DNA of 62,183 bases, counting the filler, from Sphacelaria rigidula (Eukaryota), in assembly GCA_964200075.2 (NCBI GenBank). It is 3 parts of 3 records of this genome, joined end to end, with 100 filler letters (N's around TTAATTAATTAA, not from the genome) between each part and the next. Parts side by side here need not be neighbours in the genome. Positions count along the whole stretch, not along the records: positions 20,769 to 41,429 come from CAXNAA020000504.1; 2 more parts are not named here. One strand, 5' to 3'. Positions 1 to 62,183 of the stretch are shown piece by piece (within the stretch, counting starts at the first letter, position 1; the number at the start of each line of letters is the position of its first letter). The notes below the pieces were generated by a model. It saw only the letters and a list, made by a program, of their open reading frames with translations, did not search any database and was not told where the DNA came from. The translations under genes and the position numbers were made by a program.

Positions 1-875
1 CGCAATGACCCACTGCGGGAGCAATATACCACTTGCTGTCTGCTTGCCTGCTTGCCTGCTTGCAGCTCTGTTACTTGACGTTTCCGAGAGTGAACGGTAC
101 TGCTTTTATAGCTATTATAAAAGCATCACGGGAGTCGATATTGGTTTACGCGGAATGATCACATACAACGCTAAATATCAAATCCACCTACAATCCCGTA
201 GGCTATCTCAAGCTGCGGCATTCGACGGCAGTTTGTCAACAACGGTGTGCTAATTTTGAAAGCGTTGTTAACAGCAGTGCCGAGGGTGTCGTCATCCTCC
301 CATGTCTCTCAGGGTACTCGTAAATTCGGAACAACGTGACGTCGAAAATCACCTGTATACCCCCGCAGGTTGTAGTATGATGAACCCTTCGTGTCGCAAA
401 CGTAACCTATCACCTGACGTCATCAGACTCCTTCGTACAAGCGCTCTAATCACGAATTGTGTCTCGGACTCCTACACAGCACGATACGCACCACCGCATC
501 ACCTAGTCGTGGCCGAGTACGCATATAAACCGAGGTGTGAATCCACTAACCTGCGCCTTTGAACGTCAAATTATGGTCCGCCTCACAAATGAATAACGGC
601 CCATGCTCGGGCTCAAAGGGGCGCGGTCAATCAATTCTGGGGTACCATCAAGTCTTGACGACTGCTATGGAGCCACGATAATCTCTACTGTAATCCTCAG
701 GGCTGGTGAAAGGTAGAGATTTGTCGAACCTCGTGAGTTATTTAGAATTGCCGTATATCAAGGCTTAGGGTCTGTTGAGCAAGCCATAATGATCTTCAAT
801 CCATATGGTCAATCATAAAGACTCCAGGACAACCAAGCCCTGACGGTCTGTCAAACCTCGGAGGATGTCAACAGA

Positions 876-3759
876 TCAAGCCTTAAGGGCTACTTCTCCT
901 GCCCGCCTCTTGGCTTCCAAATACCGTTCAGGCAGCTCATCGTTTCCCAAATCCAATTCCTCGATGAAGTTCGCTTCCAACTCCTGGATACAATGCCGTT
1001 TTATCAAGAGTGAGTTAGCATTAAAACAGGAATTGCAGAAAAATGCGGACACGGGTGGGGGTATGCTGTATCAGAACAGGGAGAGTATCTCGTCTGCTTT
1101 GATTTCGCGGGAAAGCTGTTCAACCTGGTACGCGTGTACTCCTGAGTAAATACGGGAAGCCGCCAAATGAGGGGATAGGGGCTCTGTGAATAACACTTGA
1201 ACAATAGGTGATACCAGGTGCTTGCATGAACGTGATCGACCCAGTCACATTTGTTAGGGTTGATTCAGTTCTTCACGTTTTTCTAAGGAAAGATTATGTC
1301 TTTGACACAGCTGCGACACGATATAGACGTACTCCTGAGACCAAAACGTGTCTACTTTATAGCACCTGATAGGCCTTTTCGGCCTCAGCCATCTCCGCTT
1401 CCAGCTCTGGATCAAGCACTTCTTTCACGATGGCCGTCTTGCTGCCCTTTCCTCCGATTGCTGGGAGTATATTGCATGCCGTAAACAAGTAAACAGGTAT
1501 TACATTGGAATCATCGGTCGCATCCACATTCGCTCCTCATGGTGCCATAGATGTTTCTGTCCATGCCCTCTGTTCTAACAAAGCAGCCCGGAATCTGCGA
1601 CAAGCCACCTGTGGACTGCACTGCCTTTTTCTTTTTTTTCTTCCTCTCCTTTTTCTTTCATGTCTTTTTATCACTTTTCTTTCCCCTTATCTTCGTCTCT
1701 TTTCTTCTCTTCGCTAAGTCGTGGGAATGCCTGTGTCTCGCGCCCGCAGAGCTGGTGCTTGAAAATTCCTGCCCTACTAGCGTAATTCTCAGATAGCTGA
1801 TTCGTAAGCTATTTCGACGGCCTCACCTCTGCGTCTCCTCCCCTAAACAGAAGGGCTCGGGCAGGGGCCTGTAGGGATTTTTCTCGGGACCGGTACTAGC
1901 TCTTAGCCTGGTTGTTTTCTTCCCTCTCTTTTTTACCCCGTTTACTTTGCTTGTGTTCTCCATTTCTGTTTTCTGTTTCCGCTTTTTTTTCCGAGCGTCC
2001 TTCAGGGAACTTTTCCGTTCATATACCTTAGGTATTTTTATCTTGTGGCCACAGCTAGGTTGGTAACGGAATATGCTGCACGGAGTATGGGTGGTATTTG
2101 ACTTCTGCTCTCTTCAATATATTTCGAACAGGACGGCCGGCGAGGCATCAGCGCCACTTCAGGAGGGAGGTCACAGCCCGAAGTAGGAACATCGGGAAAG
2201 TGGTGCATGTACTGATGATCTCGCATGCCGAAGTATTGAGGCCATATGACTTCGTATTCCTACAAAGTCGGGACGGTGCACGCCGGGTTTTCGCCGGATC
2301 AGGTTTGCAATCACCAAGCGCCATGCGCCATGACGTGTTCGGTGAGTCGCATGAAGGGTGAGCTGCATCCTACTAAGATTGTTCGGTCCGACGCATACTA
2401 AACATCTTGCAAGTGGATGACAGCCTCCAATGATTGGATACTTGATTCTAGTGTGTCTTCAAGACATGTTTTTGCTGTGTTCAGATTACACGATACTAGC
2501 ATGGTGTAGAGCTCTTGAGTTGAACGAAACTAGCAACAAAAATCACAGCGGGTGTCATTAACACCAACCCTGTCTTCGGTGACCGCGGTTCAAACAGTTA
2601 ACGAGGGCATGGATCAGACCAACTCGTTCCCCCGTGCCGGTTCTCCCACTTGACCTTCTCCTTCATTGCGATCATGCTGCCTTCACAGGCATGGACGTAC
2701 TTGGCACTTTTGCCAGAGAGCTGGCCGAGCGAAGAACAGGGGGCAGTGATGCCACATAGGTTATTAAAAAAATCACACGGATCATGTTTCAAAACGGGCC
2801 CAAGACAGAGTTGGGGAGGGCAGGGGGACTTCCACATATCTTATCGTAATGCACTGCACGGCTACCGGTTTTACTTCACATTTTGCTCTTCTCTTCAATG
2901 ATGGCCGTGGCGCCGTTGCGTTGCACTGCCGCTCTTTTACGGGGCGCTTTGCCACCCTTTTCACGCGGGCACACTCATAAAACACTCCGGGTGAAATGAA
3001 CGGATCACGTGGGTTTTCGTTCTATATCCCTGATTTGTTTCAACATGTGTGAAGAGGTATACCACAAGGGCTTCACACCTGGCTCGTGCATTGATACACG
3101 CTAGATTCTGAATACGGTTCTATCGGCCGACCATTCTCACGCTGAAGATCCGGTGGTTACTCGTGTGTTCGTGCCTACGGTCTGTGGCGAAGGGATTTGT
3201 TTGCAATCGGTTTCATGTGAATGAGTGATGTCGATGTTGGCAGTGTGTGAATACTTTGCCTGCTGGAGTCGGTAAGCGAGGGAGGTGCGTCCATTGTGTA
3301 CGGAGTATCATGTTGTCTATATTACGAGGTCGAGTATATTCAACCAGTATGGTGTAGTACCGAATGCAGCACAGAAGTATGGTGTAGCGTGTCGCAGTCC
3401 AATTTCACCTTTCCCCGTCGTTTCTGACACATCTTCAGCCACTTTTCCTTCACCCTCACCACCGCCCCCACCCCCCTCCCCGCCCGCGGCATCCTCACTG
3501 CCCCCGCTCGCTCCTCCGCCCTCGTTCGGTTGACTTAGCGTGTTCTGAAGCTCTTCTGCTTCCATCGCCTCTGTCTCCGCCGTGCGCACCGCGAGTCTCT
3601 CGCTTGCGTACTCCACGCGCTGAGTGGTAACCAAGCACAATGACGGCAAGTGTTTATCCGACGGTATTTGGTGGATGGTATGTAAACACCCGATCGGACA
3701 CCCTTGCAAACGCCACCGCCCGACAATATATGCTGCAAACTTTCTTGAAAGGTTTTGGT

Positions 3760-3808
<49 letters not shown>

Positions 3809-6800
3809 CTATCATCACTATCATCATTATCATTATCCTCATTATCCTCATTATGATCATTATGATCATTATGATGATGATGATCATCATCATAATATCA
3901 CCACCACTAGAGATTCGCAGGAAGATACAGGTGCTACCTACTTTTTGATGGTGTTCTCGGAGCGAAGGCTGGGGTATCTCACTCAAGGGGGCAAGGACAT
4001 GATAGAAACCTGCTGAGCTTTATGCACTACAAGATATCGCAGAACGTGGCTATAGTGACTTGCACCAAGTCTGACATAATCGGGTACACAATTACACCCT
4101 GGCAACGTTGCGTTTATCAGAGCCGTTCGTTCTTGATTTTCATACGCTCAGGGTTTCGCAATGCACGGTATAGTAGCACTAACCTTCATCTCTCTTTCGA
4201 GAAAGTTGTACATGAGATGTCTCTCGTTCGTGAGTGGTCTCCACAAGTTCTGGGGCACATCGTACACGTGAAGATTCCCTGCAGCGTCGCCAACAGTCAA
4301 GAGCTGCTGCTTCTGCTTGGCGCTCGAACCTCCCTTCGGTTTGAAGAATTCCATACTATTGGCCAGATTGTTCGTAATCAACATGTCAGAGCATGAAAGA
4401 TGGAACACAGATGCAGTGGGCAACAGGAGCACGTGGTGAGTACACCTGCACCAGGGGGGCGAGTGAAGAGATCTCACGTGCGTGCACTCGACCAGCTTGA
4501 CCCGAGACCATCGCTTCCCCACCTAATACGGTTGCTCTCGGCCACGGGTCTCGTAGCAAATGCAGGGAGGAATCCCCTGTGTATTTTTCGTATCTCCCTA
4601 CAGGTTACACGTTATCTTTACCTACACCCTCTCCCTCTCCCTCCCCGGAATGTTGAAGGTGACTATTAGGAGTAGCAGTGGTGCTCCGTCTCGAAAGGGT
4701 TGCGTGGTCAATGGTCAAACGACTAAGGCAAGCAACAAATGAGTGCGCCCCCCTCTCCTCCCCCACACGTCACCTGGTGATTCTAGAAGGACTGCTCATT
4801 AGGGTAACAGACGGGGCGTAGCTACTGTCCGTGAAATCCCAAACGTCCATAGATCCGTCGACTTTTCCCAAGAACAGCATCCCGGGTCTTGTCGGTGACC
4901 ACCGACCCGTCGTCAGGATGTTGGACGCAATTGGAGAAGAAAAAACCGGTTTTCGTAGTCCCACCTGTCACGAGGGCGAAACAGAAATGCAGTGCGAGAG
5001 CGTTACTGCTTAGCCGTCGATTGGGACGCGTTGCGCTGCGGGCGTTTTGTCTCTCGGAGGTGGGGGGGAAGGGGCGTACTCATTTGTTGCTTGCCTTAGT
5101 CATTTGACCATTGACGATGCATCCCTTTCGAGACGGTCTCAGAGGTGGGGGGGGGGCAGCCCCAAAATCGATGGAGGGGTATGCACCATCGAACTATAGT
5201 ATTAGGTAGAGTAATGGAATTAAGCTGATATTACAATAGTGATATTACAATAGTGATATTACAATAGTGATACTGCAATAGTCCGGTTCAGTGACGGTCG
5301 TTCATGCGAGTGAGGTGCAACAGCCACAACACGAGTCTAGTCCCCCTTGTGTGAGCAACGGTACTATTACTAATCGTGCTCGTGCCACTCGAGTATGCGC
5401 GTTGTGAATCGCAAGTGGCCAAGTCGTGGTATCGCACGGTTGGATGTACGCCCGTACTGGGTCGTCGTGTCCCGTCTTTCTCATTCGATCAGGTTAGCAC
5501 AGGCTTGCATCATACGAAACTACCACGGACACTGTCACTGCAGTACACTGGCTACACTCCAACGCTCCGACACAACAGCCCAGTCTTGGAATAAGTAGCA
5601 GAGTTCGAATACACTGGCGATGAATTCTCGAGCCTCCTGCTCATCGGTTGAAATGTCGAGAACGCGTTCGCCGTACATGAAATCTGCACAGCCGACTCTT
5701 CGACTACAAATTTCATCATGCCGACGATAGCAACAGAGCCCAAGTGAAAGGATGCCAAAACAGCCGTATGCGTTAACACTACCTTCCATATTTGGAAGCT
5801 CCAATCGCCGACGCTGAGCAACACCCCTGGGAAAAACGACGACTTGTCCAGCGCAACACATGGCCTCGTGTGATCGCTCGACACCCACTTCACAAACTCC
5901 GGTGCCACATCACCCCCGTCATCGCCCGCCCCTGCTCCCGCTCCCCCCCCCCGGCAGCTGCCGCCCCGCTACCTCCCCCAGTGATCTCCTCTTCGCCTCT
6001 TCCTCCTGCACCTACTCTTGCGCGCCAGTCCGCCAACAAAATTTCTCCCTCCTCCGTAGTACAGACAAGCTGAGAAAACAGGATTAAAAACGGTGAGAAA
6101 CGAACACGTATTGTGTACTTTGTTTCCAACACTATGAATGAACACTAGAATAATAACATTTCGAAGCGAACGTGGGGGGCGCGCAAGAGGTTGCAGAGGT
6201 TCAGCCATTGTAGAATTTCTTGGGTCTTACATTTCACTGCTGGCACGTCCACGGCGCGGAGTTAAAACAGAACATGGGTGTCGACAGTATTTTTGGTCAA
6301 CCGTGTACCGTATCGCACTAGGCACCTCTAATCGGCGACGACAACATGCTTGATCTCATGGCGCAACAGGTCGGTATGATCGACGAAATAGTCGCGGGGG
6401 GCTAGGACAGGGAGGGGAGGCAATGCTACCTCAGAGAGCATAAGATACGTACGGCACGAAAAACCCCGTAATGATTACTGTACTGATGTGCAACTACACG
6501 CAGAACTCCATATGTTTTTCGCCAATGTGCCTGCTCCTACCTGTGAACGTATATCCACTTCCTCCTTGCCCTCGCCCGGCTTGTCGTTGTTCGTGGTCGT
6601 TGTCGTTGTCCCGTCTGCCGCCACCCCCAAGTCCAGCACAACCCGACAAAGGCTCAGCTCTCCCACATCCTGGAGAACGCGTGTTCTGCGTAAATCGATC
6701 GTGTATAGTGCTCATAGAGGAAAAATAACAATCCCATGTGGAAAAGCGTCCGCGTGCTTCATGATACACTAGATGTAGAGAACTACGCTAGGAGCGTCTT

Positions 6801-9800
6801 TATCGCGATATATACTCGGATAAGCCGAATCGTACCACACCTGAAAAATGCGCTATTTGGTTGATCCCGCGAAACGGACGGACTCAGCGGTAGCCTGATG
6901 CCGTCACACATTGTTAGCGTATGTTACAGTGCTAGACATTACAGCACGGGTGACCTCCAAACCAGATCGAGCGGCAGACCCTAGGCCACTCTCCTACCCG
7001 ACGTACGACAACATGTCTATTCGTCCACGTGCGGATAAGCCAAACTACTATCTCGCTGAGAGAAAACGAGTTTGAAAAACGCTTGGTGCCTGCAACAGTT
7101 CCTCATCATTGTCTCCGTCGTACGGAGGAGAAAGTCTGGTGATCCTCTGATGAGGGCGCGACGGGGTTGGGGGCGGAGTCGAGTCCCTTTTCACACTATG
7201 GAGTCACTCTCAACCGTCGCGGCAGACAAATAACTTATTTTGTAGCGCGCTAAATACCAACATGGTACATGAATAAACACCGTTCGACAACGCTTTCATT
7301 CACAAACGTACTCGTCGAGAGTGCACGGGGTGTATTAACACACTCATGAACCTCTGTATCTCGAGAACCATTTCCTCTCATCCATCCCCACCGTAGGATC
7401 ACCCATGCCTTAGGCCAGTATCACGCTGCACAACGCGGCACTGCACCTCCAAGCGGGTCAGCTGCAGGCGGAAAAGAGGCGTCCACGGCGGCGGCGGTGG
7501 CCTGCCGTGCTCCTCCCTTTTCTTGTCGTGGTTCTGACGAGGCTTGGCAACGTGCGGGAGTAGACCCTCGCTGATTTCCTGCGCATCGATCACGTGTTGC
7601 CATCATTGTGCGGGCGAGGACACCATGCAGTGCTGCGGTGACTGTTTGGTGAGGAAATAAGCAATGGCTAATGTACGTATTGGTGGAATGCGGTGAATAA
7701 CGGTTATCCACGCTAGAGGCAATGTACAGTGGAAGCAGAAAGACGTATGGACGACCACAGGCTTATGCACAACACAGTAGTGTGGCAGTAACGCAGCGGG
7801 TCATGGTAGGATACGGCCTCCAAAACAGAAAACATGTGATGAAATTTGTGACGAGACTATACATATACAACAATTTTTTCCCCTCTCTGCTCACCTGATA
7901 TCTGGTGTCCCAGATGAGGCACTGTCCGTCGCTGGCTACAGTGATGAACTGGAATGACTTGTCATTTATGTACTCGTCCGCCAGTATCTGTCCCTTAGAG
8001 TTAATCTAAACATTGATAGAGGAAGGTGTTGCAGTTGTTGGCAACGACACGAGAGGTAGATGTAGCGCCAAACAGAACCCTGAAAATGTAGCCAGGGTAG
8101 CAAGCCTCTGCAAAACGCAAGCGGAGCGTTTCATTTTGTAGTGTCGAGGACAAGTTGTAGATTAGTGTGTGTGTTGTGTTGCCGTCCCATCTATTCTTGA
8201 CGCCGGTGTACACCTTTCGGCATATATGGGCGCACCAGCCGGGGTCACACAGGAGGAATATCAACACAGGAGCTTTTTGTTTTTTCTTTGTTTTTTAGTA
8301 CCCCGTCTTCCTTCTGCGGTGCTTGCCTTCCTTTTTTATCGCAAGATGGGTTCAGCAGTCCCTTTCCCTCGTCGACCGTTCAGTCGAATTTTGTGTACCC
8401 ACGACATAGTCGTTCTCCACTGTTGGGCATTGTGTGAGAAAAAATCCCAGATCGCTCCGAGATTTGAACCCGCGACCCAACCGTCACAACATTTCGAGAT
8501 TACCACCTGAGCCACCGGGGCGACCACTAGCAGTATCGACAACAGCTCGCAAACGTAGCCAACGCTTTCTACACACAATCGCATCTTGTTGCGTCTCCTT
8601 CTCAGTGGCTTAGGAAAGCATAGACCTGGGCCTCCTCGCCCATATCCTATACAAAGACAAGACGCTACTGTGCAAGAGGTGCGAGTGAAACATTTTTTCA
8701 TGCCGCGAGGCTAAAGTGTCATCATCCCACCGTGGAAATGCGAACCAGCTCCCCAAGTCTCCAGTGTCGACACTGGCACCTCGACGCATTTTAAGTGGAT
8801 TAGATAGCGTTGAATACGTTACCCGACACAAAGGCAGACACGATCCAAAATCATAACATGTGCAGAGCGACAGCAAAATGATTCCCCTCCAGCAGTGCTA
8901 CCAATAACATTGCTCGAACCTGGGTGGTCGGAGGTAGCCAAGCCAGATCTGCGACGAGCCTTCGGTGGCTCATATCGATGTGACTGATGGAAGACGGTTT
9001 CACGGGGGGTAATGATGCCACAGGCTCGTCCTCGTCCGCTCCTGGGCTGGGCTTACCGATGTGCCGAACGCTTTGTTTGCGCTTCCGTTGGTCGATCGTG
9101 TGTAAGGCACGAGCGATGTCCCAAGCAACCACCTGTCCATTTATCGCCCCCCCTACAACAATCTGATCGTATACAGGTGCGAAGAAGAACGGGAAGGGGG
9201 GTGCTTGGGAGCTACATTCATGACACAGGTTACTTAACTGAGAAGGGAGTTGGGAGAGAGTACTCTTCGAACGGTTGATGGAAGTTCTAGCTGGTACTGG
9301 GGTCGGGACCATTGTCCGATGTTGACGCTGTCCCCCGCCCAACTCCTGAACTGCAGACTTGCGACCAATTTGTGACTCGTACCCACGTGACTTCCTGCTA
9401 CTATACAACTTGACCATTCCACGAGTCGAGAACAAGAACTTGAAGCGTTACAGAGAAATAGGTTGATGTCCTGCAAGCTGAAGATTTATACAATCTACAC
9501 TGCTTCGAGTACAAAGCTGTCCCCTCTGATAATCTTCAGCATTTGTGCCCAGCAGGGTAGAAGAAGACAGACAGTGCTACAATGCTCGAACACCCCCAAA
9601 AATGACGTTCTGGTCATTGTTTACAGTTCACAATTGCTCTAGTGGTCTTCGTTTCGTACTTCTGTACTGCTTCTCCAAAACAAGGCGAAGACAATTTCGT
9701 TTTAAACTTCAAACACCAACGGTACAATAACTGTATGTTTGAAGCAAAATCACAAGCTTCTCGTACAAACTCTGTCATGACTTCACCCTCCCCCCCTTCC

Positions 9801-12800
9801 CCCCTCCCCTGCCCGGGACTTTGACTTGTCCCCTGATTCGTTCCCCTGTCCTCGTACCCATCTCTTATCCTGCAAGGATCATGGATGTCCTTGCCCCGAC
9901 GAACCCTACGAGGCTGGGGATTCACGCCATATACTCGTTCGTAAATCGCAATAATCGCGGTTCGTGCTCTATTCCATACACCCGTGAGACAGGAGGGGAA
10001 TTAACGGGGAATGTTGGTAGTGAGCTCTGTGCGCGAATGTTTTTGCTCATTGTCAAATAAGTCGCAGAGTTCACCCCAGCCGTATACCAACACACTTCCT
10101 GAAACCAAAATGTAAGGCGTGTACCGGGGAGATGGGTTGGTCCCTTGAGACCACAGACTCGTCCCGAGGAGGGGGGGCGTACTCATTTGTTGCTTGCCTT
10201 AGTCGTGTGACCATTGACCACGCATCCCTTTCGAGACGGAGCACCGAGGGGGGGGGGTTGAAGTGCGACAAATAAAAAATAATCCAACACCGATACGATG
10301 GAATCCGGGCTGCCTCCAGCGACCAGTAACATATCACAAAAAAACTGAAGACTGTCAGCTGACCATCGCTACAACATAGCAACACTCACCCCTGGCACTG
10401 TTGGATTGAATCTGAAGCAAAATATCTCGTGCGGGCTCTCGATCTTGAGCATCGGGTGGATTAGATCGGCAAAATCCCACAGCAGCACGTAGGAGTTGTC
10501 CACCTAGAAAGGACATCCAGCACGCAACGGGGGCTTCGCACTTACGATGGTGCTGTGCTCTGAATTAGGCTGGCCATGGTGGGAAGACAAGCTTTCCTAC
10601 GTATCGCCGATAAGCAATGACCCTCACGTCGCTCGAACGGTCGATTCAAGTGAGGTTGAGACTAGGGCAAAAAACACGCCCTTCGGGTTGAAATAGTTAC
10701 ACAATAGGACAATATGCCTCTCTTGACGGTTAACAATGGTGCCGGCAGGAACGTCCCCAACGCACCCACTACACAATTTTGCAATAGTCCATGTTCCTCT
10801 TTCAGGCTCACTTGGTTCTCGTCACGAGGTACCTGGCCTGAAAGTTGAACCCGCTCGTCGAAATTGACGTTCTTCACTGCGGACACCGCCACGCAGCCAT
10901 TACGCTTCGGCAGCCAATCGATAGCCGCCATTACCTTCGATCAGAATTACCATTCGGGAGTTCAACACGTGCGCAGTTTGCTCATTAAGGGGAAGGGGGT
11001 TGATGAAGAAAAATACACACATAAAAGGGGTCATTAGAGCGATACGTAAGGTCAACCTCACTCATCACCACCCTTCCTCTCCCCGTCCGAATTTCGTCAC
11101 AAAATACGCGCAACTTTGTACGCACTCGGGCGTGTAAGAGGCCGGAGAGGGAAGTCTTTCGGCGGCCGCCGTCGGTAACAACGAGCTCTGCGCAGTGGCC
11201 ACCGGAGGCCTTCCCCGAGGCCCCGCCGGTGGGCGAAAATTTGGAGGGGAATATGCCATTTTGCAAAAATTTGCCTCTATCTTATGTGTTGAAGGTATTC
11301 CAAAAGTGACTTGTGCGCGAGGAACACCTGAAAATCTTGATACACGAATGCAAGACATTGTTTAAAGACATCTTCGCTCTTGGGCAAAACGCGCACTACA
11401 TTCACAATTTTACGCACACACACATACATATATATATCGTACCTCATGAACATTGCAAGAAATGGCTATTGCAGCCGAAAAACAGGGCCAATTTTTCTGA
11501 GTTTTCAAATTCAAGTTGGTATTATGGACGGACTTGCCATTGACATGGTGACATTACGCTTTTTAGACGACAGTCAGCCCGTCAACTCCACCGTATCAGC
11601 AGTCTCAAATGTCAAAATATCCGGCGACTTCATCAACTGAGTTCGGCGGTAACCCGCCGAACGACAAAATTGTTTTCGGCGCTGCGCACAGAAAAAGCTC
11701 AAAATTCGGCGCCGCCGCAGTGCCTCACCTATTTCACGCCCTCGTTCGCACATTTCCCGTGCGAGTACACACACACATATATATATATATATATACGGTT
11801 TCGTCTCACTTCCAACCCCTGCCTTCCTTGGGATGAGTCCGCAGTCTCGAGGGAGGAACCATCCCATCTCTCTCCCGGTACAAACGTTGTAATGGCATAT
11901 CTCGGATTGGATCATGACTACCAGCGCGCCCGCACCCCATCGACTCTCGTCCAATGAACTTTTTTTGTTAGTCAGGTCCTGACGATTTCAACGGGACAAA
12001 TCAGGAACAGTACTCCTTAAAACACACACATACACACATTTGTATCAGCCGGGAAGCACACCTGCATTCTTCCGACCAAATTGCCGTCTCTTGTATCAGT
12101 TAGACAACCAGAGCGCAGGGACTGTCAAATAGTTAACGTCCCACACTGTAATCCAGCGATTCGCGTGGCCATTTCACACATGCTCGAGCCACCAATTGAG
12201 CTCTTGACATTTCTGGGCACGAGAAAACACATTTTGATACTGTTTTGGTCTTACCAGAGAGAGGTTGAAGCCTCACTTTATATTTGATTTGCGCTCTTGT
12301 TGTTGTATTCCTCGCTATAATTGTTAAATTTCTTCAGTGACTCCACTGAAATCAGGTGGTGTATGCCTCCTATTAAAATAAAATTAATCTTCCAACCCTT
12401 CGATGAATGAAGCAAGATTTAGTCCACCACCAAGATCCAGTAATACCCGGACAGTACACCAACAGCTAGTGGTCAATTATTATCAGAGCTTACTCGAGGT
12501 GGCCACCCCCACCCGTCAACCCCACACCCTATTCCACTAGTTTTCGAATTTGGACACTCCAGGGGGATATGTCCTCCGTGCTGCTTCTGGTGACAACTCG
12601 ACATGCGCATACATACTGCGCACAGCTATCTTCCACATATAACATTTTCCTCCGTGCACAGCATAGTCTGAAAAACAAAAATGGCCTGGCCGACGGCAAC
12701 CGTGCCGGAAGTAGTGGGACTAGGCCCATAGTGGAACGCTCAGCGGAAAACCTATGGTATTGCGGTGCAGTCAATAATGTCACCTTGTTTTTGGAGTGGA

Positions 12801-15800
12801 CGAGGTCTGTGAAAGTCCTCAGCTCCTTCAGTTCGTTCTCGTTTTCGTTCAACTTCAGCATCGTAGCGTCGTCGTCACCCACTCCAATGAAGGCATCCTG
12901 TTGAACACGGTGAAACGTAAGATATTTCTGCGCTGTTCGAGGGGTGGACGCATATGATGCTTTGGCGGGTATACCCATGTTGTGGGTCGCCGCGTGCTCT
13001 AGCTTTGGCAGACTGGTGCCACTTCAAAACTAAATAACTTTTGTCATGTTCGATAGCACCTATATCACGAGCGCCACAACTACGATATAGTAGTGTGACG
13101 ATTTTCACGTCGAGACGATCTCACTAACACTTCATCGACGTGGTAGGCACCTGGAGTACACCGGGAGTCGCCTGGACCTCCCCACCATTTGTTCAAATAA
13201 TGGGTTTGGGCTTGAGCTAGAAGTAGCGTTGGGTTTGTCAGAACACCGAGCTATCTCGCCCACCTGGAAGATATCGACGGTTTCGTTCTGCTGCAAAGAC
13301 TGTTCCACCGCGGGCGCAACCTTCCTGAGGAAAGAAACCATGCCTTCACATGCCATCATCTTGGACACCTGTCATCACGGGGAACGATGATATGCACGGG
13401 TTAACAGCAACGATGCTCCACAGCACACCATGTTCGCTCTCTAGTGAGATTTCGGAGGGCATTTACCACTGTACGCGCCCCGCACAGCAGTGTTCGAACT
13501 TGGCGTGAGCCAGAGGAAATTCACCCCTAGCGTTGCATGAATGCGATGTCAAAATCTATCATATCAGCACACTTCGTGCAGCATATGCGCCATCTTTCAG
13601 TGAGCCCTTCGATTCGAGTCATCACCACCACTCCTGAATGGGCGAGTGAAGGAGGTGTCCGCGACTTTGCAAATTCTTCGCGGCAGCTCTACTTTCCTCC
13701 GACACTCTTGTTTGCAGCCAACCACAAAGGCATCGGTCGTTTGCTATTAGCTATGGGTAATTTGGACAATACGAATAACACTAGAGACCCTTTTCAGAAC
13801 AAGCACTGTTGATAGATACCCGCGTCCTACGTCTTTTTGCGCTTGCCTCCTACCTCTTCTCGCTCGTAGTGCATGGTGGAGTACTGCACGGAGGCGTGCA
13901 CGCTACGAAACCACGTGGTCTGCGAAGCGGTTGAGCAGCTCTCCGCTGCGGCCTGACAGACAGAATCCATGAGCTTCCTGTCCGGATTGGTCGGATCGTA
14001 CGGCATGAAACTCGTCGCCATGTACTTTCTGATACCTATCTGGATTCGCAAACATCGTGTACGGTTGTAAAAAGTCGGGTTGGAACGATTGAATGAAAGT
14101 GCCATACTCGGAATTTCAATGGGCGGCGTCAGCTGCATTGAACGAAATAAACCGCCATAAATAATTGTCGATGTCTGACGAGTTTTGGCAACATAACATT
14201 TATGGTACCATGGTTATGCACACTTGTGCCAGAAACAGTTCGAATAACCGGAGTGGTGACTTGTGCTAGGGAGTCAGTCCTGCATTATCGTGCAACGGCC
14301 ATTCGAGATACCATACCCATCTAGGATATCTATCTGGGGTATGGGCATCTATGGACATTCACCCACGATATCACATAGCAAAGAGATGTCAATTGAGGAT
14401 GTCCATCGGAGGTAAATATCTTCTGTTTCTTTTTGTCACACTTTGGACCCCTCCCCGTCCTCGGGATGGTTCCGTGTCCTCAAATCTCAGGGAATCAACC
14501 CATCTCTCCCCGGCTACACGCCTTATTTTTTGGTATCGCGCATTGGATAATGCTCATCAGCACCTTCGCACCGCGCCAACTTTCACCGAAAGGATGCAGT
14601 GAAACAAACTATTTTTGCTACCCATGTTCCATTTCGTTCAATAGGAATCAGGTACTGTGAAAAAAACGACGAAACTAAATGTCCATATTCCAGGCAAAGG
14701 TCCATTCACAACATGGACATCCTAGATTGATCTGATATCCCAGATGGATATTCCAGATAGATGCCCACATCCAGATGGACATTCGTGTGGGAGGTAATAG
14801 CCCAGATGGAAGTCCATCCGGGGGGTAATGTCCCAGGTAGAAGTTGCACGAAACCTTGGAGCGGATATTAGAATGTCCAATGCAGCGATACGATGGGCAA
14901 TGTACATACAAGACGTTGAAAGGGTTGGGTGCGCATACTTCATTACAACGTCCGGGTACCTCTTTGGCCACCCACGTGGCCACCTCGACCCCCTGTAGAT
15001 CGTCCTTTCGTTACCTTTGCCATATAGTCATCAGTTAGCCAGTCGTGCGCATCCCGGTCCGCTAGCTTGCAAGGTACGCCGAAGCTCCGCCGAGGTCGGG
15101 TCATAGCCATCATCACAAGGGGTCGTTCCGCCTTTACTGTCAAACTTTCCACCTGAGGCAGTCAGTTTGACCAGATATGAGCAGTAGGGAGAGCAGAGAA
15201 AACGTCGCTGCGTGGGTTTTTCATCATGACCTGTGTTGGATCGGGTACTTTGTGGGAGGGGCTGTAAGTGTGGTGACAAGAGAATTTTCAGGAAGCTTCT
15301 CCACAATCGTGCACTGCGAAACATAGGGCGATCTCGCCCGTTTTTGCTTGATCTGGCGAGTGATGACCCATTATCACAAACGGCGAAGACTGATATCTTT
15401 CGCTACATTAATCCATCGCCTTCCCCATAAATACTTGGTGAGCAATACTATAGCTCGACGGAAGGCCTTCCCCATAAATACTTGGTGAGCAATACTATAG
15501 CTCGCCGAGATGCTCTCTGTTGTGTCATTGTGCTAACACTCCCACAGAGATGTCATGTGCATAACCTTTTCCACTAGCTTGTTTGATCGATTGATTGTCG
15601 CGCATTACCTGATTCTCGGGAGACCCAGCCTCCGTCATAACATGTAACATAGACGTACCCAAGGTAAGCGAACGGAAACGGAGGTTAGATGCCATTGTTC
15701 AAGCGATAATCCTATGGCGCACCTCCCGAGCGGTGTCCACGGCTGTTAACGAGTCCCAAGGGCGAGGAACGATGGGCTTGTCTTCATACACGGGCTTGCG

Positions 15801-18800
15801 ATTGGCCTCTTCTTCGGCCAGTCGAGCCGCCTGCTCAAGGACCGAAAGAAGAAGTTCGAAGCTTGAGCTTTGCCGTACTCACAGTACTGAACATGGCATC
15901 GTCGGTGTGGAATTTGAGAGCGTGCATTTAAGAACTCCGGGTACGCGATATCTGCACCGGGTTTTCCCTAAGAGAAGTTGTCGAACGTTTTCCTGCGGCT
16001 CCATAGTGGTCTGAAAAACTCAACGATCACCGGTGAAGACCGATGATTGAAGATGGAATATTATAATCCCGACATTTACGATTTGGTTCAGCTGAGTACA
16101 GTTCTCGTCGTTGAAAAAGCGCCAGGACGTGAGCAGCAAATGTAAAGTTGACGAGTGCCGACGCGTTGCTGGAGTAGTGATGAGCATGATTCAATCCGAT
16201 TCCAAAATATCAGGCAGGCACCGAGGGAGACATTGGTTGATCTCATGAGACTCCGGACTCGTCTCGAGGAAGACGACGGGTTTAAAGTGCGACGAAGAAC
16301 AAGAAAGTTGAAAAACGCCTCCTCTATGAAGTGGTGCAAGCACATTAGTTTCGCTGGGCTGTACCTTCCACTCTAGGACGGTTGGCTATAAGCCAATGAT
16401 ATTAAGAGAAAGGTACCTTGACGTAGCGTCAATTCAAATTCTCCAATATACTGCTCCAAGACGCATTCATGGACATTTCTGTACCTCAAAGAGATCAGTT
16501 TTTAGCGCTTTTCCGTATAATTACTGAAAAAGCCCGTTGAAGCAGCCAACGTCGAGACTACAGTGCAAGTGTAATACATGTCAGAGATCATCTCCATTAT
16601 GGTTCATGTCATAAATCAGGTTCTGAGTACTCGATGTGTACCTTTATCAAGAGGCACAGCTGAAAAAGGGGAGTCACGTGGGACGTTGAATGCGTTTGGT
16701 TCGAAGTTGTGCCGCACATTCGGGTCTCTAAACATCCATCAACGGTCTGGGTGAGTTTTTGAGATTCAACATTTGGGTGAGGTTCCACTCGAAAACAGTG
16801 CTTTCCCTGACCTAACGTCATGACCAATGAATTTCATATGGACGACCTCATGCCCTCCGACCCCCTTAAAATTATTTTTGGGGGTTGCCCGTCTCCCGTG
16901 CCCCCAAAGTGTATATGCGAAAGCACCAATTTCGGGCGAAAAGCGTCCGCTTTGTCGCCCCGATATCGAGGCAAAAAGGTGCTAAAAGAAATATATTTGA
17001 CGCAGAGACACTACATGCACTCAATCTCGATATTGATCATGACTTTAGGTCAGGGAAAGCACTGTTTTTGCGTTGAACCTCACCCAAATGTTGAACCTCA
17101 AAAACGGATCCAGGCTGTTCATCCGACGCAACGCAGTCTCCAGCGAGTTCTTCGAAGACCCAGTACCGGCAGGTGATATTCGTCGACAACTCAACTATTG
17201 CAGATTAACATTAGCTATGGCGGCTCTGCTTTCAGTTCACCAGGAATGCTCACTCGAAATCGGTCCGTTTCGGTGTTTTCCCGTATTCATTTCGTTCTCT
17301 ATGCGAGCTGGGCCGGCCAAGAAACGGATTTAAGCTGTCAAAGCAATATCTCATCGACACAAACGAGTTGGGTCGCGATCCGCATTTCGTATTAATCGTC
17401 CGATCATGGGGAAGGAATCAAATGCTCTCAAAAGTCTAGACCATTGTTTGCTCGTTGACTAAATCCCATGTCAAGTAATTCCTGTACCGTACGGAGATAG
17501 CGTACACACTAAATTCTATATGAAGCCCGGAACGATATATACAGCGGATGATGACGATTTTTGATGTGGACATTCCCTGGAGTACGGGGAAACGATCGAT
17601 ACCCTCACTTCTGCCTTATTCGTTGTCTGTCTAGAGATATGGCGCACATAAGGTTCTCTACTAGAATCAATATATTTGGAGCAGAGACACTACATGCACT
17701 AAATCTGGATAATATTGTGTCTCAGCCTTCAAGAGTTGTGTTTTCAAATTTCATATGGAGAACCGCTAGTGCATGATGAAGAAAAAAAAAGCCGTCTTTC
17801 CTTCATTTTTTTCATTTTTTTAGGGGAGTTTTGAGGAATAATGGACAATGCTCTCGAATCTTATCTTAGTTTTTCAGCTCAATTTTAAGAATTGAGATGT
17901 GAAATTTATCATCGAGAATCGCAAAGGCATGCGGAAGGAAAAAAAATGTGCCCTTCACTTGTTTTTTGAGAGAGGTGTGGGCGTTCTCGTGAAAATCTGG
18001 TCTTTACTATACTAAAACGTCCTAAACAAGTGAAAAATAATGCATATATACATCAACCTTTCCCGCTTGTTTTGGTGGTCCGTTATGGCCTAGCGAGGTC
18101 CCACAAAAAGATTCAAAAGACAAGCACCAAATATTGTTCCGAATTTCGCCCAGCCCGGTTTCGAAATCGTCCCGTCGACACTCAATCTTGGAAGTTGGGC
18201 TTTCAAATTTGGTACGGAGAAATAATAAGGCATACTAATTTTTTTTGAAGCAGCACATCGAGTTTTTTCGTTCCGTGAGTTGACGGCATATTCCCGAAAA
18301 CTACAGTAGTGGGGGTCTAACTGTTCATTTTGTGGCATTTTGTGATTTTTTCGTAATTGGCTATTTTCTTGGGCTCTTTCCGCTTGCCACCCCTTATCAC
18401 ATCGGGGATCTCAAGATATTTGTGTCCGCTTCACATTCCGAGAAAAAAACCCTCTGTATTCAATTTTGAGTGACTTACGGGCTGACCGGTCATGGGGGAC
18501 CCTGCCACGTTTCAGCCCAGATTCTTACTCTTCTGTATTTTCGGTCGATCGAGCCCGTCCCGATCATATTTGCAAAAAAATGTACACTTTTACTTTTTTG
18601 AGATTCTGCCTACTCAGTGCACTAGGGCCGAAAAACTGTGTGTTCACGGTCAATAACACCCTCCTGATGAACGGGGTATGTCCTCGTTTCGCCCGATAAC
18701 ACCAACTAAGACTGACTTTGGCACTATGTTTTGAAGATGATCTGTTTTGTTGTACCAAAATGTACCGACGCTAGCAATTCCGAGTTCTATCGAAGTGTAT

Positions 18801-19971
18801 TACGCGAGGAAAACCCCCAAATACCCCTATATAGTTAGACCGCCCACTACTGTAGGTTATGATTATTGCCACTAGCTCACGAAAAAAAAGTCAATGTGCT
18901 GCTTGACACTTTTTTAGCATGCCTTATTCTTTCTCTGTACCAAATTTGAAGGTCAAACTCCCAAAATCAAGTGTCGACGGGGTCTGCAAACCAAAAATGC
19001 ATTTCTTGGCCGGCCCAGCTCGTAGGGTTGCCTTTTTTTCGCTGGGGAAACAAGCAACCTTGGACCATTTGGCCTTTACACGGCGCATGTGCCCGTTGGA
19101 CTGTATGTTGACCATTGTTACACTTTGGGGGGTAATCAAAAACTATCGAGGGTCACAAAATGAAGAAAGAAAATACCTTGTTAAACCTGTGATCTCACAT
19201 GAATCTCACGTATTCTGCTTGCTGAGCAGAGAACTTATTGCACATGGCGACACAGCGACCTTGAGAGAATCTTAGAACGTTCACGTTGTGGTGAGAGAAG
19301 CGATGTGTGCACGGCATAGTGGAAAGTTGTGGTGAGACTTCCTGCTGTGAAAACGCTGGACTTGGATACTGCCAACTTCACCGCGACGGGAACGCCGTGA
19401 TATCCGCGTCAAAGTTTTTTGAAGGCATCGATGCTCAGCTATGATACGGTGCCTTCAGCTCAAAGCACACAAACAATACCATACGTTTCCCGTGGCGTCA
19501 GAGCTCTGTTGAGGCATAAAGATACGCACGTGGGCGAGTACACGTGTGAAAGACTTCAAGGGAATCAGCTTGGAACAACACTCCCGAATTTGATCTGCAA
19601 CTGTGCTCCCTGTTGGTATGTACGTACCGCCATTGTCCTCTACACTGGTTCTCCAAAGTATCACAAGAAACAGGTACCCAACTTAACGGCATTGTCGCTC
19701 TGCTGTCGGCGAATCAGCGGGTATCCGCTGATGGCCAATACAGTACAACATCACCACACACATGATGCCGTTTAAACCAACGAACTGCATCGTACCGCAC
19801 CTCTTCTTCTGCCGCTAAGCGCGCCTTGTCCGCCTCTTCGCCCGCCTTAACATCCACGATTTGGGCTTCGAACGCCTCCGCCGTGTAGGTGAAGAAAAAC
19901 TGCTCGCCGTACACTTTATCGGGGTCTCGTACCAGCAAAATTTCCTCTAATGGACACCCCTCGAGGTCGGC
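876..19971 (-). CDS. WDR63: Axonemal dynein intermediate chain, WD40 (WDR63/DNAI3/IC140 family), 5'-partial, 18 exons
   Basis: Manually spliced GT-AG exons: 19801-19971, 15723-15830, 15015-15152, 13854-14039, 13264-13368, 12784-12897, 10833-10934, 10390-10503, 8920-9162, 7895-8005, 7447-7578, 6541-6669, 5783-6069, 4774-4964, 4184-4355, 3409-3619, 1366-1460, 876-983 (TGA). Phases are compatible except for one frameshift in a G10 run at 5943-5952. Peptides LLVRDPDKVYGEQF, QTTWFRSVHASVQY, VEQSLQQNETVDIF, LKELRTFTDL, LLWDFADLIHPMLKIESPHEIFCFRFNP, VVGGAINGQVVAWD, LLSVGDWSFQIWK, WSPTRPGMLFLGKVDGSMDVWD and LLTVGDAAGNLHVYDVP resemble the WDR63 family as I recall it. The first exon(s) are lost at the contig end. 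Confidence 0.9.
3762..3895. repeat. (CAT)n microsatellite, degenerate 3' half
   Basis: catcatcatcat... run within a WDR63 intron; it generates the spurious poly-His/Ile/Met ORFs. Confidence 0.95.
4678..4768 (-). repeat. Dispersed repeat family copy (core GTACTCATTTGTTGCTTGCCTTAGTCGTTTGACCATTGACCACGCAACCCTTTCGAGACGGAGCAC)
   Basis: Reverse complement of the copies at ~5060-5137, ~10125-10270 and ~61810-61886. Confidence 0.85.
5060..5137 (+). repeat. Same dispersed repeat, opposite orientation to 4678-4768
   Basis: gtactcatttgttgcttgccttagtcatttgaccattgacgatgcatccctttcgagacgg. Confidence 0.85.
5226..5282. repeat. 14-bp minisatellite (TGATATTACAATAG) x4
   Basis: Direct tandem copies visible; the last is degenerate. 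Confidence 0.9.
8165..8525 (-). mobile_element. tRNA-derived SINE
   Basis: The minus strand starts GGTCGCCCCGGTGGCTCAGGTGG (A box) ... GGTTCAAATC (B box) and ends in a (CA)n-like tail. Related copy at ~33310-33833; tail fragments at 20601-20668 and 41357-41428. Confidence 0.8.
10125..10270 (+). repeat. Longer copy of the GTACTCATTTGTTGC dispersed repeat
   Basis: Core matches 5060-5137. Its 5' part (gagatgggttggtcccttgagaccacagactcgtccc) recurs inverted at ~11830-11880 and ~14460-14520. Confidence 0.75.
14291..14848. mobile_element. Putative non-autonomous element with GTGCAAC...GTTGCAC ends and internal degenerate CATCCAGATGGA-type repeats
   Basis: Starts gtgcaacgg, ends gttgcac. Similar internal repeats at ~54090-54350 and ~54830-55090, and similar termini at 24242-24518. 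Confidence 0.5.
15419..15505. repeat. Short direct tandem duplication
   Basis: ccttccccataaatacttggtgagcaatactatagctcg occurs twice, ~48 bp apart. Confidence 0.9.
16752..19030. mobile_element. AT-rich foldback-like DNA transposon remnants with nested inverted repeats
   Basis: Inverted pairs: ~16755-16828 / ~17031-17105; ~18170-18323 / ~18833-18980; ~17300-17324 / ~19002-19024. Segment ~17320-17710 recurs inverted at ~43390-43780. Confidence 0.6.
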
Positions 19972-20668
19972 CTGAAGGTATCGTAGGCAAGGTCGAATCC
20001 AAGGGAGGTTGGTCGATTGATCGTCGCACGTTTGCTGATGCGCTTAGGATCCAGCCGTGGCCACGAGATAGAGATACGCAAGGAAATTAAAAAACATAGT
20101 CGCCGGAAACAAATCGAGGAGGGCGGGCTGGCGGGGGTGGAGGTGGATTCACGCAGAGTGTATTGGAATAAAGCAGCAAATATGAGAATGGGGAAACAAC
20201 GAGAACGCCAGACTTGCGCTTAGCACCAGTCCCGAGAACCCCCCGACAGGACCCTGCCACAATATCAGGAAAAAAGACCTCGCGAAAATTATCCGGGACC
20301 GCACTATTCGGGTAGGAAGTCTCGCTTGCCAGCGGTGCAGGGGCACGACACAAACACCAATACGCTTCAGAGGGAGAAATGTCAAGAAAATACTAGGAGG
20401 GAACTGGAAGAAATGAAGCAAGCAAGAAAAAAAGGGGGACGAGCGATATATCACCGGGCATATGCATGTGCTTCATCGACCTGCAGAAGCGTACGACTTC
20501 GTAGACGGCATACTCCCATAGGAAGTGTTTATGCGCCTCGGAGACCCAGTATGGATTGTCAAGGTCATCCGTGTTTTTTCGCGATGGCATGCGAGCTTCG
20601 GTGTGTGTGTGTGTGTTGTCGTCCCATTTATTCTGGGCACCAGTCTACACCTTTCGGTGTATGTGGGT

Positions 20669-20768
20669 NNNNNNNNNNNNNNNNNNNNNNNNNNNNNNNN
20701 NNNNNNNNNNNNTTAATTAATTAANNNNNNNNNNNNNNNNNNNNNNNNNNNNNNNNNNNNNNNNNNNN
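20669..20768. other. Artificial contig linker (N-TTAATTAATTAA-N)
   Basis: 100-nt N block with a central ttaattaattaa (stops in all frames); identical structure at 41430-41529. Confidence 0.95.
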
Positions 20769-22034
20769 TCACACGAATATTCATGTTATGCTCCCGCTAC
20801 TGTCCCCGCGCGAATGATTCGTCACCCCATCGATCAGCATGAAGTGCTCCACAAAACATACCATGTACAACCCATCTATCATCATCCGCGGCGGACTTTC
20901 GCATACACTACTGTTGACACCGGACACACCGCTCGCACGATTACCTTCTATCCACCCTACGTACGCGCGGACAACAAACTGAATGTGGATCGGAACGATC
21001 AGCACGCCCCCACCCTCACTACTTCCGAGGCTTCCACGCAGGCGAAGTCAGAATTTACTTGGGAATAAAGGGGGCGCACTCCCCCTTCGTCAAACGCAAC
21101 ACACACAAATAACTCAACCAATGACGGAAATGAAGAGGACGCACTCGCTGTCGCCAACGTCATCTACAATGCAATTGCGCCCTTGCAAAAACAGCAACTG
21201 AGCCTTCGATTTGACTGCGAAACGTGATACAATCGTAACACGCACTACTAGACAATAGCCTCCACTCGAAGCTGCACAGAGTCATGAGATGAAAACACTC
21301 TTTGCTGTCAACAGCCACGGCGCCTCGTCTGACGGCAGTTTCCGACGGTACGTTTTGGCTGCGTGAACCTGGAACGACGAACTCATCGCTTAGGTGCATG
21401 ACTCGCCCGAGGATCACGTACCCTACGTTGTTACAAGATCTCGTGTCGAGATGAAGCGTCTTGGCAGTGCTGCTTCTACTACGCGGGCGTGTCAGTTAAC
21501 TCCCACCGCACCGTCGCGGACGTGTTGGATGACATCCGGCGCACCGCCGGGTCGCCGCCCGCACACATATTTCACCATGCCGTTGCCCTTTCGCCTCTTG
21601 CACCCCCTACCTCGCCTCGACGGTGTGCTCCAAGGCTCATGTTTTGGGACAGTTTGTCCACGCCGAGTCTTGTTCCTGCTTTGCAGCATGTCGTGGTGGA
21701 ACGAGAGGGTCGGAGAGTCGACAGCGCGAGGGGCGTTCGTTGCTCGAAGTATACTCGACAGCGAAGGGTACAAGCTTACTACAACGGTGGAGACACGGTG
21801 CATGAGGAGATGCGGTGAGCAACGCGGGATTGACTCTGCAGACCCATGGCGAAGAGCACGCGGGAAACGGAGGCCGACACTGCCTTGCTCCGTCTCTTGT
21901 CTTTCCTCTTTCGCGCGGTGTCGGCACCGGACATCCCTTGCGAGAGGACACCAGGCAACAACAGCTGTATGAAAAAGTACTAATCGTCACCGCACGCAAT
22001 CACAGTGCCCCATGCATACCGGAGTCGGACTTAC

Positions 22035-25000
22035 AGTCATCGCTCTCCTTGCTGTCTTTGTCATCTTTGCTGTCCCTGTCATCCTTGCTGTCCTTGCCGC
22101 CCCTCCTCCTCTTGCCACCCCTCTCCCTCTTCCCGCCCCTCTTCTTGCAGCAGTCGCGCTTGTCGCAGTCACCGTCGCATGTGATGTCGCCCCCCACAGA
22201 CTTCCACCCCTTGGGACAACGGTAGTCGCGGCACTTCTTGTCTTCTGTCGCAGCCAGACGGAACCACAGGGTCACCCAATGTGAGGAATATCAAGCTAGA
22301 AGTGTTCCCGACGCAGCAGTCGTCGATCGCATCGTATCGACATCACATCTCGGGATACCCTTGACGGCAAGTCGCTCGCTCTTGTCGAATACTAGTTCAA
22401 ATATACTCTTGACCATACAATGCACTGGACAGACTGTCGGCGACAGATACCGCCTGCTCTTAGTTCACCTCGCGGCGGCGCCAACCCGGGCGCAGCAGCG
22501 TCATCAGGTATTTGAACCAGTGGTGGCGTGGGCATCACACTCGATGATATCGACCGCGACTGCAAGTACCGGGTCTTCTACACTGCTTACCCTTCTCGCA
22601 ACACTCGCGCTTGTCGCATTCGTCGCGGCACTTCTTGTCACCGACGTTTTGGAAGCCGCTGGGGCACGTGTAGTCGTCCTTGCACGTCTTCACCTCTGAG
22701 GATGACACGGGAGGTAGCAAGAGAACGCCATTGTCGCGTCAAGTAACAGTGGCACGCTACGGAGGGACAGGCCAAGCGAGAATGAAGCTCCATCTTTCCC
22801 CACCCCTGCTTCTAGCGGGGACACCTGAAACGTTTCTTTTCTTCTTCTTCACTGGTTGTAAAACGCGTACAAATCTGCATGGCATGTGATTCATATCGAA
22901 GTTACAGCGAAGCCCCAGGTAGTCTGGTGCCCGGTTTGTTGTCGCCACGTCAAGGTCGCGATCGGGACGAATGGGTAATCGAGATTGACGCAGGGGATGC
23001 ACGACTCGTCATTCCACATCCGCAGAGAACAAGTGTTCCCAGTATTTCGGCCGACGCTTTTGGTTGCATCCAAGTCAAGTGTCGATTACGACTGCTGGCA
23101 TCGGATCCTCCGAATACTCACCCTTCTCGCAACATTCGCGCTGATCGCACTTGCCGCTGCACTCCTTGTCACCGCGGTTGAGGTAGCCGTCAGGGCACTT
23201 GAAGTCGTCCTTGCATGTCTTCACCTCTGCGAAGAATACAGCAGCGGACGGATGAACGTCACTGTGGCGTTCGAGCTACAGTAACATATTGTGCGTGAGT
23301 TCTGAAGATGTGCGGTGGACCGCTCCACTGTGCCCCTGTGCCGTGCACCGATACGTTCGACAGGGACTATCGCACAGCATGGTTGTTGTTACACGAAAGT
23401 GCTGCCGTTGGTGCTGCGCTTCTGCCCCCCCAGGGTCTACACCACAGTCACGGCATCAGACGCCGGGTCCTACGATAGGGACGGGGAGTCTGCACGATCC
23501 TACCCCGTGTTGATGAACCTCTGTGTGGGAAACACATTGTCAAGTGATTTTTGATACGTGCATCATGCTGACATCGAGTTCTACTCGCATGAGAGCTGCT
23601 TCCAGCGACGTTGTACCGAGCGAGTGTACCATCACGACTTTCGGCGACACTGACAACACGTTGTGACTCATGTCTGATGACTGATCTCTGGTGACTCTTG
23701 TTTTCGTGTCGTAGCAAAAACGCTCCGGACCATCATCGATCACACAGCCGTGTTGATCGTCCATGTGAGACCTACATAACCCGCAGTGTGTAGCGAGCGT
23801 CTTGTGCTGTGGAGCGTACCCACAGCGAAGACCGGCCTTGGGGTATTGCGTTTTTCGTTGACTCACCCTTCTCGCAACACTCGCGCTTGTCGCATTCGTC
23901 GCGGCACTTCTTGTCACCGACGTTCAGGAAGCCGCTGGGGCACGTGTAGTCGTCCTTGCACGTCTTCACCTCTGAGAATGACACGGGGGGTAGCAAGATA
24001 ACACCATCGTCGCGTCAAGTAACAGCCGCGCACTACGGAGGCACGCTACGGAGGAACAGGCCAGGCGAGGATGCAACTTTGTATTGCTTCACCTCTGCTT
24101 CTAGTGGGGAAAAAAACTAAAACGTGTTCTTTTCTTCTTGTTCGCTGTGTATCGGTGTTGCAACGGAGCCACGAATAGTCTGGTGAAGCCCAGCTTTTTG
24201 TCGCCCAGTCAAGGTCGCGATCGGGACGAATGGATCATGACGTGCAAGGCTTTCACGTCTGGGAGGTTTCCTCTCCGTACGGGTTTCAAGTTCGAAGTAT
24301 AGAACCAATTTCCGCGACAACTCTGCAGAGTTGTCCCTCGACCACGATAGTGGCTTCGGTTCTCGAATGTTCAGCCCAAGGTATCATGACATCATATTTG
24401 GCGTAGAAATTGATGCATCGGAGACGAGTGTCTACATGTCGACGAGTCCAGTTTTCTATCCTGCATCCCGACCTCGGAATTTCTGCATCGGTCTCTAGGT
24501 TCAGAGATACCGTTGCACCGACGCGAGGGGTGCACGACTCGTCATTCCACATCCGCATAGGACGAATGATGTCCCCAGTATTTTGGTCAACGTTTTTGGT
24601 CGCATCCAAGTCAAGTGCCGGTTACGACTGCTGGCATCGGATCCTCCGAATACTCACCCTTCTCGCAGCACTCGCGCTGGTCGCACTTGCCGCTGCACTC
24701 CTTGTCGCCGCGGTTCCGATATCCGCGGGGGCAGGTAAAGTCATCTTTGCATGTCTTCACCTCTGCGAAGAACACGGCAGCCGACGAATGGATGTCACTG
24801 TGGCGTTCGAGCTACAGGAACGTATCGCACGGCATCGTTGTTGTTCCACGAAAGTGCTGCCGTTGGTGCTGCGCTTCAGCCCCCCCAGGGTCCACACCAC
24901 AGTCACGGCATCAGACGCCGGATCCTCCTACGATAGGGGCTGGGAGTCTCGTACGACCTCACCCCGTGGTGACACCTTCTACGTTAGCCCCCCCCCCCCA

Positions 25001-28000
25001 AAAAAAAAACCGGCTCAAAGTGCCACGAAACAAGTGGCCACACAGCGCCTGATGTTCGGGTTCAGGCTGCATGAGACACCTTCTGTCATGTTGGCGACAT
25101 TGGCTACAACGAACCCAAGCGTGGGAATTCCCAGCCTCTCGTTGTGCTCGGCTTTTCCCATTTCGATTTACGTGAAGATTTTGCCTCCCAAAACCATGCA
25201 CTTTTTTGGGGGGGAGGGGGCTATCGTAGAAAGTGTCTGGTGATGAACCTCTGTGTGGGAAACACACTGTCTAGTGGTTCTGATGCGTGCATCATGCTGG
25301 CATAGAGTTCTATTCGAATGAATGCTGCTGCTTCAGCGACGTTGTAACGAGTGAGTGTACACGAGTGGCCAGTGGGGTGCCTGCAACCTCAAATGTGGAC
25401 GTTACAAATGATGCACAACGTCTGTAACGTCCAAATTGGAGGTTGCAGGCACCCCAGTGGCCACCCGTCTACCGTCACGGGGCTTCGGCGACACCGACAA
25501 TACATTTTGTTTGATGATTGATCTCTGGTGGCTCTTGTTTTGGTGTACCAGCTAAAACACTCGGGACAATCAGCGGTCACACAGCCATGATGACCGTCAA
25601 TATACGACCTACGGAATCCGCAGTGTGAAGCGAGCGTACTATGCTGTGGAGGACACCCATAACGAACACCGGCCTTGGGGTATTGCGTTTTCGTTGACTC
25701 ACCCTTCTCGCAACACTCGCGCTTGTCGCATTCGTCGCGGCACTTCTTGTCACCGACGTTCAGGAAGCCGCTGGGGCACGTGTAGTCGTCCTTGCACGTC
25801 TTCACCTCTGAGAATGACACGACAGTCAACGAACGGGTCTCATCTCGGCGTGAAGTATCAACTGTACACCACTGGAGAAAAAGCCATGTCGGAATAACGC
25901 TTCATGATTTGTTGCACTTCTTATCATTTTGAGAACACCCAAACAATGCGCACACAACCATGTATTGAGATGTGATTCAGAGCGGTATCGATGTCCAAGC
26001 CGAAGGTATCTAGCGATGCTCGGCTCTCCGTGTCCAAGTCAGGGTCGCGATCAGGGCGACTGATTCGAAGAGAGAACGGCTCTCGCAGTCGAGAATCGAA
26101 GTTTAGGCTCGTTTTAGCCGATAGTTGCGGGAGGTGGCACGATTTTGAATCGAGGAAACCTACAGTTTGTTGACCCCATTGTGATCTAGAAACGCATGCC
26201 GGTATATATGTTAGTGTACTTCCTGTCACTCCACACGGGCCTCAAAAATGACCGACTATTCCGCGCTCCCCAGTTCGAAGGGTTTGCCTGTTTTGCTCAC
26301 GCACGCCTTGATGTAGGCGAGGGGCCGAAAACAATCCAGGGAGCCCGAAAATTGTCGTATTTCGCCCGATTCCGGGCGGGAAAATTACACAACCGGCCCA
26401 CTCTACTTGCTCTACTTGCTGATCGCATTCCAATCAGACGTCGATCGCGACTGCAGATGTCGCGTCTTCCAAGACACTCACCTTTCTCACAACACTCGCG
26501 TTGGTCGCACTTTCCACGGCACTTCTTGTCACCGCGGTTCAGGAAGCCGCGGGGGCAGACGAAGTCATCCTTGCATATCTTCACCTCTGCAACGAAAACG
26601 GTATCCATTGGCTGAGTGTCGTCGTGGCATGCAAGCGAGCATTGCATGCTATCTATCCCTGACCTTTCATGATGTGATGTTGACTGTTCTTCACGGTGTA
26701 CCGATACACCTCTGATGTCCTCCAAGTGATCACGTTATTTACTCCACCACGCCGTTTCGCCACATGCATGACCTGCACGTTGTACCGAGCTCTACTGTCC
26801 CGTAGACATTTCCATTCTCACTCCACGTGAAACTTGTAACAGGCACGTGGGCCAGCTGCTTCGAACGTGTCAGTGCCATCAACGATCAACTGGAGAGTTT
26901 GCTTCCCCCAGACACTCACCCTTCTCGCAACACTCGCGCTTGTCGCAGTCGCCGCTACACTCCTTGTCGCCGCGGTTCAGGAAGCCGCTCGGGCAGGTGT
27001 AGTCGTCCTTGCATGTCTTCACCTCTGAGGCGGACACGACAGCGGTGACGTTCTCTTGAATGAGATACGGTAGCTGGTTTGTAGCACGCGAGATCTGCGG
27101 TTTGCGTTAAGCTTGCTTCTTCGTCCGCTCATGCTGGATTACTCCGGCTTTGCAGGCAACTCGACCCACTCTTCGATCGAGTGGGGTGCTCCACTACACT
27201 GTGATGACCAACGTACTGGCGACGGTGACTAATGCATGACGACTCGTGACGCGTGGCACTACAGCGTCCCGACAGCATCTTCGATGTATCTGGAGGGTGG
27301 CTCGGCAGAAAAAAACACGACGTTCGCGCCCGGCCAGGAGCAAGGGTGGTGACAAGAGGGTCCCCCCTCGGTCGTCATGGTCCTTGTGCTGTATGCATAC
27401 CCTCAAGATGATGGCAAAATGTTTTATAATGATAGCTGATCGCTTGGACCGTACTCAACCCGATTGTACACTACAGCTGCAGGTATTGCTCCTTCCAGAT
27501 CCTTACCCTTCTCGCAGCATTCTTTCTGGTCGCACTTTCCACGGCACTCCTTTTCTCCGAGGTTGAGGTAGCCGCGGGGACACTTGAAGTCGTCCTTGCA
27601 CGTCTCCTTCTCTGTAACGGCCAAAGGGCATCAATAAATCACCCGCGTTGCCTCGTTTCGCCGGATCTTCCATAGACCAAACATTTGGCCGTTCAAAACG
27701 AAGGTCGTGGTCGACGGCACAAATGCGACTGGATTGTTGCACACGCCTGTTGGGCGTGGGCGATGCGTCTTCAACACGTTGCATCCCATCGACAACAGCG
27801 GGGCTATGTGTGTACTGTCTGTGCACTGCAACTCTACGCAGTGCTTCCCGAAGACACTCACCCTTCTCGCAGCATTCGCGCTTGTCGCACTTGCCGCGGC
27901 ACTCCTTGTTACCGACATTCAGGAAGCCCCTGGGGCACGTGTAGTCGTCCTTGCAAGTCTCCACCTCTGCGACGGACACGGAAGCCAAGCGGTGGATGTC

Positions 28001-31000
28001 GTCATCGCGTCCAAGCAACGTTCAAGCGTAATGGGCCACTTTCACAGCGGAGAACGCACCGGTGAAACCCAGGGTTCTTCACCTCGACACACTTTCAACT
28101 ACTTCAAACCTGATCTGTTCCATCTAGGTCACATTTTCGGTTATCTGCGTATTTGTATGGGTTTTAGAGGCGTATACTTGGATCAGGTGAATGTTGACCT
28201 CGTACTCGGATCACGTGTAGTGATCTGAAGCGATCTAGATCATATTCATATCACCTTTTACCGAGATGAATCCGAGATCTGGGACGCATGCCTCTAGCGG
28301 TACACGTGTGACACATGAGTATACCGAATCGGACCAGTACACCTGCACCGCGTCAACTCGCATGCGCATCTGCCGAGAACGGAACTCGCAATACTCGGGC
28401 CTAACGGTGCCAGCTGTACCATCAGGCCACCGGGTCGCGGAGAAAACTCCCTCATGAGTACGAATGCCTCGTACACGCTTACAGGCATCATAATTACGAT
28501 TTGGTAAACTCTCACCAGCGCCATGTCGTATTGTTTGCGTCCAACGTACTGCGCCATGTCCGCGGCCACCAAATTTCTTGTCAACGGCGAAAATACATTT
28601 GCACCAGTTCTTCATCCCACCTCTGCAACATCAAGGGCACGCGATATCGACTGCAGTCGATAGTAGGTATCGCTCCTGTCGGGTACTCACCCTTCTCGCA
28701 ACATTCGCGCTGGTCGCACTTGCCGCTGCACTCCTTGTGACCGCGGTTGAGGTAGCCGTCAGGGCACTTGAAGTCGTCCTTGCACGTTTCTTTTTCTGTG
28801 ACCACNNNNNNNNNNNNNNNNNNNNNNNNNNNNNNNNNNNNNNNNNNNNNNNNNNNNNNNNNNNNNNNNNNNNNNNNNNNNNNNNNNNNNNNNNNNNNNN
28901 NNNNNNNNNNNNNNNNNNNNNNNNNNNNNNNNNNNNNNNNNNNNNNNNNNNNNNNNNNNNNNNNNNNNNNNNNNNNNNNNNNNNNNNNNNNNNNNNNNNN
29001 NNNNNNNNNNNNNNNNNNNNNNNNNNNNNNNNNNNNNNNNNNNNNNNNNNNNNNNNNNNNNNNNNNNNNNNNNNNNNNNNNNNNNNNNNNNNNNNNNNNN
29101 NNNNNNNNNNNNNNNNNNNNNNNNNNNNNNNNNNNNNNNNNNNNNNNNNNNNNNNNNNNNNNNNNNNNNNNNNNNNNNNNNNNNNNNNNNNNNNNNNNNN
29201 NNNNNNNNNNNNNNNNNNNNNNNNNNNNNNNNNNNNNNNNNNNNNNNNNNNNNNNNNNNNNNNNNNNNNNNNNNNNNNNNNNNNNNNNNNNNNNNNNNNN
29301 NNNNNNNNNNNNNNNNNNNNNNNNNNNNNNNNNNNNNNNNNNNNNNNNNNNNNNNNNNNNNNNNNNNNNNNNNNNNNNNNNNNNNNNNNNNNNNNNNNNN
29401 NNNNNNNNNNNNNNNNNNNNNNNNNNNNNNNNNNNNNNNNNNNNNNNNNNNNNNNNNNNNNNNNNNNNNNNNNNNNNNNNNNNNNNNNNNNNNNNNNNNN
29501 NNNNNNNNNNNNNNNNNNNNNNNNNNNNNNNNNNNNNNNNNNNNNNNNNNNNNNNNNNNNNNNNNNNNNNNNNNNNNNNNNNNNNNNNNNNNNNNNNNNN
29601 NNNNNNNNNNNNNNNNNNNNNNNNNNNNNNNNNNNNNNNNNNNNNNNNNNNNNNNNNNNNNNNNNNNNNNNNNNNNNNNNNNNNNNNNNNNNNNNNNNNN
29701 NNNNNNNNNNNNNNNNNNNNNNNNNNCTTGTATAATCGAAATTGCTAACCCAACGACAATCTGACCAAGAGCGGACCTCGACCAGTGCTGACTTGCGGAG
29801 TGAGCGGATTAGTCTAGCCCCCACATTCCCCACCAAGAGCATGGATATCGCCTTCTCAAGGCGTTGCACGTGAGTGTCGACGGCGGAACGATGCACGTCC
29901 TGTCCGTGCACCACAGCACGTGTCGCTCCTGACGGAGTTTCTCACCCTTCTCGCAGCATTCGCGCTTGTCGCACTTGCCGCGGCACTCCTTGTTACCGAC
30001 GTTCAGGAAGCCGCTGGGGCACGTGTAGTCGTCCTTGCAAGTCTTCACCTCTGCGATGTACACGGCAGCCAATGGGTGGGCGTCGTCATCGCGTTCCAGC
30101 GACGCTGATGCACTCTGTTACTGAAGAGTGGTGGGCCGCTCCAAAGAACAGTGAGTATGAATCGCCAGTACTGGCATCAGTGATGTACTCTCTAGTTCGT
30201 TGTTTTCGTCGTACTTCCAACCCTTCCTCTTCCTGGGGACGGGCCCGTGGTCTCACCGGGTACAGGGCTTAATTTCGGTATCGTAGGTTGGTTGAACATC
30301 CCCGCACGCTGCCCAGTCTCGTCAGATAGACTTCACAGTACAATCTCGTCACACCAGCAATATATGCGTTATTCCTACTGGGCAGCTCCATGCCCGCGTT
30401 CACTACCGTATGCGATATCCCAGCCCCCATCCGTCATATCCAAACCGAATGCTGTGGACCGCAGCTAACCGCAGGTGGGTACAACGTTGCTTCCTTTGGA
30501 AACTCACCTTTCTCGCAGCATTCGCGCTGGTCGCACTTTCCGCGGCACTCCTTGTCACCGCGGTTGAGGTAGCCGTCAGGGCACTTGAAGTCGTCCTTAC
30601 ATGTTTCTTTTTCTGTGACGCACAAGTAACGCCAATAGATCATGCAACGTGTCGCGCATGGGTATGTCAATCTCAAGCTTGCCTCATTCAGTAGGCCCTG
30701 CTTCGAAGCATCGTGGGTGGCCACGGCAAACTGGGTTCGGTACCGGCAGCATACGCGCTTGAGGTGTACGCAGTTCGTACGCATGACCCAGTTCTTGGCC
30801 ATTCAGGACCAATCCAATAGCTCCAACGCTGACCACCACGGGAGTTGCGCTGCCTCCGACACACGAGTCGATCATCCTCACGACACCCACATGTTCATGA
30901 TGTGCTGGTTGTTCCGGCTCTCTTTCGATGATTCCTCGCCACCAACGATATAATAATATTGCCATCTAAGACCAACTGACTCATCGTCGTTGCCGCGTCG

Positions 31001-31450
31001 TCGTGAAACTAGTGACTAGTGCACTATTTCCGATCCAACTGCGATGGTTTTGTACTGCGTGGGAAGACCGCGTGCTCAGAGCACCGCATGGTAGTTCATA
31101 ACACCCCAGGATAGACGCCTGTCATGACCAATCGGGCGGGTCTCTACAGGAACCATGCCTCTGACCCTAACCCCAACCTTCAACTCCAATGCAGCCCTCC
31201 AAGCACGCGGTTCTCCCACATATTACAGTTCTTCTCGAATAACGTTCCGATCCGGTTTTCGCAAGTGGTGGGCATTCCTCATCGATTTCAACTGTCGACT
31301 CATCGTCCACCACCAAGACATGCAACCGTCTGGACGTCGCTTACCCTTGAAGCAGCAGTCGTACTTGTCGCACTTGCCGCGGCATCTCTTGCGGTCGTCG
31401 CCAATTGGCTTCCAGTCGCCGGGGCAAGAGAAATGCTTGCACCTGTCACG
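22035..31450 (-). CDS. Cysteine-rich tandem-repeat protein, one 6-Cys module per exon (14 modules visible; start and stop unresolved)
   Basis: Exons in transcription order: 31345-31450 (divergent, RDRCKHFSCPGDWKPIGDDRKRCRGKCDKYDCCFK); twelve 105-nt cag|...G|gt exons at 30508-30612, 29946-30050, 28691-28795, 27862-27966, 27507-27611, 26920-27024, 26482-26586, 25703-25807, 24658-24762, 23867-23971, 23122-23226, 22591-22695 (consensus EVKTCKDD[YF]xCPxG[FY]LNxGDKxCxGxCD[KQ]RECCEK); and 22035-22244 (divergent module plus K/R/G and D/K/S tail, then a GTAAGT donor or read-through to TGA at 22000). All exons are open and have canonical splice sites. Confidence 0.9.
24242..24518. mobile_element. MITE-like insertion, GTGCAA...TTGCAC ends
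   Basis: Absent from the paralogous intron at ~22985; flanked by TGAC/CGAC (near 4-bp TSD). Confidence 0.6.
24971..25237. mobile_element. MITE with TIR GACACCTTCTACGTTAGCCCCC / GGGGGCTATCGTAGAAAGTGTC, 4-bp TSD TGGT
   Basis: TIRs and TSD visible; empty site in the paralogous intron at ~23508-23511. Confidence 0.85.
25360..25469. mobile_element. Tc1/mariner-type MITE (110 bp, TA TSD)
   Basis: Near-perfect palindrome TA|CACGAGTGGCCAGTGGGGTGCCTGCAACCTC...GAGGTTGCAGGCACCCCAGTGGCCACCCGTC|TA; empty site gagtgTAccatcac at ~23627; second copy at 39275-39489. Confidence 0.85.
28806..29726. other. Assembly gap inside the cysteine-exon array
   Basis: ~920 N. Confidence 0.99.
31051..31227. mobile_element. 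TGTA...TACA MITE with telomere-like core (degenerate copy)
   Basis: tgtactgcgtgggaagaccgcgtgctcagag ... accctaacccc ... aagcacgcggttctcccacatattaca; flanks GTTT/GTTC. Confidence 0.7.
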
Positions 31451-33309
31451 CTGCTTTGTGGAGCGAGTAAACCAGTGTAGGCGAGAAGCAAACGGCACAC
31501 ATGTCGGTGACCAGTAATGCATCACAAGCCCGCAAAACATTGGTCAGCGTTTGTGTCTCTTGCCCTTCAGTTTTAAATGGGCAGCGACGAAGCTTCTGGT
31601 ATACATGTCCTCTCGTTTTAGGCCTCACCTTACGTATGCTGCCTCTGCGGTGCCAATCGCACGCGAACATTCGCATTGCCCGAGGAATGCTGCCGAGTGG
31701 AATATACGTCGTGAAAGCGTGTACTAACGTGAAATAAATTGCGATGCCTTACCATGTGGCACATCATGCATACGGTGTGATGGCACTCTCCGCTCTACAG
31801 CTCTGCACACCCGGGCCACGGGCATGCGTCGCTACCGCACACTGAGAAGGGCATGACAAGCGACCGGTCTGAAACCAGATAATCTGGGCAAAGGCACTTT
31901 TGTCCTCCTTTTTTTTTCCCCAGTGTGGCTTTGTGGCCATGGGCGCTAGATTTCCAGCTGGTGAAAGAAACAAGACGTGCTTGCCAACCTGTGTTGAATG
32001 AAGCCACACTAGAGCAAAGAGACGTTGACCATACAGGGAGCTCCGTAGATGAGAATTTCGGGCCCTCCTCACGGGTGATATTTCAACTTTTGCGTGCCAA
32101 AATGTTTCCTGTGCTCAGTCAGCCTATTTGATACTGGTACAGTACACCAAACCCGAGTGATTTGGTCTTCTCCGGTATAATGTCGAGCAGTTTTGGCTTG
32201 TCCTGGATATACACCGACCATGAAGTTGTCGATCACTCGATACAAGTCATTACCCCCGTACAGGTATGTCCCGGTCTGCCATCTTGTGTCACTTGGTCTA
32301 ATGTTATGAGGAGAGTAAGAGCTACAATGCAAAAGATGACAATGCAGGAAAAGAAATACAAACGCAGGGGAATAAGGACCACCAGTTGTTCCGAGCTCTT
32401 CCGAGTCACGCTGTGTCCCCGATCATATTGGTTCAAGTACACGACAACTCTAGTGCTTGCAGCGCTTTTCTCGGCATGCGATGCAAGCCACCGTGTGGCA
32501 CTTTACAACCTCTCGCACACACAAGGGCTGGGGGGCTGTGAAATAAGTTGGCCTAGATCGCCACAGAGGATCCCAAAAATCCCTCCGACAGCACAAAACA
32601 TCCTTTATTGAGAACGTCTGGTTCAGCGCAGCCGTTGTACGGTGTAAAACGCGTCCAGGATCTCCTTCTTACATCCCCTACTTTGGGTGCGTGGCAAGCG
32701 CACGCGAGAAACCGTAGTCTAATCACGTGCTCCTCACGTGTTTCACCGACAAACAGCAGCAGTACCCGAGTGCAACAACAACAAGGGCACAGCATGTATC
32801 ATTCTTTTAGTACATTATTAATGCCAGGTCGTAATCTTGAGGTGACGCGTCTACTTGTGAATTACCCTGATTGGCTCGTGAAGGCCTAATATCTTCCGAA
32901 AAAAGGTGTCCCAACACACTATCCCGAAATATAGGGCCTGGAGTCAGTCCTGATTCCCCCACATGACTGTTGTAGTCTAGAGTCAGGTTTTGGGTTCTTG
33001 TTCGACACCCCTTCCTGGGGACATATAACATCTCGTGGGTTCCACGCCCCCCTTACCCCTCTACCCCCCCCCCCCGCCAAAACAAAAAAATCCTCCAACA
33101 AATTTCAACTCCTTGAAGGTATAGTAACTCGATTCCAATCGCGCCCCCCCCTCCCCCAGTACCATACTAAACTCAGGATCGTGACCACCATGAACTGCAC
33201 CGAATGCAAGTAAGTGGGGAGTGATGCCGCGAAAGCCACTCTCGAACCAGCCCAGTGACGAAAATGCCGCATGAAGCAGCTGGTTCTTGGCCGCGTGAGG
33301 CGCCTCATG

Positions 33310-33833
33310 TGGGCGACATAGGTAGAGGAGGCTTCTTTCCCATAGTGTTGGTGCGGTGGTTTTTGCCCCTATTTTTTATCGTGAGGGGGATCCCGTAGCC
33401 CCTTCCCCTCGTCGACCATCGGGTCGAAATTTGTGCACTGTAACCTCGGCCAGAAAAAGTGCTGCATCCTGCTGTTTGAGGGACTTCCCAGCCGCACTAC
33501 CCTCAGCTTCAGTTATCAGCCTTCACGACATACATTTCATTATCCGGTGTGCCCTTGTGGGCACAGCGTCATAGATCCGCCAGGGTATCATCGCCGTGTT
33601 CCCAGTCATTATCCAGAATCCACCTAGTATCCTGCAGATTCCACATGTTCGCGGTCATTATCCAGATCACTACCAAATCAACGTGGCGGCTTCATTTCGT
33701 CAGTGCCCACGACATAGTTGCCCTCCCCTGTTGAGCATTGCGTGAGAAACAATCTCAGATCGCTTCCAGGTTTGAATCCACGACCCCACCGTCAGAGGGT
33801 TTCGAGATTACCGACTAAGCCATCGGGGCGACC
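33310..33833 (-). mobile_element. tRNA-derived SINE, second copy (interrupted)
   Basis: Head GGTCGCCCCGATGGCTTAGTCGG...GGATTCAAACC; body matches 8330-8525 with an internal insertion at ~33440-33700. Confidence 0.7.
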
Positions 33834-34110
33834 GACAGTGACCCACGTGTAGATCTCGCCTCCCCAAACCAGTCACTGTCCCGGGGGGCGCTATCGCAGC
33901 ATTAGTCTGGTTCACCATCATCAATAGAGTGATCTCATCGTTAGCGTCACTCACCACATGGACATTTGATGCAGTAAAACCAACGCTGGGTGTTGTTGTC
34001 CACAACGCCCAAGGAAACGACTTATATTATGGTGCCAAACTGAACCAATGTGATTCGGCTTTTCGACCCCCAGGGTGGCTCATCTGTTTAATCGTCCAAC
34101 ATGGTCGTTG

Positions 34111-34305
34111 TGTAATGCGTGAGAGGACGGCATCGGAATTTGAACACCTCTATAGCTAAGGTTAGGGTTAGGGTTAGTGTTGGGGTTTGGGTCAGGGGTG
34201 TGGTACCTGCAAGGACTGACCCGATTTGTTTTGGAAAACGTCGATCCTGAGGTATTTCGAACTACGGCGCGGTCCTCTGAGCACGCGGTCCTCTCACGCA
34301 TTACA
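34111..34305. mobile_element. TGTA...TACA MITE with TTAGGG core
   Basis: TIR TGTAATGCGTGAGAGGAC / GTCCTCTCACGCATTACA; TSD GTTG; internal ggttagggttagggttag. Confidence 0.9.
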
Positions 34306-35768
34306 GTTGGCCACCACCGCACCCTTTCAGCTCGGCGTATATGCGTATATACTGTACAAAAACAACAAAACAACCATCCGATCCCCTCTGTGCTACACGT
34401 GCAACATCGGCATGTCAATGTACGGCAGTGCGCGAGATTTATACTATACATCACCTTGCGGCCACGGGAGGTGAGGTCGCGATGTGTGTCTGCTGGGTCA
34501 AAATCCTCCTGATTAGCAATTCCGTGCTCCCCGCCTGCCGGCACGAGGCCGCAGCGAACACGAGTAATAAAGGCAGACGTTGGGGTTAGGTCAGCGCATG
34601 ACGCCACCAATGTGATACACGGCGGAGACGAGACACTTTTTCACCATGTCGGTGTACCGTCTTAGCAGCCAGCCTAGAAGCTTGAAACCTCCTACCGAAC
34701 AGTTCTCGACAAGCGCAGCGACATATCACGAAGTTTACCTACTCTTGTCATCGGGGGATCGCCATGCTTGTGCTCCGATAGCTTCCCTGTACTCGAGGGT
34801 GTTCACACAAAGCATAATGTCGTGACTGCCCACATCGGAGTGAAGAGAACGTGGGTTGAATTCCCACCAGATGCATTTCTTCCCTTTCGACATAGAGTAT
34901 TTCCATCGTCGAACGCGGGAGGATGTAAAGAAACATGAATTCAGCCCTGGAGACCACGGATTCGTCGTAAGGAAAGGGAGGGGTACATATTGTGTGACGA
35001 AAAGAATCGTGTGCCGATGACATATCAGACACGGGATTCTACAAATCGGGGATGGATCTTTTATTTGGGGATGAAGACCCGGGGGATCGAAGTCTTCGTA
35101 CCATACTAAATCTTCCAAGTACGCTTCCATTCCTCCCCTAGCTTGTAGCTTCTGACAACCACTACACGCCATACAAGTTTGGATCCCGATAAACCGAAAT
35201 GTCGGGGTCTCAGGTGAACAACCAATTTTGGCGTCCGATCGGACACCTAAAATCGCTCAAATTTGGGGGGTATGCGCGGCCCTCTAGGGGCAAAGAAAAA
35301 AGCCTCTGGAGATGTTCAATCCCTCTGGAGGAAAGCCAAAAATCTTCTCTGGAGGGTCGCGCACTCCTCCGGAGGCGTTTAATTCCCCTCTGGAGACTCG
35401 AAAATTTTACCCACCTGGAGGAATTTTAGAGGTGGCCAAATGGACGCGTGTGCGATGATTGGTTGCTGTGATACCACCCCCTTGCTCCCCCCGAAAAGTG
35501 CCAACAGAAATCGCTTCTTGCAAAAGTGATATCGTGACATCTCAGATGGGAACGTGAAACATCCCGTTGACAGCGGGATGACGGAGGTCGTGACAGACAA
35601 GTCAACACAATCGAACGTGAACCTGAGGATCGTATTGCCCTCCTGAACCGAAACACACCGCTCATTTCACTGCTGCTCATCAGCCGGGCATGCTGTGCTC
35701 GACCCTGCTCAAATCGGTTCAGAATTCAGGGAGAACTCCGACTTGCGTGAGACGCGCGCATTGCACAC

Positions 35769-35985
35769 TGTAATGCGTGAGAGGACCGCGTGCTCAGAGG
35801 ACCGCGCCGTAGTTCGAAACACCTCAGGATCGACGTTTTTCAAAACCAATCGGTCCAGTCCCTGCAGGTACCACTCCCCCAACTATAACCCCAACACTAA
35901 CACTAACACTAACCCCAACCCTAACCATGGGAATGTTCAAATTCCGATGCGGTCCTCTAAGCACGCACTCCTCCCACCCATTACA
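35769..35985. mobile_element. TGTA...TACA MITE with CCCTAA-like core
   Basis: Same TIRs, opposite orientation to the 34111 copy; flanks ACAC/GCAC. Confidence 0.9.
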
Positions 35986-37045
35986 GCACGCTCAGAAACA
36001 GTCAGCAACAGCACGTTTGCGGTTGCTATTTGACACGCACGCGGCCGTCTTTCATCCAATACTGGACGGATTTCCGTCAAACAAGGGCTGTCGTGTATAG
36101 ATGGTGAGCTAGCGCTTGAGCTAACAACGCGTGTGAGTGCTGGGTGTTTATGCGTCGGTTTTCGTGGCTCGATGTTTTGGCGCTGTGTCACCTCGTTGCG
36201 TCTAGTCCGCAGCGGTACACAGAGATGTTGGACTAACGGCCACTCTCAGAACCGCCGCATTCTTTACTTGTGTGCAGATCTGGGCTTCGATCTGGACAAA
36301 ACTGCTTGTCGATACCACGAAGCACTGGTCGTTGGGGGGCAAACACTTCTCCAGAAGTGATTTTACGAAAAGTGATGGGAGTCACATCCGATAAGACCCC
36401 GCCTGATGCGTGCACAGCACTCATGCTCTCGACCATCCGAGAAAAAAATAGTGCGGACGGGTCAAAAACGCGCGGATTCGATCCGACCGCACGTTTTCGA
36501 CACGAAAACAATGTGGTAAGTCACGGCCGGAATGAAGCGCGAAGAACACAGTATTGGGGGTTGGCGTAGAAAAAAGGCTTCGCTCATCCTGGGGAAAGGA
36601 CTGGGCTACGTGATGTTTCTCTGCTGTCCCACAATTTCTCCACAAAATTCGAAATATGACGCCGCCAGTGACCTGTAGACGGAGGCGACAGGGCCTTGGC
36701 CAGTAGTAGTAGGTATCACCACCTGGTAGAGTGGTTCTCAGTGCTGTTACTTTGTGTCCGGAGAGCGAAAACCACATCTTCAGTGAAGCTTGCCGTCCCG
36801 GTAAGGGCACCCAGCGTGAGTTGGACGCGTTTCCGCCAAAAGCAGCGCCGGGTTTGCCGACGCCACACTTTGCCTGGCAATCTCTCTGCCCCAGCCCTCG
36901 CTCGAGAGTTCTCGGTATGTCTTGGGCTGCGATGAGATTATACCAAGTGATACCATCACCTCGCCTTGGCCGGTCCCGCTTGTAGCAAGTATTCATGCAT
37001 TCAAATATGAGTTTCGATTTTGAACCCCAGGTATACAGTGTGGTC

Positions 37046-37260
37046 TGTAATGCGTGAGAGGACCGCGTGCTTCCAGGACCGCATGATAGTTCGGAACACC
37101 TTGGGGCCGACGTTTTTCAGAAACAATCGGGCCGGTCCCTGCAGGGACCACGCCCCTCACCCGAACCCCAACACCAACCCTAACCCTAACTAACCTCATC
37201 CATAGGGGTGTGCAAAATACGATGCAGTCCTCCAAGCAAGCGGTCTACTCACGCATTACA
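37046..37260. mobile_element. TGTA...TACA MITE with CCCTAA core
   Basis: Same TIRs; internal accctaaccctaac. Confidence 0.9.
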
Positions 37261-37558
37261 CGATCGACCCCATCGAACCCGGACTCGAAATTCAAGACTG
37301 TGGAGTTCGTTGGGCGGGGCACATGTCCCATTTCTCTCAGGATGACACCATTTGAAGTTTCAGGCAGTCGTGCTACAAGACGAGGGGGATCAAAGCTTCA
37401 GGGGACGGACGTTGGGCAGAAGTCGGACACGAACGTCACATTGATACTCGTGGCACCGGCTCCACGCGGTAACGCGACGTCAATTCCGAGATGGGCCTAC
37501 CAGCGCGCTACTCGTTCTCGCGAAAGCTCGAGGCATTTATATGTACACCGGGGCATGG

Positions 37559-37764
37559 TGTAGTGCGTGAGAGGACCGCGTGCGTAGAGGACCGCGCCGT
37601 AGTTCAAAATACCTCAGGATCGACGTTTTACGAAACCAATCGGGGTCAGTCCCTGCAGGTACCACGCCCCTGACCGTAACCCCGACACTAGCCCTAACCC
37701 CAACCATAGGGGTGCTCGAATTCCGATGCGGTCCTCTAAGCACGCTGTCCTCTCACGCATTACA
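37559..37764. mobile_element. TGTA...TACA MITE with CCCTAA core
   Basis: Same TIRs; perfect 5-bp flanking duplication CATGG. Confidence 0.9.
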
Positions 37765-37861
37765 CATGGTATATGTACCTGCCACATGAATCCGCAGTAG
37801 CAACACAGGAGCAACCCCACATATAAATGATGTAGTCAGCTCGCAGTATCGAGGATATCGT

Positions 37862-38054
37862 TGTAATGCGTAAGAGGACCGCGTGCTTAGAGGACCGCAT
37901 TCGAATTTGAACATCCGTATGGTCAGGGTTGGGGTTAGGGTTAGGGGCGTGGTACCTGCAGGGACTGGTCCGATTGGTTTTAGAAAACGTCGATCCTGAG
38001 GTGTTTTGAACTACGGCGCGGCCCTATAAGCACGCGGTCCTCTCACGCATTACA
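37862..38054. mobile_element. TGTA...TACA MITE with TTAGGG core
   Basis: Same TIRs; internal ggggttagggttagggg. Confidence 0.9.
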
Positions 38055-38780
38055 CCACCATCAGTCCAGAAAGGACAGTTCAATTCAAATAGTGGGCACC
38101 TGAAACGAGCGTAGGAGGTCGATCGTCCAAAACACCGCCGTGGGTGACCCAGAGAAGTGTGCGGTGCTCAAGTCGCATTATCCGCGGGATACAAACAGCA
38201 CGCTATAGCAATGAGCTGCCGAATATGTGTGTCCTTCCATAACGACGCACTTCAACTGTTCAAATATAATCTGGGGGCTAGCCTGCCCAACTTGGTACGA
38301 GTACAAGAGGTTCAATCATCCACCCAAGTCGCCACGCGACGCCCGTTGAAGTGATACTCGAAATCTCAGTCATCAGCTGCTCACTCAATACCAGCAAGCA
38401 GGTGCAGTGAAAGCCTGCGCGTCGTCAGCAACACACGATTGTATACTCGTTCGGATAATTTCAACACACTCATCCGCTATGGAATACTATATACCATTAC
38501 ATCACCAGCGCTCGGAACAAATCCCACCGCACTGTGTGCACTGACCTTCAGGTTCAACAACAGCGGTGGATCCACATGCCATACCCAGCAACAGCAAAAA
38601 AAAGGCTGTTTTCTCGCCTCGGATCTTCATGGTAGCCCTTGCTCTCGAGAAGTGAAGCTGCTAGGAGGTCGAAGGTGGTGTGAAATTGCTGTTGCACAGT
38701 ACACCGGAACGGGAGTAGTCTTGGTGAATGAGAGAGGAAGGGGTTGGGGTGTGGGATGCGGGGATGGGGGGGAGGGGGCG

Positions 38781-38815
<35 letters not shown>

Positions 38816-38900
38816 GAGGGAATAAAAAAATGGGATATATTCCCCGGGGGCGGGGGGGGGGAACGGTTTTTGTTTTTTTTGTTTTTTTTNNNNNNNGAGT

Positions 38901-38971
<71 letters not shown>

Positions 38972-39274
38972 AGGCACGACTGAACGGCATATCCAAATTG
39001 GAATATTTCACCCGGTGCCGAGCGGAGTATACGTCTTGTATTCTGTCCGTTTTTTCTCATATATGTGTCGGGGTATTCACGTCTGTGTGGTGCAGGTCTG
39101 AAAACCCGCAGTGGAGAAGGCCGAGTTTGAGGCGACCTGAAGTTTCGGGCGTAGATCTCAGGTTGATTTTTTTGAACAAACAACAACAAAAACACCGTTA
39201 ACCCTAACCCTAACCCCAACCCCGACCCGAGGAGTACGAGACCCGTGGGCAACAGGCGTGCATGAGTTCCCCTA

Positions 39275-39489
39275 CACGGGTGGCCACTGGGGTGCCTGTA
39301 ACCTCAAATTTTGACGTTAACCCTTAGACCGCGGTGGGCATAGTCCATTTGGATCACGCATACTTTCTTCAAGTGAAAATTGATGCCGATTCAGCAGGTG
39401 ACCTACCCTCGCAGGCTAAGGGTTAAGGCGTTGTGCAACGGCTGTGACGTCCGAATTCCAGGTTACAGGCACACCAGTGGCCACCCGTG
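39275..39489. mobile_element. Tc1/mariner-type MITE (TA TSD) with nested piggyBac-like MITE
   Basis: TA|CACGGGTGGCCACTGGGGTGCCTG...CAGGCACACCAGTGGCCACCCGTG|TA; removing the nested element and one TTAA leaves ~109 bp, matching 25360-25469. Confidence 0.85.
39321..39422. mobile_element. piggyBac-like MITE
   Basis: TTAA|CCCTTAG...CTAAGGG|TTAA. Confidence 0.8.
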
Positions 39490-40222
39490 TAGGCAAAGTG
39501 TGCGTTGGTTGGCAGACCTCACATCGATGCCGCAGGCGCTCATTTCGACAAAAACACGTTGTGGACGAGCTGGGTCCACCGCTCACCTGTCCCACACCAG
39601 AGTTTACCCCCGTCGACATTGTTCCGGGAGAATCTTCCGGCAGTTCATGCGCACAGCTCCACGTAAAAACGAAGGAGTGTGGTTGGATACAAAAAACGGA
39701 AGTTCGTAGTAGTGCACCGCAGCAAAGTACACCCAAGCCGAGGGTCCCCTACCGAGACTACTCTGACCAGCGAATGAACTACGGTGACGAATGGTGTTTC
39801 TGGTAACATTGCTTCCTCGTTTCTGACATGAAGGAAGGGTCACCCACGTGACGATTTCTCCACAGCAGCCAGCATTCTGAACAGAGCGCTGTTCGAGCAA
39901 CAAATATGCACTTCGTGGTACCGGAAAACGGATAGGAACGGGGGTATCCGCCCACCCCCGATGGACATCTATTGACTGCTCCTCGGTCCATCGGTGCCTA
40001 ATTCCTTTTCCCTTTCAACCCCTCCCCTTCCCCAGGATGAGTTCGAAGATAGCAGTCCAGTGTACGCACTATGCCGAAACATATCCACCAAGCCAAAATC
40101 GCTTCGTTCCTGGTCCACGGGGGAGAAGAGTGGAATCCCCCCCGTCGCGGGATTCTTTCTGATGATCTCAGCACATGCCGTATGCATTCTATCGTGTTGG
40201 TCCTATCCGGCAGGGGTCGCGC

Positions 40223-40444
40223 TGTAATGCGTGAGCGGACCACGTGCCTTTCGGACCGCATCGGAGTTCCAACACCCCTATGGTTAGGGTTAGGGTTAGG
40301 GTTAGGGTTAGTGTTGGGATCAGGGTCAGGGACGCGGTGCGGTCCTTGAGGGGACTGGCCCGATCGGTCTTGAAAATCGTCCGTCACGGGGTGTTTTGAA
40401 CTACGATGCGGTCCAAAAAGCACGCGGTCTGCTCACGCATCACA
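40223..40444. mobile_element. TGTA...CACA MITE with (TTAGGG)4 core
   Basis: Same TIR family; internal ggttagggttagggttagggttagggttag. Confidence 0.9.
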
Positions 40445-41429
40445 ACGCGTCCTCGACTTCTCGTACACAACAGCTGCTCATGGTCAGTCTACCACACAAG
40501 GTATAGTCTGGTACACTAGAAAATCGAGAGGCATGCACATTAGAACAGCGTACGCGCCAAATGGTCTTGAAGTAGCGACTCACCCTTCGAACGCCGGGGT
40601 AAGGCCGTCTGGGTCTCACCTTCATTTTTCTACTGGAAACAATGCTTACTCAACACGTGAAGGGCCTTCCCGGATGATGGAAGGATCAAGGCACATACAT
40701 CGGTGTTGGGGTTTCAAAATCGACATAGCAACGGTGCTGGTCTGTGTGGCTACTCTGTTGAGAATCTGGACGAAGCTGTTTACGAATATATATTCACTGC
40801 GTTGGAATGAAGTCGTCGCAGCAAGACAAGCAAGCGCTAAAACTTATGGCGGTTCAACAAAATCACGATCCACGTATCTTTTTCACCGAGTGCCTACTTC
40901 TTGGTAATCTATATATAGTCCACGCAAGGATCAGTCGAAAACAAATTTCGGGACACGTAGGCTGCCCCCCCCCCTCCCGGAGGACATTTTTTCGGAAATT
41001 GCCATGATTTTTTCGATTTTTGTTCTTGTCAAGTTTGTCACAAGGAATTGACCACTGAACACTGTTTTGATTATTTCTGTTAATTTTGTTACAAGAAATT
41101 TATCACTGAACGTTGACAATGACCGAAAAGTCTGATGGGCTTTGTGGGGTTCGTATATCTGCTTCTGCTCCTTGCCCGTTCTGCCCGTTCCGTCCCGATG
41201 ACCTCAGATGCCGAAGGGCGTTTTTTCGACAATCAAAATTATCCTGATTTATTTTTTCCCTGTTAACTTCGTTGCAAGAAATTGATCAATGAACATTGAC
41301 AAAATCCGAAAGGTTTGGTGGACTTTGCGGGGTGTATGTTTCACACTCTGGACAATGTGTGTGTTGTGTGTTGTCGTCCCATTTATTCTGGACACCAGTC
41401 TACACCTTTCGGTGTATGTGGGTGCATCA

Positions 41430-41529
41430 NNNNNNNNNNNNNNNNNNNNNNNNNNNNNNNNNNNNNNNNNNNNTTAATTAATTAANNNNNNNNNNNNNNN
41501 NNNNNNNNNNNNNNNNNNNNNNNNNNNNN
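41430..41529. other. Artificial contig linker (N-TTAATTAATTAA-N)
   Basis: Same structure as 20669-20768. Confidence 0.95.
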
Positions 41530-41713
41530 GCATGAGGGGTGAGCTGTATCCTGCTGAGATTGTTCGGCCCGAGGCCTACTGATTATCTTGCATTTGGTTG
41601 ACAGCCTACTATGAGTTGCTTTATTTTGTGCTATCGCCACTTCCAGAGACAGCAATGGCTTATAAGCTGCCTCATGGGTGCCTCACCATTTGAGAGGGGG
41701 GGGGGGAACATAC

Positions 41714-47843
<6,130 letters not shown>

Positions 47844-49573
47844 ATGGGCAAGCATGTGTTTGTTACCGTGGGCACCACGAAGTTCGACCCTCTGGTATGC
47901 GCTATCGATGATGCTATGGTCCTTGAAACGTTGTACCACAAGGGGTTTACTTCTTTGCTTGTCCAGATAGGGCACGGCGAGCACATGCCAACTTTCCCTA
48001 CAGAGGTGAGCTACAAAAAGCACGACCTACCCGATTCACCTTGCCTACGGAATGCTCATGGTTACGTCGCAGCTTTGAGAGACGTACACGTCGTCGAGAT
48101 AGATATGCGCGCAAGTACGTACTGTTGTTGCACTGTATCCAACCTCGCAACATACCCAAGGTACGTTGTCTTTGGTGATGAAGTGGGGTTCGCTGCGCAA
48201 AATCGCCCTCAGCAGTGACTACAAGTGTTACACCGACATCAAGGGGGTGCCTCACTGACTTCACCGGGAGTGCTGCTCTGCCCCATGAGCATGTCGGGGG
48301 ATCGGCATTTTGTTGTTGCCAGCCGCCATAGGCCGTGTTCCCGAAGTGGTGGCACACGTCGTCAATAACGTGCCCCATTTCACGTTGAGATGCGGCAATT
48401 TTGCTTGTACAAGTCCACCATCTCACAATGTCGCAGCAGATATTTTTTTACCGACACTTTGATGCTGGGGCTATTTTTCACGAATTAAGCCCGCTTGAGG
48501 GTGCTCGTTCGTGTTTCATGAAACATGACAATTATTCTGACGAACCAACGAACATGTCAAAAATGCGCACGCTCAAGAGCACTCCGACCACTCAAAGCCA
48601 AATGTGTGTGTGGAGCGTTAGTTTCAAAGACTCCTATATCCCTGGTATCAATATTTCCTACGGGAAAAATTCTCGCGTTTAAGGGCAAGATATCATCGAT
48701 CTGAAAAAGGGTTTACGCGTCCAGTACGATTGATGTCCTTTTGTTTAGTGCACCAACAGGCAAGCATTACCCAGCACCAAGTGCCCTTGCATCGCCAATC
48801 TCATCCGCCAATGCATACTCAGTATCAAGGTCCCAGGTTACGTACTGCTTTGCCAACTCGGGAAGCTACAAACTCCAGTGTCCATTTCCCTCCTGCAAAC
48901 AGGCGGGCATCTCGTGCGAATCCTACCGCTTTAAGCCAACGCTACAGCAGGATATGGCGAGGGCCGACCTGGTGATCAGTCATGCGGGGGCTGGATCCAT
49001 CATGGAAGCTCTTGGTGCGCGTAAACTGTCTTCCATGAGTCAAAACTGATACCATTGAGTTCCCCTCTGAAACCGCAGTGACAGAGTTGGTAGGCAATCT
49101 GCAAGCACTGTCTAGTTGGCTTTACTGTTTCGCTCTGAGGATTAGGCACGCATTTTTGCCCAGGTTGCCACACTCTGGATATGCATCAGGAAGTGATGGG
49201 ATTGTGCAGCATGCGTTTCCTGGTTGACCTCGTTGTCCCCCAGAATAATGACGAACGAAACAGCATTTTTCCCCTCAGGTTTGTAAACTATGTTGTGCTG
49301 GCAGGATTGGGAAAAGCCCTGGTCGTGGTGGTGAATTCAGCTCTCATGGACAACCATCAAGAAGAGTTGGCCGAGGCATTGGCCCAGCGGAATTACCTGG
49401 TGGCGACTACCCCAGAGGGTCTAGCCCAAACTCTGACAGAGTTTGACGACTCCAAAGGTGCAAGAACACCCTATCCTGCTGCGACGCCGGAAGTCTTTGC
49501 CGCGATCGTGAATGAAGAAATGTGTTCAGCTCAACAGCAAACCGCATACTGCAGCAGGGTGATGCCGCGATAG
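47844..49573 (+). CDS. ALG13: UDP-N-acetylglucosamine transferase subunit ALG13 (Glyco_tran_28_C), 3 exons, ~180 aa
   Basis: Exons 47844-48005, 48903-49014, 49305-49573 with compatible phases; motifs VFVTVGTTKFD, LVQIG, ADLVISHAGAGSIMEAL, LVVVVNSALMDNHQEELAEAL. Confidence 0.93.
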
Positions 49574-51125
49574 CCCCCCGCCAGAGTGGCTGCTTTGAGG
49601 AGGTAAAATCTACATGTGAGCCAAAATGACGAAACCCGACCACACCGAGAAGCTGGGAACTCCCACGCTTGGGATCGTTTTCGCCAATGTCGCCCATATG
49701 AGGTTCTTCGTGCGGTCTAAAAACAGCTATCATGCGTTGCATGACCATTTTCTTCGTGACGTTCTTGGGGCTGGTTTGTGTGTGTGTTGGGGGGAGGAGG
49801 GCTACCGCGGCATCACTCAGCATCAGAGCACCACGCATTCTAGCCGGTAGCCCCAGCACCAGGGAACAGGCTGCGCTGACTTTGGCCTTGACGTGGTAGG
49901 TGATGAGACGTCAGCAGCAGGAGACATATTCGCAGTCGCTGGGTTTGGCACGAGAGCACGGGGAATGAGGCGGAGTCACTCTGAGGGCACGTGAATCGTG
50001 GTGTGTGAGGCGCGCTGTGGCGAGTGCGGTGGCCGCTGCAGTAGTGGGTATAGTGAAGACGCACCTGCTGCACATCCAGTGTAAATCCATAAGTGCCCTA
50101 ATGCCCCCAGTGACACGCTCGCCAAGTGTCGACCATTTCGCGACGTTATGCCCCGAAGGGCACGCTCGTTAAGTTTCGACCATGTCTCGACCTGCAGCTA
50201 CCACAGCCCTGGCCACCCCACCCGTCGCTACACTGCAACGGTCGCTGTACGCAACCGCGACCGCATTCGTGAGATCTACAGCAACTCTGTTCATATATGT
50301 TCGGAATTCTCGTGACAATGCCTTCCGAGGGAGCCTGTTGTTATTCAGATATCGGAATGTATCTGGTGATGTATTGCGTCGCTCACGAAGTGCTGCACAC
50401 CGGCATCCACCTGTGAAGGGGGCGATCTTTCGGTTGAGGCTGTCCTCTTTTTGGTTGTCAAATATGATTTCATCTGTTGCTCATAAGTTTCATAAGGTGG
50501 CACGCGTTCCCCTGGGACGCGCTGTGCCGTGCATTAGTTGCTATCATGCTTCTCTCACGACGTTTTCGAGGGCGGCGCAGGTGCCCGTGGGTGAACAGGC
50601 CGTAGCGATCGGAGGACGTCTGTGCTGTTGCAACTTCCGCTCGACCGCCTACGAGCAGCTCTGCTTCTTACCTGTTTATACGCTACGCCGAGATCAAGTT
50701 TTTTTTTTAATAGCTTTCGTTGTGAGTTGTACTGCAAGCTAAGGAAAATAGATTATACGACCCTTGGTTGTTGTGTCTGTCATGTGGTTAGTCGTTGTTG
50801 TACATTTTGTGTCGTGGCTCTGTGCATTTCGCGAGTGTTGCCCCTTCTTCTGTGTCGTTGTGTGTTCGTATGTTGGCGTTGAACCCAGACGCGGTTGTTT
50901 CAGGGGGAAAAATAGCAACGGTTTTCCTAGAGTAAGTATATGTACCGATATTTATCATCTTTCCTGGAATTCCGCCACGAAGTGTTTTTCATCGTTGATC
51001 GCGGAGCTTGTCATATTGAGTCTATGTGCACCGGAGCATCCTTCTGGATGTTTCCCCTTATGAGCAAGACCTCCGAGTGTTACGATTTGTCGGACACTTT
51101 CCGGCCAAGGATGTTGTTGACAAGA

Positions 51126-54100
51126 TTATATGCTTCCTCCGGGAGCTGTAATCTTCGCCATGATGCGCGTAACTTCGTGCGATTCCGCATGTCGTGCGGT
51201 GGGTGTGTTGGATGTCACGCTCTCTGTTAGGTCGCTGGATGCCTTATGAGCCAAGAAGCAGCCCTGACACTGCGCGGAGCAAGAATTGAATTAGGGGGGC
51301 GGTGACGATGCCTCACTGTTTGTTGTGTTTTTTTGCCTAGTCACCGTAAGATATATACACACACGCACCACTTGGCCGCTGAAGGCGTTACGAGGCAATG
51401 CTGGCTGTGCACTCGCCCGTCCAGTTTTCAACACGCCAAACTCCGCGCAGTTCCGCCTGAGATGGACGGGGCTCGGATTGATCGATCGATTGGTTGATTG
51501 ACTGTCGTACTTCAACTGATCCCCCAGGGATCCAGCCGTGGTCGCATGGTGACGTACCCGAGACAAACAAAAGTGAAGCACTCACTGGAGAAAAACGACC
51601 CCCTTTCCCCGAAAAGGTAGAGCAGACAAACAGCGTGGACTAAATACATAAAATACAAGAGAAATGGAGAGAACATTGGGAAAAAATAGAGATGGCCCGC
51701 CTCTGCTACATGGCTCCGGTGGAAAAGGTCTTGACCAGAAACCTCACTCATACCCAATTGTAGAAAACAAGAGGCCGTGGAAAAATATTGCGGTTCATCT
51801 ACCACGACCTTACAATATTGGGTATTGCCCTGAGACTGGCCAATGAGGAAGGAGACGCATACGTGTACCTTCCACACTCAACTCGACACCAAGGAGTACA
51901 CGTGTTCGTTTGATTGGGAGGTTCTATACTTACCAAATCGTAGTCTTCGCAGATCTCGCAGTGGTATCGCTCGGTATCGCAAGGCATGACTCTGCCGCAG
52001 ACGTCACATTGGTATTCCGGGTATTCCTCGTCTGTGTCCGTCACCCATTCATAATCATCTTCATCTTGGTTGATATTTTGCAGCGTGAGGCTCTTTCCGC
52101 TTCGTTGCACCGATATTGTGGTCTGTTCCTAGCCACATGAGCAAGCGCAGGTGCAACATGGTGAACCGTAGGAAGCATGACGCGTGCAAGTGACGTTATG
52201 ACAGAGAGCGATTCTTGTTCGTGCTACCCACCAGTTCAACGACAGTCGATTGATTGATTGATCGGTCAACTGTGGAGCAGTCACATCACTGTTCCGCTAC
52301 GAACCCAGTCGTGGCCGTAAGACAGAGGTGCAAACTGAAAAGAAGGGGAGAAAGAAGAAATACGAAAGCAAAAACGAACGACAAAAAACAAAAGATAGGA
52401 AGATGTTAAACGAGAGACACCCCAGGCTGAGACCGAGAACCAGTCTCGGAGTAAGACCGACACACGCTCTTGCCACATGGTCGCTTCAGGCAGGAAACTT
52501 ACACACAGAAAACAAATGCGAACACAAAAACAGCACAAAACGGCAAGATAAGATAGCGAAGGTATCTTTATACTATACGCGCTTGTCAAATCCCCACGCG
52601 CGTTTTATTGCACCGCGGGTTGTTGAAGAGCGTACGCTGGTCGTCACTCATGAGGAAGACACATTTTTTTGTATCCTATTGCATGAAGCCAAGCCTTCAT
52701 TCAGAAGCCTCCATGACTCGCCTCGGCGACCATTTTCGTGTGACGAGAACTGCCGGCGACGGTCGACCGCTTGATCGTACATCTGTAAAAAACATCGACA
52801 GGTTTGGTATTTTGAAAGGGTACTGCAGCCCGGATTCTCCAATGTGTCAGATTGCATGCGGCGTTAGCTGCACGGTGTTACTCAGTGTTGATTTGTTCCA
52901 ATTCCTGTAACACTAGACTTCTTCCAAAATGCTGCACGTGTGCTCACCCCTTGGGCTTCCCCGTGTCGTTTGCCTCTATGCCTCCGTGTTTGCGTATTCC
53001 CAACCCCGTACAGGATCCGCTTCACATGTTGCACCCGGCACAACCCGCACCGACGAAATTTGTGTTCGCACAGCCTCCCATGTCCCCTTCCGCCCTCCCC
53101 TCCGCAGCAGATGCACACAACGATTACGGGGGTATCGGGGGTATCACCGTCTCCGGAGATTCCTTCGTGTTTTGTGGTCGATGCGTCGGGTAGTCCACCA
53201 ATCGTTGGCATTGGGTCACGGGAATGCCGAAGTTTTTTCGTGGTTGTCATCACTGTTGGGGAAATTATACATTTGCTGGGCACAGCGGAGGACGCTATGG
53301 GCGCAACAGTAGATTCAATTGCTGGAAGCGAGATTCCCAGCGTATTCTCATCGGAGTCGCGTACCTCGTCACTTTCGGGGCCCGCGCTACCATCCGTTTG
53401 CAATGCGGCGGTTTTGGAATCGTCGATGTCACCAGCTTGCCTCCTAGAGCGCCGTTTTATCGCGTTGTCCTGGGTTCCCGCTGGTGGGTCACCCATAAGT
53501 CTCTTTACTTCGCTGGTGGATCCATGATTGAGAGTACCCCGCGCGTCTCCACCAACTAGATGCAGTGCGTTGACATGGTGGCGGCCATGCTTAGCGTGAT
53601 ACTCATCAATCATCTTGTTCAGCATTTCTAGACGTAACGCGCGTTTCTTAGCCATCTCTTCCGCGGGTAAGTCAAGGGAATCAGATAGCAGTGCGCGTTG
53701 CGCTTTCGCTTTGTTGTCCGCTCCCCGTTCGGTCTCACTCTCTTCATCATCCCCCGGCCACGGAACACACTGCCAAATATTAGATGACATACAGCCGTGT
53801 GTGCTGGAAAATTACTGTTGACTCAAGGATTTCGGCGCTCCGCGTTTAGCGGCGAACATATGGCAGGGGATGTTTTTGTGCACAACCTTGGCACAACTAG
53901 GACTTATGCTTGAGATTGTCCCTGGAATTGTCTCTAAAGGTACGTGGTCCTTCAAGTGAATCATTTTGCATGTTTGATCTTTCTCCAAAGCTCACTTATC
54001 TACATGAGCAACAACACGTTCCTTCTGGCATCGCCAGCGTCAACCCGGGATTCCCTACATTATGACTCACCCGTATATTTGGGTATCCCTGCATAATCGT

Positions 54101-57100
54101 GCAATCTCTGTCTTGGACATGAATACCAGAACATGAATATCCTTCCCGAGCGTCCACCTGGGACCTCAAATCTATCTGAGATATCCATCGAACCTAAAAT
54201 GCTTTCGATGGACATGCACCTGGGGTGTCAGGTATGCGTAGGACAAACAATTTAAACTTACACGTCCACCTGACTTGTGGCTGTCCACCTGCGATATGGA
54301 CATCTCTCTGGATACCCACCTGGGTGCTCATATGTATCTGGATTGCTCATGATAGAGGTCCGTTTGGGTCTCGTCGAGAATCGACATGAGATGCCCATCC
54401 ATAACGCTTGTTCGGAAGGCTCGCCTGGAATGTCGGGTCCAACTGGGAAATCTCTCGGGAACTAAGATGTCTCAGATGAGCCTTTTATTTCCGATACCGG
54501 AGGATTTACTGGGACGGCTACGAGGACCTCGGGTGTCCACGTGAAACCATCCACCTACTGATGCAGGCCCATTCGCCCGTGCTATCAACTCAACTTCACC
54601 AACCCTAACCATAGCCCTAACCCCGACCTGAACCTGTGAACAATCTGTGCGCTGGCGACCATGTATCGAAGTGGGGTGTGCCGGCAGGGCCTAGTACATT
54701 ATGCGCTTGTAGGATATATATCTCGCCAAGGCTAGCGTGTGCTGGTAAAACATTAACCAGTGTGAGTTGGTAGGGCATGCATCTTCGTATGCGTGCGCTG
54801 AGACAGCTTCGTGCGATGTACCCAAAGGTGGACATCCCAGACAGATACTCCAGATGAATTCAGGGTCTTAGGTGGGTGTCCCAGACTGACGTCAACCTTC
54901 CCCATGGATGTCCTTCGTGAATATCTCAATTAGACATCCATATTTTTCTTGGGTGGGCCTGAGGTCCCAGATACACGTCTCGGATGAATGTCCGCGTCCC
55001 AGATGAACATCCACCTGGGATGTCCCAGGTTCAGAAAAATTTACCGAATGGATCGGAGCTCCCAGGTGAACGGGCCAGATGGACCCCATGTCTCAAATAT
55101 AAGTTGCGTGGTGGTGCACGACGGTATCTCTTTGCACGCACCAATGGCACCTGCATCTTTCTCCGTCAACCTTCAAATACGCAAGCCCACATCTCGAGTC
55201 TACACCATCGCGAACCAACCCGTATTTCACTACACCATCCTTCACCTGCGCGCTTTGGTGTTCCTTCTCTTCTTCTTTGGAGACGATCAAGTCGAACCCA
55301 ATCGGTTTCACCCCCTGTGGCCCTCCCCCTCCAGTGGAGACACTCCCCGACCGCCGTCGCAGTGCCTGATGGGCCAATCGTTTCTTCAGGAGTCGACTCG
55401 TTCGGCTTCGAAATCCGGCGCCCAGCAATCCCGCCAATTGATCCGCCAACCTTTCCCGGAAAGCTTCCATGTTTGATGGCGGCCGGTGTGCGGGTATGCA
55501 AGTGCTGGCTGCGGGGGAACAACGATTGAGATGACGCATGCTTGGGTACGTGTGGAAGCTAGAGGTGGTGCAAGGGATGGGGTCTCTCTCTTGAGCTCTT
55601 TGGTGAAGGGAATGCAGCCCTGATGCAAAGCCTCGAAGGGAAACGTGGTACTAATTATTCCACAGGAAGGAGGAGAAAGACGAGGTAAATTGAGTTTTCG
55701 TTGCATCTCGAGAGCGACAGTGACTCCCTCGACACTTTTGCCTTACGTCCAACGGAAAATACTTGAGGTTCTCACGAAAAATCTAACGATAATGATACCA
55801 TCATCGCTATCTTTGACCAAAATATCCAAATATCATGTGAAAGTCGCGTCAATATGCTACTGCTTGATATGCTACCAGTTCAAATATTGGGTGATGTCTA
55901 AGTTGCGTCTTCTTCCGTGAGCGTCCATCAACCATACGGCGCGACGCTGGTTCCTCTCATTTGCAAAGGACAGCACGCGAAGGCACCATGGGTATTCCCT
56001 ATGAAATGCCAACGTTTCGTGCCTGTCCATTTTTCAAGCGAAACGGTCGATGATGCGAGCACGGGACCCTCTTCGAAATCCCGGGCTTCTATGAGCATCT
56101 GCCGTCCGGCATCCTTGATACACACGTGCACCCCTTCCGAATGAGTACCCAGCCGTGCTAGTGTCAGGGTGCCAGACCAGTACGTTACAGGGATATGTGA
56201 GGCGATGATCGGCTTGTCACCACACAACGCCACCTGAACACGAAGTGGAAGTTGGCCAAGGGGGAAGAGAATTGGCTGTGATTGGGGGATAGCGGCACAG
56301 CTTCTTGTAAGGAAGGTACGGTGCGCATAAGCACACCGTGTCCAGGATGCTGGATGGGTTCGTTTACATCGAACCGCCGTCCGCATCACGCTGCAGCGTG
56401 CGCAGAGTCAATTCATTTTTGACATCTGTGCAAGTATAAAAAAGCACCCGACTAGAGAAGGGGCGCCTTTATACATGTTGACGCCTCCATGCCTTTTCTC
56501 TGACCAGATGCTTGCACATCACCAAACACACGCCTCACCTGGTACATCAATCGCCTGGCCAGGTATTGTCTCCAAGGATGGTCCAGCCACAGTAACTCTC
56601 CAAGGCCGGTCCCTCTCCACGCCTCCACCCCAAACGTTTCCTCAAGGCAACTTGCTTCCCTACCGCCCTTCCCCATCTCATCATCTTCCATTTGTATTTG
56701 TACTGCTAGAACTTGGCCTTGATCTCTAACCGTGACTCTTCTCCTTAGTCCACGGTGCTCTTCTACGGAGTACACGGGATCTGACATTTGCTCGCGATCA
56801 CGTATAATAGCAGACATGCATACATCCGCGAAATCGTATTTAGATTTTGGTGCGGATTTATCCGGCAAGGTGGCTTCTGATTCAGCCAAGTTTGATTTTC
56901 TCCTGCCCAGACTCGAGACGTTACCCACAATCGGCGCATTGGGGTGCCGGAGTTCTCGTTCCTTGGCGGCGTTCACCAGACGTGTGGAGGAAGCAAGACT
57001 CGGCTTGAGACGCAAGCAGGCGGTGCTTGCTGACGAGTCCGATTTGTGGTCAACAGCACTCAAGTAATGCAGCTCCAAGTCGGCATACTCTCGTTCTTGA

Positions 57101-57600
57101 ATGGCCACCCATGAAAGCGCCAACTCACCGAAAAACCTCTTTTGTGCGTGAGACATCCACTGCAACGGCCCGTATCCCAAATCTGCCCAGTGTTGCCATT
57201 TCGCAGACAGCCTAAACTTCGATCTCTCTACACACTGCATACCCGCAGTCTCCCGAACGTCTTCAGCAGCTGTCACAACCTCCCCCTGAGTACCACTCGA
57301 CTGAATGTTGCCACATTTGAGCTTTGCTCCAGCTTTGGCGTAGCCCCTTCGCTTGATACTGGAAGGACGAAAAATGGACAAGCACAGACTTTCGCCATCG
57401 TCGGATTTGACAATTGCGAGCCATCTCTCTCCACGTCGGGTCACCACGGATGTTGCTGTGGTGGGAGCAATCGCGGTACTTCCGGAATGTGGAACTTCGA
57501 CTCTCTCGCCCGACGGAAGCGACTTGCCCGCTCTGAAGAGTACTCGGCAAGAGCAAAGTCCTGCACTGGTGCTGGACAAGGGACAGCGTGCTGTTTGTGT
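51126..57600 (-). CDS. Large multi-exon protein with C-terminal ZZ-type zinc finger; N-terminal part unassigned
   Basis: Well supported: 51934-52128 (...YQCDVCGRVMPCDTERYHCEICEDYDL|gtaagt) joined in phase 0 to 51126-51269 (cag|CQGCFLAH...HAESHEV...TAA). Probable upstream exons lie in the long minus ORFs ~52948-53800, ~55150-55510, ~55960-56233 and ~56538-57600. Further candidate exons up to ~60250 are unresolved. Confidence 0.65.
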
Positions 57601-60600
57601 ACCGGCGATCTGATCACGCCCGTTGCGAAGGCTCTTAGGTATATTATGCTGGGCAGCGTCCTGTTGGTTGAAGACTGCATGGGTGTCTCCCTCGAGAGGC
57701 ATCTGATTTGGCAGCCAGGATGTCGAATGAGTAAGAGACAACGCTGTTCGTATGTTGTGCGGCATGTAATTTAAGATATGCCAGGGTGCTGAGCTGCAAG
57801 TCACCTATAGTAACACTTGCGGTAGAATACGTAGCTGACTGTAGCGTGTGTTGATTTTCTGACTGCTGTCGTTCTGAACCCGGGAAAACGAGTCAAGGCA
57901 AAAACGACGACCCAAGAAACATGCAATTGGTCGTATTCTAGACCTAGTGCGTTGGAGCGAAAAGTTCCCTACATTCCGGGCGGGCACGCACTCACAGGAA
58001 TGAAGCATCGGGGTCTCAGCAACTGCGATTCGATTACGATCGTCGGGCTACCATCTGCTGCACGCACACACGATGTCAGCTGTCGCGCCAGTTTAGTCTT
58101 GCGTGTGCGATTTAGCCAGTGAAGGGCGGGAAATCCAAGTGGTGCCCAATCCTGCCGCACATCAAACGCCGCAACGATCCGGATGACAGAATTTAAACAG
58201 AATAATATTATTTTTTGTCGCCCAAAAGTGCACGAAATGCCAACTATTATTTCTTAGACTACAGTATATCATCAGAACTAAGGCGAAACGGAGTATAGCA
58301 CGCCTTGACCAAGGACATGATGGTATGCCTCACGGGGTCATTGCCTCCCACCACAGCGGTGTTCTTCAACGCCAACAGCTCGTGGTCATGCTTCATCGAT
58401 ACTCCTGCTGTGTGTCATCGAGTTGGAACCAAATACACCCACCTTGTTCTTGTTGTGGTATCATCATCACTGTCCTCACTATTACATCATCTTCAATATC
58501 AACATCACTCTTGGTCAAATATTTTCGCGCTGAGATGAACGCAATTGAAAAGGCATCATGCATCGCTTTTTGCGGCCTGGTATCTGACGGTGGTACATGG
58601 GTATTTCTGTAGCGACGGGGTGATTTACCGCAGCTTGATATCTGAATGGTGTTGTTCTTTCACTCCTGCTATTTTCGTCAAGAGGTCTTGAAAGGGTTTG
58701 AAGCTCCGGTCCTGAAGCTCCGTTTATGCATGGTGTTATTGGGTCGCATATGCCTCGGGAAATTCTTCTTGACATTCCCTTACTTGCATCACACTGCAGC
58801 GTGTCATCTTTGTCGGCAAGAGACGACACTACGCTCCGACGGAAGGTTGGCTTCCACAGAGGCGGGTTTCATGAGCTAGCTACCGAGTCAAAATTCTTGG
58901 ATACACTCTTTTTTTGCGTGGACACATTTTATGGAGCACACGCAGAGTTTGCTTTTTTTAGAAAATAGTGGTATCGTGGGGACCAAACTCAGCTAGCAAG
59001 CTGCGTGGTTAGGGTGAAAAACCGCCCATACAAGTTGTGTGGGGGGCGCGGGGTTGAGAAGCCCAAGAGATATGAGGAGCAAGCTTTCCGCCAATCCAAA
59101 CACGGTAAAAGCAGTGCCATAGTTCTACTCCAATGCGCCAGGTTTTACAACGTACCATGTAATTGGTTGAGTGACCCGCGATGCATCTAGCCGTGGTGGC
59201 AGCAAATATATTCGGGTGATCTTACTGCCATTTCGACACTCGGCGGTTTTTCAGCTGACCTTGGAAGTCACGAAGATATCGTACACGCGTTCGGGCATCG
59301 GCAGCAGCGTCTGTATTCTCAACAAGAGCCCGTCGGTGACCGTTCTGTGCACCGCTATCTACGAAGAGCACATAGACAAAAGTGGCAAAATTTAGGAAGC
59401 AAGCAACTTTAGCACCTGTGAAACAATGAACACGGATAGAGGTCGTACGATAGATCCAAGGTACGACCAGAAATGCGCTCCATGTGCTGTGACGTTACCT
59501 ATTTTTATAAGAATGCAGTCGCACGTTGTGTAAATCCGGGACGATCAAGCTGCTAGTTTGTATTGCACGTTTTCGCGCCGCCTTGTTTTCACGACCTTAA
59601 CGTCAGGTTACTCTCGTGCTGTAAGCGTTAGTGGCAGCAGAATTTACTGTACCGTCATCACGCGAATCCAAAGTGCTGGGAATGCAGCTGGACGTAGCAG
59701 AACAAACAGAATACTCCGCAGTGTTGCCTTGTCGTCGTCATGCTTCAGTCGGCCTGTGTCCTTAGACCGATGAGTTTTCGAGCATCAACATATAGGACGC
59801 CCTTATTATCTTTTCATCTGGATACGTTAATGCGCGTGCTACAGTCATTATCTCCTCAATTACAACAGCATTACGGTCATTCCCGGAAATATTTTCCACA
59901 AACGTGAGTTTGTCATAATCTCGATGTGTTGGCGAAAAATTGGAATTGGTCTTTCCAGTTCTCGAGATACATACATAAAAAAAACACCGCCAACATACAG
60001 TACAACCTTGTTGAGCCACCGCACTACCCCACCTCCACAGGCACCCCTTCCAAGCCGCGGTCTTCGATATACAGCACCGCAGTGCTGCAAGTGCTTTCGT
60101 CATAGTTTTTGCTTCTGGAAGGGATCTCGGGCACATTCAGCTCATCTTCCTCGTCGCTACCACCTGGGCCCGTTTCCATGGACATGACCCCGTCAGCGAG
60201 CCTGAAGACAGAGGTGGGAGTCCCATCTCCGGAGTGAGTTGGTCGCCCTGAAAAACTGCAGAAAAAAAGCTTCAAGACCCGAACTGGTGGCTTTTCATCT
60301 AGCCGGACGTGAATAAAATACAGCGATATATTTAGCTTTTCTCATGGTCATCACAGCAACGCAATCCCTGCCTCAACCGTGCTGCCGTCCGCTTGCCTTC
60401 CCTGCCACCCCACCGGCCATGCTCGGAGGTTTTGCTCGCTTCAGACCAACCTCATTATCCCAATCTCACCCTGGTAGAAGGGAGGATAGGTTCGTTACTA
60501 CTACCCGTACAGTTGCGCTACAAAGAGGACTGAACTTCGTTTTTTGTAAACATACGAAAAACGCACAATTTTCCCGCAAGTGATAGGAACTCTATTACCC

Positions 60601-61117
60601 TTTTACCCTTTTAAAAACAGGAACACGAAAATTCTCGTGCTGCTGATCTCACACCGAGAAGTAAGTGCGATGAAGGGCAGTTGTGGAGGTCGAGCTTTAT
60701 TCTTCTAGCCGTACCGCCACTTGATTGAAATCCTGGACACAGGTGCTGCAAAGATACGCGTTCTTTAAGCTGCACACAGGGATCACTGCTCTCTTCCCTG
60801 GTTTCATCACCTGAGTCGGCGCTGCAGTTTGGTAATCAGCTGGACCTTCTCTATTCCGGACAGCACCGTGAGACCAGATCCCCGCATACCGATGGCGGCG
60901 AGAGCCTCCAGTGCCGGAAGTGACAGCTCCAGGACGAAGTCTCCCTGGCGAAAAGAGGCAAGCGGCAAGGTGTGCATCTATGTCTACTCTGCAGGTGAAC
61001 AGTGCATTTCCCCTAGGAAGCCGCAAAAGCCTGAGAAGTCAAATGGAGGTTATTGCCGAGCGGCGTTCACCGAGGGAAGCGTATCGTACCTCGTAGACCG
61101 CGCGATACTACTCCGGT

Positions 61118-61168
61118 CCTTTCCTTTCCTTTCCTTTCCTGCCCTTCCCTGCCCTTTCCTTTCCTTCT
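61118..61168. repeat. (CCTTT)n/(CCCTG) simple repeat
   Basis: cctttcctttcctttcctttcctgcccttccctgccctttcc. Confidence 0.85.
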
Positions 61169-61304
61169 TGTTTATCTAACATCTTTGTTTAGTGCACTCC
61201 GTTGGTTGTTTACCTTTCCTTCATTTTTTTCCTTCCTTGGATTTGCTTCTTTGAGTGTTTCTCTTTCGTTTACCATGGATGCTCCCGTCTTGCGACCGCC
61301 TCTA

Positions 61305-61385
61305 CATCCCTCGGGGGAACAGTTGAAGTGCGACAACCAATCAATCAGTCAGTCAGCCAACCCAACCAGTCAATCAACTGCAGCG
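61305..61385 (+). repeat. Dispersed repeat end with (TCAA/TCAG)n tail
   Basis: ggggaacagttgaagtgcgacaaccaatcaatcag; the reverse complement occurs at ~51475-51545 and similar pieces at ~52245-52320 and ~20000-20070. Confidence 0.6.
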
Positions 61386-61809
61386 AAAGCGTGTGTTCGG
61401 TAGGAGGCAACGCGACACTGCTACAGGACGGGCATGCATGCCTCCACAAAGCTATGAGATAGAACAAGTGTGCCTCTCCGCGTTTATCCACCTTGTTTTG
61501 CCGGACTTTGACCAGCAGACGGTCTCCAAGAGCCCAAAGAGACAGCGATGTGTTTTCGTCGACGACCTGGGTCCACCATGCAGCGAGCGGAGGAAATCTG
61601 ATCAAGAGTTATCTGGGACCGGCAATTCGTGTTTGTACCCTTGATGCAAAGACGTTCGGATGCAATCAACACTACTCATTTCGATGGGAGGATGTGCGCA
61701 CCAACTGGAGGCAAACCTCAGGTTCCGGTACACACCTAGGCGAGGGTCATAATGTAAGCAAAATGGGGCCCGGCACTACCCTCCCCAAGCTCGCAGTAGG
61801 AGAGACCGA

Positions 61810-61886
61810 GGGGGAGAAGGTACTCTTTTGTTGCTTACCTTAGTCGTTTGACAATTGACCACGCACCCCTTTCGAGGCAGAGCATC
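61810..61886 (+). repeat. GTACTCATTTGTTGC dispersed repeat copy
   Basis: gtactcttttgttgcttaccttagtcgtttgacaattgaccacgcaccctttcgag. Confidence 0.8.
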
Positions 61887-62183
61887 GTTCCTACTCCTAA
61901 TAGGATCACCCCCAACACCTGGGTGCTCAGTACGCTTCTTCCATACGTTTAATGAGAACCTTGTCTTATTTTATCCCCTTCCCGTTTCGCCGTCTGTCGC
62001 CACCTTCTATCTCCAAGAACAGGGATCGTTTTATCGCCCTCGTGTAGTGCACCATTCATTTTCATGTCACGTTCGTTTAGTTTGCTCATTTCCCACTGTA
62101 TCAGCTGTACTACTACTGTACTACTACTGTGCGGGGGGGGGGGGGGGGGGTTCTTTTTTTTTTCTTTTGTTTTTGTTTTTGGT

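Follow-up and report, generated by a model that had tools for sequence, protein, structure and literature searches.

A single minus-strand gene of the brown alga Sphacelaria rigidula, transcribed and spanning ~21.0 kb to at least 34.5 kb of the window (the whole stretch of 62,183 nucleotides analysed here), probably reaching 38.6 kb, encodes a tandem array of small six-cysteine modules, of which the 12 at its core each occupy one exon of identical length. On balance, we read its product as a conserved, probably secreted, disulfide-stabilised ‘beads-on-a-string’ repeat protein of the cell wall or extracellular matrix.

A six-frame regular-expression scan of the whole window recovered 12 strict matches to C-x5-C-P-x-G-[FYW]-x7-C-x3-C-x4-C-C and one extra loose match at 22147-22233, every module lying on the minus strand; the strict pattern was absent from all of 200 mononucleotide shuffles. 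Each strict module has an exon of exactly 105 nt to itself (n = 12), with a cag acceptor, a gtgag or gtaag donor, and split codons that leave 2 nt at the start of the exon and 1 nt at its end, so that the flanking introns are in phase 1-1. An initial sequence-only reading had described these 12 exons as intact at their splice sites and symmetric in phase, and all 12 carry the AG/GT borders; this one-module-per-exon layout allows exons to be gained, lost or exchanged in frame. When a profile of the 12 core exons was run with nhmmer against all 62 kb, it returned the cores (E 1e-28 to 1e-32) and two caps only, capN (E 1.9e-8), whose C-x4-C-P-G spacing places it outside the strict expression, and capC (E 5e-6). 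The same reading had anticipated two divergent caps and a K/R-rich then D/K/S-rich tail, which are found in the capN and capC exons. The span that it assigned to the array, 22035-31450, stood in part: both limits are exact exon ends, but the gene extends past both (Table 1).

Within the module, six cysteines are invariant and fixed in spacing, a proline and a glycine are likewise invariant, histidine is absent, and CC pairs occur alongside abundant D/E. Identity per column averages 84% among the modules, 18 of 34 columns are invariant, and identity to the first module ranges over 65-94%. Two module types, A and B, alternate along the array, joined by linkers of the form E-K-E-[VK]-[KE]. The stretch that runs from capN through capC is 525 residues long and holds 84 cysteines; at 17% of the core, and with many D/E residues, the composition could also suit metal binding in place of disulfides.

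Table 1. Features of the cysteine-repeat gene, in order of transcription (positions in the window; core exons are 105 nt, phase 1-1; X1, X2 and X5, RNA-like runs; X8, DNA-like run).
Feature	Position	Strand	Description	Evidence
Candidate first coding exon	38546..38630	-	85 nt; ATG, signal-peptide-like hydrophobic N-terminus, phase-1 gt donor	predicted
Upstream coding exon	34455..34534	-	80 nt if the acceptor is the cag at 34535	RNA-like contigs (3' end)
capN exon	31345..31450	-	106 nt, phase 0 to 1	joint 30612>31345 (X1, X2, X5); nhmmer
Core exon e2	30508..30612	-	type B	joints 30612>31345, 30050>30508 (latter X1, X2)
Core exon e3	29946..30050	-	type A	joints 30050>30508, 28795>29946
Run of 921 N	28806..29726	.	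intron e3/e4 (2nd/3rd core exons)	X8 loose ends 28802, 29727
Core exon e4	28691..28795	-	type B	joint 28795>29946 (X1, X2, X5); P0001
Core exon e5	27862..27966	-	type A	97% nucleotide identity to e3
Core exon e6	27507..27611	-	type B, gtaag donor	X5 contig covers exactly 27507-27611
Core exon e7	26920..27024	-	type A	
Core exon e8	26482..26586	-	type B-like	X5 contig covers exactly 26482-26586
Core exon e9	25703..25807	-	type A	nucleotide-identical to e11
Core exon e10	24658..24762	-	type B	
Core exon e11	23867..23971	-	type A	
Core exon e12	23122..23226	-	type B, mosaic	flanks e10-like, interior e4/e2-like
Core exon e13	22591..22695	-	type A, gtaag donor	joint 22244>22591 (X1, X2)
capC exon	22035..22244	-	210 nt, phase 1-1	joints 22244>22591, 21674>22034; nhmmer
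3'UTR exon	21675 to at least 21000	-		joint 21674>22034 (CT..AC, cut +1; X1, X5); X5 contigs cover 21000-21674

Evidence that the gene is transcribed and spliced at the predicted introns comes from read data in the form of k-mer contigs, compared over 21000-34000. Three runs from two studies (X1 and X2 from one, X5 from the other) are called RNA-like from their spliced joints and exon-biased cover, none being recorded as RNA, and X8 is a DNA-like run of the same organism. Contigs of all three RNA-like runs bridge the introns at canonical CT..AC joints (GT..AG on the minus strand), whereas the DNA-like run covers introns and exons evenly and has none of the 15 listed joints, an outcome that upholds the splicing proposed from sequence. 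Word depth in X1 and X2, a poor measure of expression, ranged from 2,402 to 108,370 in 22 or 23 of the 24 non-empty bins across 21000-31849, the exceptions (24038-24471 and 27076-27509) being intron-only bins, and was 7 to 78 over 31850-34000. Real DNA continues into the run of 921 N, across which RNA-like contigs join e3 and e4 directly, and a public partial protein that its source names as S. rigidula (P0001) is the product of this same e3>e4 splice at 61 of 61 residues, with no other exon pair fitting.

Beyond the array, loose ends at 31452 in X1, X2 and X5 match the window exactly at 34457-34476 (1 match, 0 expected), and a gt donor stands directly after 34455. The exon found there, whose 5' end is predicted, encodes an acidic stretch ending in basic residues, which fall at the junction before the first module. 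A candidate signal-peptide exon lies ~4 kb farther upstream: only two minus-strand segments within 34457-41400, this one included, open with an ATG and a hydrophobic N-terminus, its own N-terminus passes from charged to hydrophobic to small residues, and the phase of its donor matches the phase-1 acceptor of the next exon. As this exon is a prediction from sequence, a cytosolic location for the product is also conceivable. The first module, in capN, has the divergent form C-x4-C-P-G-D-W; in the capC exon the last (C-x4-C-P-K-G-W) is followed by basic G/K/R residues and then by an acidic D/S/K stretch. The last intron (21676-22034) splits the stop codon into T and GA, the first two nucleotides of the 3'UTR exon completing it, and the protein therefore lacks the last 11 residues of the unspliced frame. 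Starting at the candidate ATG, the assembled model stays open as far as this stop and comprises 580 aa.

Many of the joints do not link neighbouring exons, and one linear isoform from one locus does not explain all of the RNA-like contigs. Non-adjacent joints account for 10 of the 15 listed (92 more lie beyond the list), among them e3 to capC (22244>29946, a clean CT..AC in four X1 contigs), e4 to capC (22240>28687, three X2 contigs), capN to e4 (28793>31345) and e8 to e13 (22697>26485, in both X1 and X2); among the listed joints, none of these is present in X8. They may reflect exon skipping, haplotypes or paralogs. A possible but doubtful account is that of a cassette-exon system, in which the spliceosome would skip runs of interchangeable phase 1-1 exons to produce many isoforms, yielding secreted proteins with 2 to 14 modules and adding to the explanation favoured here rather than replacing it. 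Put more broadly and just as tentatively, the 12 exons may be used combinatorially, or the array may differ in exon number and order between haplotypes, to give length-variable secreted six-cysteine bead proteins. Loose ends after e3 are unlike the start of e4, reading instead as an e9/e11/e13-type exon start in nine X1 records and as an e7/e10/e12-type start in six X2 records, and the last 22 nt of e3/e5, e4/e12 and e13 differ by one or two letters, so the joints are not all one misplaced junction. Misassignment nonetheless occurs, as at least one listed joint, 23220>22591, runs backwards and is best read as a misassigned normal e11>e12 junction; the short sides of the joints measure only 20-32 nt, exon ends are near-identical, the data are k-mer contigs, and 2289 of 4528 X1 records fit two places. 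In several of the joints to capC the junction has added or altered letters (CT, CATTTT), as would suit a second haplotype or else a close paralog whose exon count differs, and template switching during library preparation also makes such joints in repeats.

The module belongs to no named family that could be found in Pfam, a PDB sequence search, Foldseek, VIA-align or Atlas, in agreement with the earlier failure to place it from sequence. Its sole Pfam signal was a sub-threshold one to Shisa_N (PF13908): with E allowed to reach 10, 7 of the 25 module sequences matched (best E 0.0012); one module of the window scored 14.1 bits (E 0.051) over profile positions 13-37 of 50. Membership of Shisa_N was rejected, the score falling below the gathering cut-off of 22 bits and the match covering half of the profile in a minority of modules. 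The Shisa pattern shares C-P and a terminal C-x4-CC with the module, and composition probably accounts for the match; Shisa proteins, found in animals, act as single-pass membrane adaptors carrying one such domain each, in contrast to an array of 14 modules. Neither capN nor capC matched any Pfam entry. In a PDB profile search the best E was 0.29, with no match to EGF, TNFR, Sushi, granulin or other modules, and no structural neighbours were found for a unit whose 35 residues are too small for such searches to inform; AlphaFold2, given one module and 25 aligned sequences, predicted a compact mini-fold (mean pLDDT 74). Among 1.84 billion representative proteins there were 13 related clusters, all of them short fragments, and the two that are named are fragments assigned to S. 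rigidula itself, P0001 and P0002. The latter, a paralog, consists of a cap, one core module, a second cap and a basic tail, and is 55-62% identical to the gene model over different registers; the family thus has a minimal form of three modules, of which the 14-module gene is the expanded counterpart.

A module so rich in cysteine, with CC pairs and many acidic residues, might alternatively belong to an intracellular metal-binding repeat protein, a metallothionein-like store or zinc-knuckle array in which cysteine ligates metal, and the N-terminus that would direct secretion is a candidate only; we nevertheless consider this unlikely. A precedent exists in the EsV-1-7 cysteine motif, which the accessible text of bioRxiv 10.1101/2024.02.19.579948 describes as a proposed novel zinc finger whose family has expanded in brown algae and is largely specific to them. 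The EsV-1-7 repeats (PF19114; IMMEDIATE UPRIGHT family) resemble the present module in being short, cysteine-rich and of similar length, but membership was rejected, none of the 25 module sequences matching PF19114, nor any zinc-finger or metallothionein entry of Pfam, at E up to 10. The EsV-1-7 motif has just three cysteines along with a histidine, and its proteins are regarded as zinc-finger-like regulators, whereas the six-cysteine module lacks histidine altogether. Its rigid cysteine spacing and invariant P and G resemble disulfide modules, and the signal-peptide-like candidate exon upstream is compatible in phase.

The array grew through tandem duplication of a two-exon unit, accompanied by inter-exon gene conversion. 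Introns i9 and i11, and likewise i10 and i12, are 80-88% alike, which points to tandem duplication of an A+B unit. Nucleotide identity between exons e9 and e11 is 100% but drops to 66% and 86% in the 80 nt on either side. Exon e12 is a mosaic: its flanks (79% and 91% like those of e10) and first 11 nt resemble e10, its interior resembles e4 and e2, and the exon as a whole is 93% like e4; an interior like that of distant exons between flanks like those of the neighbouring unit indicates gene conversion. The dynamics of duplication and exchange envisaged from sequence thus find support in the intron likeness and in the e12 mosaic. Over the 66 pairs of core exons mean dN is 0.129 and mean dS 0.752, and the ratio of 0.17 indicates purifying selection; within types, dN is 0.06-0.10. 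The nhmmer profile of the 12 exons, run over 62 kb, turned up neither relic nor reversed exons within introns.

This history bears on the suggestion, made from sequence, that the locus is a diversifying recognition system comparable to the ROCO-LRR and NB-ARC-TPR genes of brown algae; as an immune-type gene it would use exon shuffling to create variable binding surfaces. That those genes use one-repeat-per-exon shuffling and are proposed to act in recognition or immunity is in print, in the accessible text of PMC3341825 (Zambounis et al. 2012), with a ROCO follow-up to the exon-shuffled Ectocarpus genes in PMC11378527. The likeness is genuine in form: repeats sit one to an exon, in exons of identical length divisible by three, in brown algae, within arrays that evolve through exon duplication and exchange, and the symmetric layout matches that of type I LRR exons (72 nt, one LRR each; PMC3341825, accessible text). 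It does not extend further. The Ectocarpus repeats are LRRs (a 72-nt exon, 24 aa) or TPRs combined with ROC-COR or NB-ARC, with some sites under positive selection and non-coding relics of repeats in introns (PMC3341825, accessible text), whereas here the unit has 35 residues and six cysteines, dN/dS is 0.17, relics are absent from the introns, no module matched an LRR or TPR Pfam entry at E up to 10, and the model, whose exons up to 38630 comprise leader, modules and tail only, lacks any ROC-COR, NB-ARC, kinase or transmembrane portion. With 18 of the 34 columns invariant, modules so alike, e9 equal to e11, and gene conversion that homogenises modules rather than diversifying them, the analogy is unsupported and the recognition reading is very improbable.

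Less probable still is a polyprotein precursor cut between modules into many 35-residue cysteine-rich peptides, for instance antimicrobial or signalling ones, for although 12 near-identical small units share a frame, basic residues cluster immediately ahead of the first module and exon word depth is very high in RNA-like runs, the linkers offer no dibasic or other recognisable processing site.

The reading of the product as a secreted, disulfide-stabilised repeat protein draws these observations together. Its ~580 residues would begin with a predicted signal peptide and a short acidic segment with a basic end, continue as 14 tandem 35-residue six-cysteine modules (a cap, 12 core modules of two alternating subtypes and a second cap), and end in basic G/K/R residues and an acidic D/S/K tail. 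Duplication of the A+B exon unit enlarged the array, purifying selection and inter-exon conversion keep it uniform, and the densely charged modules and bipartite tail may bind anionic wall polysaccharides and cations. Six cysteines at fixed spacing with an invariant P and G are typical of disulfide-rich extracellular repeats, and animal extracellular mosaics combine EGF-like domains and related cysteine-rich modules of phase 1-1, following Patthy's exon-shuffling rule (to which PMC3341825 refers as Patthy 1999). Like those mosaics, the Sphacelaria gene has one small module per exon and growth by tandem exon duplication, and its symmetric phase 1-1 exons, each with one cysteine-rich module, agree with the general layout of modular secreted cysteine-rich proteins, a kind rather than a homologous family; a signal peptide, which those mosaics have, is here a candidate. 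Unlike them, it has another cysteine spacing, belongs to a stramenopile lineage and matches no sequence or fold.

In Ectocarpus, a genome-wide screen describes repeat-per-exon architectures as essentially confined to LRR and TPR genes (accessible text of PMC3341825); the present locus is a different kind of exon repeat in another brown alga. It offers a clean stramenopile case of the rule that module equals exon in phase 1-1, known mainly from animal extracellular proteins, and records how a two-exon unit was duplicated in tandem and how exons exchanged sequence by gene conversion. Its module family is in no domain library, and a transcribed gene of 14 modules is effectively unannotated, the public annotation of the gene itself amounting to the 61-residue piece P0001. 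Were its exons used combinatorially, or were the array to differ between haplotypes, this would be the first brown-algal exon-cassette or exon-shuffling locus outside the LRR and TPR genes, built on a module family without relatives beyond Sphacelariales-like sequences. Should the product prove to belong to the wall or matrix, it would be a candidate for a structural or polysaccharide-binding role in a lineage about whose wall proteins little is known.

Scanning the window in all six frames for the strict module pattern C-x5-C-P-x-G-[FYW]-x7-C-x3-C-x4-C-C returns 12 matches, all on the minus strand, and one looser match at 22147-22233, whereas 200 shuffles return no strict match at all. The 12 lie one to an exon in the core exons e2-e13, which are exactly 105 nt long in 12 of 12 cases and share a constant layout and an identical frame: a cag acceptor and 11 nt precede an 87-nt cysteine core, after which come 7 nt and the donor, gtgag or gtaag. 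Each begins with two bases of a split codon and ends with one, which makes the introns on either side of it phase 1. An nhmmer profile built from the 12 exons recovers those 12 (E 1e-28 to 1e-32) and only two divergent caps besides; across all 62 kb it detects no relic exon copy, forward or reversed. Absence of the pattern from the shuffles and recovery of just these exons and caps confirm the array of phase 1-1, single-module exons with two divergent cap modules that had been described from the sequence only, and its proposed ends, 22035 and 31450, are true exon ends. The downstream cap exon (capC) is 210 nt, or 2 x 105, and again phase 1-1; its first half holds a module and its second a charged tail, an arrangement that would fit fusion of two ancestral 105-nt exons.

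Contigs from four public runs were placed on 21000-34000, two sets (X1 and X2) coming from one study and a third (X5) from another. No run is recorded as RNA and X1-X7 are only guessed to be RNA; X1, X2 and X5 are termed RNA-like here on account of their spliced joints and exon-biased cover. Contigs of these sets bridge the predicted boundaries with CT..AC ends (GT..AG on the minus strand), and cover in X1 and X2 is little or absent at 24038-24471 and 27076-27509 and absent in the run of N within the e3-e4 intron, all of which are intronic. The DNA-like run X8, by comparison, covers introns and exons evenly and contains none of the 15 joints listed. One joint that was not expected beforehand reveals the last intron, which sets the limits of capC, and the 3'UTR exon supplies, as its first two bases, the rest of the stop codon. 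At 21564, in that exon, X8 reads C>T at 805 of 1,422 depth, and at 21974, in the 3'UTR intron, A>C at 196 of 814; two coexisting letters at these sites hint at a second haplotype or locus copy in the X8 sample. At the upstream cap exon (capN), loose contig ends at 31452 in X1, X2 and X5 lead outside 21000-34000, and the 20 letters with which they begin have a single match in the window, at 34457-34476, against none expected by chance. A gt donor follows 34455; taking cag at 34535 as the acceptor gives an upstream exon of 80 nt (34455-34534) that lacks an in-frame ATG. Scanning the minus strand over 34457-41400 yields two ATG-started hydrophobic N-terminus candidates. The candidate at 38630 opens with charged residues, followed by hydrophobic and then small ones, and its phase 1 gt donor is compatible with the next acceptor; we take the exon at 38546-38630 as a candidate first coding exon. 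The model assembled with it has 580 residues. Cysteine accounts for 84 of the 525 residues that run from capN through capC; in the core, C and K each make up 17% of residues, and E and D 12% each.

Coordinates of the gene's features, contig joints (a>b, a contig bridging two positions) and surrounding elements
Feature	Position	Strand	Remarks
capN exon	31345-31450	minus	
capC exon	22035-22244	minus	
Cap match	31351-31444	minus	nhmmer exon profile
Cap match	22141-22228	minus	nhmmer exon profile
Joint	30612>31345	minus	X1, X2, X5
Joint	30050>30508	minus	X1, X2
Joint	28795>29946	minus	X1, X2, X5
Joint	22244>22591	minus	X1, X2
Joint	21674>22034	minus	X1, X5
Last intron	21676-22034	minus	joint 21674>22034
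Non-neighbouring joint	e3>capC		clean CT..AC; 4 contigs, X1
Non-neighbouring joint	e4>capC		3 contigs, X2
Non-neighbouring joint	capN>e4		among those listed
Non-neighbouring joint	e8>e13		X1 and X2
Run of 921 N	28806-29726		e3-e4 intron
Dispersed repeat	31051-31177		
Dispersed repeat	34116-34306		
Dispersed repeat	35768-35985		
Dispersed repeat	37045-37260		
Dispersed repeat	37556-37764		
Dispersed repeat	37862-38057		
Dispersed repeat	40303-40445		
Open frame, 450 residues	56452-57804	minus	no Pfam match at E <= 0.01
Open frame, 309 residues	52882-53811	minus	no Pfam match at E <= 0.01

Splicing between neighbours is not all that the contigs record, for 10 of the 15 joints listed link non-neighbouring exons, and 92 further joints exist. 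That these reflect real combinatorial exon use or array-length polymorphism is possible, if doubtful. They include the clean joint from e3 to capC and the one from e8 to e13 found in two sets; the loose ends that follow e3 resemble the opening letters of exons from other classes rather than those of e4; and the exon ends at these joints differ by 1-2 letters within the last 22 nt, so the joints are not one junction mis-placed. Exon skipping is a reading to be treated with caution: the contigs are k-mer contigs with short sides of 20-32 nt, half of the placed contig records fit two positions, and one listed joint has its ends in reverse order and is plainly an ordinary junction wrongly assigned. 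In some joints the letters where capC begins are altered, as would be the case with a second haplotype or a closely related paralog. In k-mer contig data such joints may stem from exon skipping, array polymorphism or paralogs alike.

The DNA itself records how the array has grown. Two module subtypes alternate along the gene, and the intron pairs i9/i11 and i10/i12 are 80-88% identical, from which it follows that the latest growth was tandem duplication of a two-exon unit. Exons e9 and e11 are 100% identical, with 80-nt flanks at 66% and 86%. The flanks of e12 resemble those of e10 (79% and 91%), whereas the exon itself is closer to the distant e4 (93%) than to e10 (85%); in alignment its first 11 nt and both introns are e10-like and its interior e4/e2-like. 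Such a mismatch between exon and flank histories is the signature of inter-exon gene conversion. As proposed, this architecture would let exons enter, leave or change places without a frameshift, and the DNA shows that such events have taken place. Across the full set of 66 exon pairs, dN averages 0.129 and dS 0.752 (ratio 0.17), and 18 of 34 module columns are invariant; the modules have been conserved rather than diversified.

Searched against 1.84 billion representative proteins at E <= 0.001, the 12-module profile has 23 matches, comprising 13 short family members and 10 bacterial proteins. The latter (P0014-P0023) carry Y-T-C-P-S-G-Y repeats matching only profile positions ~6-27 and were left out of the 13 as partial or compositional, a rejection based on inspection of three (P0014, P0016 and P0023). 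Eleven of the family members are unnamed ENA fragments in which a single module reads through into intron-like sequence; the other two, P0001 and P0002, are each an NCBI 'unnamed protein product, partial [Sphacelaria rigidula]'. P0001 (61 aa) is the exact e3>e4 splice product, which no other exon pair yields; S. rigidula is thus very likely the source of the window, and public annotation of the gene holds only this fragment. P0002 (97 aa) is made up of a cap end, a single core module and a further cap with a short basic tail, and is a paralog with 55-62% identity to the model over different registers; its three-module form points to a short ancestral gene, of which the array would be an expansion. 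Among longer proteins, 15 word-sharing candidates gave no homologue of P0002 at E <= 0.001.

The sole Pfam signal is Shisa_N, at 14.1 bits against a cut-off of 22, matched by 7 of 25 module sequences at E up to 10 (best E 0.0012); the brown-algal EsV-1-7 model, to which 'cysteine-rich' refers in a paper that covers S. rigidula (10.1101/2024.02.19.579948), matches none of the 25 at E up to 10. The best match in a PDB sequence profile search, complement factor H (E 0.29), was rejected as chance, as was an oryzain granulin-like chain (E 2.4 over 11 residues). AlphaFold2 models one module, from 25 aligned sequences, at pLDDT 74. Foldseek of this model against PDB gives no matches at E <= 10, 35 residues being too few for that to mean a new fold, and VIA-align against 48,161 chains gives none with Z >= 2, again at an uninformative size. 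P0002 modelled with no alignment has a mean pLDDT of 54.9 and was set aside; in the ESM Atlas its best feature score (0.77) and best TM-score (0.40) both fall under the bars, with EGF, TNFR and Sushi rows occurring solely as weak structural neighbours. The module therefore still answers to no named family, as the sequence-only reading had it; the family is new and the gene essentially unannotated.

A dispersed short repeat of ~130-220 bp, which resembles a MITE or SINE-like element and has copies in both orientations at 72-90% identity, is found in the first long introns of the gene and in the DNA upstream. The e9-e10 intron includes part of an element repeated to very high copy number: X8 word depth reaches 721,785 in the bin 24906-25339 against ~1,000 elsewhere, with many loose ends at 25074-25238. 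Two identical gap patterns of 44 N, 12 bases and 44 N (20669-20712/20725-20768, just downstream of the 3'UTR, and 41430-41473/41486-41529) reflect scaffolding artefacts or else masking. Long G/C homopolymer-like tracts beside short N runs at 38554-39303 and 44195-44864, whose ORFs translate as poly-proline or poly-glycine, are probably non-coding, low-complexity DNA. Nine large ORFs elsewhere in the window (the two tabulated and seven of 164-231 residues) contain no Pfam family at E <= 0.01, so neighbouring genes lend no functional context.

As to the product, whose function and location we infer, we lean towards a secreted, disulfide-stabilised beads-on-a-string protein of wall or matrix, whose charged modules and tail, basic at first and then acidic, would bind cations as well as anionic polysaccharides. 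A cytosolic metal-binding array is unlikely. Less likely still is the diversifying receptor proposed earlier by analogy with brown-algal ROCO-LRR and NB-ARC-TPR genes, which, in the accessible portion of their description, have a 72-nt exon per LRR, reported positively selected sites, intronic relic repeats and an attached signalling domain (PMC3341825). The likeness is one of architecture alone, as the present gene shows none of these traits; with a dN/dS of 0.17, more than half of the module columns invariant, and no relics or signalling domain found, the analogy is not supported. A polyprotein precursor of small peptides is the least probable reading of all. A literature search found no report on exon shuffling in Sphacelaria or on secreted cysteine-rich repeats in brown algae; genome-paper supplements may list the gene or its orthogroup. 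Placing modules on symmetric phase 1-1 exons that multiply through tandem exon duplication is a known scheme, and an Ectocarpus screen, in the portion accessible, describes exon shuffling as overwhelmingly confined to LRR/TPR loci (PMC3341825). We found no description of this gene in print, and its case falls outside those loci.

Follow-up and report, generated by a model that had tools for sequence, protein, structure and literature searches.

Strict alternation of two cysteine-module exon types in a Sphacelaria rigidula gene, probably a product of exon-pair duplication and within-type gene conversion

In a 62,183-nucleotide stretch of DNA from Sphacelaria rigidula (GCA_964200075.2; three parts joined with filler, hereafter the window), a series of short cysteine-rich exons raises the question of why two exon types follow one another without exception. 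The initial annotation had claimed that core exons of type A and type B alternate strictly, even across a run of N, and had suggested that a 70-aa, 12-Cys pair is the duplicating or functional unit. When we scanned all six frames with the pattern C-x4-6-C-x8-14-C-x2-4-C-x3-5-CC, the minus strand gave 14 matches and the plus strand gave none. A core-exon DNA profile (nhmmer --max) recovered these 14 places with E values from 1.1e-32 to 5.1e-06; the next match had E = 1, and we therefore see no relic exons in the introns. The 12 core exons are near-identical; each measures exactly 105 nt (35 residues), has phase 1-1 and GT-AG introns, and is bordered by cag before and gt[ag]ag after. The six A exons all carry DDF…CDQ and the six B exons all carry DDY…CDK; their order is strictly alternating, in an array between a divergent first module (N0) and a divergent last module (C0). 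In transcription order, the array consists of the following features:

30508..30612, minus strand: core exon A1, starts EKETC, DDF…CDQ (pattern scan, borders, nhmmer)
29946..30050, minus strand: core exon B1, DDY…CDK (pattern scan, borders, nhmmer)
28806..29726, no strand: run of 921 N within the intron from B1 to A2, entered by DNA-run loose ends from both sides
28691..28795, minus strand: core exon A2 (pattern scan, borders, nhmmer)
27862..27966, minus strand: core exon B2 (pattern scan, borders, nhmmer)
27507..27611, minus strand: core exon A3 (pattern scan, borders, nhmmer)
26920..27024, minus strand: core exon B3, with the B diagnostics but A-like NR and KECSG
26482..26586, minus strand: core exon A4, of a DDFVCPRGF type conserved in relatives P0006, P0011 and P0041
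25703..25807, minus strand: core exon B4, nucleotide-identical to B5
24658..24762, minus strand: core exon A5
23867..23971, minus strand: core exon B5
23122..23226, minus strand: core exon A6, a mosaic with its first 14 nt and both flanks A5-like and its other 91 nt A2-like
22591..22695, minus strand: core exon B6

The claimed alternation is borne out in 12 of 12 exons, the low ends of which are exactly those listed in the initial annotation, and across the 921 N between B1 and A2 it holds for the assembled sequence, and only there. Six exons of each type can be ordered in 924 ways, two of which alternate perfectly, and so the pattern is not due to chance. Among 50 variable nucleotide columns, three (25, 36 and 84) fully distinguish A from B and five more fit at least 10 of the 12 exons. 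A minority joint, 25810>26781, is also present, and a minority DNA contig may produce a B-B neighbour.

The array most likely belongs to one minus-strand gene that covers 22.0-31.5 kb and has one further exon at 34.5 kb and a probable one at 38.6 kb. Outside the core exons, the gene model contains:

38546..38630, minus strand: candidate exon 1, 85 nt, with an ATG and a signal-peptide-like hydrophobic N-terminus, and a phase 1 end before gtcagt
34455..34534, minus strand: exon 2, 80 nt, an acidic pro-region with a basic RGRK stretch at its end (X10 loose end; translation and acceptor read)
31345..31450, minus strand: N0, 106 nt, phase 0 to 1, exon of the first, divergent 6-Cys module (pattern scan; nhmmer E 1.9e-08)
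22035..22244, minus strand: C0, divergent last 6-Cys module, then a basic to acidic low-complexity tail, with a TGA stop completed across the next splice
21600..21675, minus strand: start of the 3' exon, with the last two stop-codon letters and then 3'UTR (X6/X10 loose end)

In the 16-exon model, the reading frame is open through 580 codons, 16 of 16 introns are GT-AG, and each module is its own symmetric phase-1 exon. The product most likely has about 580 aa, 85 of them Cys, and consists of 14 small modules, each of which would form three disulfides; it is probably secreted. Spliced junctions are seen at two introns (N0 to A1 and B6 to C0) in RNA-like contigs; we treat runs X6 and X10 as RNA-like solely from the exon-exon joints in their contigs, as no listed run with this locus is recorded as RNA. 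The joint 30612>31345 (CT..AC ends) is present in four X6 contigs and one X10 contig, and the joint 22244>22591 (C0/B6) is present in X6. The loose end at 22034 (X6 and X10) continues at 21645-21674 with no mismatches, and the loose end of the X10 contigs upstream of N0 continues in exon 2 with 1 mismatch in 30 letters. Some intron-only bins are without cover in X6. Candidate exon 1 is the sole ATG-started ORF with a hydrophobic core on the minus strand in the upstream region searched (34600-41000), and its donor and phase are compatible with exon 2; because no joint of exon 1 to exon 2 was seen among the run contigs, we treat its assignment as putative. The only named identical protein found is a partial 61-aa fragment model (Sphacelaria rigidula) at this locus, and all public models found for the family in this species are partial. 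The locus is thus badly under-annotated, with a 61-aa fragment as compared to about 580 aa and 14 modules supported by the reading frame.

We compared the nucleotide sequences of the exons. B exons differ from each other at 0-16 positions per 105 nt, A exons at 7-26 and array neighbours at 15-27. In the case of B, same-type exons are more similar to one another than to adjacent exons; this is untrue for A4 and A5, which differ from B3 or B4 at 15-19 positions and from other A exons at 16-26, and are thus equally close to both. The exon tree that separates A from B, which the initial annotation had made its test, is recovered weakly: the ML tree contains the A|B split (support 72/86), as do 69% of bootstrap trees, but the best-supported split (96/96) groups A4 and A5 with the B exons. 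The A exons are heterogeneous and not a clean clade. When relatives were added to the tree, the CDQ exons did not form one clade in the best tree, and a constrained single clade was unrejected (p-AU 0.32). Synonymous divergence (dS) is 0.81 for A-A, 0.78 for A-B and 0.29 for B-B, so that A-A divergence is near saturation and level with A-B; dN/dS among core exons is 0.12-0.21.

The introns carry a record of unit-wise copying. When we compared them by blastn, homology was strong between units 5 and 6, where intron B4>A5 aligns with B5>A6 in four collinear pieces (79-88% identity) and intron A5>B5 aligns with A6>B6 in two (68-87% identity). The intron homology cited in the initial annotation is therefore real, and it holds in both intron classes of these units:

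22696..25702, minus strand: the two youngest units, with introns B4>A5 and A5>B5 homologous to B5>A6 and A6>B6 (blastn, 4 + 2 collinear pieces, 68-88%)

For unit 4, homology of the A>B intron is weak but collinear (intron A4>B4 has three collinear pieces with A6>B6 and one piece with A5>B5, 60-69% identity). In units 1 and 2 it is confined to the last 54-61 nt of introns A1>B1 and A2>B2, which are common to both at 79-81% identity, and nothing in the unit 3 introns aligned with other units by blastn. As far as intron homology speaks, a two-exon unit (intron-exon-intron-exon) is thus shown to have been duplicated in units 5 and 6, with collinear but weaker homology in unit 4 and a short shared stretch in units 1-2; in units 1-3 we infer unit-wise duplication, because these introns can be aligned over at most 61 nt. 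The ends of the introns that precede B1 and B2 are similar to those preceding A4 and A5, and this cross-type similarity means that exchange was not strictly within type.

The exon bodies tell a different story from their own introns. A6 differs from A2 at seven positions in the first 14 nt and at two in the other 91 (Fisher p 4.8e-06); compared to A5, there are no differences in the first 14 nt and 16 in the other 91, and the 70-nt flanks of A6 are 83% and 93% identical to those of A5. While A5 and A6 have a dS of 1.32, dS is 0.057 for B5-B6 and 0 for B4-B5. Exon bodies are thus decoupled from their introns, with A5 flanks around an A2 body in A6 and with the B exons homogenised. When A-A and B-B distance matrices were compared in the AB register, the Mantel r was 0.18, a value equalled or exceeded in 216 of 720 permutations, and for the BA register it was 0.52, equalled or exceeded in 6 of 120. 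Since divergence of the exon bodies does not track that of their unit partners (r 0.18), gene conversion, besides unit duplication, shapes the pattern, and the A6 mosaic and the B homogenisation, as read from the sequence, point to conversion within type. A contig in which the 5' part of A1 is joined to the 3' part of A2 is present in X3 (a DNA-type run) and in X6; it is either the expected product of an unequal A x A exchange or an unassembled A exon.

We consider it probable that the alternation arose by ordinary tandem duplication of an exon pair together with within-type gene conversion, and not as a novel type of protein unit. The starting point would have been a pair of module exons (A and B) that had already diverged; this pair would have been amplified as an intron-exon-intron-exon unit via unequal crossing-over, and the result would be a dimeric higher-order repeat. 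Later gene conversion would have reshuffled exon bodies, mostly within type, with A2-like sequence passing to A6 and with homogenisation of B1/B2 and of B4/B5/B6 (we infer the direction), while each module would be individually under purifying selection. Because recombination favours the more similar partner, crossing-over and conversion would keep the alternation without any selection for it, and the alternation would then be neutral. F9/Q29 in A exons and Y9/K29 in B exons are retained despite the near-saturated A-A synonymous divergence, which is also expected under type-specific selection. A functional pair of 70 aa is not needed in this explanation.

The A-B pair (70 aa, 12 Cys) could instead be a selected structural or functional unit, in which A and B modules pack together or complement one another and AA or BB arrays are removed by selection, a reading that we regard as unlikely. 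It would account for the retention of the diagnostic residues in 12 of 12 exons at an A-A dS of 0.81, for the reciprocal swap of aromatic positions (F9/Y15 in five of six A exons and Y9/F15 in six of six B exons), and for a B homogenisation that left the intervening A exons intact. In addition, seven of the eight listed non-adjacent X6 joints that touch N0 or C0 run from N0 to an A start or from a B end to C0; however, several odd joints have changed letters at the junction, and those several therefore derive from other copies and not from the present array. The joints N0>A2, N0>A3 and B1/B2/B3>C0 may reflect exon skipping, alleles or paralogues. The array is also capped by single modules (N0 and C0), and in paralogue P0002 (same species by source name) a single core module is flanked by N0-like and C0-like modules. 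The residue pairing itself is not universal: A4 has F9/F15, and 5 of 13 core exons of relatives are mixed (F…K, F…R, F…E or Y…R) and have neither the F/Q nor the Y/K pairing. Finally, a single module is predicted to fold alone (mean pLDDT 78).

In tandem Ig and FnIII domains, identical neighbours are avoided as a principle, and selection against identical neighbours could act here if adjacent near-identical disulfide modules mis-pair or co-aggregate, in which case any two alternating types would suffice. B4 and B5, although identical, are never adjacent, and neighbours differ at 15-27 of 105 nt as compared to 0-16 among B exons. However, neighbours are still very similar in protein, far above the level of that principle, and unit duplication accounts for the same fact, which makes this selection quite improbable. 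An assembly artefact, or chance labels on a noisy repeat, is very improbable: the array contains the 921-N gap and a pair of identical exons (B4 and B5), and short-read contigs break at every exon (because exon k-mers are repeated), but the introns are unique sequence, chance would give 2 in 924 orders, and contigs from runs of two other studies span the whole of introns B6>C0, A4>B4, B3>A4 and B2>A3 with no differing letters. These contigs reach 19-31 letters into the flanking exons, which includes diagnostic columns where the reach is at least 25, and they fall below the 31-letter bar for bridging; contigs of X6 and X1 span all of intron B2>A3 with 25-31 letters of either flanking exon. According to the loose ends at A5, this exon is preceded by a B4-type exon end and followed by a B-type exon start.

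We find it doubtful that the alternation is selected at all, with a brown-alga-specific module that either acts as an A-B heteropair or cannot stand next to an identical module and with conversion or copy-number change tolerated in whole-pair steps only. If it were, the gene would encode a length-variable extracellular protein with a 70-aa, six-disulfide double module as its true repeat and a fold absent from Pfam and PDB. In Pfam, the 14 modules matched only Shisa_N (4 of 14, best E 0.015), with no family assignment; the 13 matched proteins gave nothing usable, and nine long ORFs elsewhere in the window matched no Pfam families. The best match in a PDB profile search had E 0.039. For the single-module model, Foldseek gave no matches at E <=10 and a wide VIA-align search gave none with Z >=2, both weak tests with a model of 33 residues.

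A profile search of representative proteins gave 40 matches at E <=0.001, of which 20 were examined. Among the long matches with several matching stretches, P0003 and P0004 are Sushi-repeat proteins that match part of the profile only and were set aside as unrelated; P0017 (a cEGF match), P0018 (without family) and P0022 and P0037 (sub-threshold family matches only) also match part of the profile and were set aside. A homologue search with P0001 gave two longer matches and 10 near matches, a search with P0002 for longer proteins gave none, and a full-length multi-module model was not found with either. With P0002 as query, an atlas search reached a feature score of 0.77 at best and a TM of 0.40 or less, and so gave no lead. 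A metagenome protein-pattern scan gave 109 pattern matches, none of them confirmed, and a metagenome DNA motif scan gave seven loci with the motif itself only.

As genome biology, the alternation is an expected outcome of known mechanisms. It is a clean small example of the origin and upkeep of exon-level higher-order repeats in a lineage with independently evolved multicellularity, and it brings together the duplication of a unit and conversion restricted by type. Should the protein turn out to be part of the extracellular matrix, it would be a candidate for studies of the brown-algal cell wall.

Among known systems, the EsV-1-7 pattern includes His and is regarded as a zinc finger. In contrast, the modules described here have six Cys and no His and belong to a protein with a probable signal peptide, and 0 of 14 match PF19114 (EsV-1-7) at E up to 10. 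For described cysteine-rich repeat proteins of such kind in Sphacelaria or brown algae, the literature, as far as article texts go, yields only EsV-1-7, which is likewise a lineage-restricted brown-algal family with a short cysteine-rich repeated motif (bioRxiv 10.1101/2024.02.19.579948). A central hairpin-like C-P-x-G-[YFW]-x(3)-G…C motif is shared with EGF-like, Sushi and Shisa_N modules, with weak partial matches to Sushi proteins and Shisa_N; however, these matches cover profile positions ~7-27 only, and the terminal CC doublet and the spacing differ.

The LPA kringle-IV type 2 repeat is a two-exon repeat, and CR1 has long homologous repeats of seven CCP modules. As in these genes, the small disulfide modules lie on symmetric-phase exons, unequal crossing-over would have amplified a unit of several exons, and copy-number variants and concerted evolution between units are expected. 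Unlike in LPA and CR1, one exon here is a whole module and the unit comprises two subtypes of the same module, in a brown alga and without a Pfam model; conversion has left its signal in the exons only, and the introns have diverged or cannot be aligned. Alpha-satellite dimeric higher-order repeats consist of alternating A-type and B-type monomers in non-coding DNA. Strict two-type alternation would likewise be maintained here via homology-dependent exchange, with no function of the pair required, but in coding exons that are separated by introns of 250-1150 nt and are under purifying selection (dN/dS 0.12-0.21).

On the minus strand of the window, we found a series of short exons at 22.0–31.5 kb. 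Scanning all six frames for the cysteine pattern yielded 14 matches, none of them on the plus strand. A DNA profile built from the core exons and used with speed filters off recovered the same 14 sites, with E values from 1.1e-32 to 5.1e-06. With this profile we found no decayed extra exons in the introns, because the next match had an E value of only 1. All 12 core exons are exactly 105 nt long, with cag before the start and gt[ag]ag after the end; each is a symmetric phase-1 exon for a single 35-residue module carrying six cysteines (C-x5-C-x11-C-x3-C-x4-CC). Two divergent modules cap the array:

31345-31450, minus strand: divergent first module (N0)
22035-22244, minus strand: divergent last module (C0), with a basic and then an acidic low-complexity tail

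In the direction of transcription, the core exons read A1 B1 [gap] A2 B2 A3 B3 A4 B4 A5 B5 A6 B6, where the gap is the N run at 28806–29726. DDF…CDQ is present in 6/6 A exons and DDY…CDK in 6/6 B exons. The initial annotation had proposed a strict A/B alternation, and this is borne out in all 12 assembled core exons: three of the 50 variable columns (25, 36 and 84) are fully diagnostic and five more fit at least 10 of the 12 exons. By simple arithmetic, perfect alternation is found in 2 of 924 possible orders. Contigs from sequencing runs of two studies wholly cover the introns (named by their flanking exons in transcription order) B6>C0, A4>B4, B3>A4 and B2>A3 with zero differing letters. These contigs enter the flanking exons by 19–31 letters, under the tool's 31-letter 'bridging' bar, and those with at least 25 letters of flanking exon take in diagnostic columns. 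Because two N44-TTAATTAATTAA-N44 linkers (20669–20768 and 41430–41529), with stops in all six frames, interrupt the window, it is a string of separate contigs, and features are not to be read across these joins; the middle piece spans 20769–41429 (20,661 nt).

The duplication of an intron-A-intron-B unit claimed from intron homology also held up, with collinear pieces in both intron classes. Introns B4>A5 and B5>A6 share four collinear pieces (79–88%) and introns A5>B5 and A6>B6 share two matching pieces (68–87%). At a more sensitive setting, A4>B4 shares three collinear pieces with A6>B6 (60–68%) and one with A5>B5 (69%). Introns A1>B1 and A2>B2 have their last 54–61 nt in common (79–81%), and B1>A2 and B2>A3 have 56 nt in common (66%, E 0.025). 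On these alignments, unit-wise duplication is shown for units 4–6, likely for units 1–2 and undocumented for unit 3. The extra length of intron B4>A5 relative to B5>A6 is accounted for by 24853–25486, which looks like a very high-copy MITE-like insertion; it has a 128-nt inverted repeat (83% paired), long G/T and C/A homopolymer runs and a summed word depth of ~5e5 to 1e6, compared to ~800 for unique contigs, in DNA-type runs.

Recognisable intron starts are common to all 12 exons. Exons A1–A3 have an upstream intron end of their own and an EKETC start, and A4–A6 have a B-type upstream flank and an EVKTC start. Both flank types are seen again in exon-plus-flank ORFs of relatives (taken from database protein matches), and therefore they are older than the split from these relatives. 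Over their first ~20 nt, introns that follow core exons are alike between exons and relatives' ORFs beyond the splice-site consensus, and read-through translations of these intron starts give GECL[ERG]E and GEY[LS]ED.

Exon bodies have a different history from their introns. The flanks of A6 are A5-like (83% upstream, 93% downstream), as are its first 14 nt; from nt 15 onwards, A6 has 16/91 differences to A5 and only 2/91 to A2. Compared to A2, A6 has 7 differences in the first 14 nt and 2 in the remainder (Fisher p 4.8e-06). B4 and B5 are identical in nucleotides and B6 is 2 nt away, while their introns are 79–88% alike; B1 and B2 differ at 3 nt and A1 and A2 at 7, while the introns of the A1 and A2 units are mostly unalignable. 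In the AB register, the distance matrix of the A exons is not mirrored by that of the B exons (r 0.18, 216/720 permutations at least as high); the BA register gave an r of 0.52, a value reached by 6/120 permutations. The A6 mosaic, the uniformity of the B exons and the unlinked matrices thus indicate that exon bodies were swapped independently of introns, probably by gene conversion and for the most part within a type.

The expectation that an exon tree would separate A from B held only weakly. Nucleotide differences per 105 are 0–16 among B exons, 7–26 among A exons and 15–27 in A-B pairs. The A|B split is present in the ML tree, but with support of just 72/86 (69% of bootstrap trees), and the strongest split (96/96) sets {A1, A2, A3, A6} against {A4, A5, all B}. 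At synonymous sites, divergence is 0.81 within type A, 0.29 within type B and 0.78 across types, and dN/dS across exon comparisons is 0.12–0.21. In a tree that also took in relatives and was rooted on the end modules, the B exons of the window grouped with the database protein P0013 (83/75) and the CDQ exons formed an unresolved comb; constraining the latter as one group cost 3.9 lnL and was not rejected (p-AU 0.32). Since position 29 is mostly K in the end modules and a paralogue, Q is probably derived in the A type.

We consider it unlikely that the A-B pair (70 aa, 12 Cys) is the selected structural or functional unit. The diagnostic residues are kept though synonymous divergence of the A exons is near saturation, an aromatic swap distinguishes the types (F9/Y15 in 5/6 A exons, Y9/F15 in 6/6 B exons) and B homogenisation skipped the intervening A exons, but all three are also expected from homology-dependent recombination plus ordinary purifying selection. 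Single modules, not pairs, cap the array, and P0002, a short paralogue (same species by source name, on another contig of 5,959 nt) with a similar basic tail, has one core between N0-like and C0-like modules. The relatives' 13 core exons, which are cluster representatives rather than a census, comprise 7 F/Q, 1 Y/K, 2 F/K, 1 Y/R, 1 F/R and 1 F/E, and a lone module was modelled at a mean pLDDT of 78 (pTM 0.37; 28-row alignment).

Loose ends of spliced contigs placed an upstream exon at 34455–34534 and a downstream exon starting at 21675. Further upstream, the minus strand yielded a single hydrophobic ORF with an ATG start. This candidate first exon (38630–38546) has a phase-1 end before gtcagt and is compatible with exon 2; its phase and composition alone suggest a signal-peptide exon. 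Joined by coordinates, 16 coding exons form a 580-codon open frame that includes 85 Cys, with GT-AG borders at the 16 introns. In the mature part, K makes up 16% of residues, C 15%, D 14% and E 11%. The stop TGA is split over the last splice (T/GA; 22035/21675), so that the final, 359-nt intron lies precisely where the coding sequence ends. Contigs of X6 and X10, runs taken as RNA-like since their contigs join exons across introns, join 30612 to 31345, and in X6 alone 22244 is joined to 22591, both with CT..AC ends at the predicted intron borders. Loose ends gave further junctions from a B4-type exon end to A5, from A5 to a B-type exon start and from B3 to an EVK-type start. As these joints and loose ends connect both types, A and B exons occur together in transcripts and are not mutual alternatives; contig depths are unusable for ranking expression. 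An X10 contig (loose end at 31352) indicates that P0002 is transcribed.

The 61-aa database protein P0001, titled 'unnamed protein product, partial [Sphacelaria rigidula]', matches, at 100% identity, part of B1 with A2 spliced on; it is very probably a public model on contig 20769–41429, from the same locus, and hence not independent evidence on the gap. Homologous-protein searches found no full-length model of the multi-module protein. For the locus at 21675–38630 (minus strand), this partial was the sole public model found, and our frame gives 16 coding exons and 580 aa.

The read data also contain other arrangements. A minority DNA joint, 25810>26781, is seen in two DNA-type runs: in X1 its depth is 213 where unique contigs have ~800, and in X3 it is 33.7 where they have ~250. 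The joint leaves out 970 nt, made up of A4 and the intron downstream of it, has a shorter side of 25 letters and passes directly from the intron that follows B3 to an exon with a B4-, B5- or B6-like start; if an allele of the locus, it would possibly be a B-B neighbour, with the letters seen ending before the F/Y codon. An A1/A2 hybrid exon in X3 and X6 would be the product of an A x A exchange that deleted one unit, or else an A exon missing from the assembly. In X6, N0 is joined to an A2-like exon and to A3, B1/B2/B3-type exon ends are joined to C0, and a B2-type end is joined to an exon with a start unlike any assembled exon; several of these odd joints have changed letters at the junction, and these joints suggest additional copies (gap exons, alleles, paralogues) or exon skipping. 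The loose end after B1 has an EVKTC-type start, unlike the public model, in which A2 is spliced on after B1. A second haplotype or strain is seen at ~1/5–1/4 of X1 depth at 28102–28284 and many single positions (for example, within 22257–22299, 23241–23304 and 30631–30724). It is also present in X3, where it is the sole form at 22257–22299, and in intron A2>B2 it has a 181-nt stretch replaced by 39 other letters.

The 14 modules matched no Pfam family (Shisa_N in 4/14, best E 0.015), PF19114 (EsV-1-7) was absent from them at E up to 10 and a PDB sequence search gave nothing better than E 0.039. Foldseek and VIA fold searches of the module, a weak test at 33 residues, gave no match, and an atlas search gave no lead. 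The distant database proteins P0016 and P0029 have the same C-x2-[FY]-x-CP-x-G-[WFY]…C…C-x4-CC pattern, in three to four modules with Thr-rich linkers and a C-terminal hydrophobic segment, a layout that would fit an extracellular module. We conclude that the host gene is an unannotated, lineage-restricted cysteine-module gene and that the array is most likely a dimeric, higher-order repeat of exons, of an ordinary kind and subject to concerted evolution.

Follow-up and report, generated by a model that had tools for sequence, protein, structure and literature searches.

A mosaic module exon in a 14-exon tandem array of Sphacelaria rigidula points to gene conversion between exons of a single gene

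Results

A 14-module exon array on the minus strand

The window analyzed here is a 62,183-nucleotide stretch of DNA from the brown alga Sphacelaria rigidula (assembly GCA_964200075.2), of which positions 20,769 to 41,429 come from record CAXNAA020000504.1. This part carries a gene composed of tandem module exons (Table 1), each named here by its low coordinate; positions within exons are counted along the minus strand. The 13 exons upstream of the terminal exon are 105 nt each, all 14 are phase-symmetric, and each 105-nt module exon encodes one 35-residue module with six cysteines. Splice borders on the minus strand are AG and GT at exons 23122, 24658, and 28691. A GC3 of 0.85 suggests codon bias in the array. 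A search of the minus-strand open reading frames (ORFs) above 31450 for a start codon and signal peptide did not reveal the 5′ end of the gene.

Table 1. Coordinates of the module gene and of the features discussed in the text
Feature	Coordinates	Strand	Remarks
Gene body, 14 module exons	22003..31449	-	Module profile against six-frame translation: 14 modules and no more, none on the plus strand
Module exons (low coordinates)	22140, 22591, 23122, 23867, 24658, 25703, 26482, 26920, 27507, 27862, 28691, 29946, 30508, 31345	-	
Terminal exon	22140-22244 (105-nt module); stop codon 22000-22002	-	In-frame continuation from module to stop codon
Two-exon unit, copy 1	22591..23866	-	Tandemly duplicated; exons 22591 and 23122 with introns; repeat families D3, D12, D14, D19 and blastn
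Two-exon unit, copy 2	23867..25702	-	Exons 23867 and 24658 with introns
Mosaic exon	23122..23226	-	V-type 5′ edge and 24658-like flanks, 28691-like interior
Segment identical to 28691 (0/45)	23171..23215	-	Exon positions 12-56
Duplication partner of 23122	24658..24762	-	Same flanks as 23122
Outgroup exon	26482..26586	-	Older exon; positional type of 23122/24658; weak flank similarity (family D20)
Donor-type exon	28691..28795	-	K-type 5′ edge; His encoded through a private C at position 57
Sister exon of 28691	30508..30612	-	K-type edge; differs from 28691 at 1/45 (positions 12-56) and 7/105 overall
Assembly gap (run of 921 N)	28806..29726		In the intron upstream of 28691

Exons 23122 and 24658 belong to tandem copies of a two-exon unit, and the blastn alignment of these copies covers both units entirely; a partial third copy begins at exon 25703. 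Exon conservation without matching flank conservation occurs elsewhere in the array: exons 23867 and 25703 are identical over 105 nt and exons 27862 and 29946 differ at 3 of 105, with diverged flanks in both pairs.

Transcripts of the gene may be abundant, as suggested by run X6, in which depth was 10^4 to 10^5 over exons versus about 0 to 15 in intron-only bins. The designation of X6 as RNA-like rests on the tool's guess together with this depth contrast, no listed run being recorded as RNA. A CT..AC joint at 22244->22591 was seen in the same run. Other joints in X6 seemed to skip several exons (25807->28691 and 22244->27862 among them), those between the terminal exon and a 27862/29946-type exon end being abundant; because exon ends are near-identical and the short side of these joints measures 20 to 26 nt, we treated them as ambiguous placements or paralog transcripts and not as evidence of exon skipping.

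The encoded module was assigned to no Pfam family, Shisa_N (PF13908) scoring 15.8 bits against a gathering cutoff of 22. Two proteins with Sushi domains (PF00084; P0003 and P0004) match the module profile at positions 2-24 and 8-24 only. A PDB sequence search returned no match above threshold (best E = 0.038), and the module model (pLDDT 81.6) retrieved nothing above threshold with Foldseek or VIA-align wide. Comparison of the 80-amino-acid terminal-exon protein with longer proteins gave no match at E <= 0.01 among 4,060 candidates. The spliced translation of exons 28691 and 29946 equals the NCBI protein P0001; so far as our searches went, the public annotation of the gene consists only of a 61-residue partial model. 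A paralog is present in the same species (P0002). A literature search for brown-alga cysteine-rich repeat proteins listed nothing relevant.

Exon 23122 pairs the flanks of one exon with the interior of another

The original prediction held that exon 23122 has the flanks of its duplication partner, 24658, and the coding core of the distant exon 28691. Its counts were reproduced throughout. On the donor side, the introns of 23122 and 24658 have the same first 36 bases and show 14 mismatches in 136 ungapped columns; the acceptor-side flanks are homologous as well (one 81-nt indel aside, 21 of 216 ungapped columns are mismatched). Combined, the two introns are collinear and about 90% identical (35 mismatches in 352 ungapped columns, 9.9%). 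The flanks of 28691 are different: blastn found no match between them and those of 23122, and the introns of the two units are about half identical. Local alignment of the donor flanks of 28691 and 23122 detected only a weak residual similarity (score 13, z 4.5). On the acceptor side of 28691, the assembly gap is reached after 10 nt.

Within the exon, 23122 and 24658 differ at 16 of 105 nt (positions 17, 20, 26, 28, 29, 35, 36, 37, 41, 44, 46, 47, 56, 83, 92, and 95). Over its last 94 nt, 23122 differs from 28691 at two positions only, 57 and 83, each of which is a private base (28691 at position 57, 23122 at position 83). The longest exact run common to the 23122 and 28691 units is 45 nt. Over positions 12-56, where 23122 and 28691 are identical, 23122 differs from 24658 at 13 of 45 nt, and no other exon in the window comes closer to 24658 than 9/45. 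The closest relative of 23122 thus changes with the region compared, being the 24658 unit for the flanks and 28691 for positions 12-56. The first 11 nt of 23122 show no difference from 24658 and seven from 28691, as had been claimed. These 11 nt are, however, the common form in the array (identical in 26920 and one base off in six other exons) and are therefore diagnostic only in combination with the flanks. Over positions 57-105, the three exons are mutually within two to three differences; 24658 and 28691 have in common a Ser codon at position 69 and a run over positions 58-91. The minority codons CCT (Pro) and CTC (Leu) of 23122 are otherwise confined to the 28691 subfamily.

Local clustering and silent sites support an exchange

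A Sawyer-type run test on exons with 60-nt flanks called almost every pair "significant" and was discarded because exons evolve more slowly than introns, so that rates are heterogeneous across such units; exon-only tests were substituted. In the exon-only triplet test, seven sites grouping 23122 with 24658 are followed by 13 with 28691, one with 24658, and two with 28691 (maximum descent 14, permutation p = 3.5e-4). Thirteen of the 16 differences between 23122 and 24658 fall within a single 40-nt interval, positions 17-56 (permutation p = 0.003), and the cluster at positions 17-47 (12/31) is in excess of flank divergence (p = 7e-5). Over the whole exon, divergence (16/105) does not significantly exceed that of the flanks (35/352; Fisher p = 0.16); the signal lies only in the local cluster and the silent sites.

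At silent sites, 23122 and 24658 differ by 11.5 of 18.2 (0.63), about six times the intron divergence of 0.10 (about 12/18 versus 35/352; Fisher p = 5e-8). Across codons 4-34, silent differences from 23122 number 1.0 of 15.0 sites for 28691 and 11.5 of 15.8 for 24658. Such a pattern of silent differences, high in one comparison and low in the other, cannot be produced by selection on the protein. What the assembled sequence shows is the mosaic, together with its statistical support and the pattern at silent sites. Flanks, interior identity, silent sites, and the triplet test all agree with the proposal of an exchange within the exon interior, which is the best-supported reading of the mosaic.

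That no exchange took place, with purifying selection, codon bias, and convergent selection having preserved the likeness of 23122 to 28691 during rapid evolution of 24658, is hardly credible: exons of the array are generally far better conserved than introns (23867/25703, 27862/29946) and its GC3 suggests codon bias, but the identity extends to minority codons limited to the 28691 subfamily, and faster protein evolution cannot yield a silent divergence of 0.63 beside a flank divergence of 0.10.

The array may have experienced more than one exchange. Exons 24658 and 28691 agree at 15 consecutive polymorphic columns (uncorrected p = 4e-4, with 66 pairs tested), and this run, together with the two to three differences separating the three exons over positions 57-105, is what suggests it.

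Direction of transfer can be inferred in part

Direction had been considered indeterminable; it is partly inferable from exon 26482, from P0011, and from the association of edge with motif. At positions 28, 35, 36, 37, and 47, the state of 23122 is found only in 28691, in 30508, and partly in 27507. With the exception of position 36, where it agrees only with 26482 and 27507, exon 24658 carries the other exons' majority state at these sites. The outgroup 26482 agrees with 24658 at positions 20, 29, 35, 36, 37, 47, 83, and 92. P0011, an ORF from another assembly, combines 23122/24658-like flanks with a CPRG core, as in 24658 and 26482. Of the 11 modules with a K/R-type edge, 7 have the motif CPDG; of the 17 with a V-type edge, only 23122 has it (P0001, which duplicates 28691, is not counted).

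As judged from these sequence comparisons, the transferred segment would originate from the exon subfamily whose 5′ edge is of the K/R type, and the data favor a 28691-type exon as the source, with 23122 or the common ancestor of 23122 and 24658 as the recipient. Exon 24658 has five private states, all within the disputed segment; they would fit surviving ancestral states and, equally, a patch from a donor outside the window. The single silent difference in 15 sites between 23122 and 28691 is compatible with the 10% divergence of the flanks, and the exchange is thus not demonstrably younger than the duplication.

The second possible source of the private states leads to a different order of events, in which the ancestor of 23122 and 24658 already had a 28691-type core and 24658 was later patched over positions 17-56 by a donor outside the window. 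Such a history would still be exon-confined conversion, with 24658 as the recent recipient. It would account for the clustering of the 13 differences in positions 12-56, for the five private states of 24658 and its distance of at least 9/45 from the exons of the window, for its having the highest silent-site distance to every other exon, and for the Ser codon and the run over positions 58-91 that it has in common with 28691. Also in its favor are same-species paralogs (P0002) and an RNA-like contig whose KKT-type exon edge is not seen in the window. This order requires two events, however, one of them with an unseen donor, where a single event from a donor in the window suffices. In addition, 26482 and the flank-matched ORFs P0011 and P0044 have CPRG like 24658, so a patch into 24658 would have restored the ancestral motif by coincidence. 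We therefore consider this order unlikely, though deserving of some weight.

Contig evidence on the mosaic

The window is a gapped scaffold with seven runs of N, and a spurious mosaic in 23122 might have arisen if a short-read assembler crossed the 45-nt stretch common to the two exons, or if repeat copies were collapsed. Exon 28691 stops 10 nt from the 921-N gap, public contigs break within module exons, and among the 32 of 25,382 contig pieces listed, none spans exon 23122 with both flanks. Window base 27917 is, moreover, contradicted by all four runs. Against such an error, 23122 and 24658 are collinear on either side of the exon, so that two compensating switches within 105 nt would have been needed, and the longest exact common run is shorter than ordinary reads. 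Both 23122 and 28691 carry private bases. Exons 23122, 24658, and 28691 showed no alternative letters anywhere (four runs from three studies). Separate contig pieces bridge each junction with 28691-type sites: X3 record 9 (23207-23421) joins the acceptor intron to exon positions 1-20 of 23122, and X6 record 26 (22751-23143) joins the donor intron to exon positions 84-105. An assembly artifact is accordingly very improbable. By eye, the acceptor intron of 30508 resembles reads that extend 28691 into the N gap.

Discussion

The mosaic of exon 23122 probably arose by non-allelic gene conversion, here intragenic and ectopic, within one tandem array of module exons. Under this reading, tandem duplication of a two-exon unit of about 1.3 to 1.8 kb would have produced exons 23122 and 24658, after which a short tract from a 28691-type exon would have been copied into 23122. 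The donor would be exon 28691, located in this gene at a distance of about 5.5 kb, or else a copy nearly identical to it. The minimal tract would measure 40 nt (exon positions 17-56, 23171-23210) and the maximal tract about 101 nt, from position 12 through intron base +7 (23115-23215); the sites common only to the 28691/30508 subfamily fall between positions 28 and 47 (23180-23199). This same trace could have been left by synthesis-dependent strand annealing, by a double crossover, or by a replication template switch; the repair mechanism, like direction and timing, we infer from the outcome. The tract would have stayed inside the exon because heteroduplex needs similarity, which survives only in the exon core. 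Since the core alone is similar (the 5′ edge differs at 7/11 nt and introns are about half identical), no special confinement mechanism is needed.

The original prediction had left open whether the template was ectopic genomic DNA or cDNA. The first half of that proposal is supported; the second, in which a reverse-transcribed copy of an abundant mRNA served as repair template and the exchange was exon-limited by construction, gained no positive support. It would suit a tract that does not detectably extend beyond the exon and the RNA-like excess of exon over intron depth. Nevertheless, the 5′ boundary of the tract falls between exon positions 11 and 17, within the exon and away from its border; introns are retained, and the neighbors 22591 and 23867 keep their own type with no sign of co-conversion. 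A genomic donor, limited by loss of similarity, explains the same tract ends equally well, and no result favors cDNA, which we hold to be highly unlikely as the template.

In animal modular proteins, internally repeated phase-symmetric exons that encode one module each undergo concerted evolution through exchange within the gene. Gene conversion between exons of a single array, as proposed here, is ordinary gene conversion between repeats, a kind of event already known. Conversion between paralogs is usually seen in exons, because the rapid divergence of introns disqualifies them as substrate (PMC3966223, section 4.2), and its success drops with divergence inside the tract (bioRxiv 10.1101/2025.10.29.685298). 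The Caenorhabditis paralogs of PMC3966223 resemble the present case in tracts of tens to a few hundred nucleotides, in discordant similarity of tract and flanks, in exonic tracts where introns have diverged, and in a donor nearby on the same chromosome; here, in contrast, the partners are exons of a single gene, with about 94 nt of usable similarity. For HMA4 of Arabidopsis halleri (bioRxiv 10.1101/2025.10.29.685298), exons likewise remain exchangeable while long introns diverge, and conversion probability, there modeled, falls with tract divergence, as would be the case here. That process homogenizes whole-gene copies, whereas here one event made a module unlike its nearest duplicate. The LHCX clusters of brown algae (bioRxiv 10.1101/2024.02.19.579948) share the lineage, the tandem arrangement, and the recognition of conversion from identity patterns; they concern whole genes of a known family, and the accessible part of that source describes no exon-level mosaic. 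Our literature search for gene conversion among tandemly duplicated exons with introns listed no equivalent case.

It had also been suggested that such exchange diversifies modules. This is true as a description, since 23122 is the only V-edge module with CPDG. A far bolder reading would make the array a self-diversifying cassette system, in which very high transcription promotes frequent short, exon-limited exchanges between phase-symmetric module exons, the template being possibly the gene's own spliced RNA or cDNA, and in which module interiors change places and new pairings, for instance of a V-type edge and a CPDG core, are retained by selection. We think it most improbable that these propositions hold jointly. 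If they did, the array would be a source of somatic or germline combinatorial variation in a surface or secreted protein of a brown alga.

As gene conversion between repeats, the event opens no new question and its interest is modest, the kind being known. It does provide a clean, statistically supported example of a 40- to 100-nt tract between internal repeat exons, with tract limits set by surviving similarity. For the history of this 14-exon array, it means that exon trees do not track the history of duplication and that the similarity of single exons is unfit for ordering duplications. An array of 14 six-cysteine modules without a described family may, in turn, warrant annotation in brown-alga genomes.

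A six-cysteine module is carried by 14 exons of one gene

The module gene lies on eukaryotic DNA, and each of its 14 module exons (named here by low window coordinate) encodes a module of about 35 residues with six cysteines. The 13 exons upstream of the terminal exon are all 105 nt long, with AG/GT borders and one common phase; the terminal exon comprises a 105-nt module (22140-22244) whose reading frame stays open up to the stop codon at 22000-22002. Residues C4, C10, P11, G18, C22, C26, D27, C31, C32, and K34 are invariant. A module profile compared with the six-frame translation of the whole window recovered the same 14 modules and none further. As far as our searches showed, public annotation of the gene is partial and apparently consists of just the 61-residue NCBI model P0001 ("unnamed protein product, partial [Sphacelaria rigidula]"). 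The spliced translation of exon 29946 plus exon 28691 contains the P0001 sequence without a mismatch, which makes this brown alga the most likely source of the window.

Features of the module gene in window coordinates
Feature	Position	Strand	Remarks
Module gene	22003 to about 31449	minus	14 module exons
Module exons (low coordinates)	22140, 22591, 23122, 23867, 24658, 25703, 26482, 26920, 27507, 27862, 28691, 29946, 30508, 31345	minus	
Two-exon unit, tandem copies	22591-23866 and 23867-25702	minus	Carry the flanks of 23122 and 24658

The module is without a described family. Pfam gave no module match above the cutoff (best, Shisa_N, 15.8 bits versus a cutoff of 22), a PDB sequence search reached a best E value of 0.038, and the AlphaFold model of the module (pLDDT 81.6) had no structural match by Foldseek or VIA-align wide. 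Searching 1.84 billion representative proteins with the profile returned 41 matches at E <= 0.001, for the most part single-exon ORF fragments but including two membrane-anchored proteins that have similar CPxGW modules.

Word depths in the public sequencing run X6 were 10^4-10^5 in exon-containing bins versus about 0-15 in intron-only bins, which suggests a very abundant spliced transcript of the gene. RNA-like X6 contigs also joined the terminal exon (22241-22244) to a 27862/29946-type exon end, with summed depths of 4384 and 6018 versus 1768 for the canonical 22244->22591 joint; the short side of the 22244-to-27862 type joints is only 20-26 nt. These joints could come from transcripts of a shorter paralog, for example the database entry P0002, or from multi-exon skipping; given the phase symmetry of all exons, such skipping would preserve the frame. 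The last ~50 nt of the introns at the acceptors of 23122, 24658, 27862, 29946, and 26482 are still recognizably similar across units (z, 7.5-11), and their in-frame reading gives similar peptides, present also in ORF fragments from other assemblies (P0007, P0009, and P0042). This similarity may be a homologous remnant of the ancestral unit or mark a constrained branch-point/alternative-acceptor region.

Exon 23122 combines the flanks of 24658 with the core of 28691

Exon 23122 differs from its duplication partner, 24658, at 16 of 105 nt and from exon 28691 at 2 of the final 94 nt (positions 57 and 83, counted along the minus strand), while its initial 11 nt show 0 differences to 24658 and 7 to 28691. 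Because this 11-nt stretch is the common form in the array, identical in exon 26920, it is alone no pointer to 24658. The 23122 and 24658 flanks are clearly homologous, with 14 mismatches in 136 columns on the donor side (first 36 bases identical) and 21 mismatches in 216 columns plus an 81-nt indel on the acceptor side. A partial third copy of the two-exon unit begins at exon 25703. Between the donor flanks of 28691 and 23122, a faint residual similarity is all that is left (z, 4.5), and blastn gave no match; the acceptor flank of 28691 meets a 921-N gap after 10 nt. Every count in the original prediction was reproduced, and the flank homology that it proposed was borne out.

Total exon divergence between 23122 and 24658 is not significantly above flank divergence (16/105 versus 35/352; p = 0.16). 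The differences are clustered, with 13 of the 16 in positions 17-56 (permutation p = 0.003), and across positions 17-47 as many as 12 of 31 nt differ, versus 35/352 in the flanks (p = 7e-5). Of 18.2 silent sites, 11.5 differ between the two exons, roughly sixfold the divergence of the introns (p = 5e-8), and for 23122 versus 28691 the count is 1.0 of 15.0 (codons 4-34); neither figure can be obtained from selection on the protein. An exon-only triplet test found, in site order, 7 sites with 24658, 13 with 28691, 1 with 24658, and 2 with 28691 (maximum descent 14, p = 3.5e-4). Clustering, silent sites, and the triplet test together support the predicted exchange of sequence in the exon interior. 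A run test on mixed exon and flank columns was discarded: nearly every pair looks significant in it because exons evolve slower than flanks.

Exons 22591, 23867, and 25703, the copies of the other exon in the duplicated unit, show 0-2 differences in 105 nt and 0-1 at about 18 silent sites, a near-identity compatible with purifying selection alone. Exons 23867 and 25703 differ at 0/105 nt despite barely alignable acceptor-side introns (z, 4.3), their donor sides being about 85% identical; purifying selection on about 18 silent sites is compatible with this identity, and homogenization by conversion may also account for it.

Transfer was probably from a 28691-type exon

The direction of transfer had been considered not determinable; several lines of sequence comparison now suggest that 23122 was probably the recipient and a 28691-type exon the donor. 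At positions 28, 35, 36, 37, and 47, the state of 23122 is common only to 28691, its sister exon 30508, and partly 27507, the three exons with a K-type 5' edge. At four of these positions 24658 agrees with the majority of the other exons, and its state at position 36 is found elsewhere only in 26482 and 27507. Exon 26482, at the corresponding position in the next, older unit (flanks weakly similar; repeat family D20), agrees with 24658 at half (8) of the 16 sites that differ, positions 35-37 and 47 all among them. The ORF fragment P0011, from another assembly, has 23122/24658-like flanks and a CPRG core as in 24658 and 26482, and most ORF fragments with K/R-type edges have an FKCPDGYL-type core. 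Among K/R-edge modules 7 of 11 have CPDG, versus 1 of 17 V-edge modules, the one being 23122, in a count of all modules seen (P0001 left out as a duplicate of 28691) that is descriptive rather than a test, its rows being related by descent. Where reads run past 28691 into the gap (loose ends at 28802), their sequence looks by eye like the intron at the acceptor of 30508, in keeping with 28691 and 30508 as native sisters.

Over positions 12-56, 24658 differs from every window exon at 9 or more of 45 nt (that is, at least 9/45), and its five private states all fall within the disputed segment. With 23122 as the recipient, these states would be ancestral for the exon lineage, surviving in 24658 alone and lost in 23122 through overwriting. 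They fit equally well a history in which the ancestor of 23122 and 24658 already had a 28691-type core and 24658 was patched later by a family member outside the window; same-species paralogs exist (P0002), and a KKT-type edge missing from the window is seen in an RNA-like contig. At positions 58-91, 15 consecutive polymorphic columns are identical between 24658 and 28691 (p = 4e-4, uncorrected, 66 pairs tested), so a history with more than one exchange is likely. The 1 silent difference in 15 sites between 23122 and 28691 is compatible with the 10% flank divergence, and the exchange may have come before or after the duplication.

Similarity between units sets the limits of the tract

Right- and left-anchored views of all units indicate that they derive from one exon-plus-intron ancestor. 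Intron identity between the 23122 and 28691 units has fallen to about half, with many indels, and the introns differ past the splice-donor consensus (7 nt); at the 5' edge 7 of 11 nt differ, and the longest exact run common to both units is 45 nt (exon positions 12-56). Strand invasion or heteroduplex pairing between these two units can take place over the exon core only, and the survival of similarity there explains why the tract is confined to the exon. Conversion between older paralogs is usually seen in exons for the same reason, according to section 4.2 of PMC3966223, and a passage of bioRxiv 10.1101/2025.10.29.685298 describes divergence as penalizing conversion. Since exon-core similarity explains these limits, the ectopic half of the proposed "ectopic or cDNA-templated" conversion stands and a cDNA template is unnecessary. 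Nothing favors one: the 5' end of the tract lies within exon 23122, no intron was lost, and the exons beside it retain their own type.

The mosaic is very improbable as an assembly artifact

The window is a gapped scaffold with seven N runs. Public contigs of four runs from three studies, aligned on 22000-28805, held no alternative letter in exon 23122, 24658, or 28691. Record 9 of run X3 (23207-23421) links the acceptor intron of 23122 with exon positions 1-20, and record 26 of X6 (22751-23143) links its donor intron with positions 84-105. The public contigs end within repeated exons, and none among the 32 contig pieces listed, of 25,382, spans exon 23122. It is nonetheless very improbable that the mosaic is an artifact, which would require two compensating switches inside 105 nt because both flanks of 23122 are collinear with the 24658 unit; 23122 and 28691 also carry one private base each.

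At position 27917 the window has A and all four runs have G (exon 27862 position 50, minus strand; codon AAT versus AAC, synonymous, with AAC in other exons). The A represents a private variant or an assembly error, and with G in its place the 27862-29946 distance would drop from 3 to 2. Part of the 24658-25703 intron (24951-25631), with a C-run then an A-run near 24990-25010, had word depths of 10^4-10^6 in three DNA-like runs and is probably a high-copy repeat or transposon fragment. Dispersed repeat families D8-D15 (34090-40450, 54588-54634) contain internal telomere-like TTAGGG/CCCTAA runs, and long G-runs adjoin small N gaps at about 38.75-38.98 kb and 44.3-44.5 kb.

Taken together, the observation on 23122 is confirmed, and sequence comparison supports an exchange in the exon interior. 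The mosaic adds one more case to non-allelic gene conversion among tandem repeats, a well-known process already invoked for brown-alga gene clusters in a part of bioRxiv 10.1101/2024.02.19.579948, and the interest of the conversion event in 23122 is modest.
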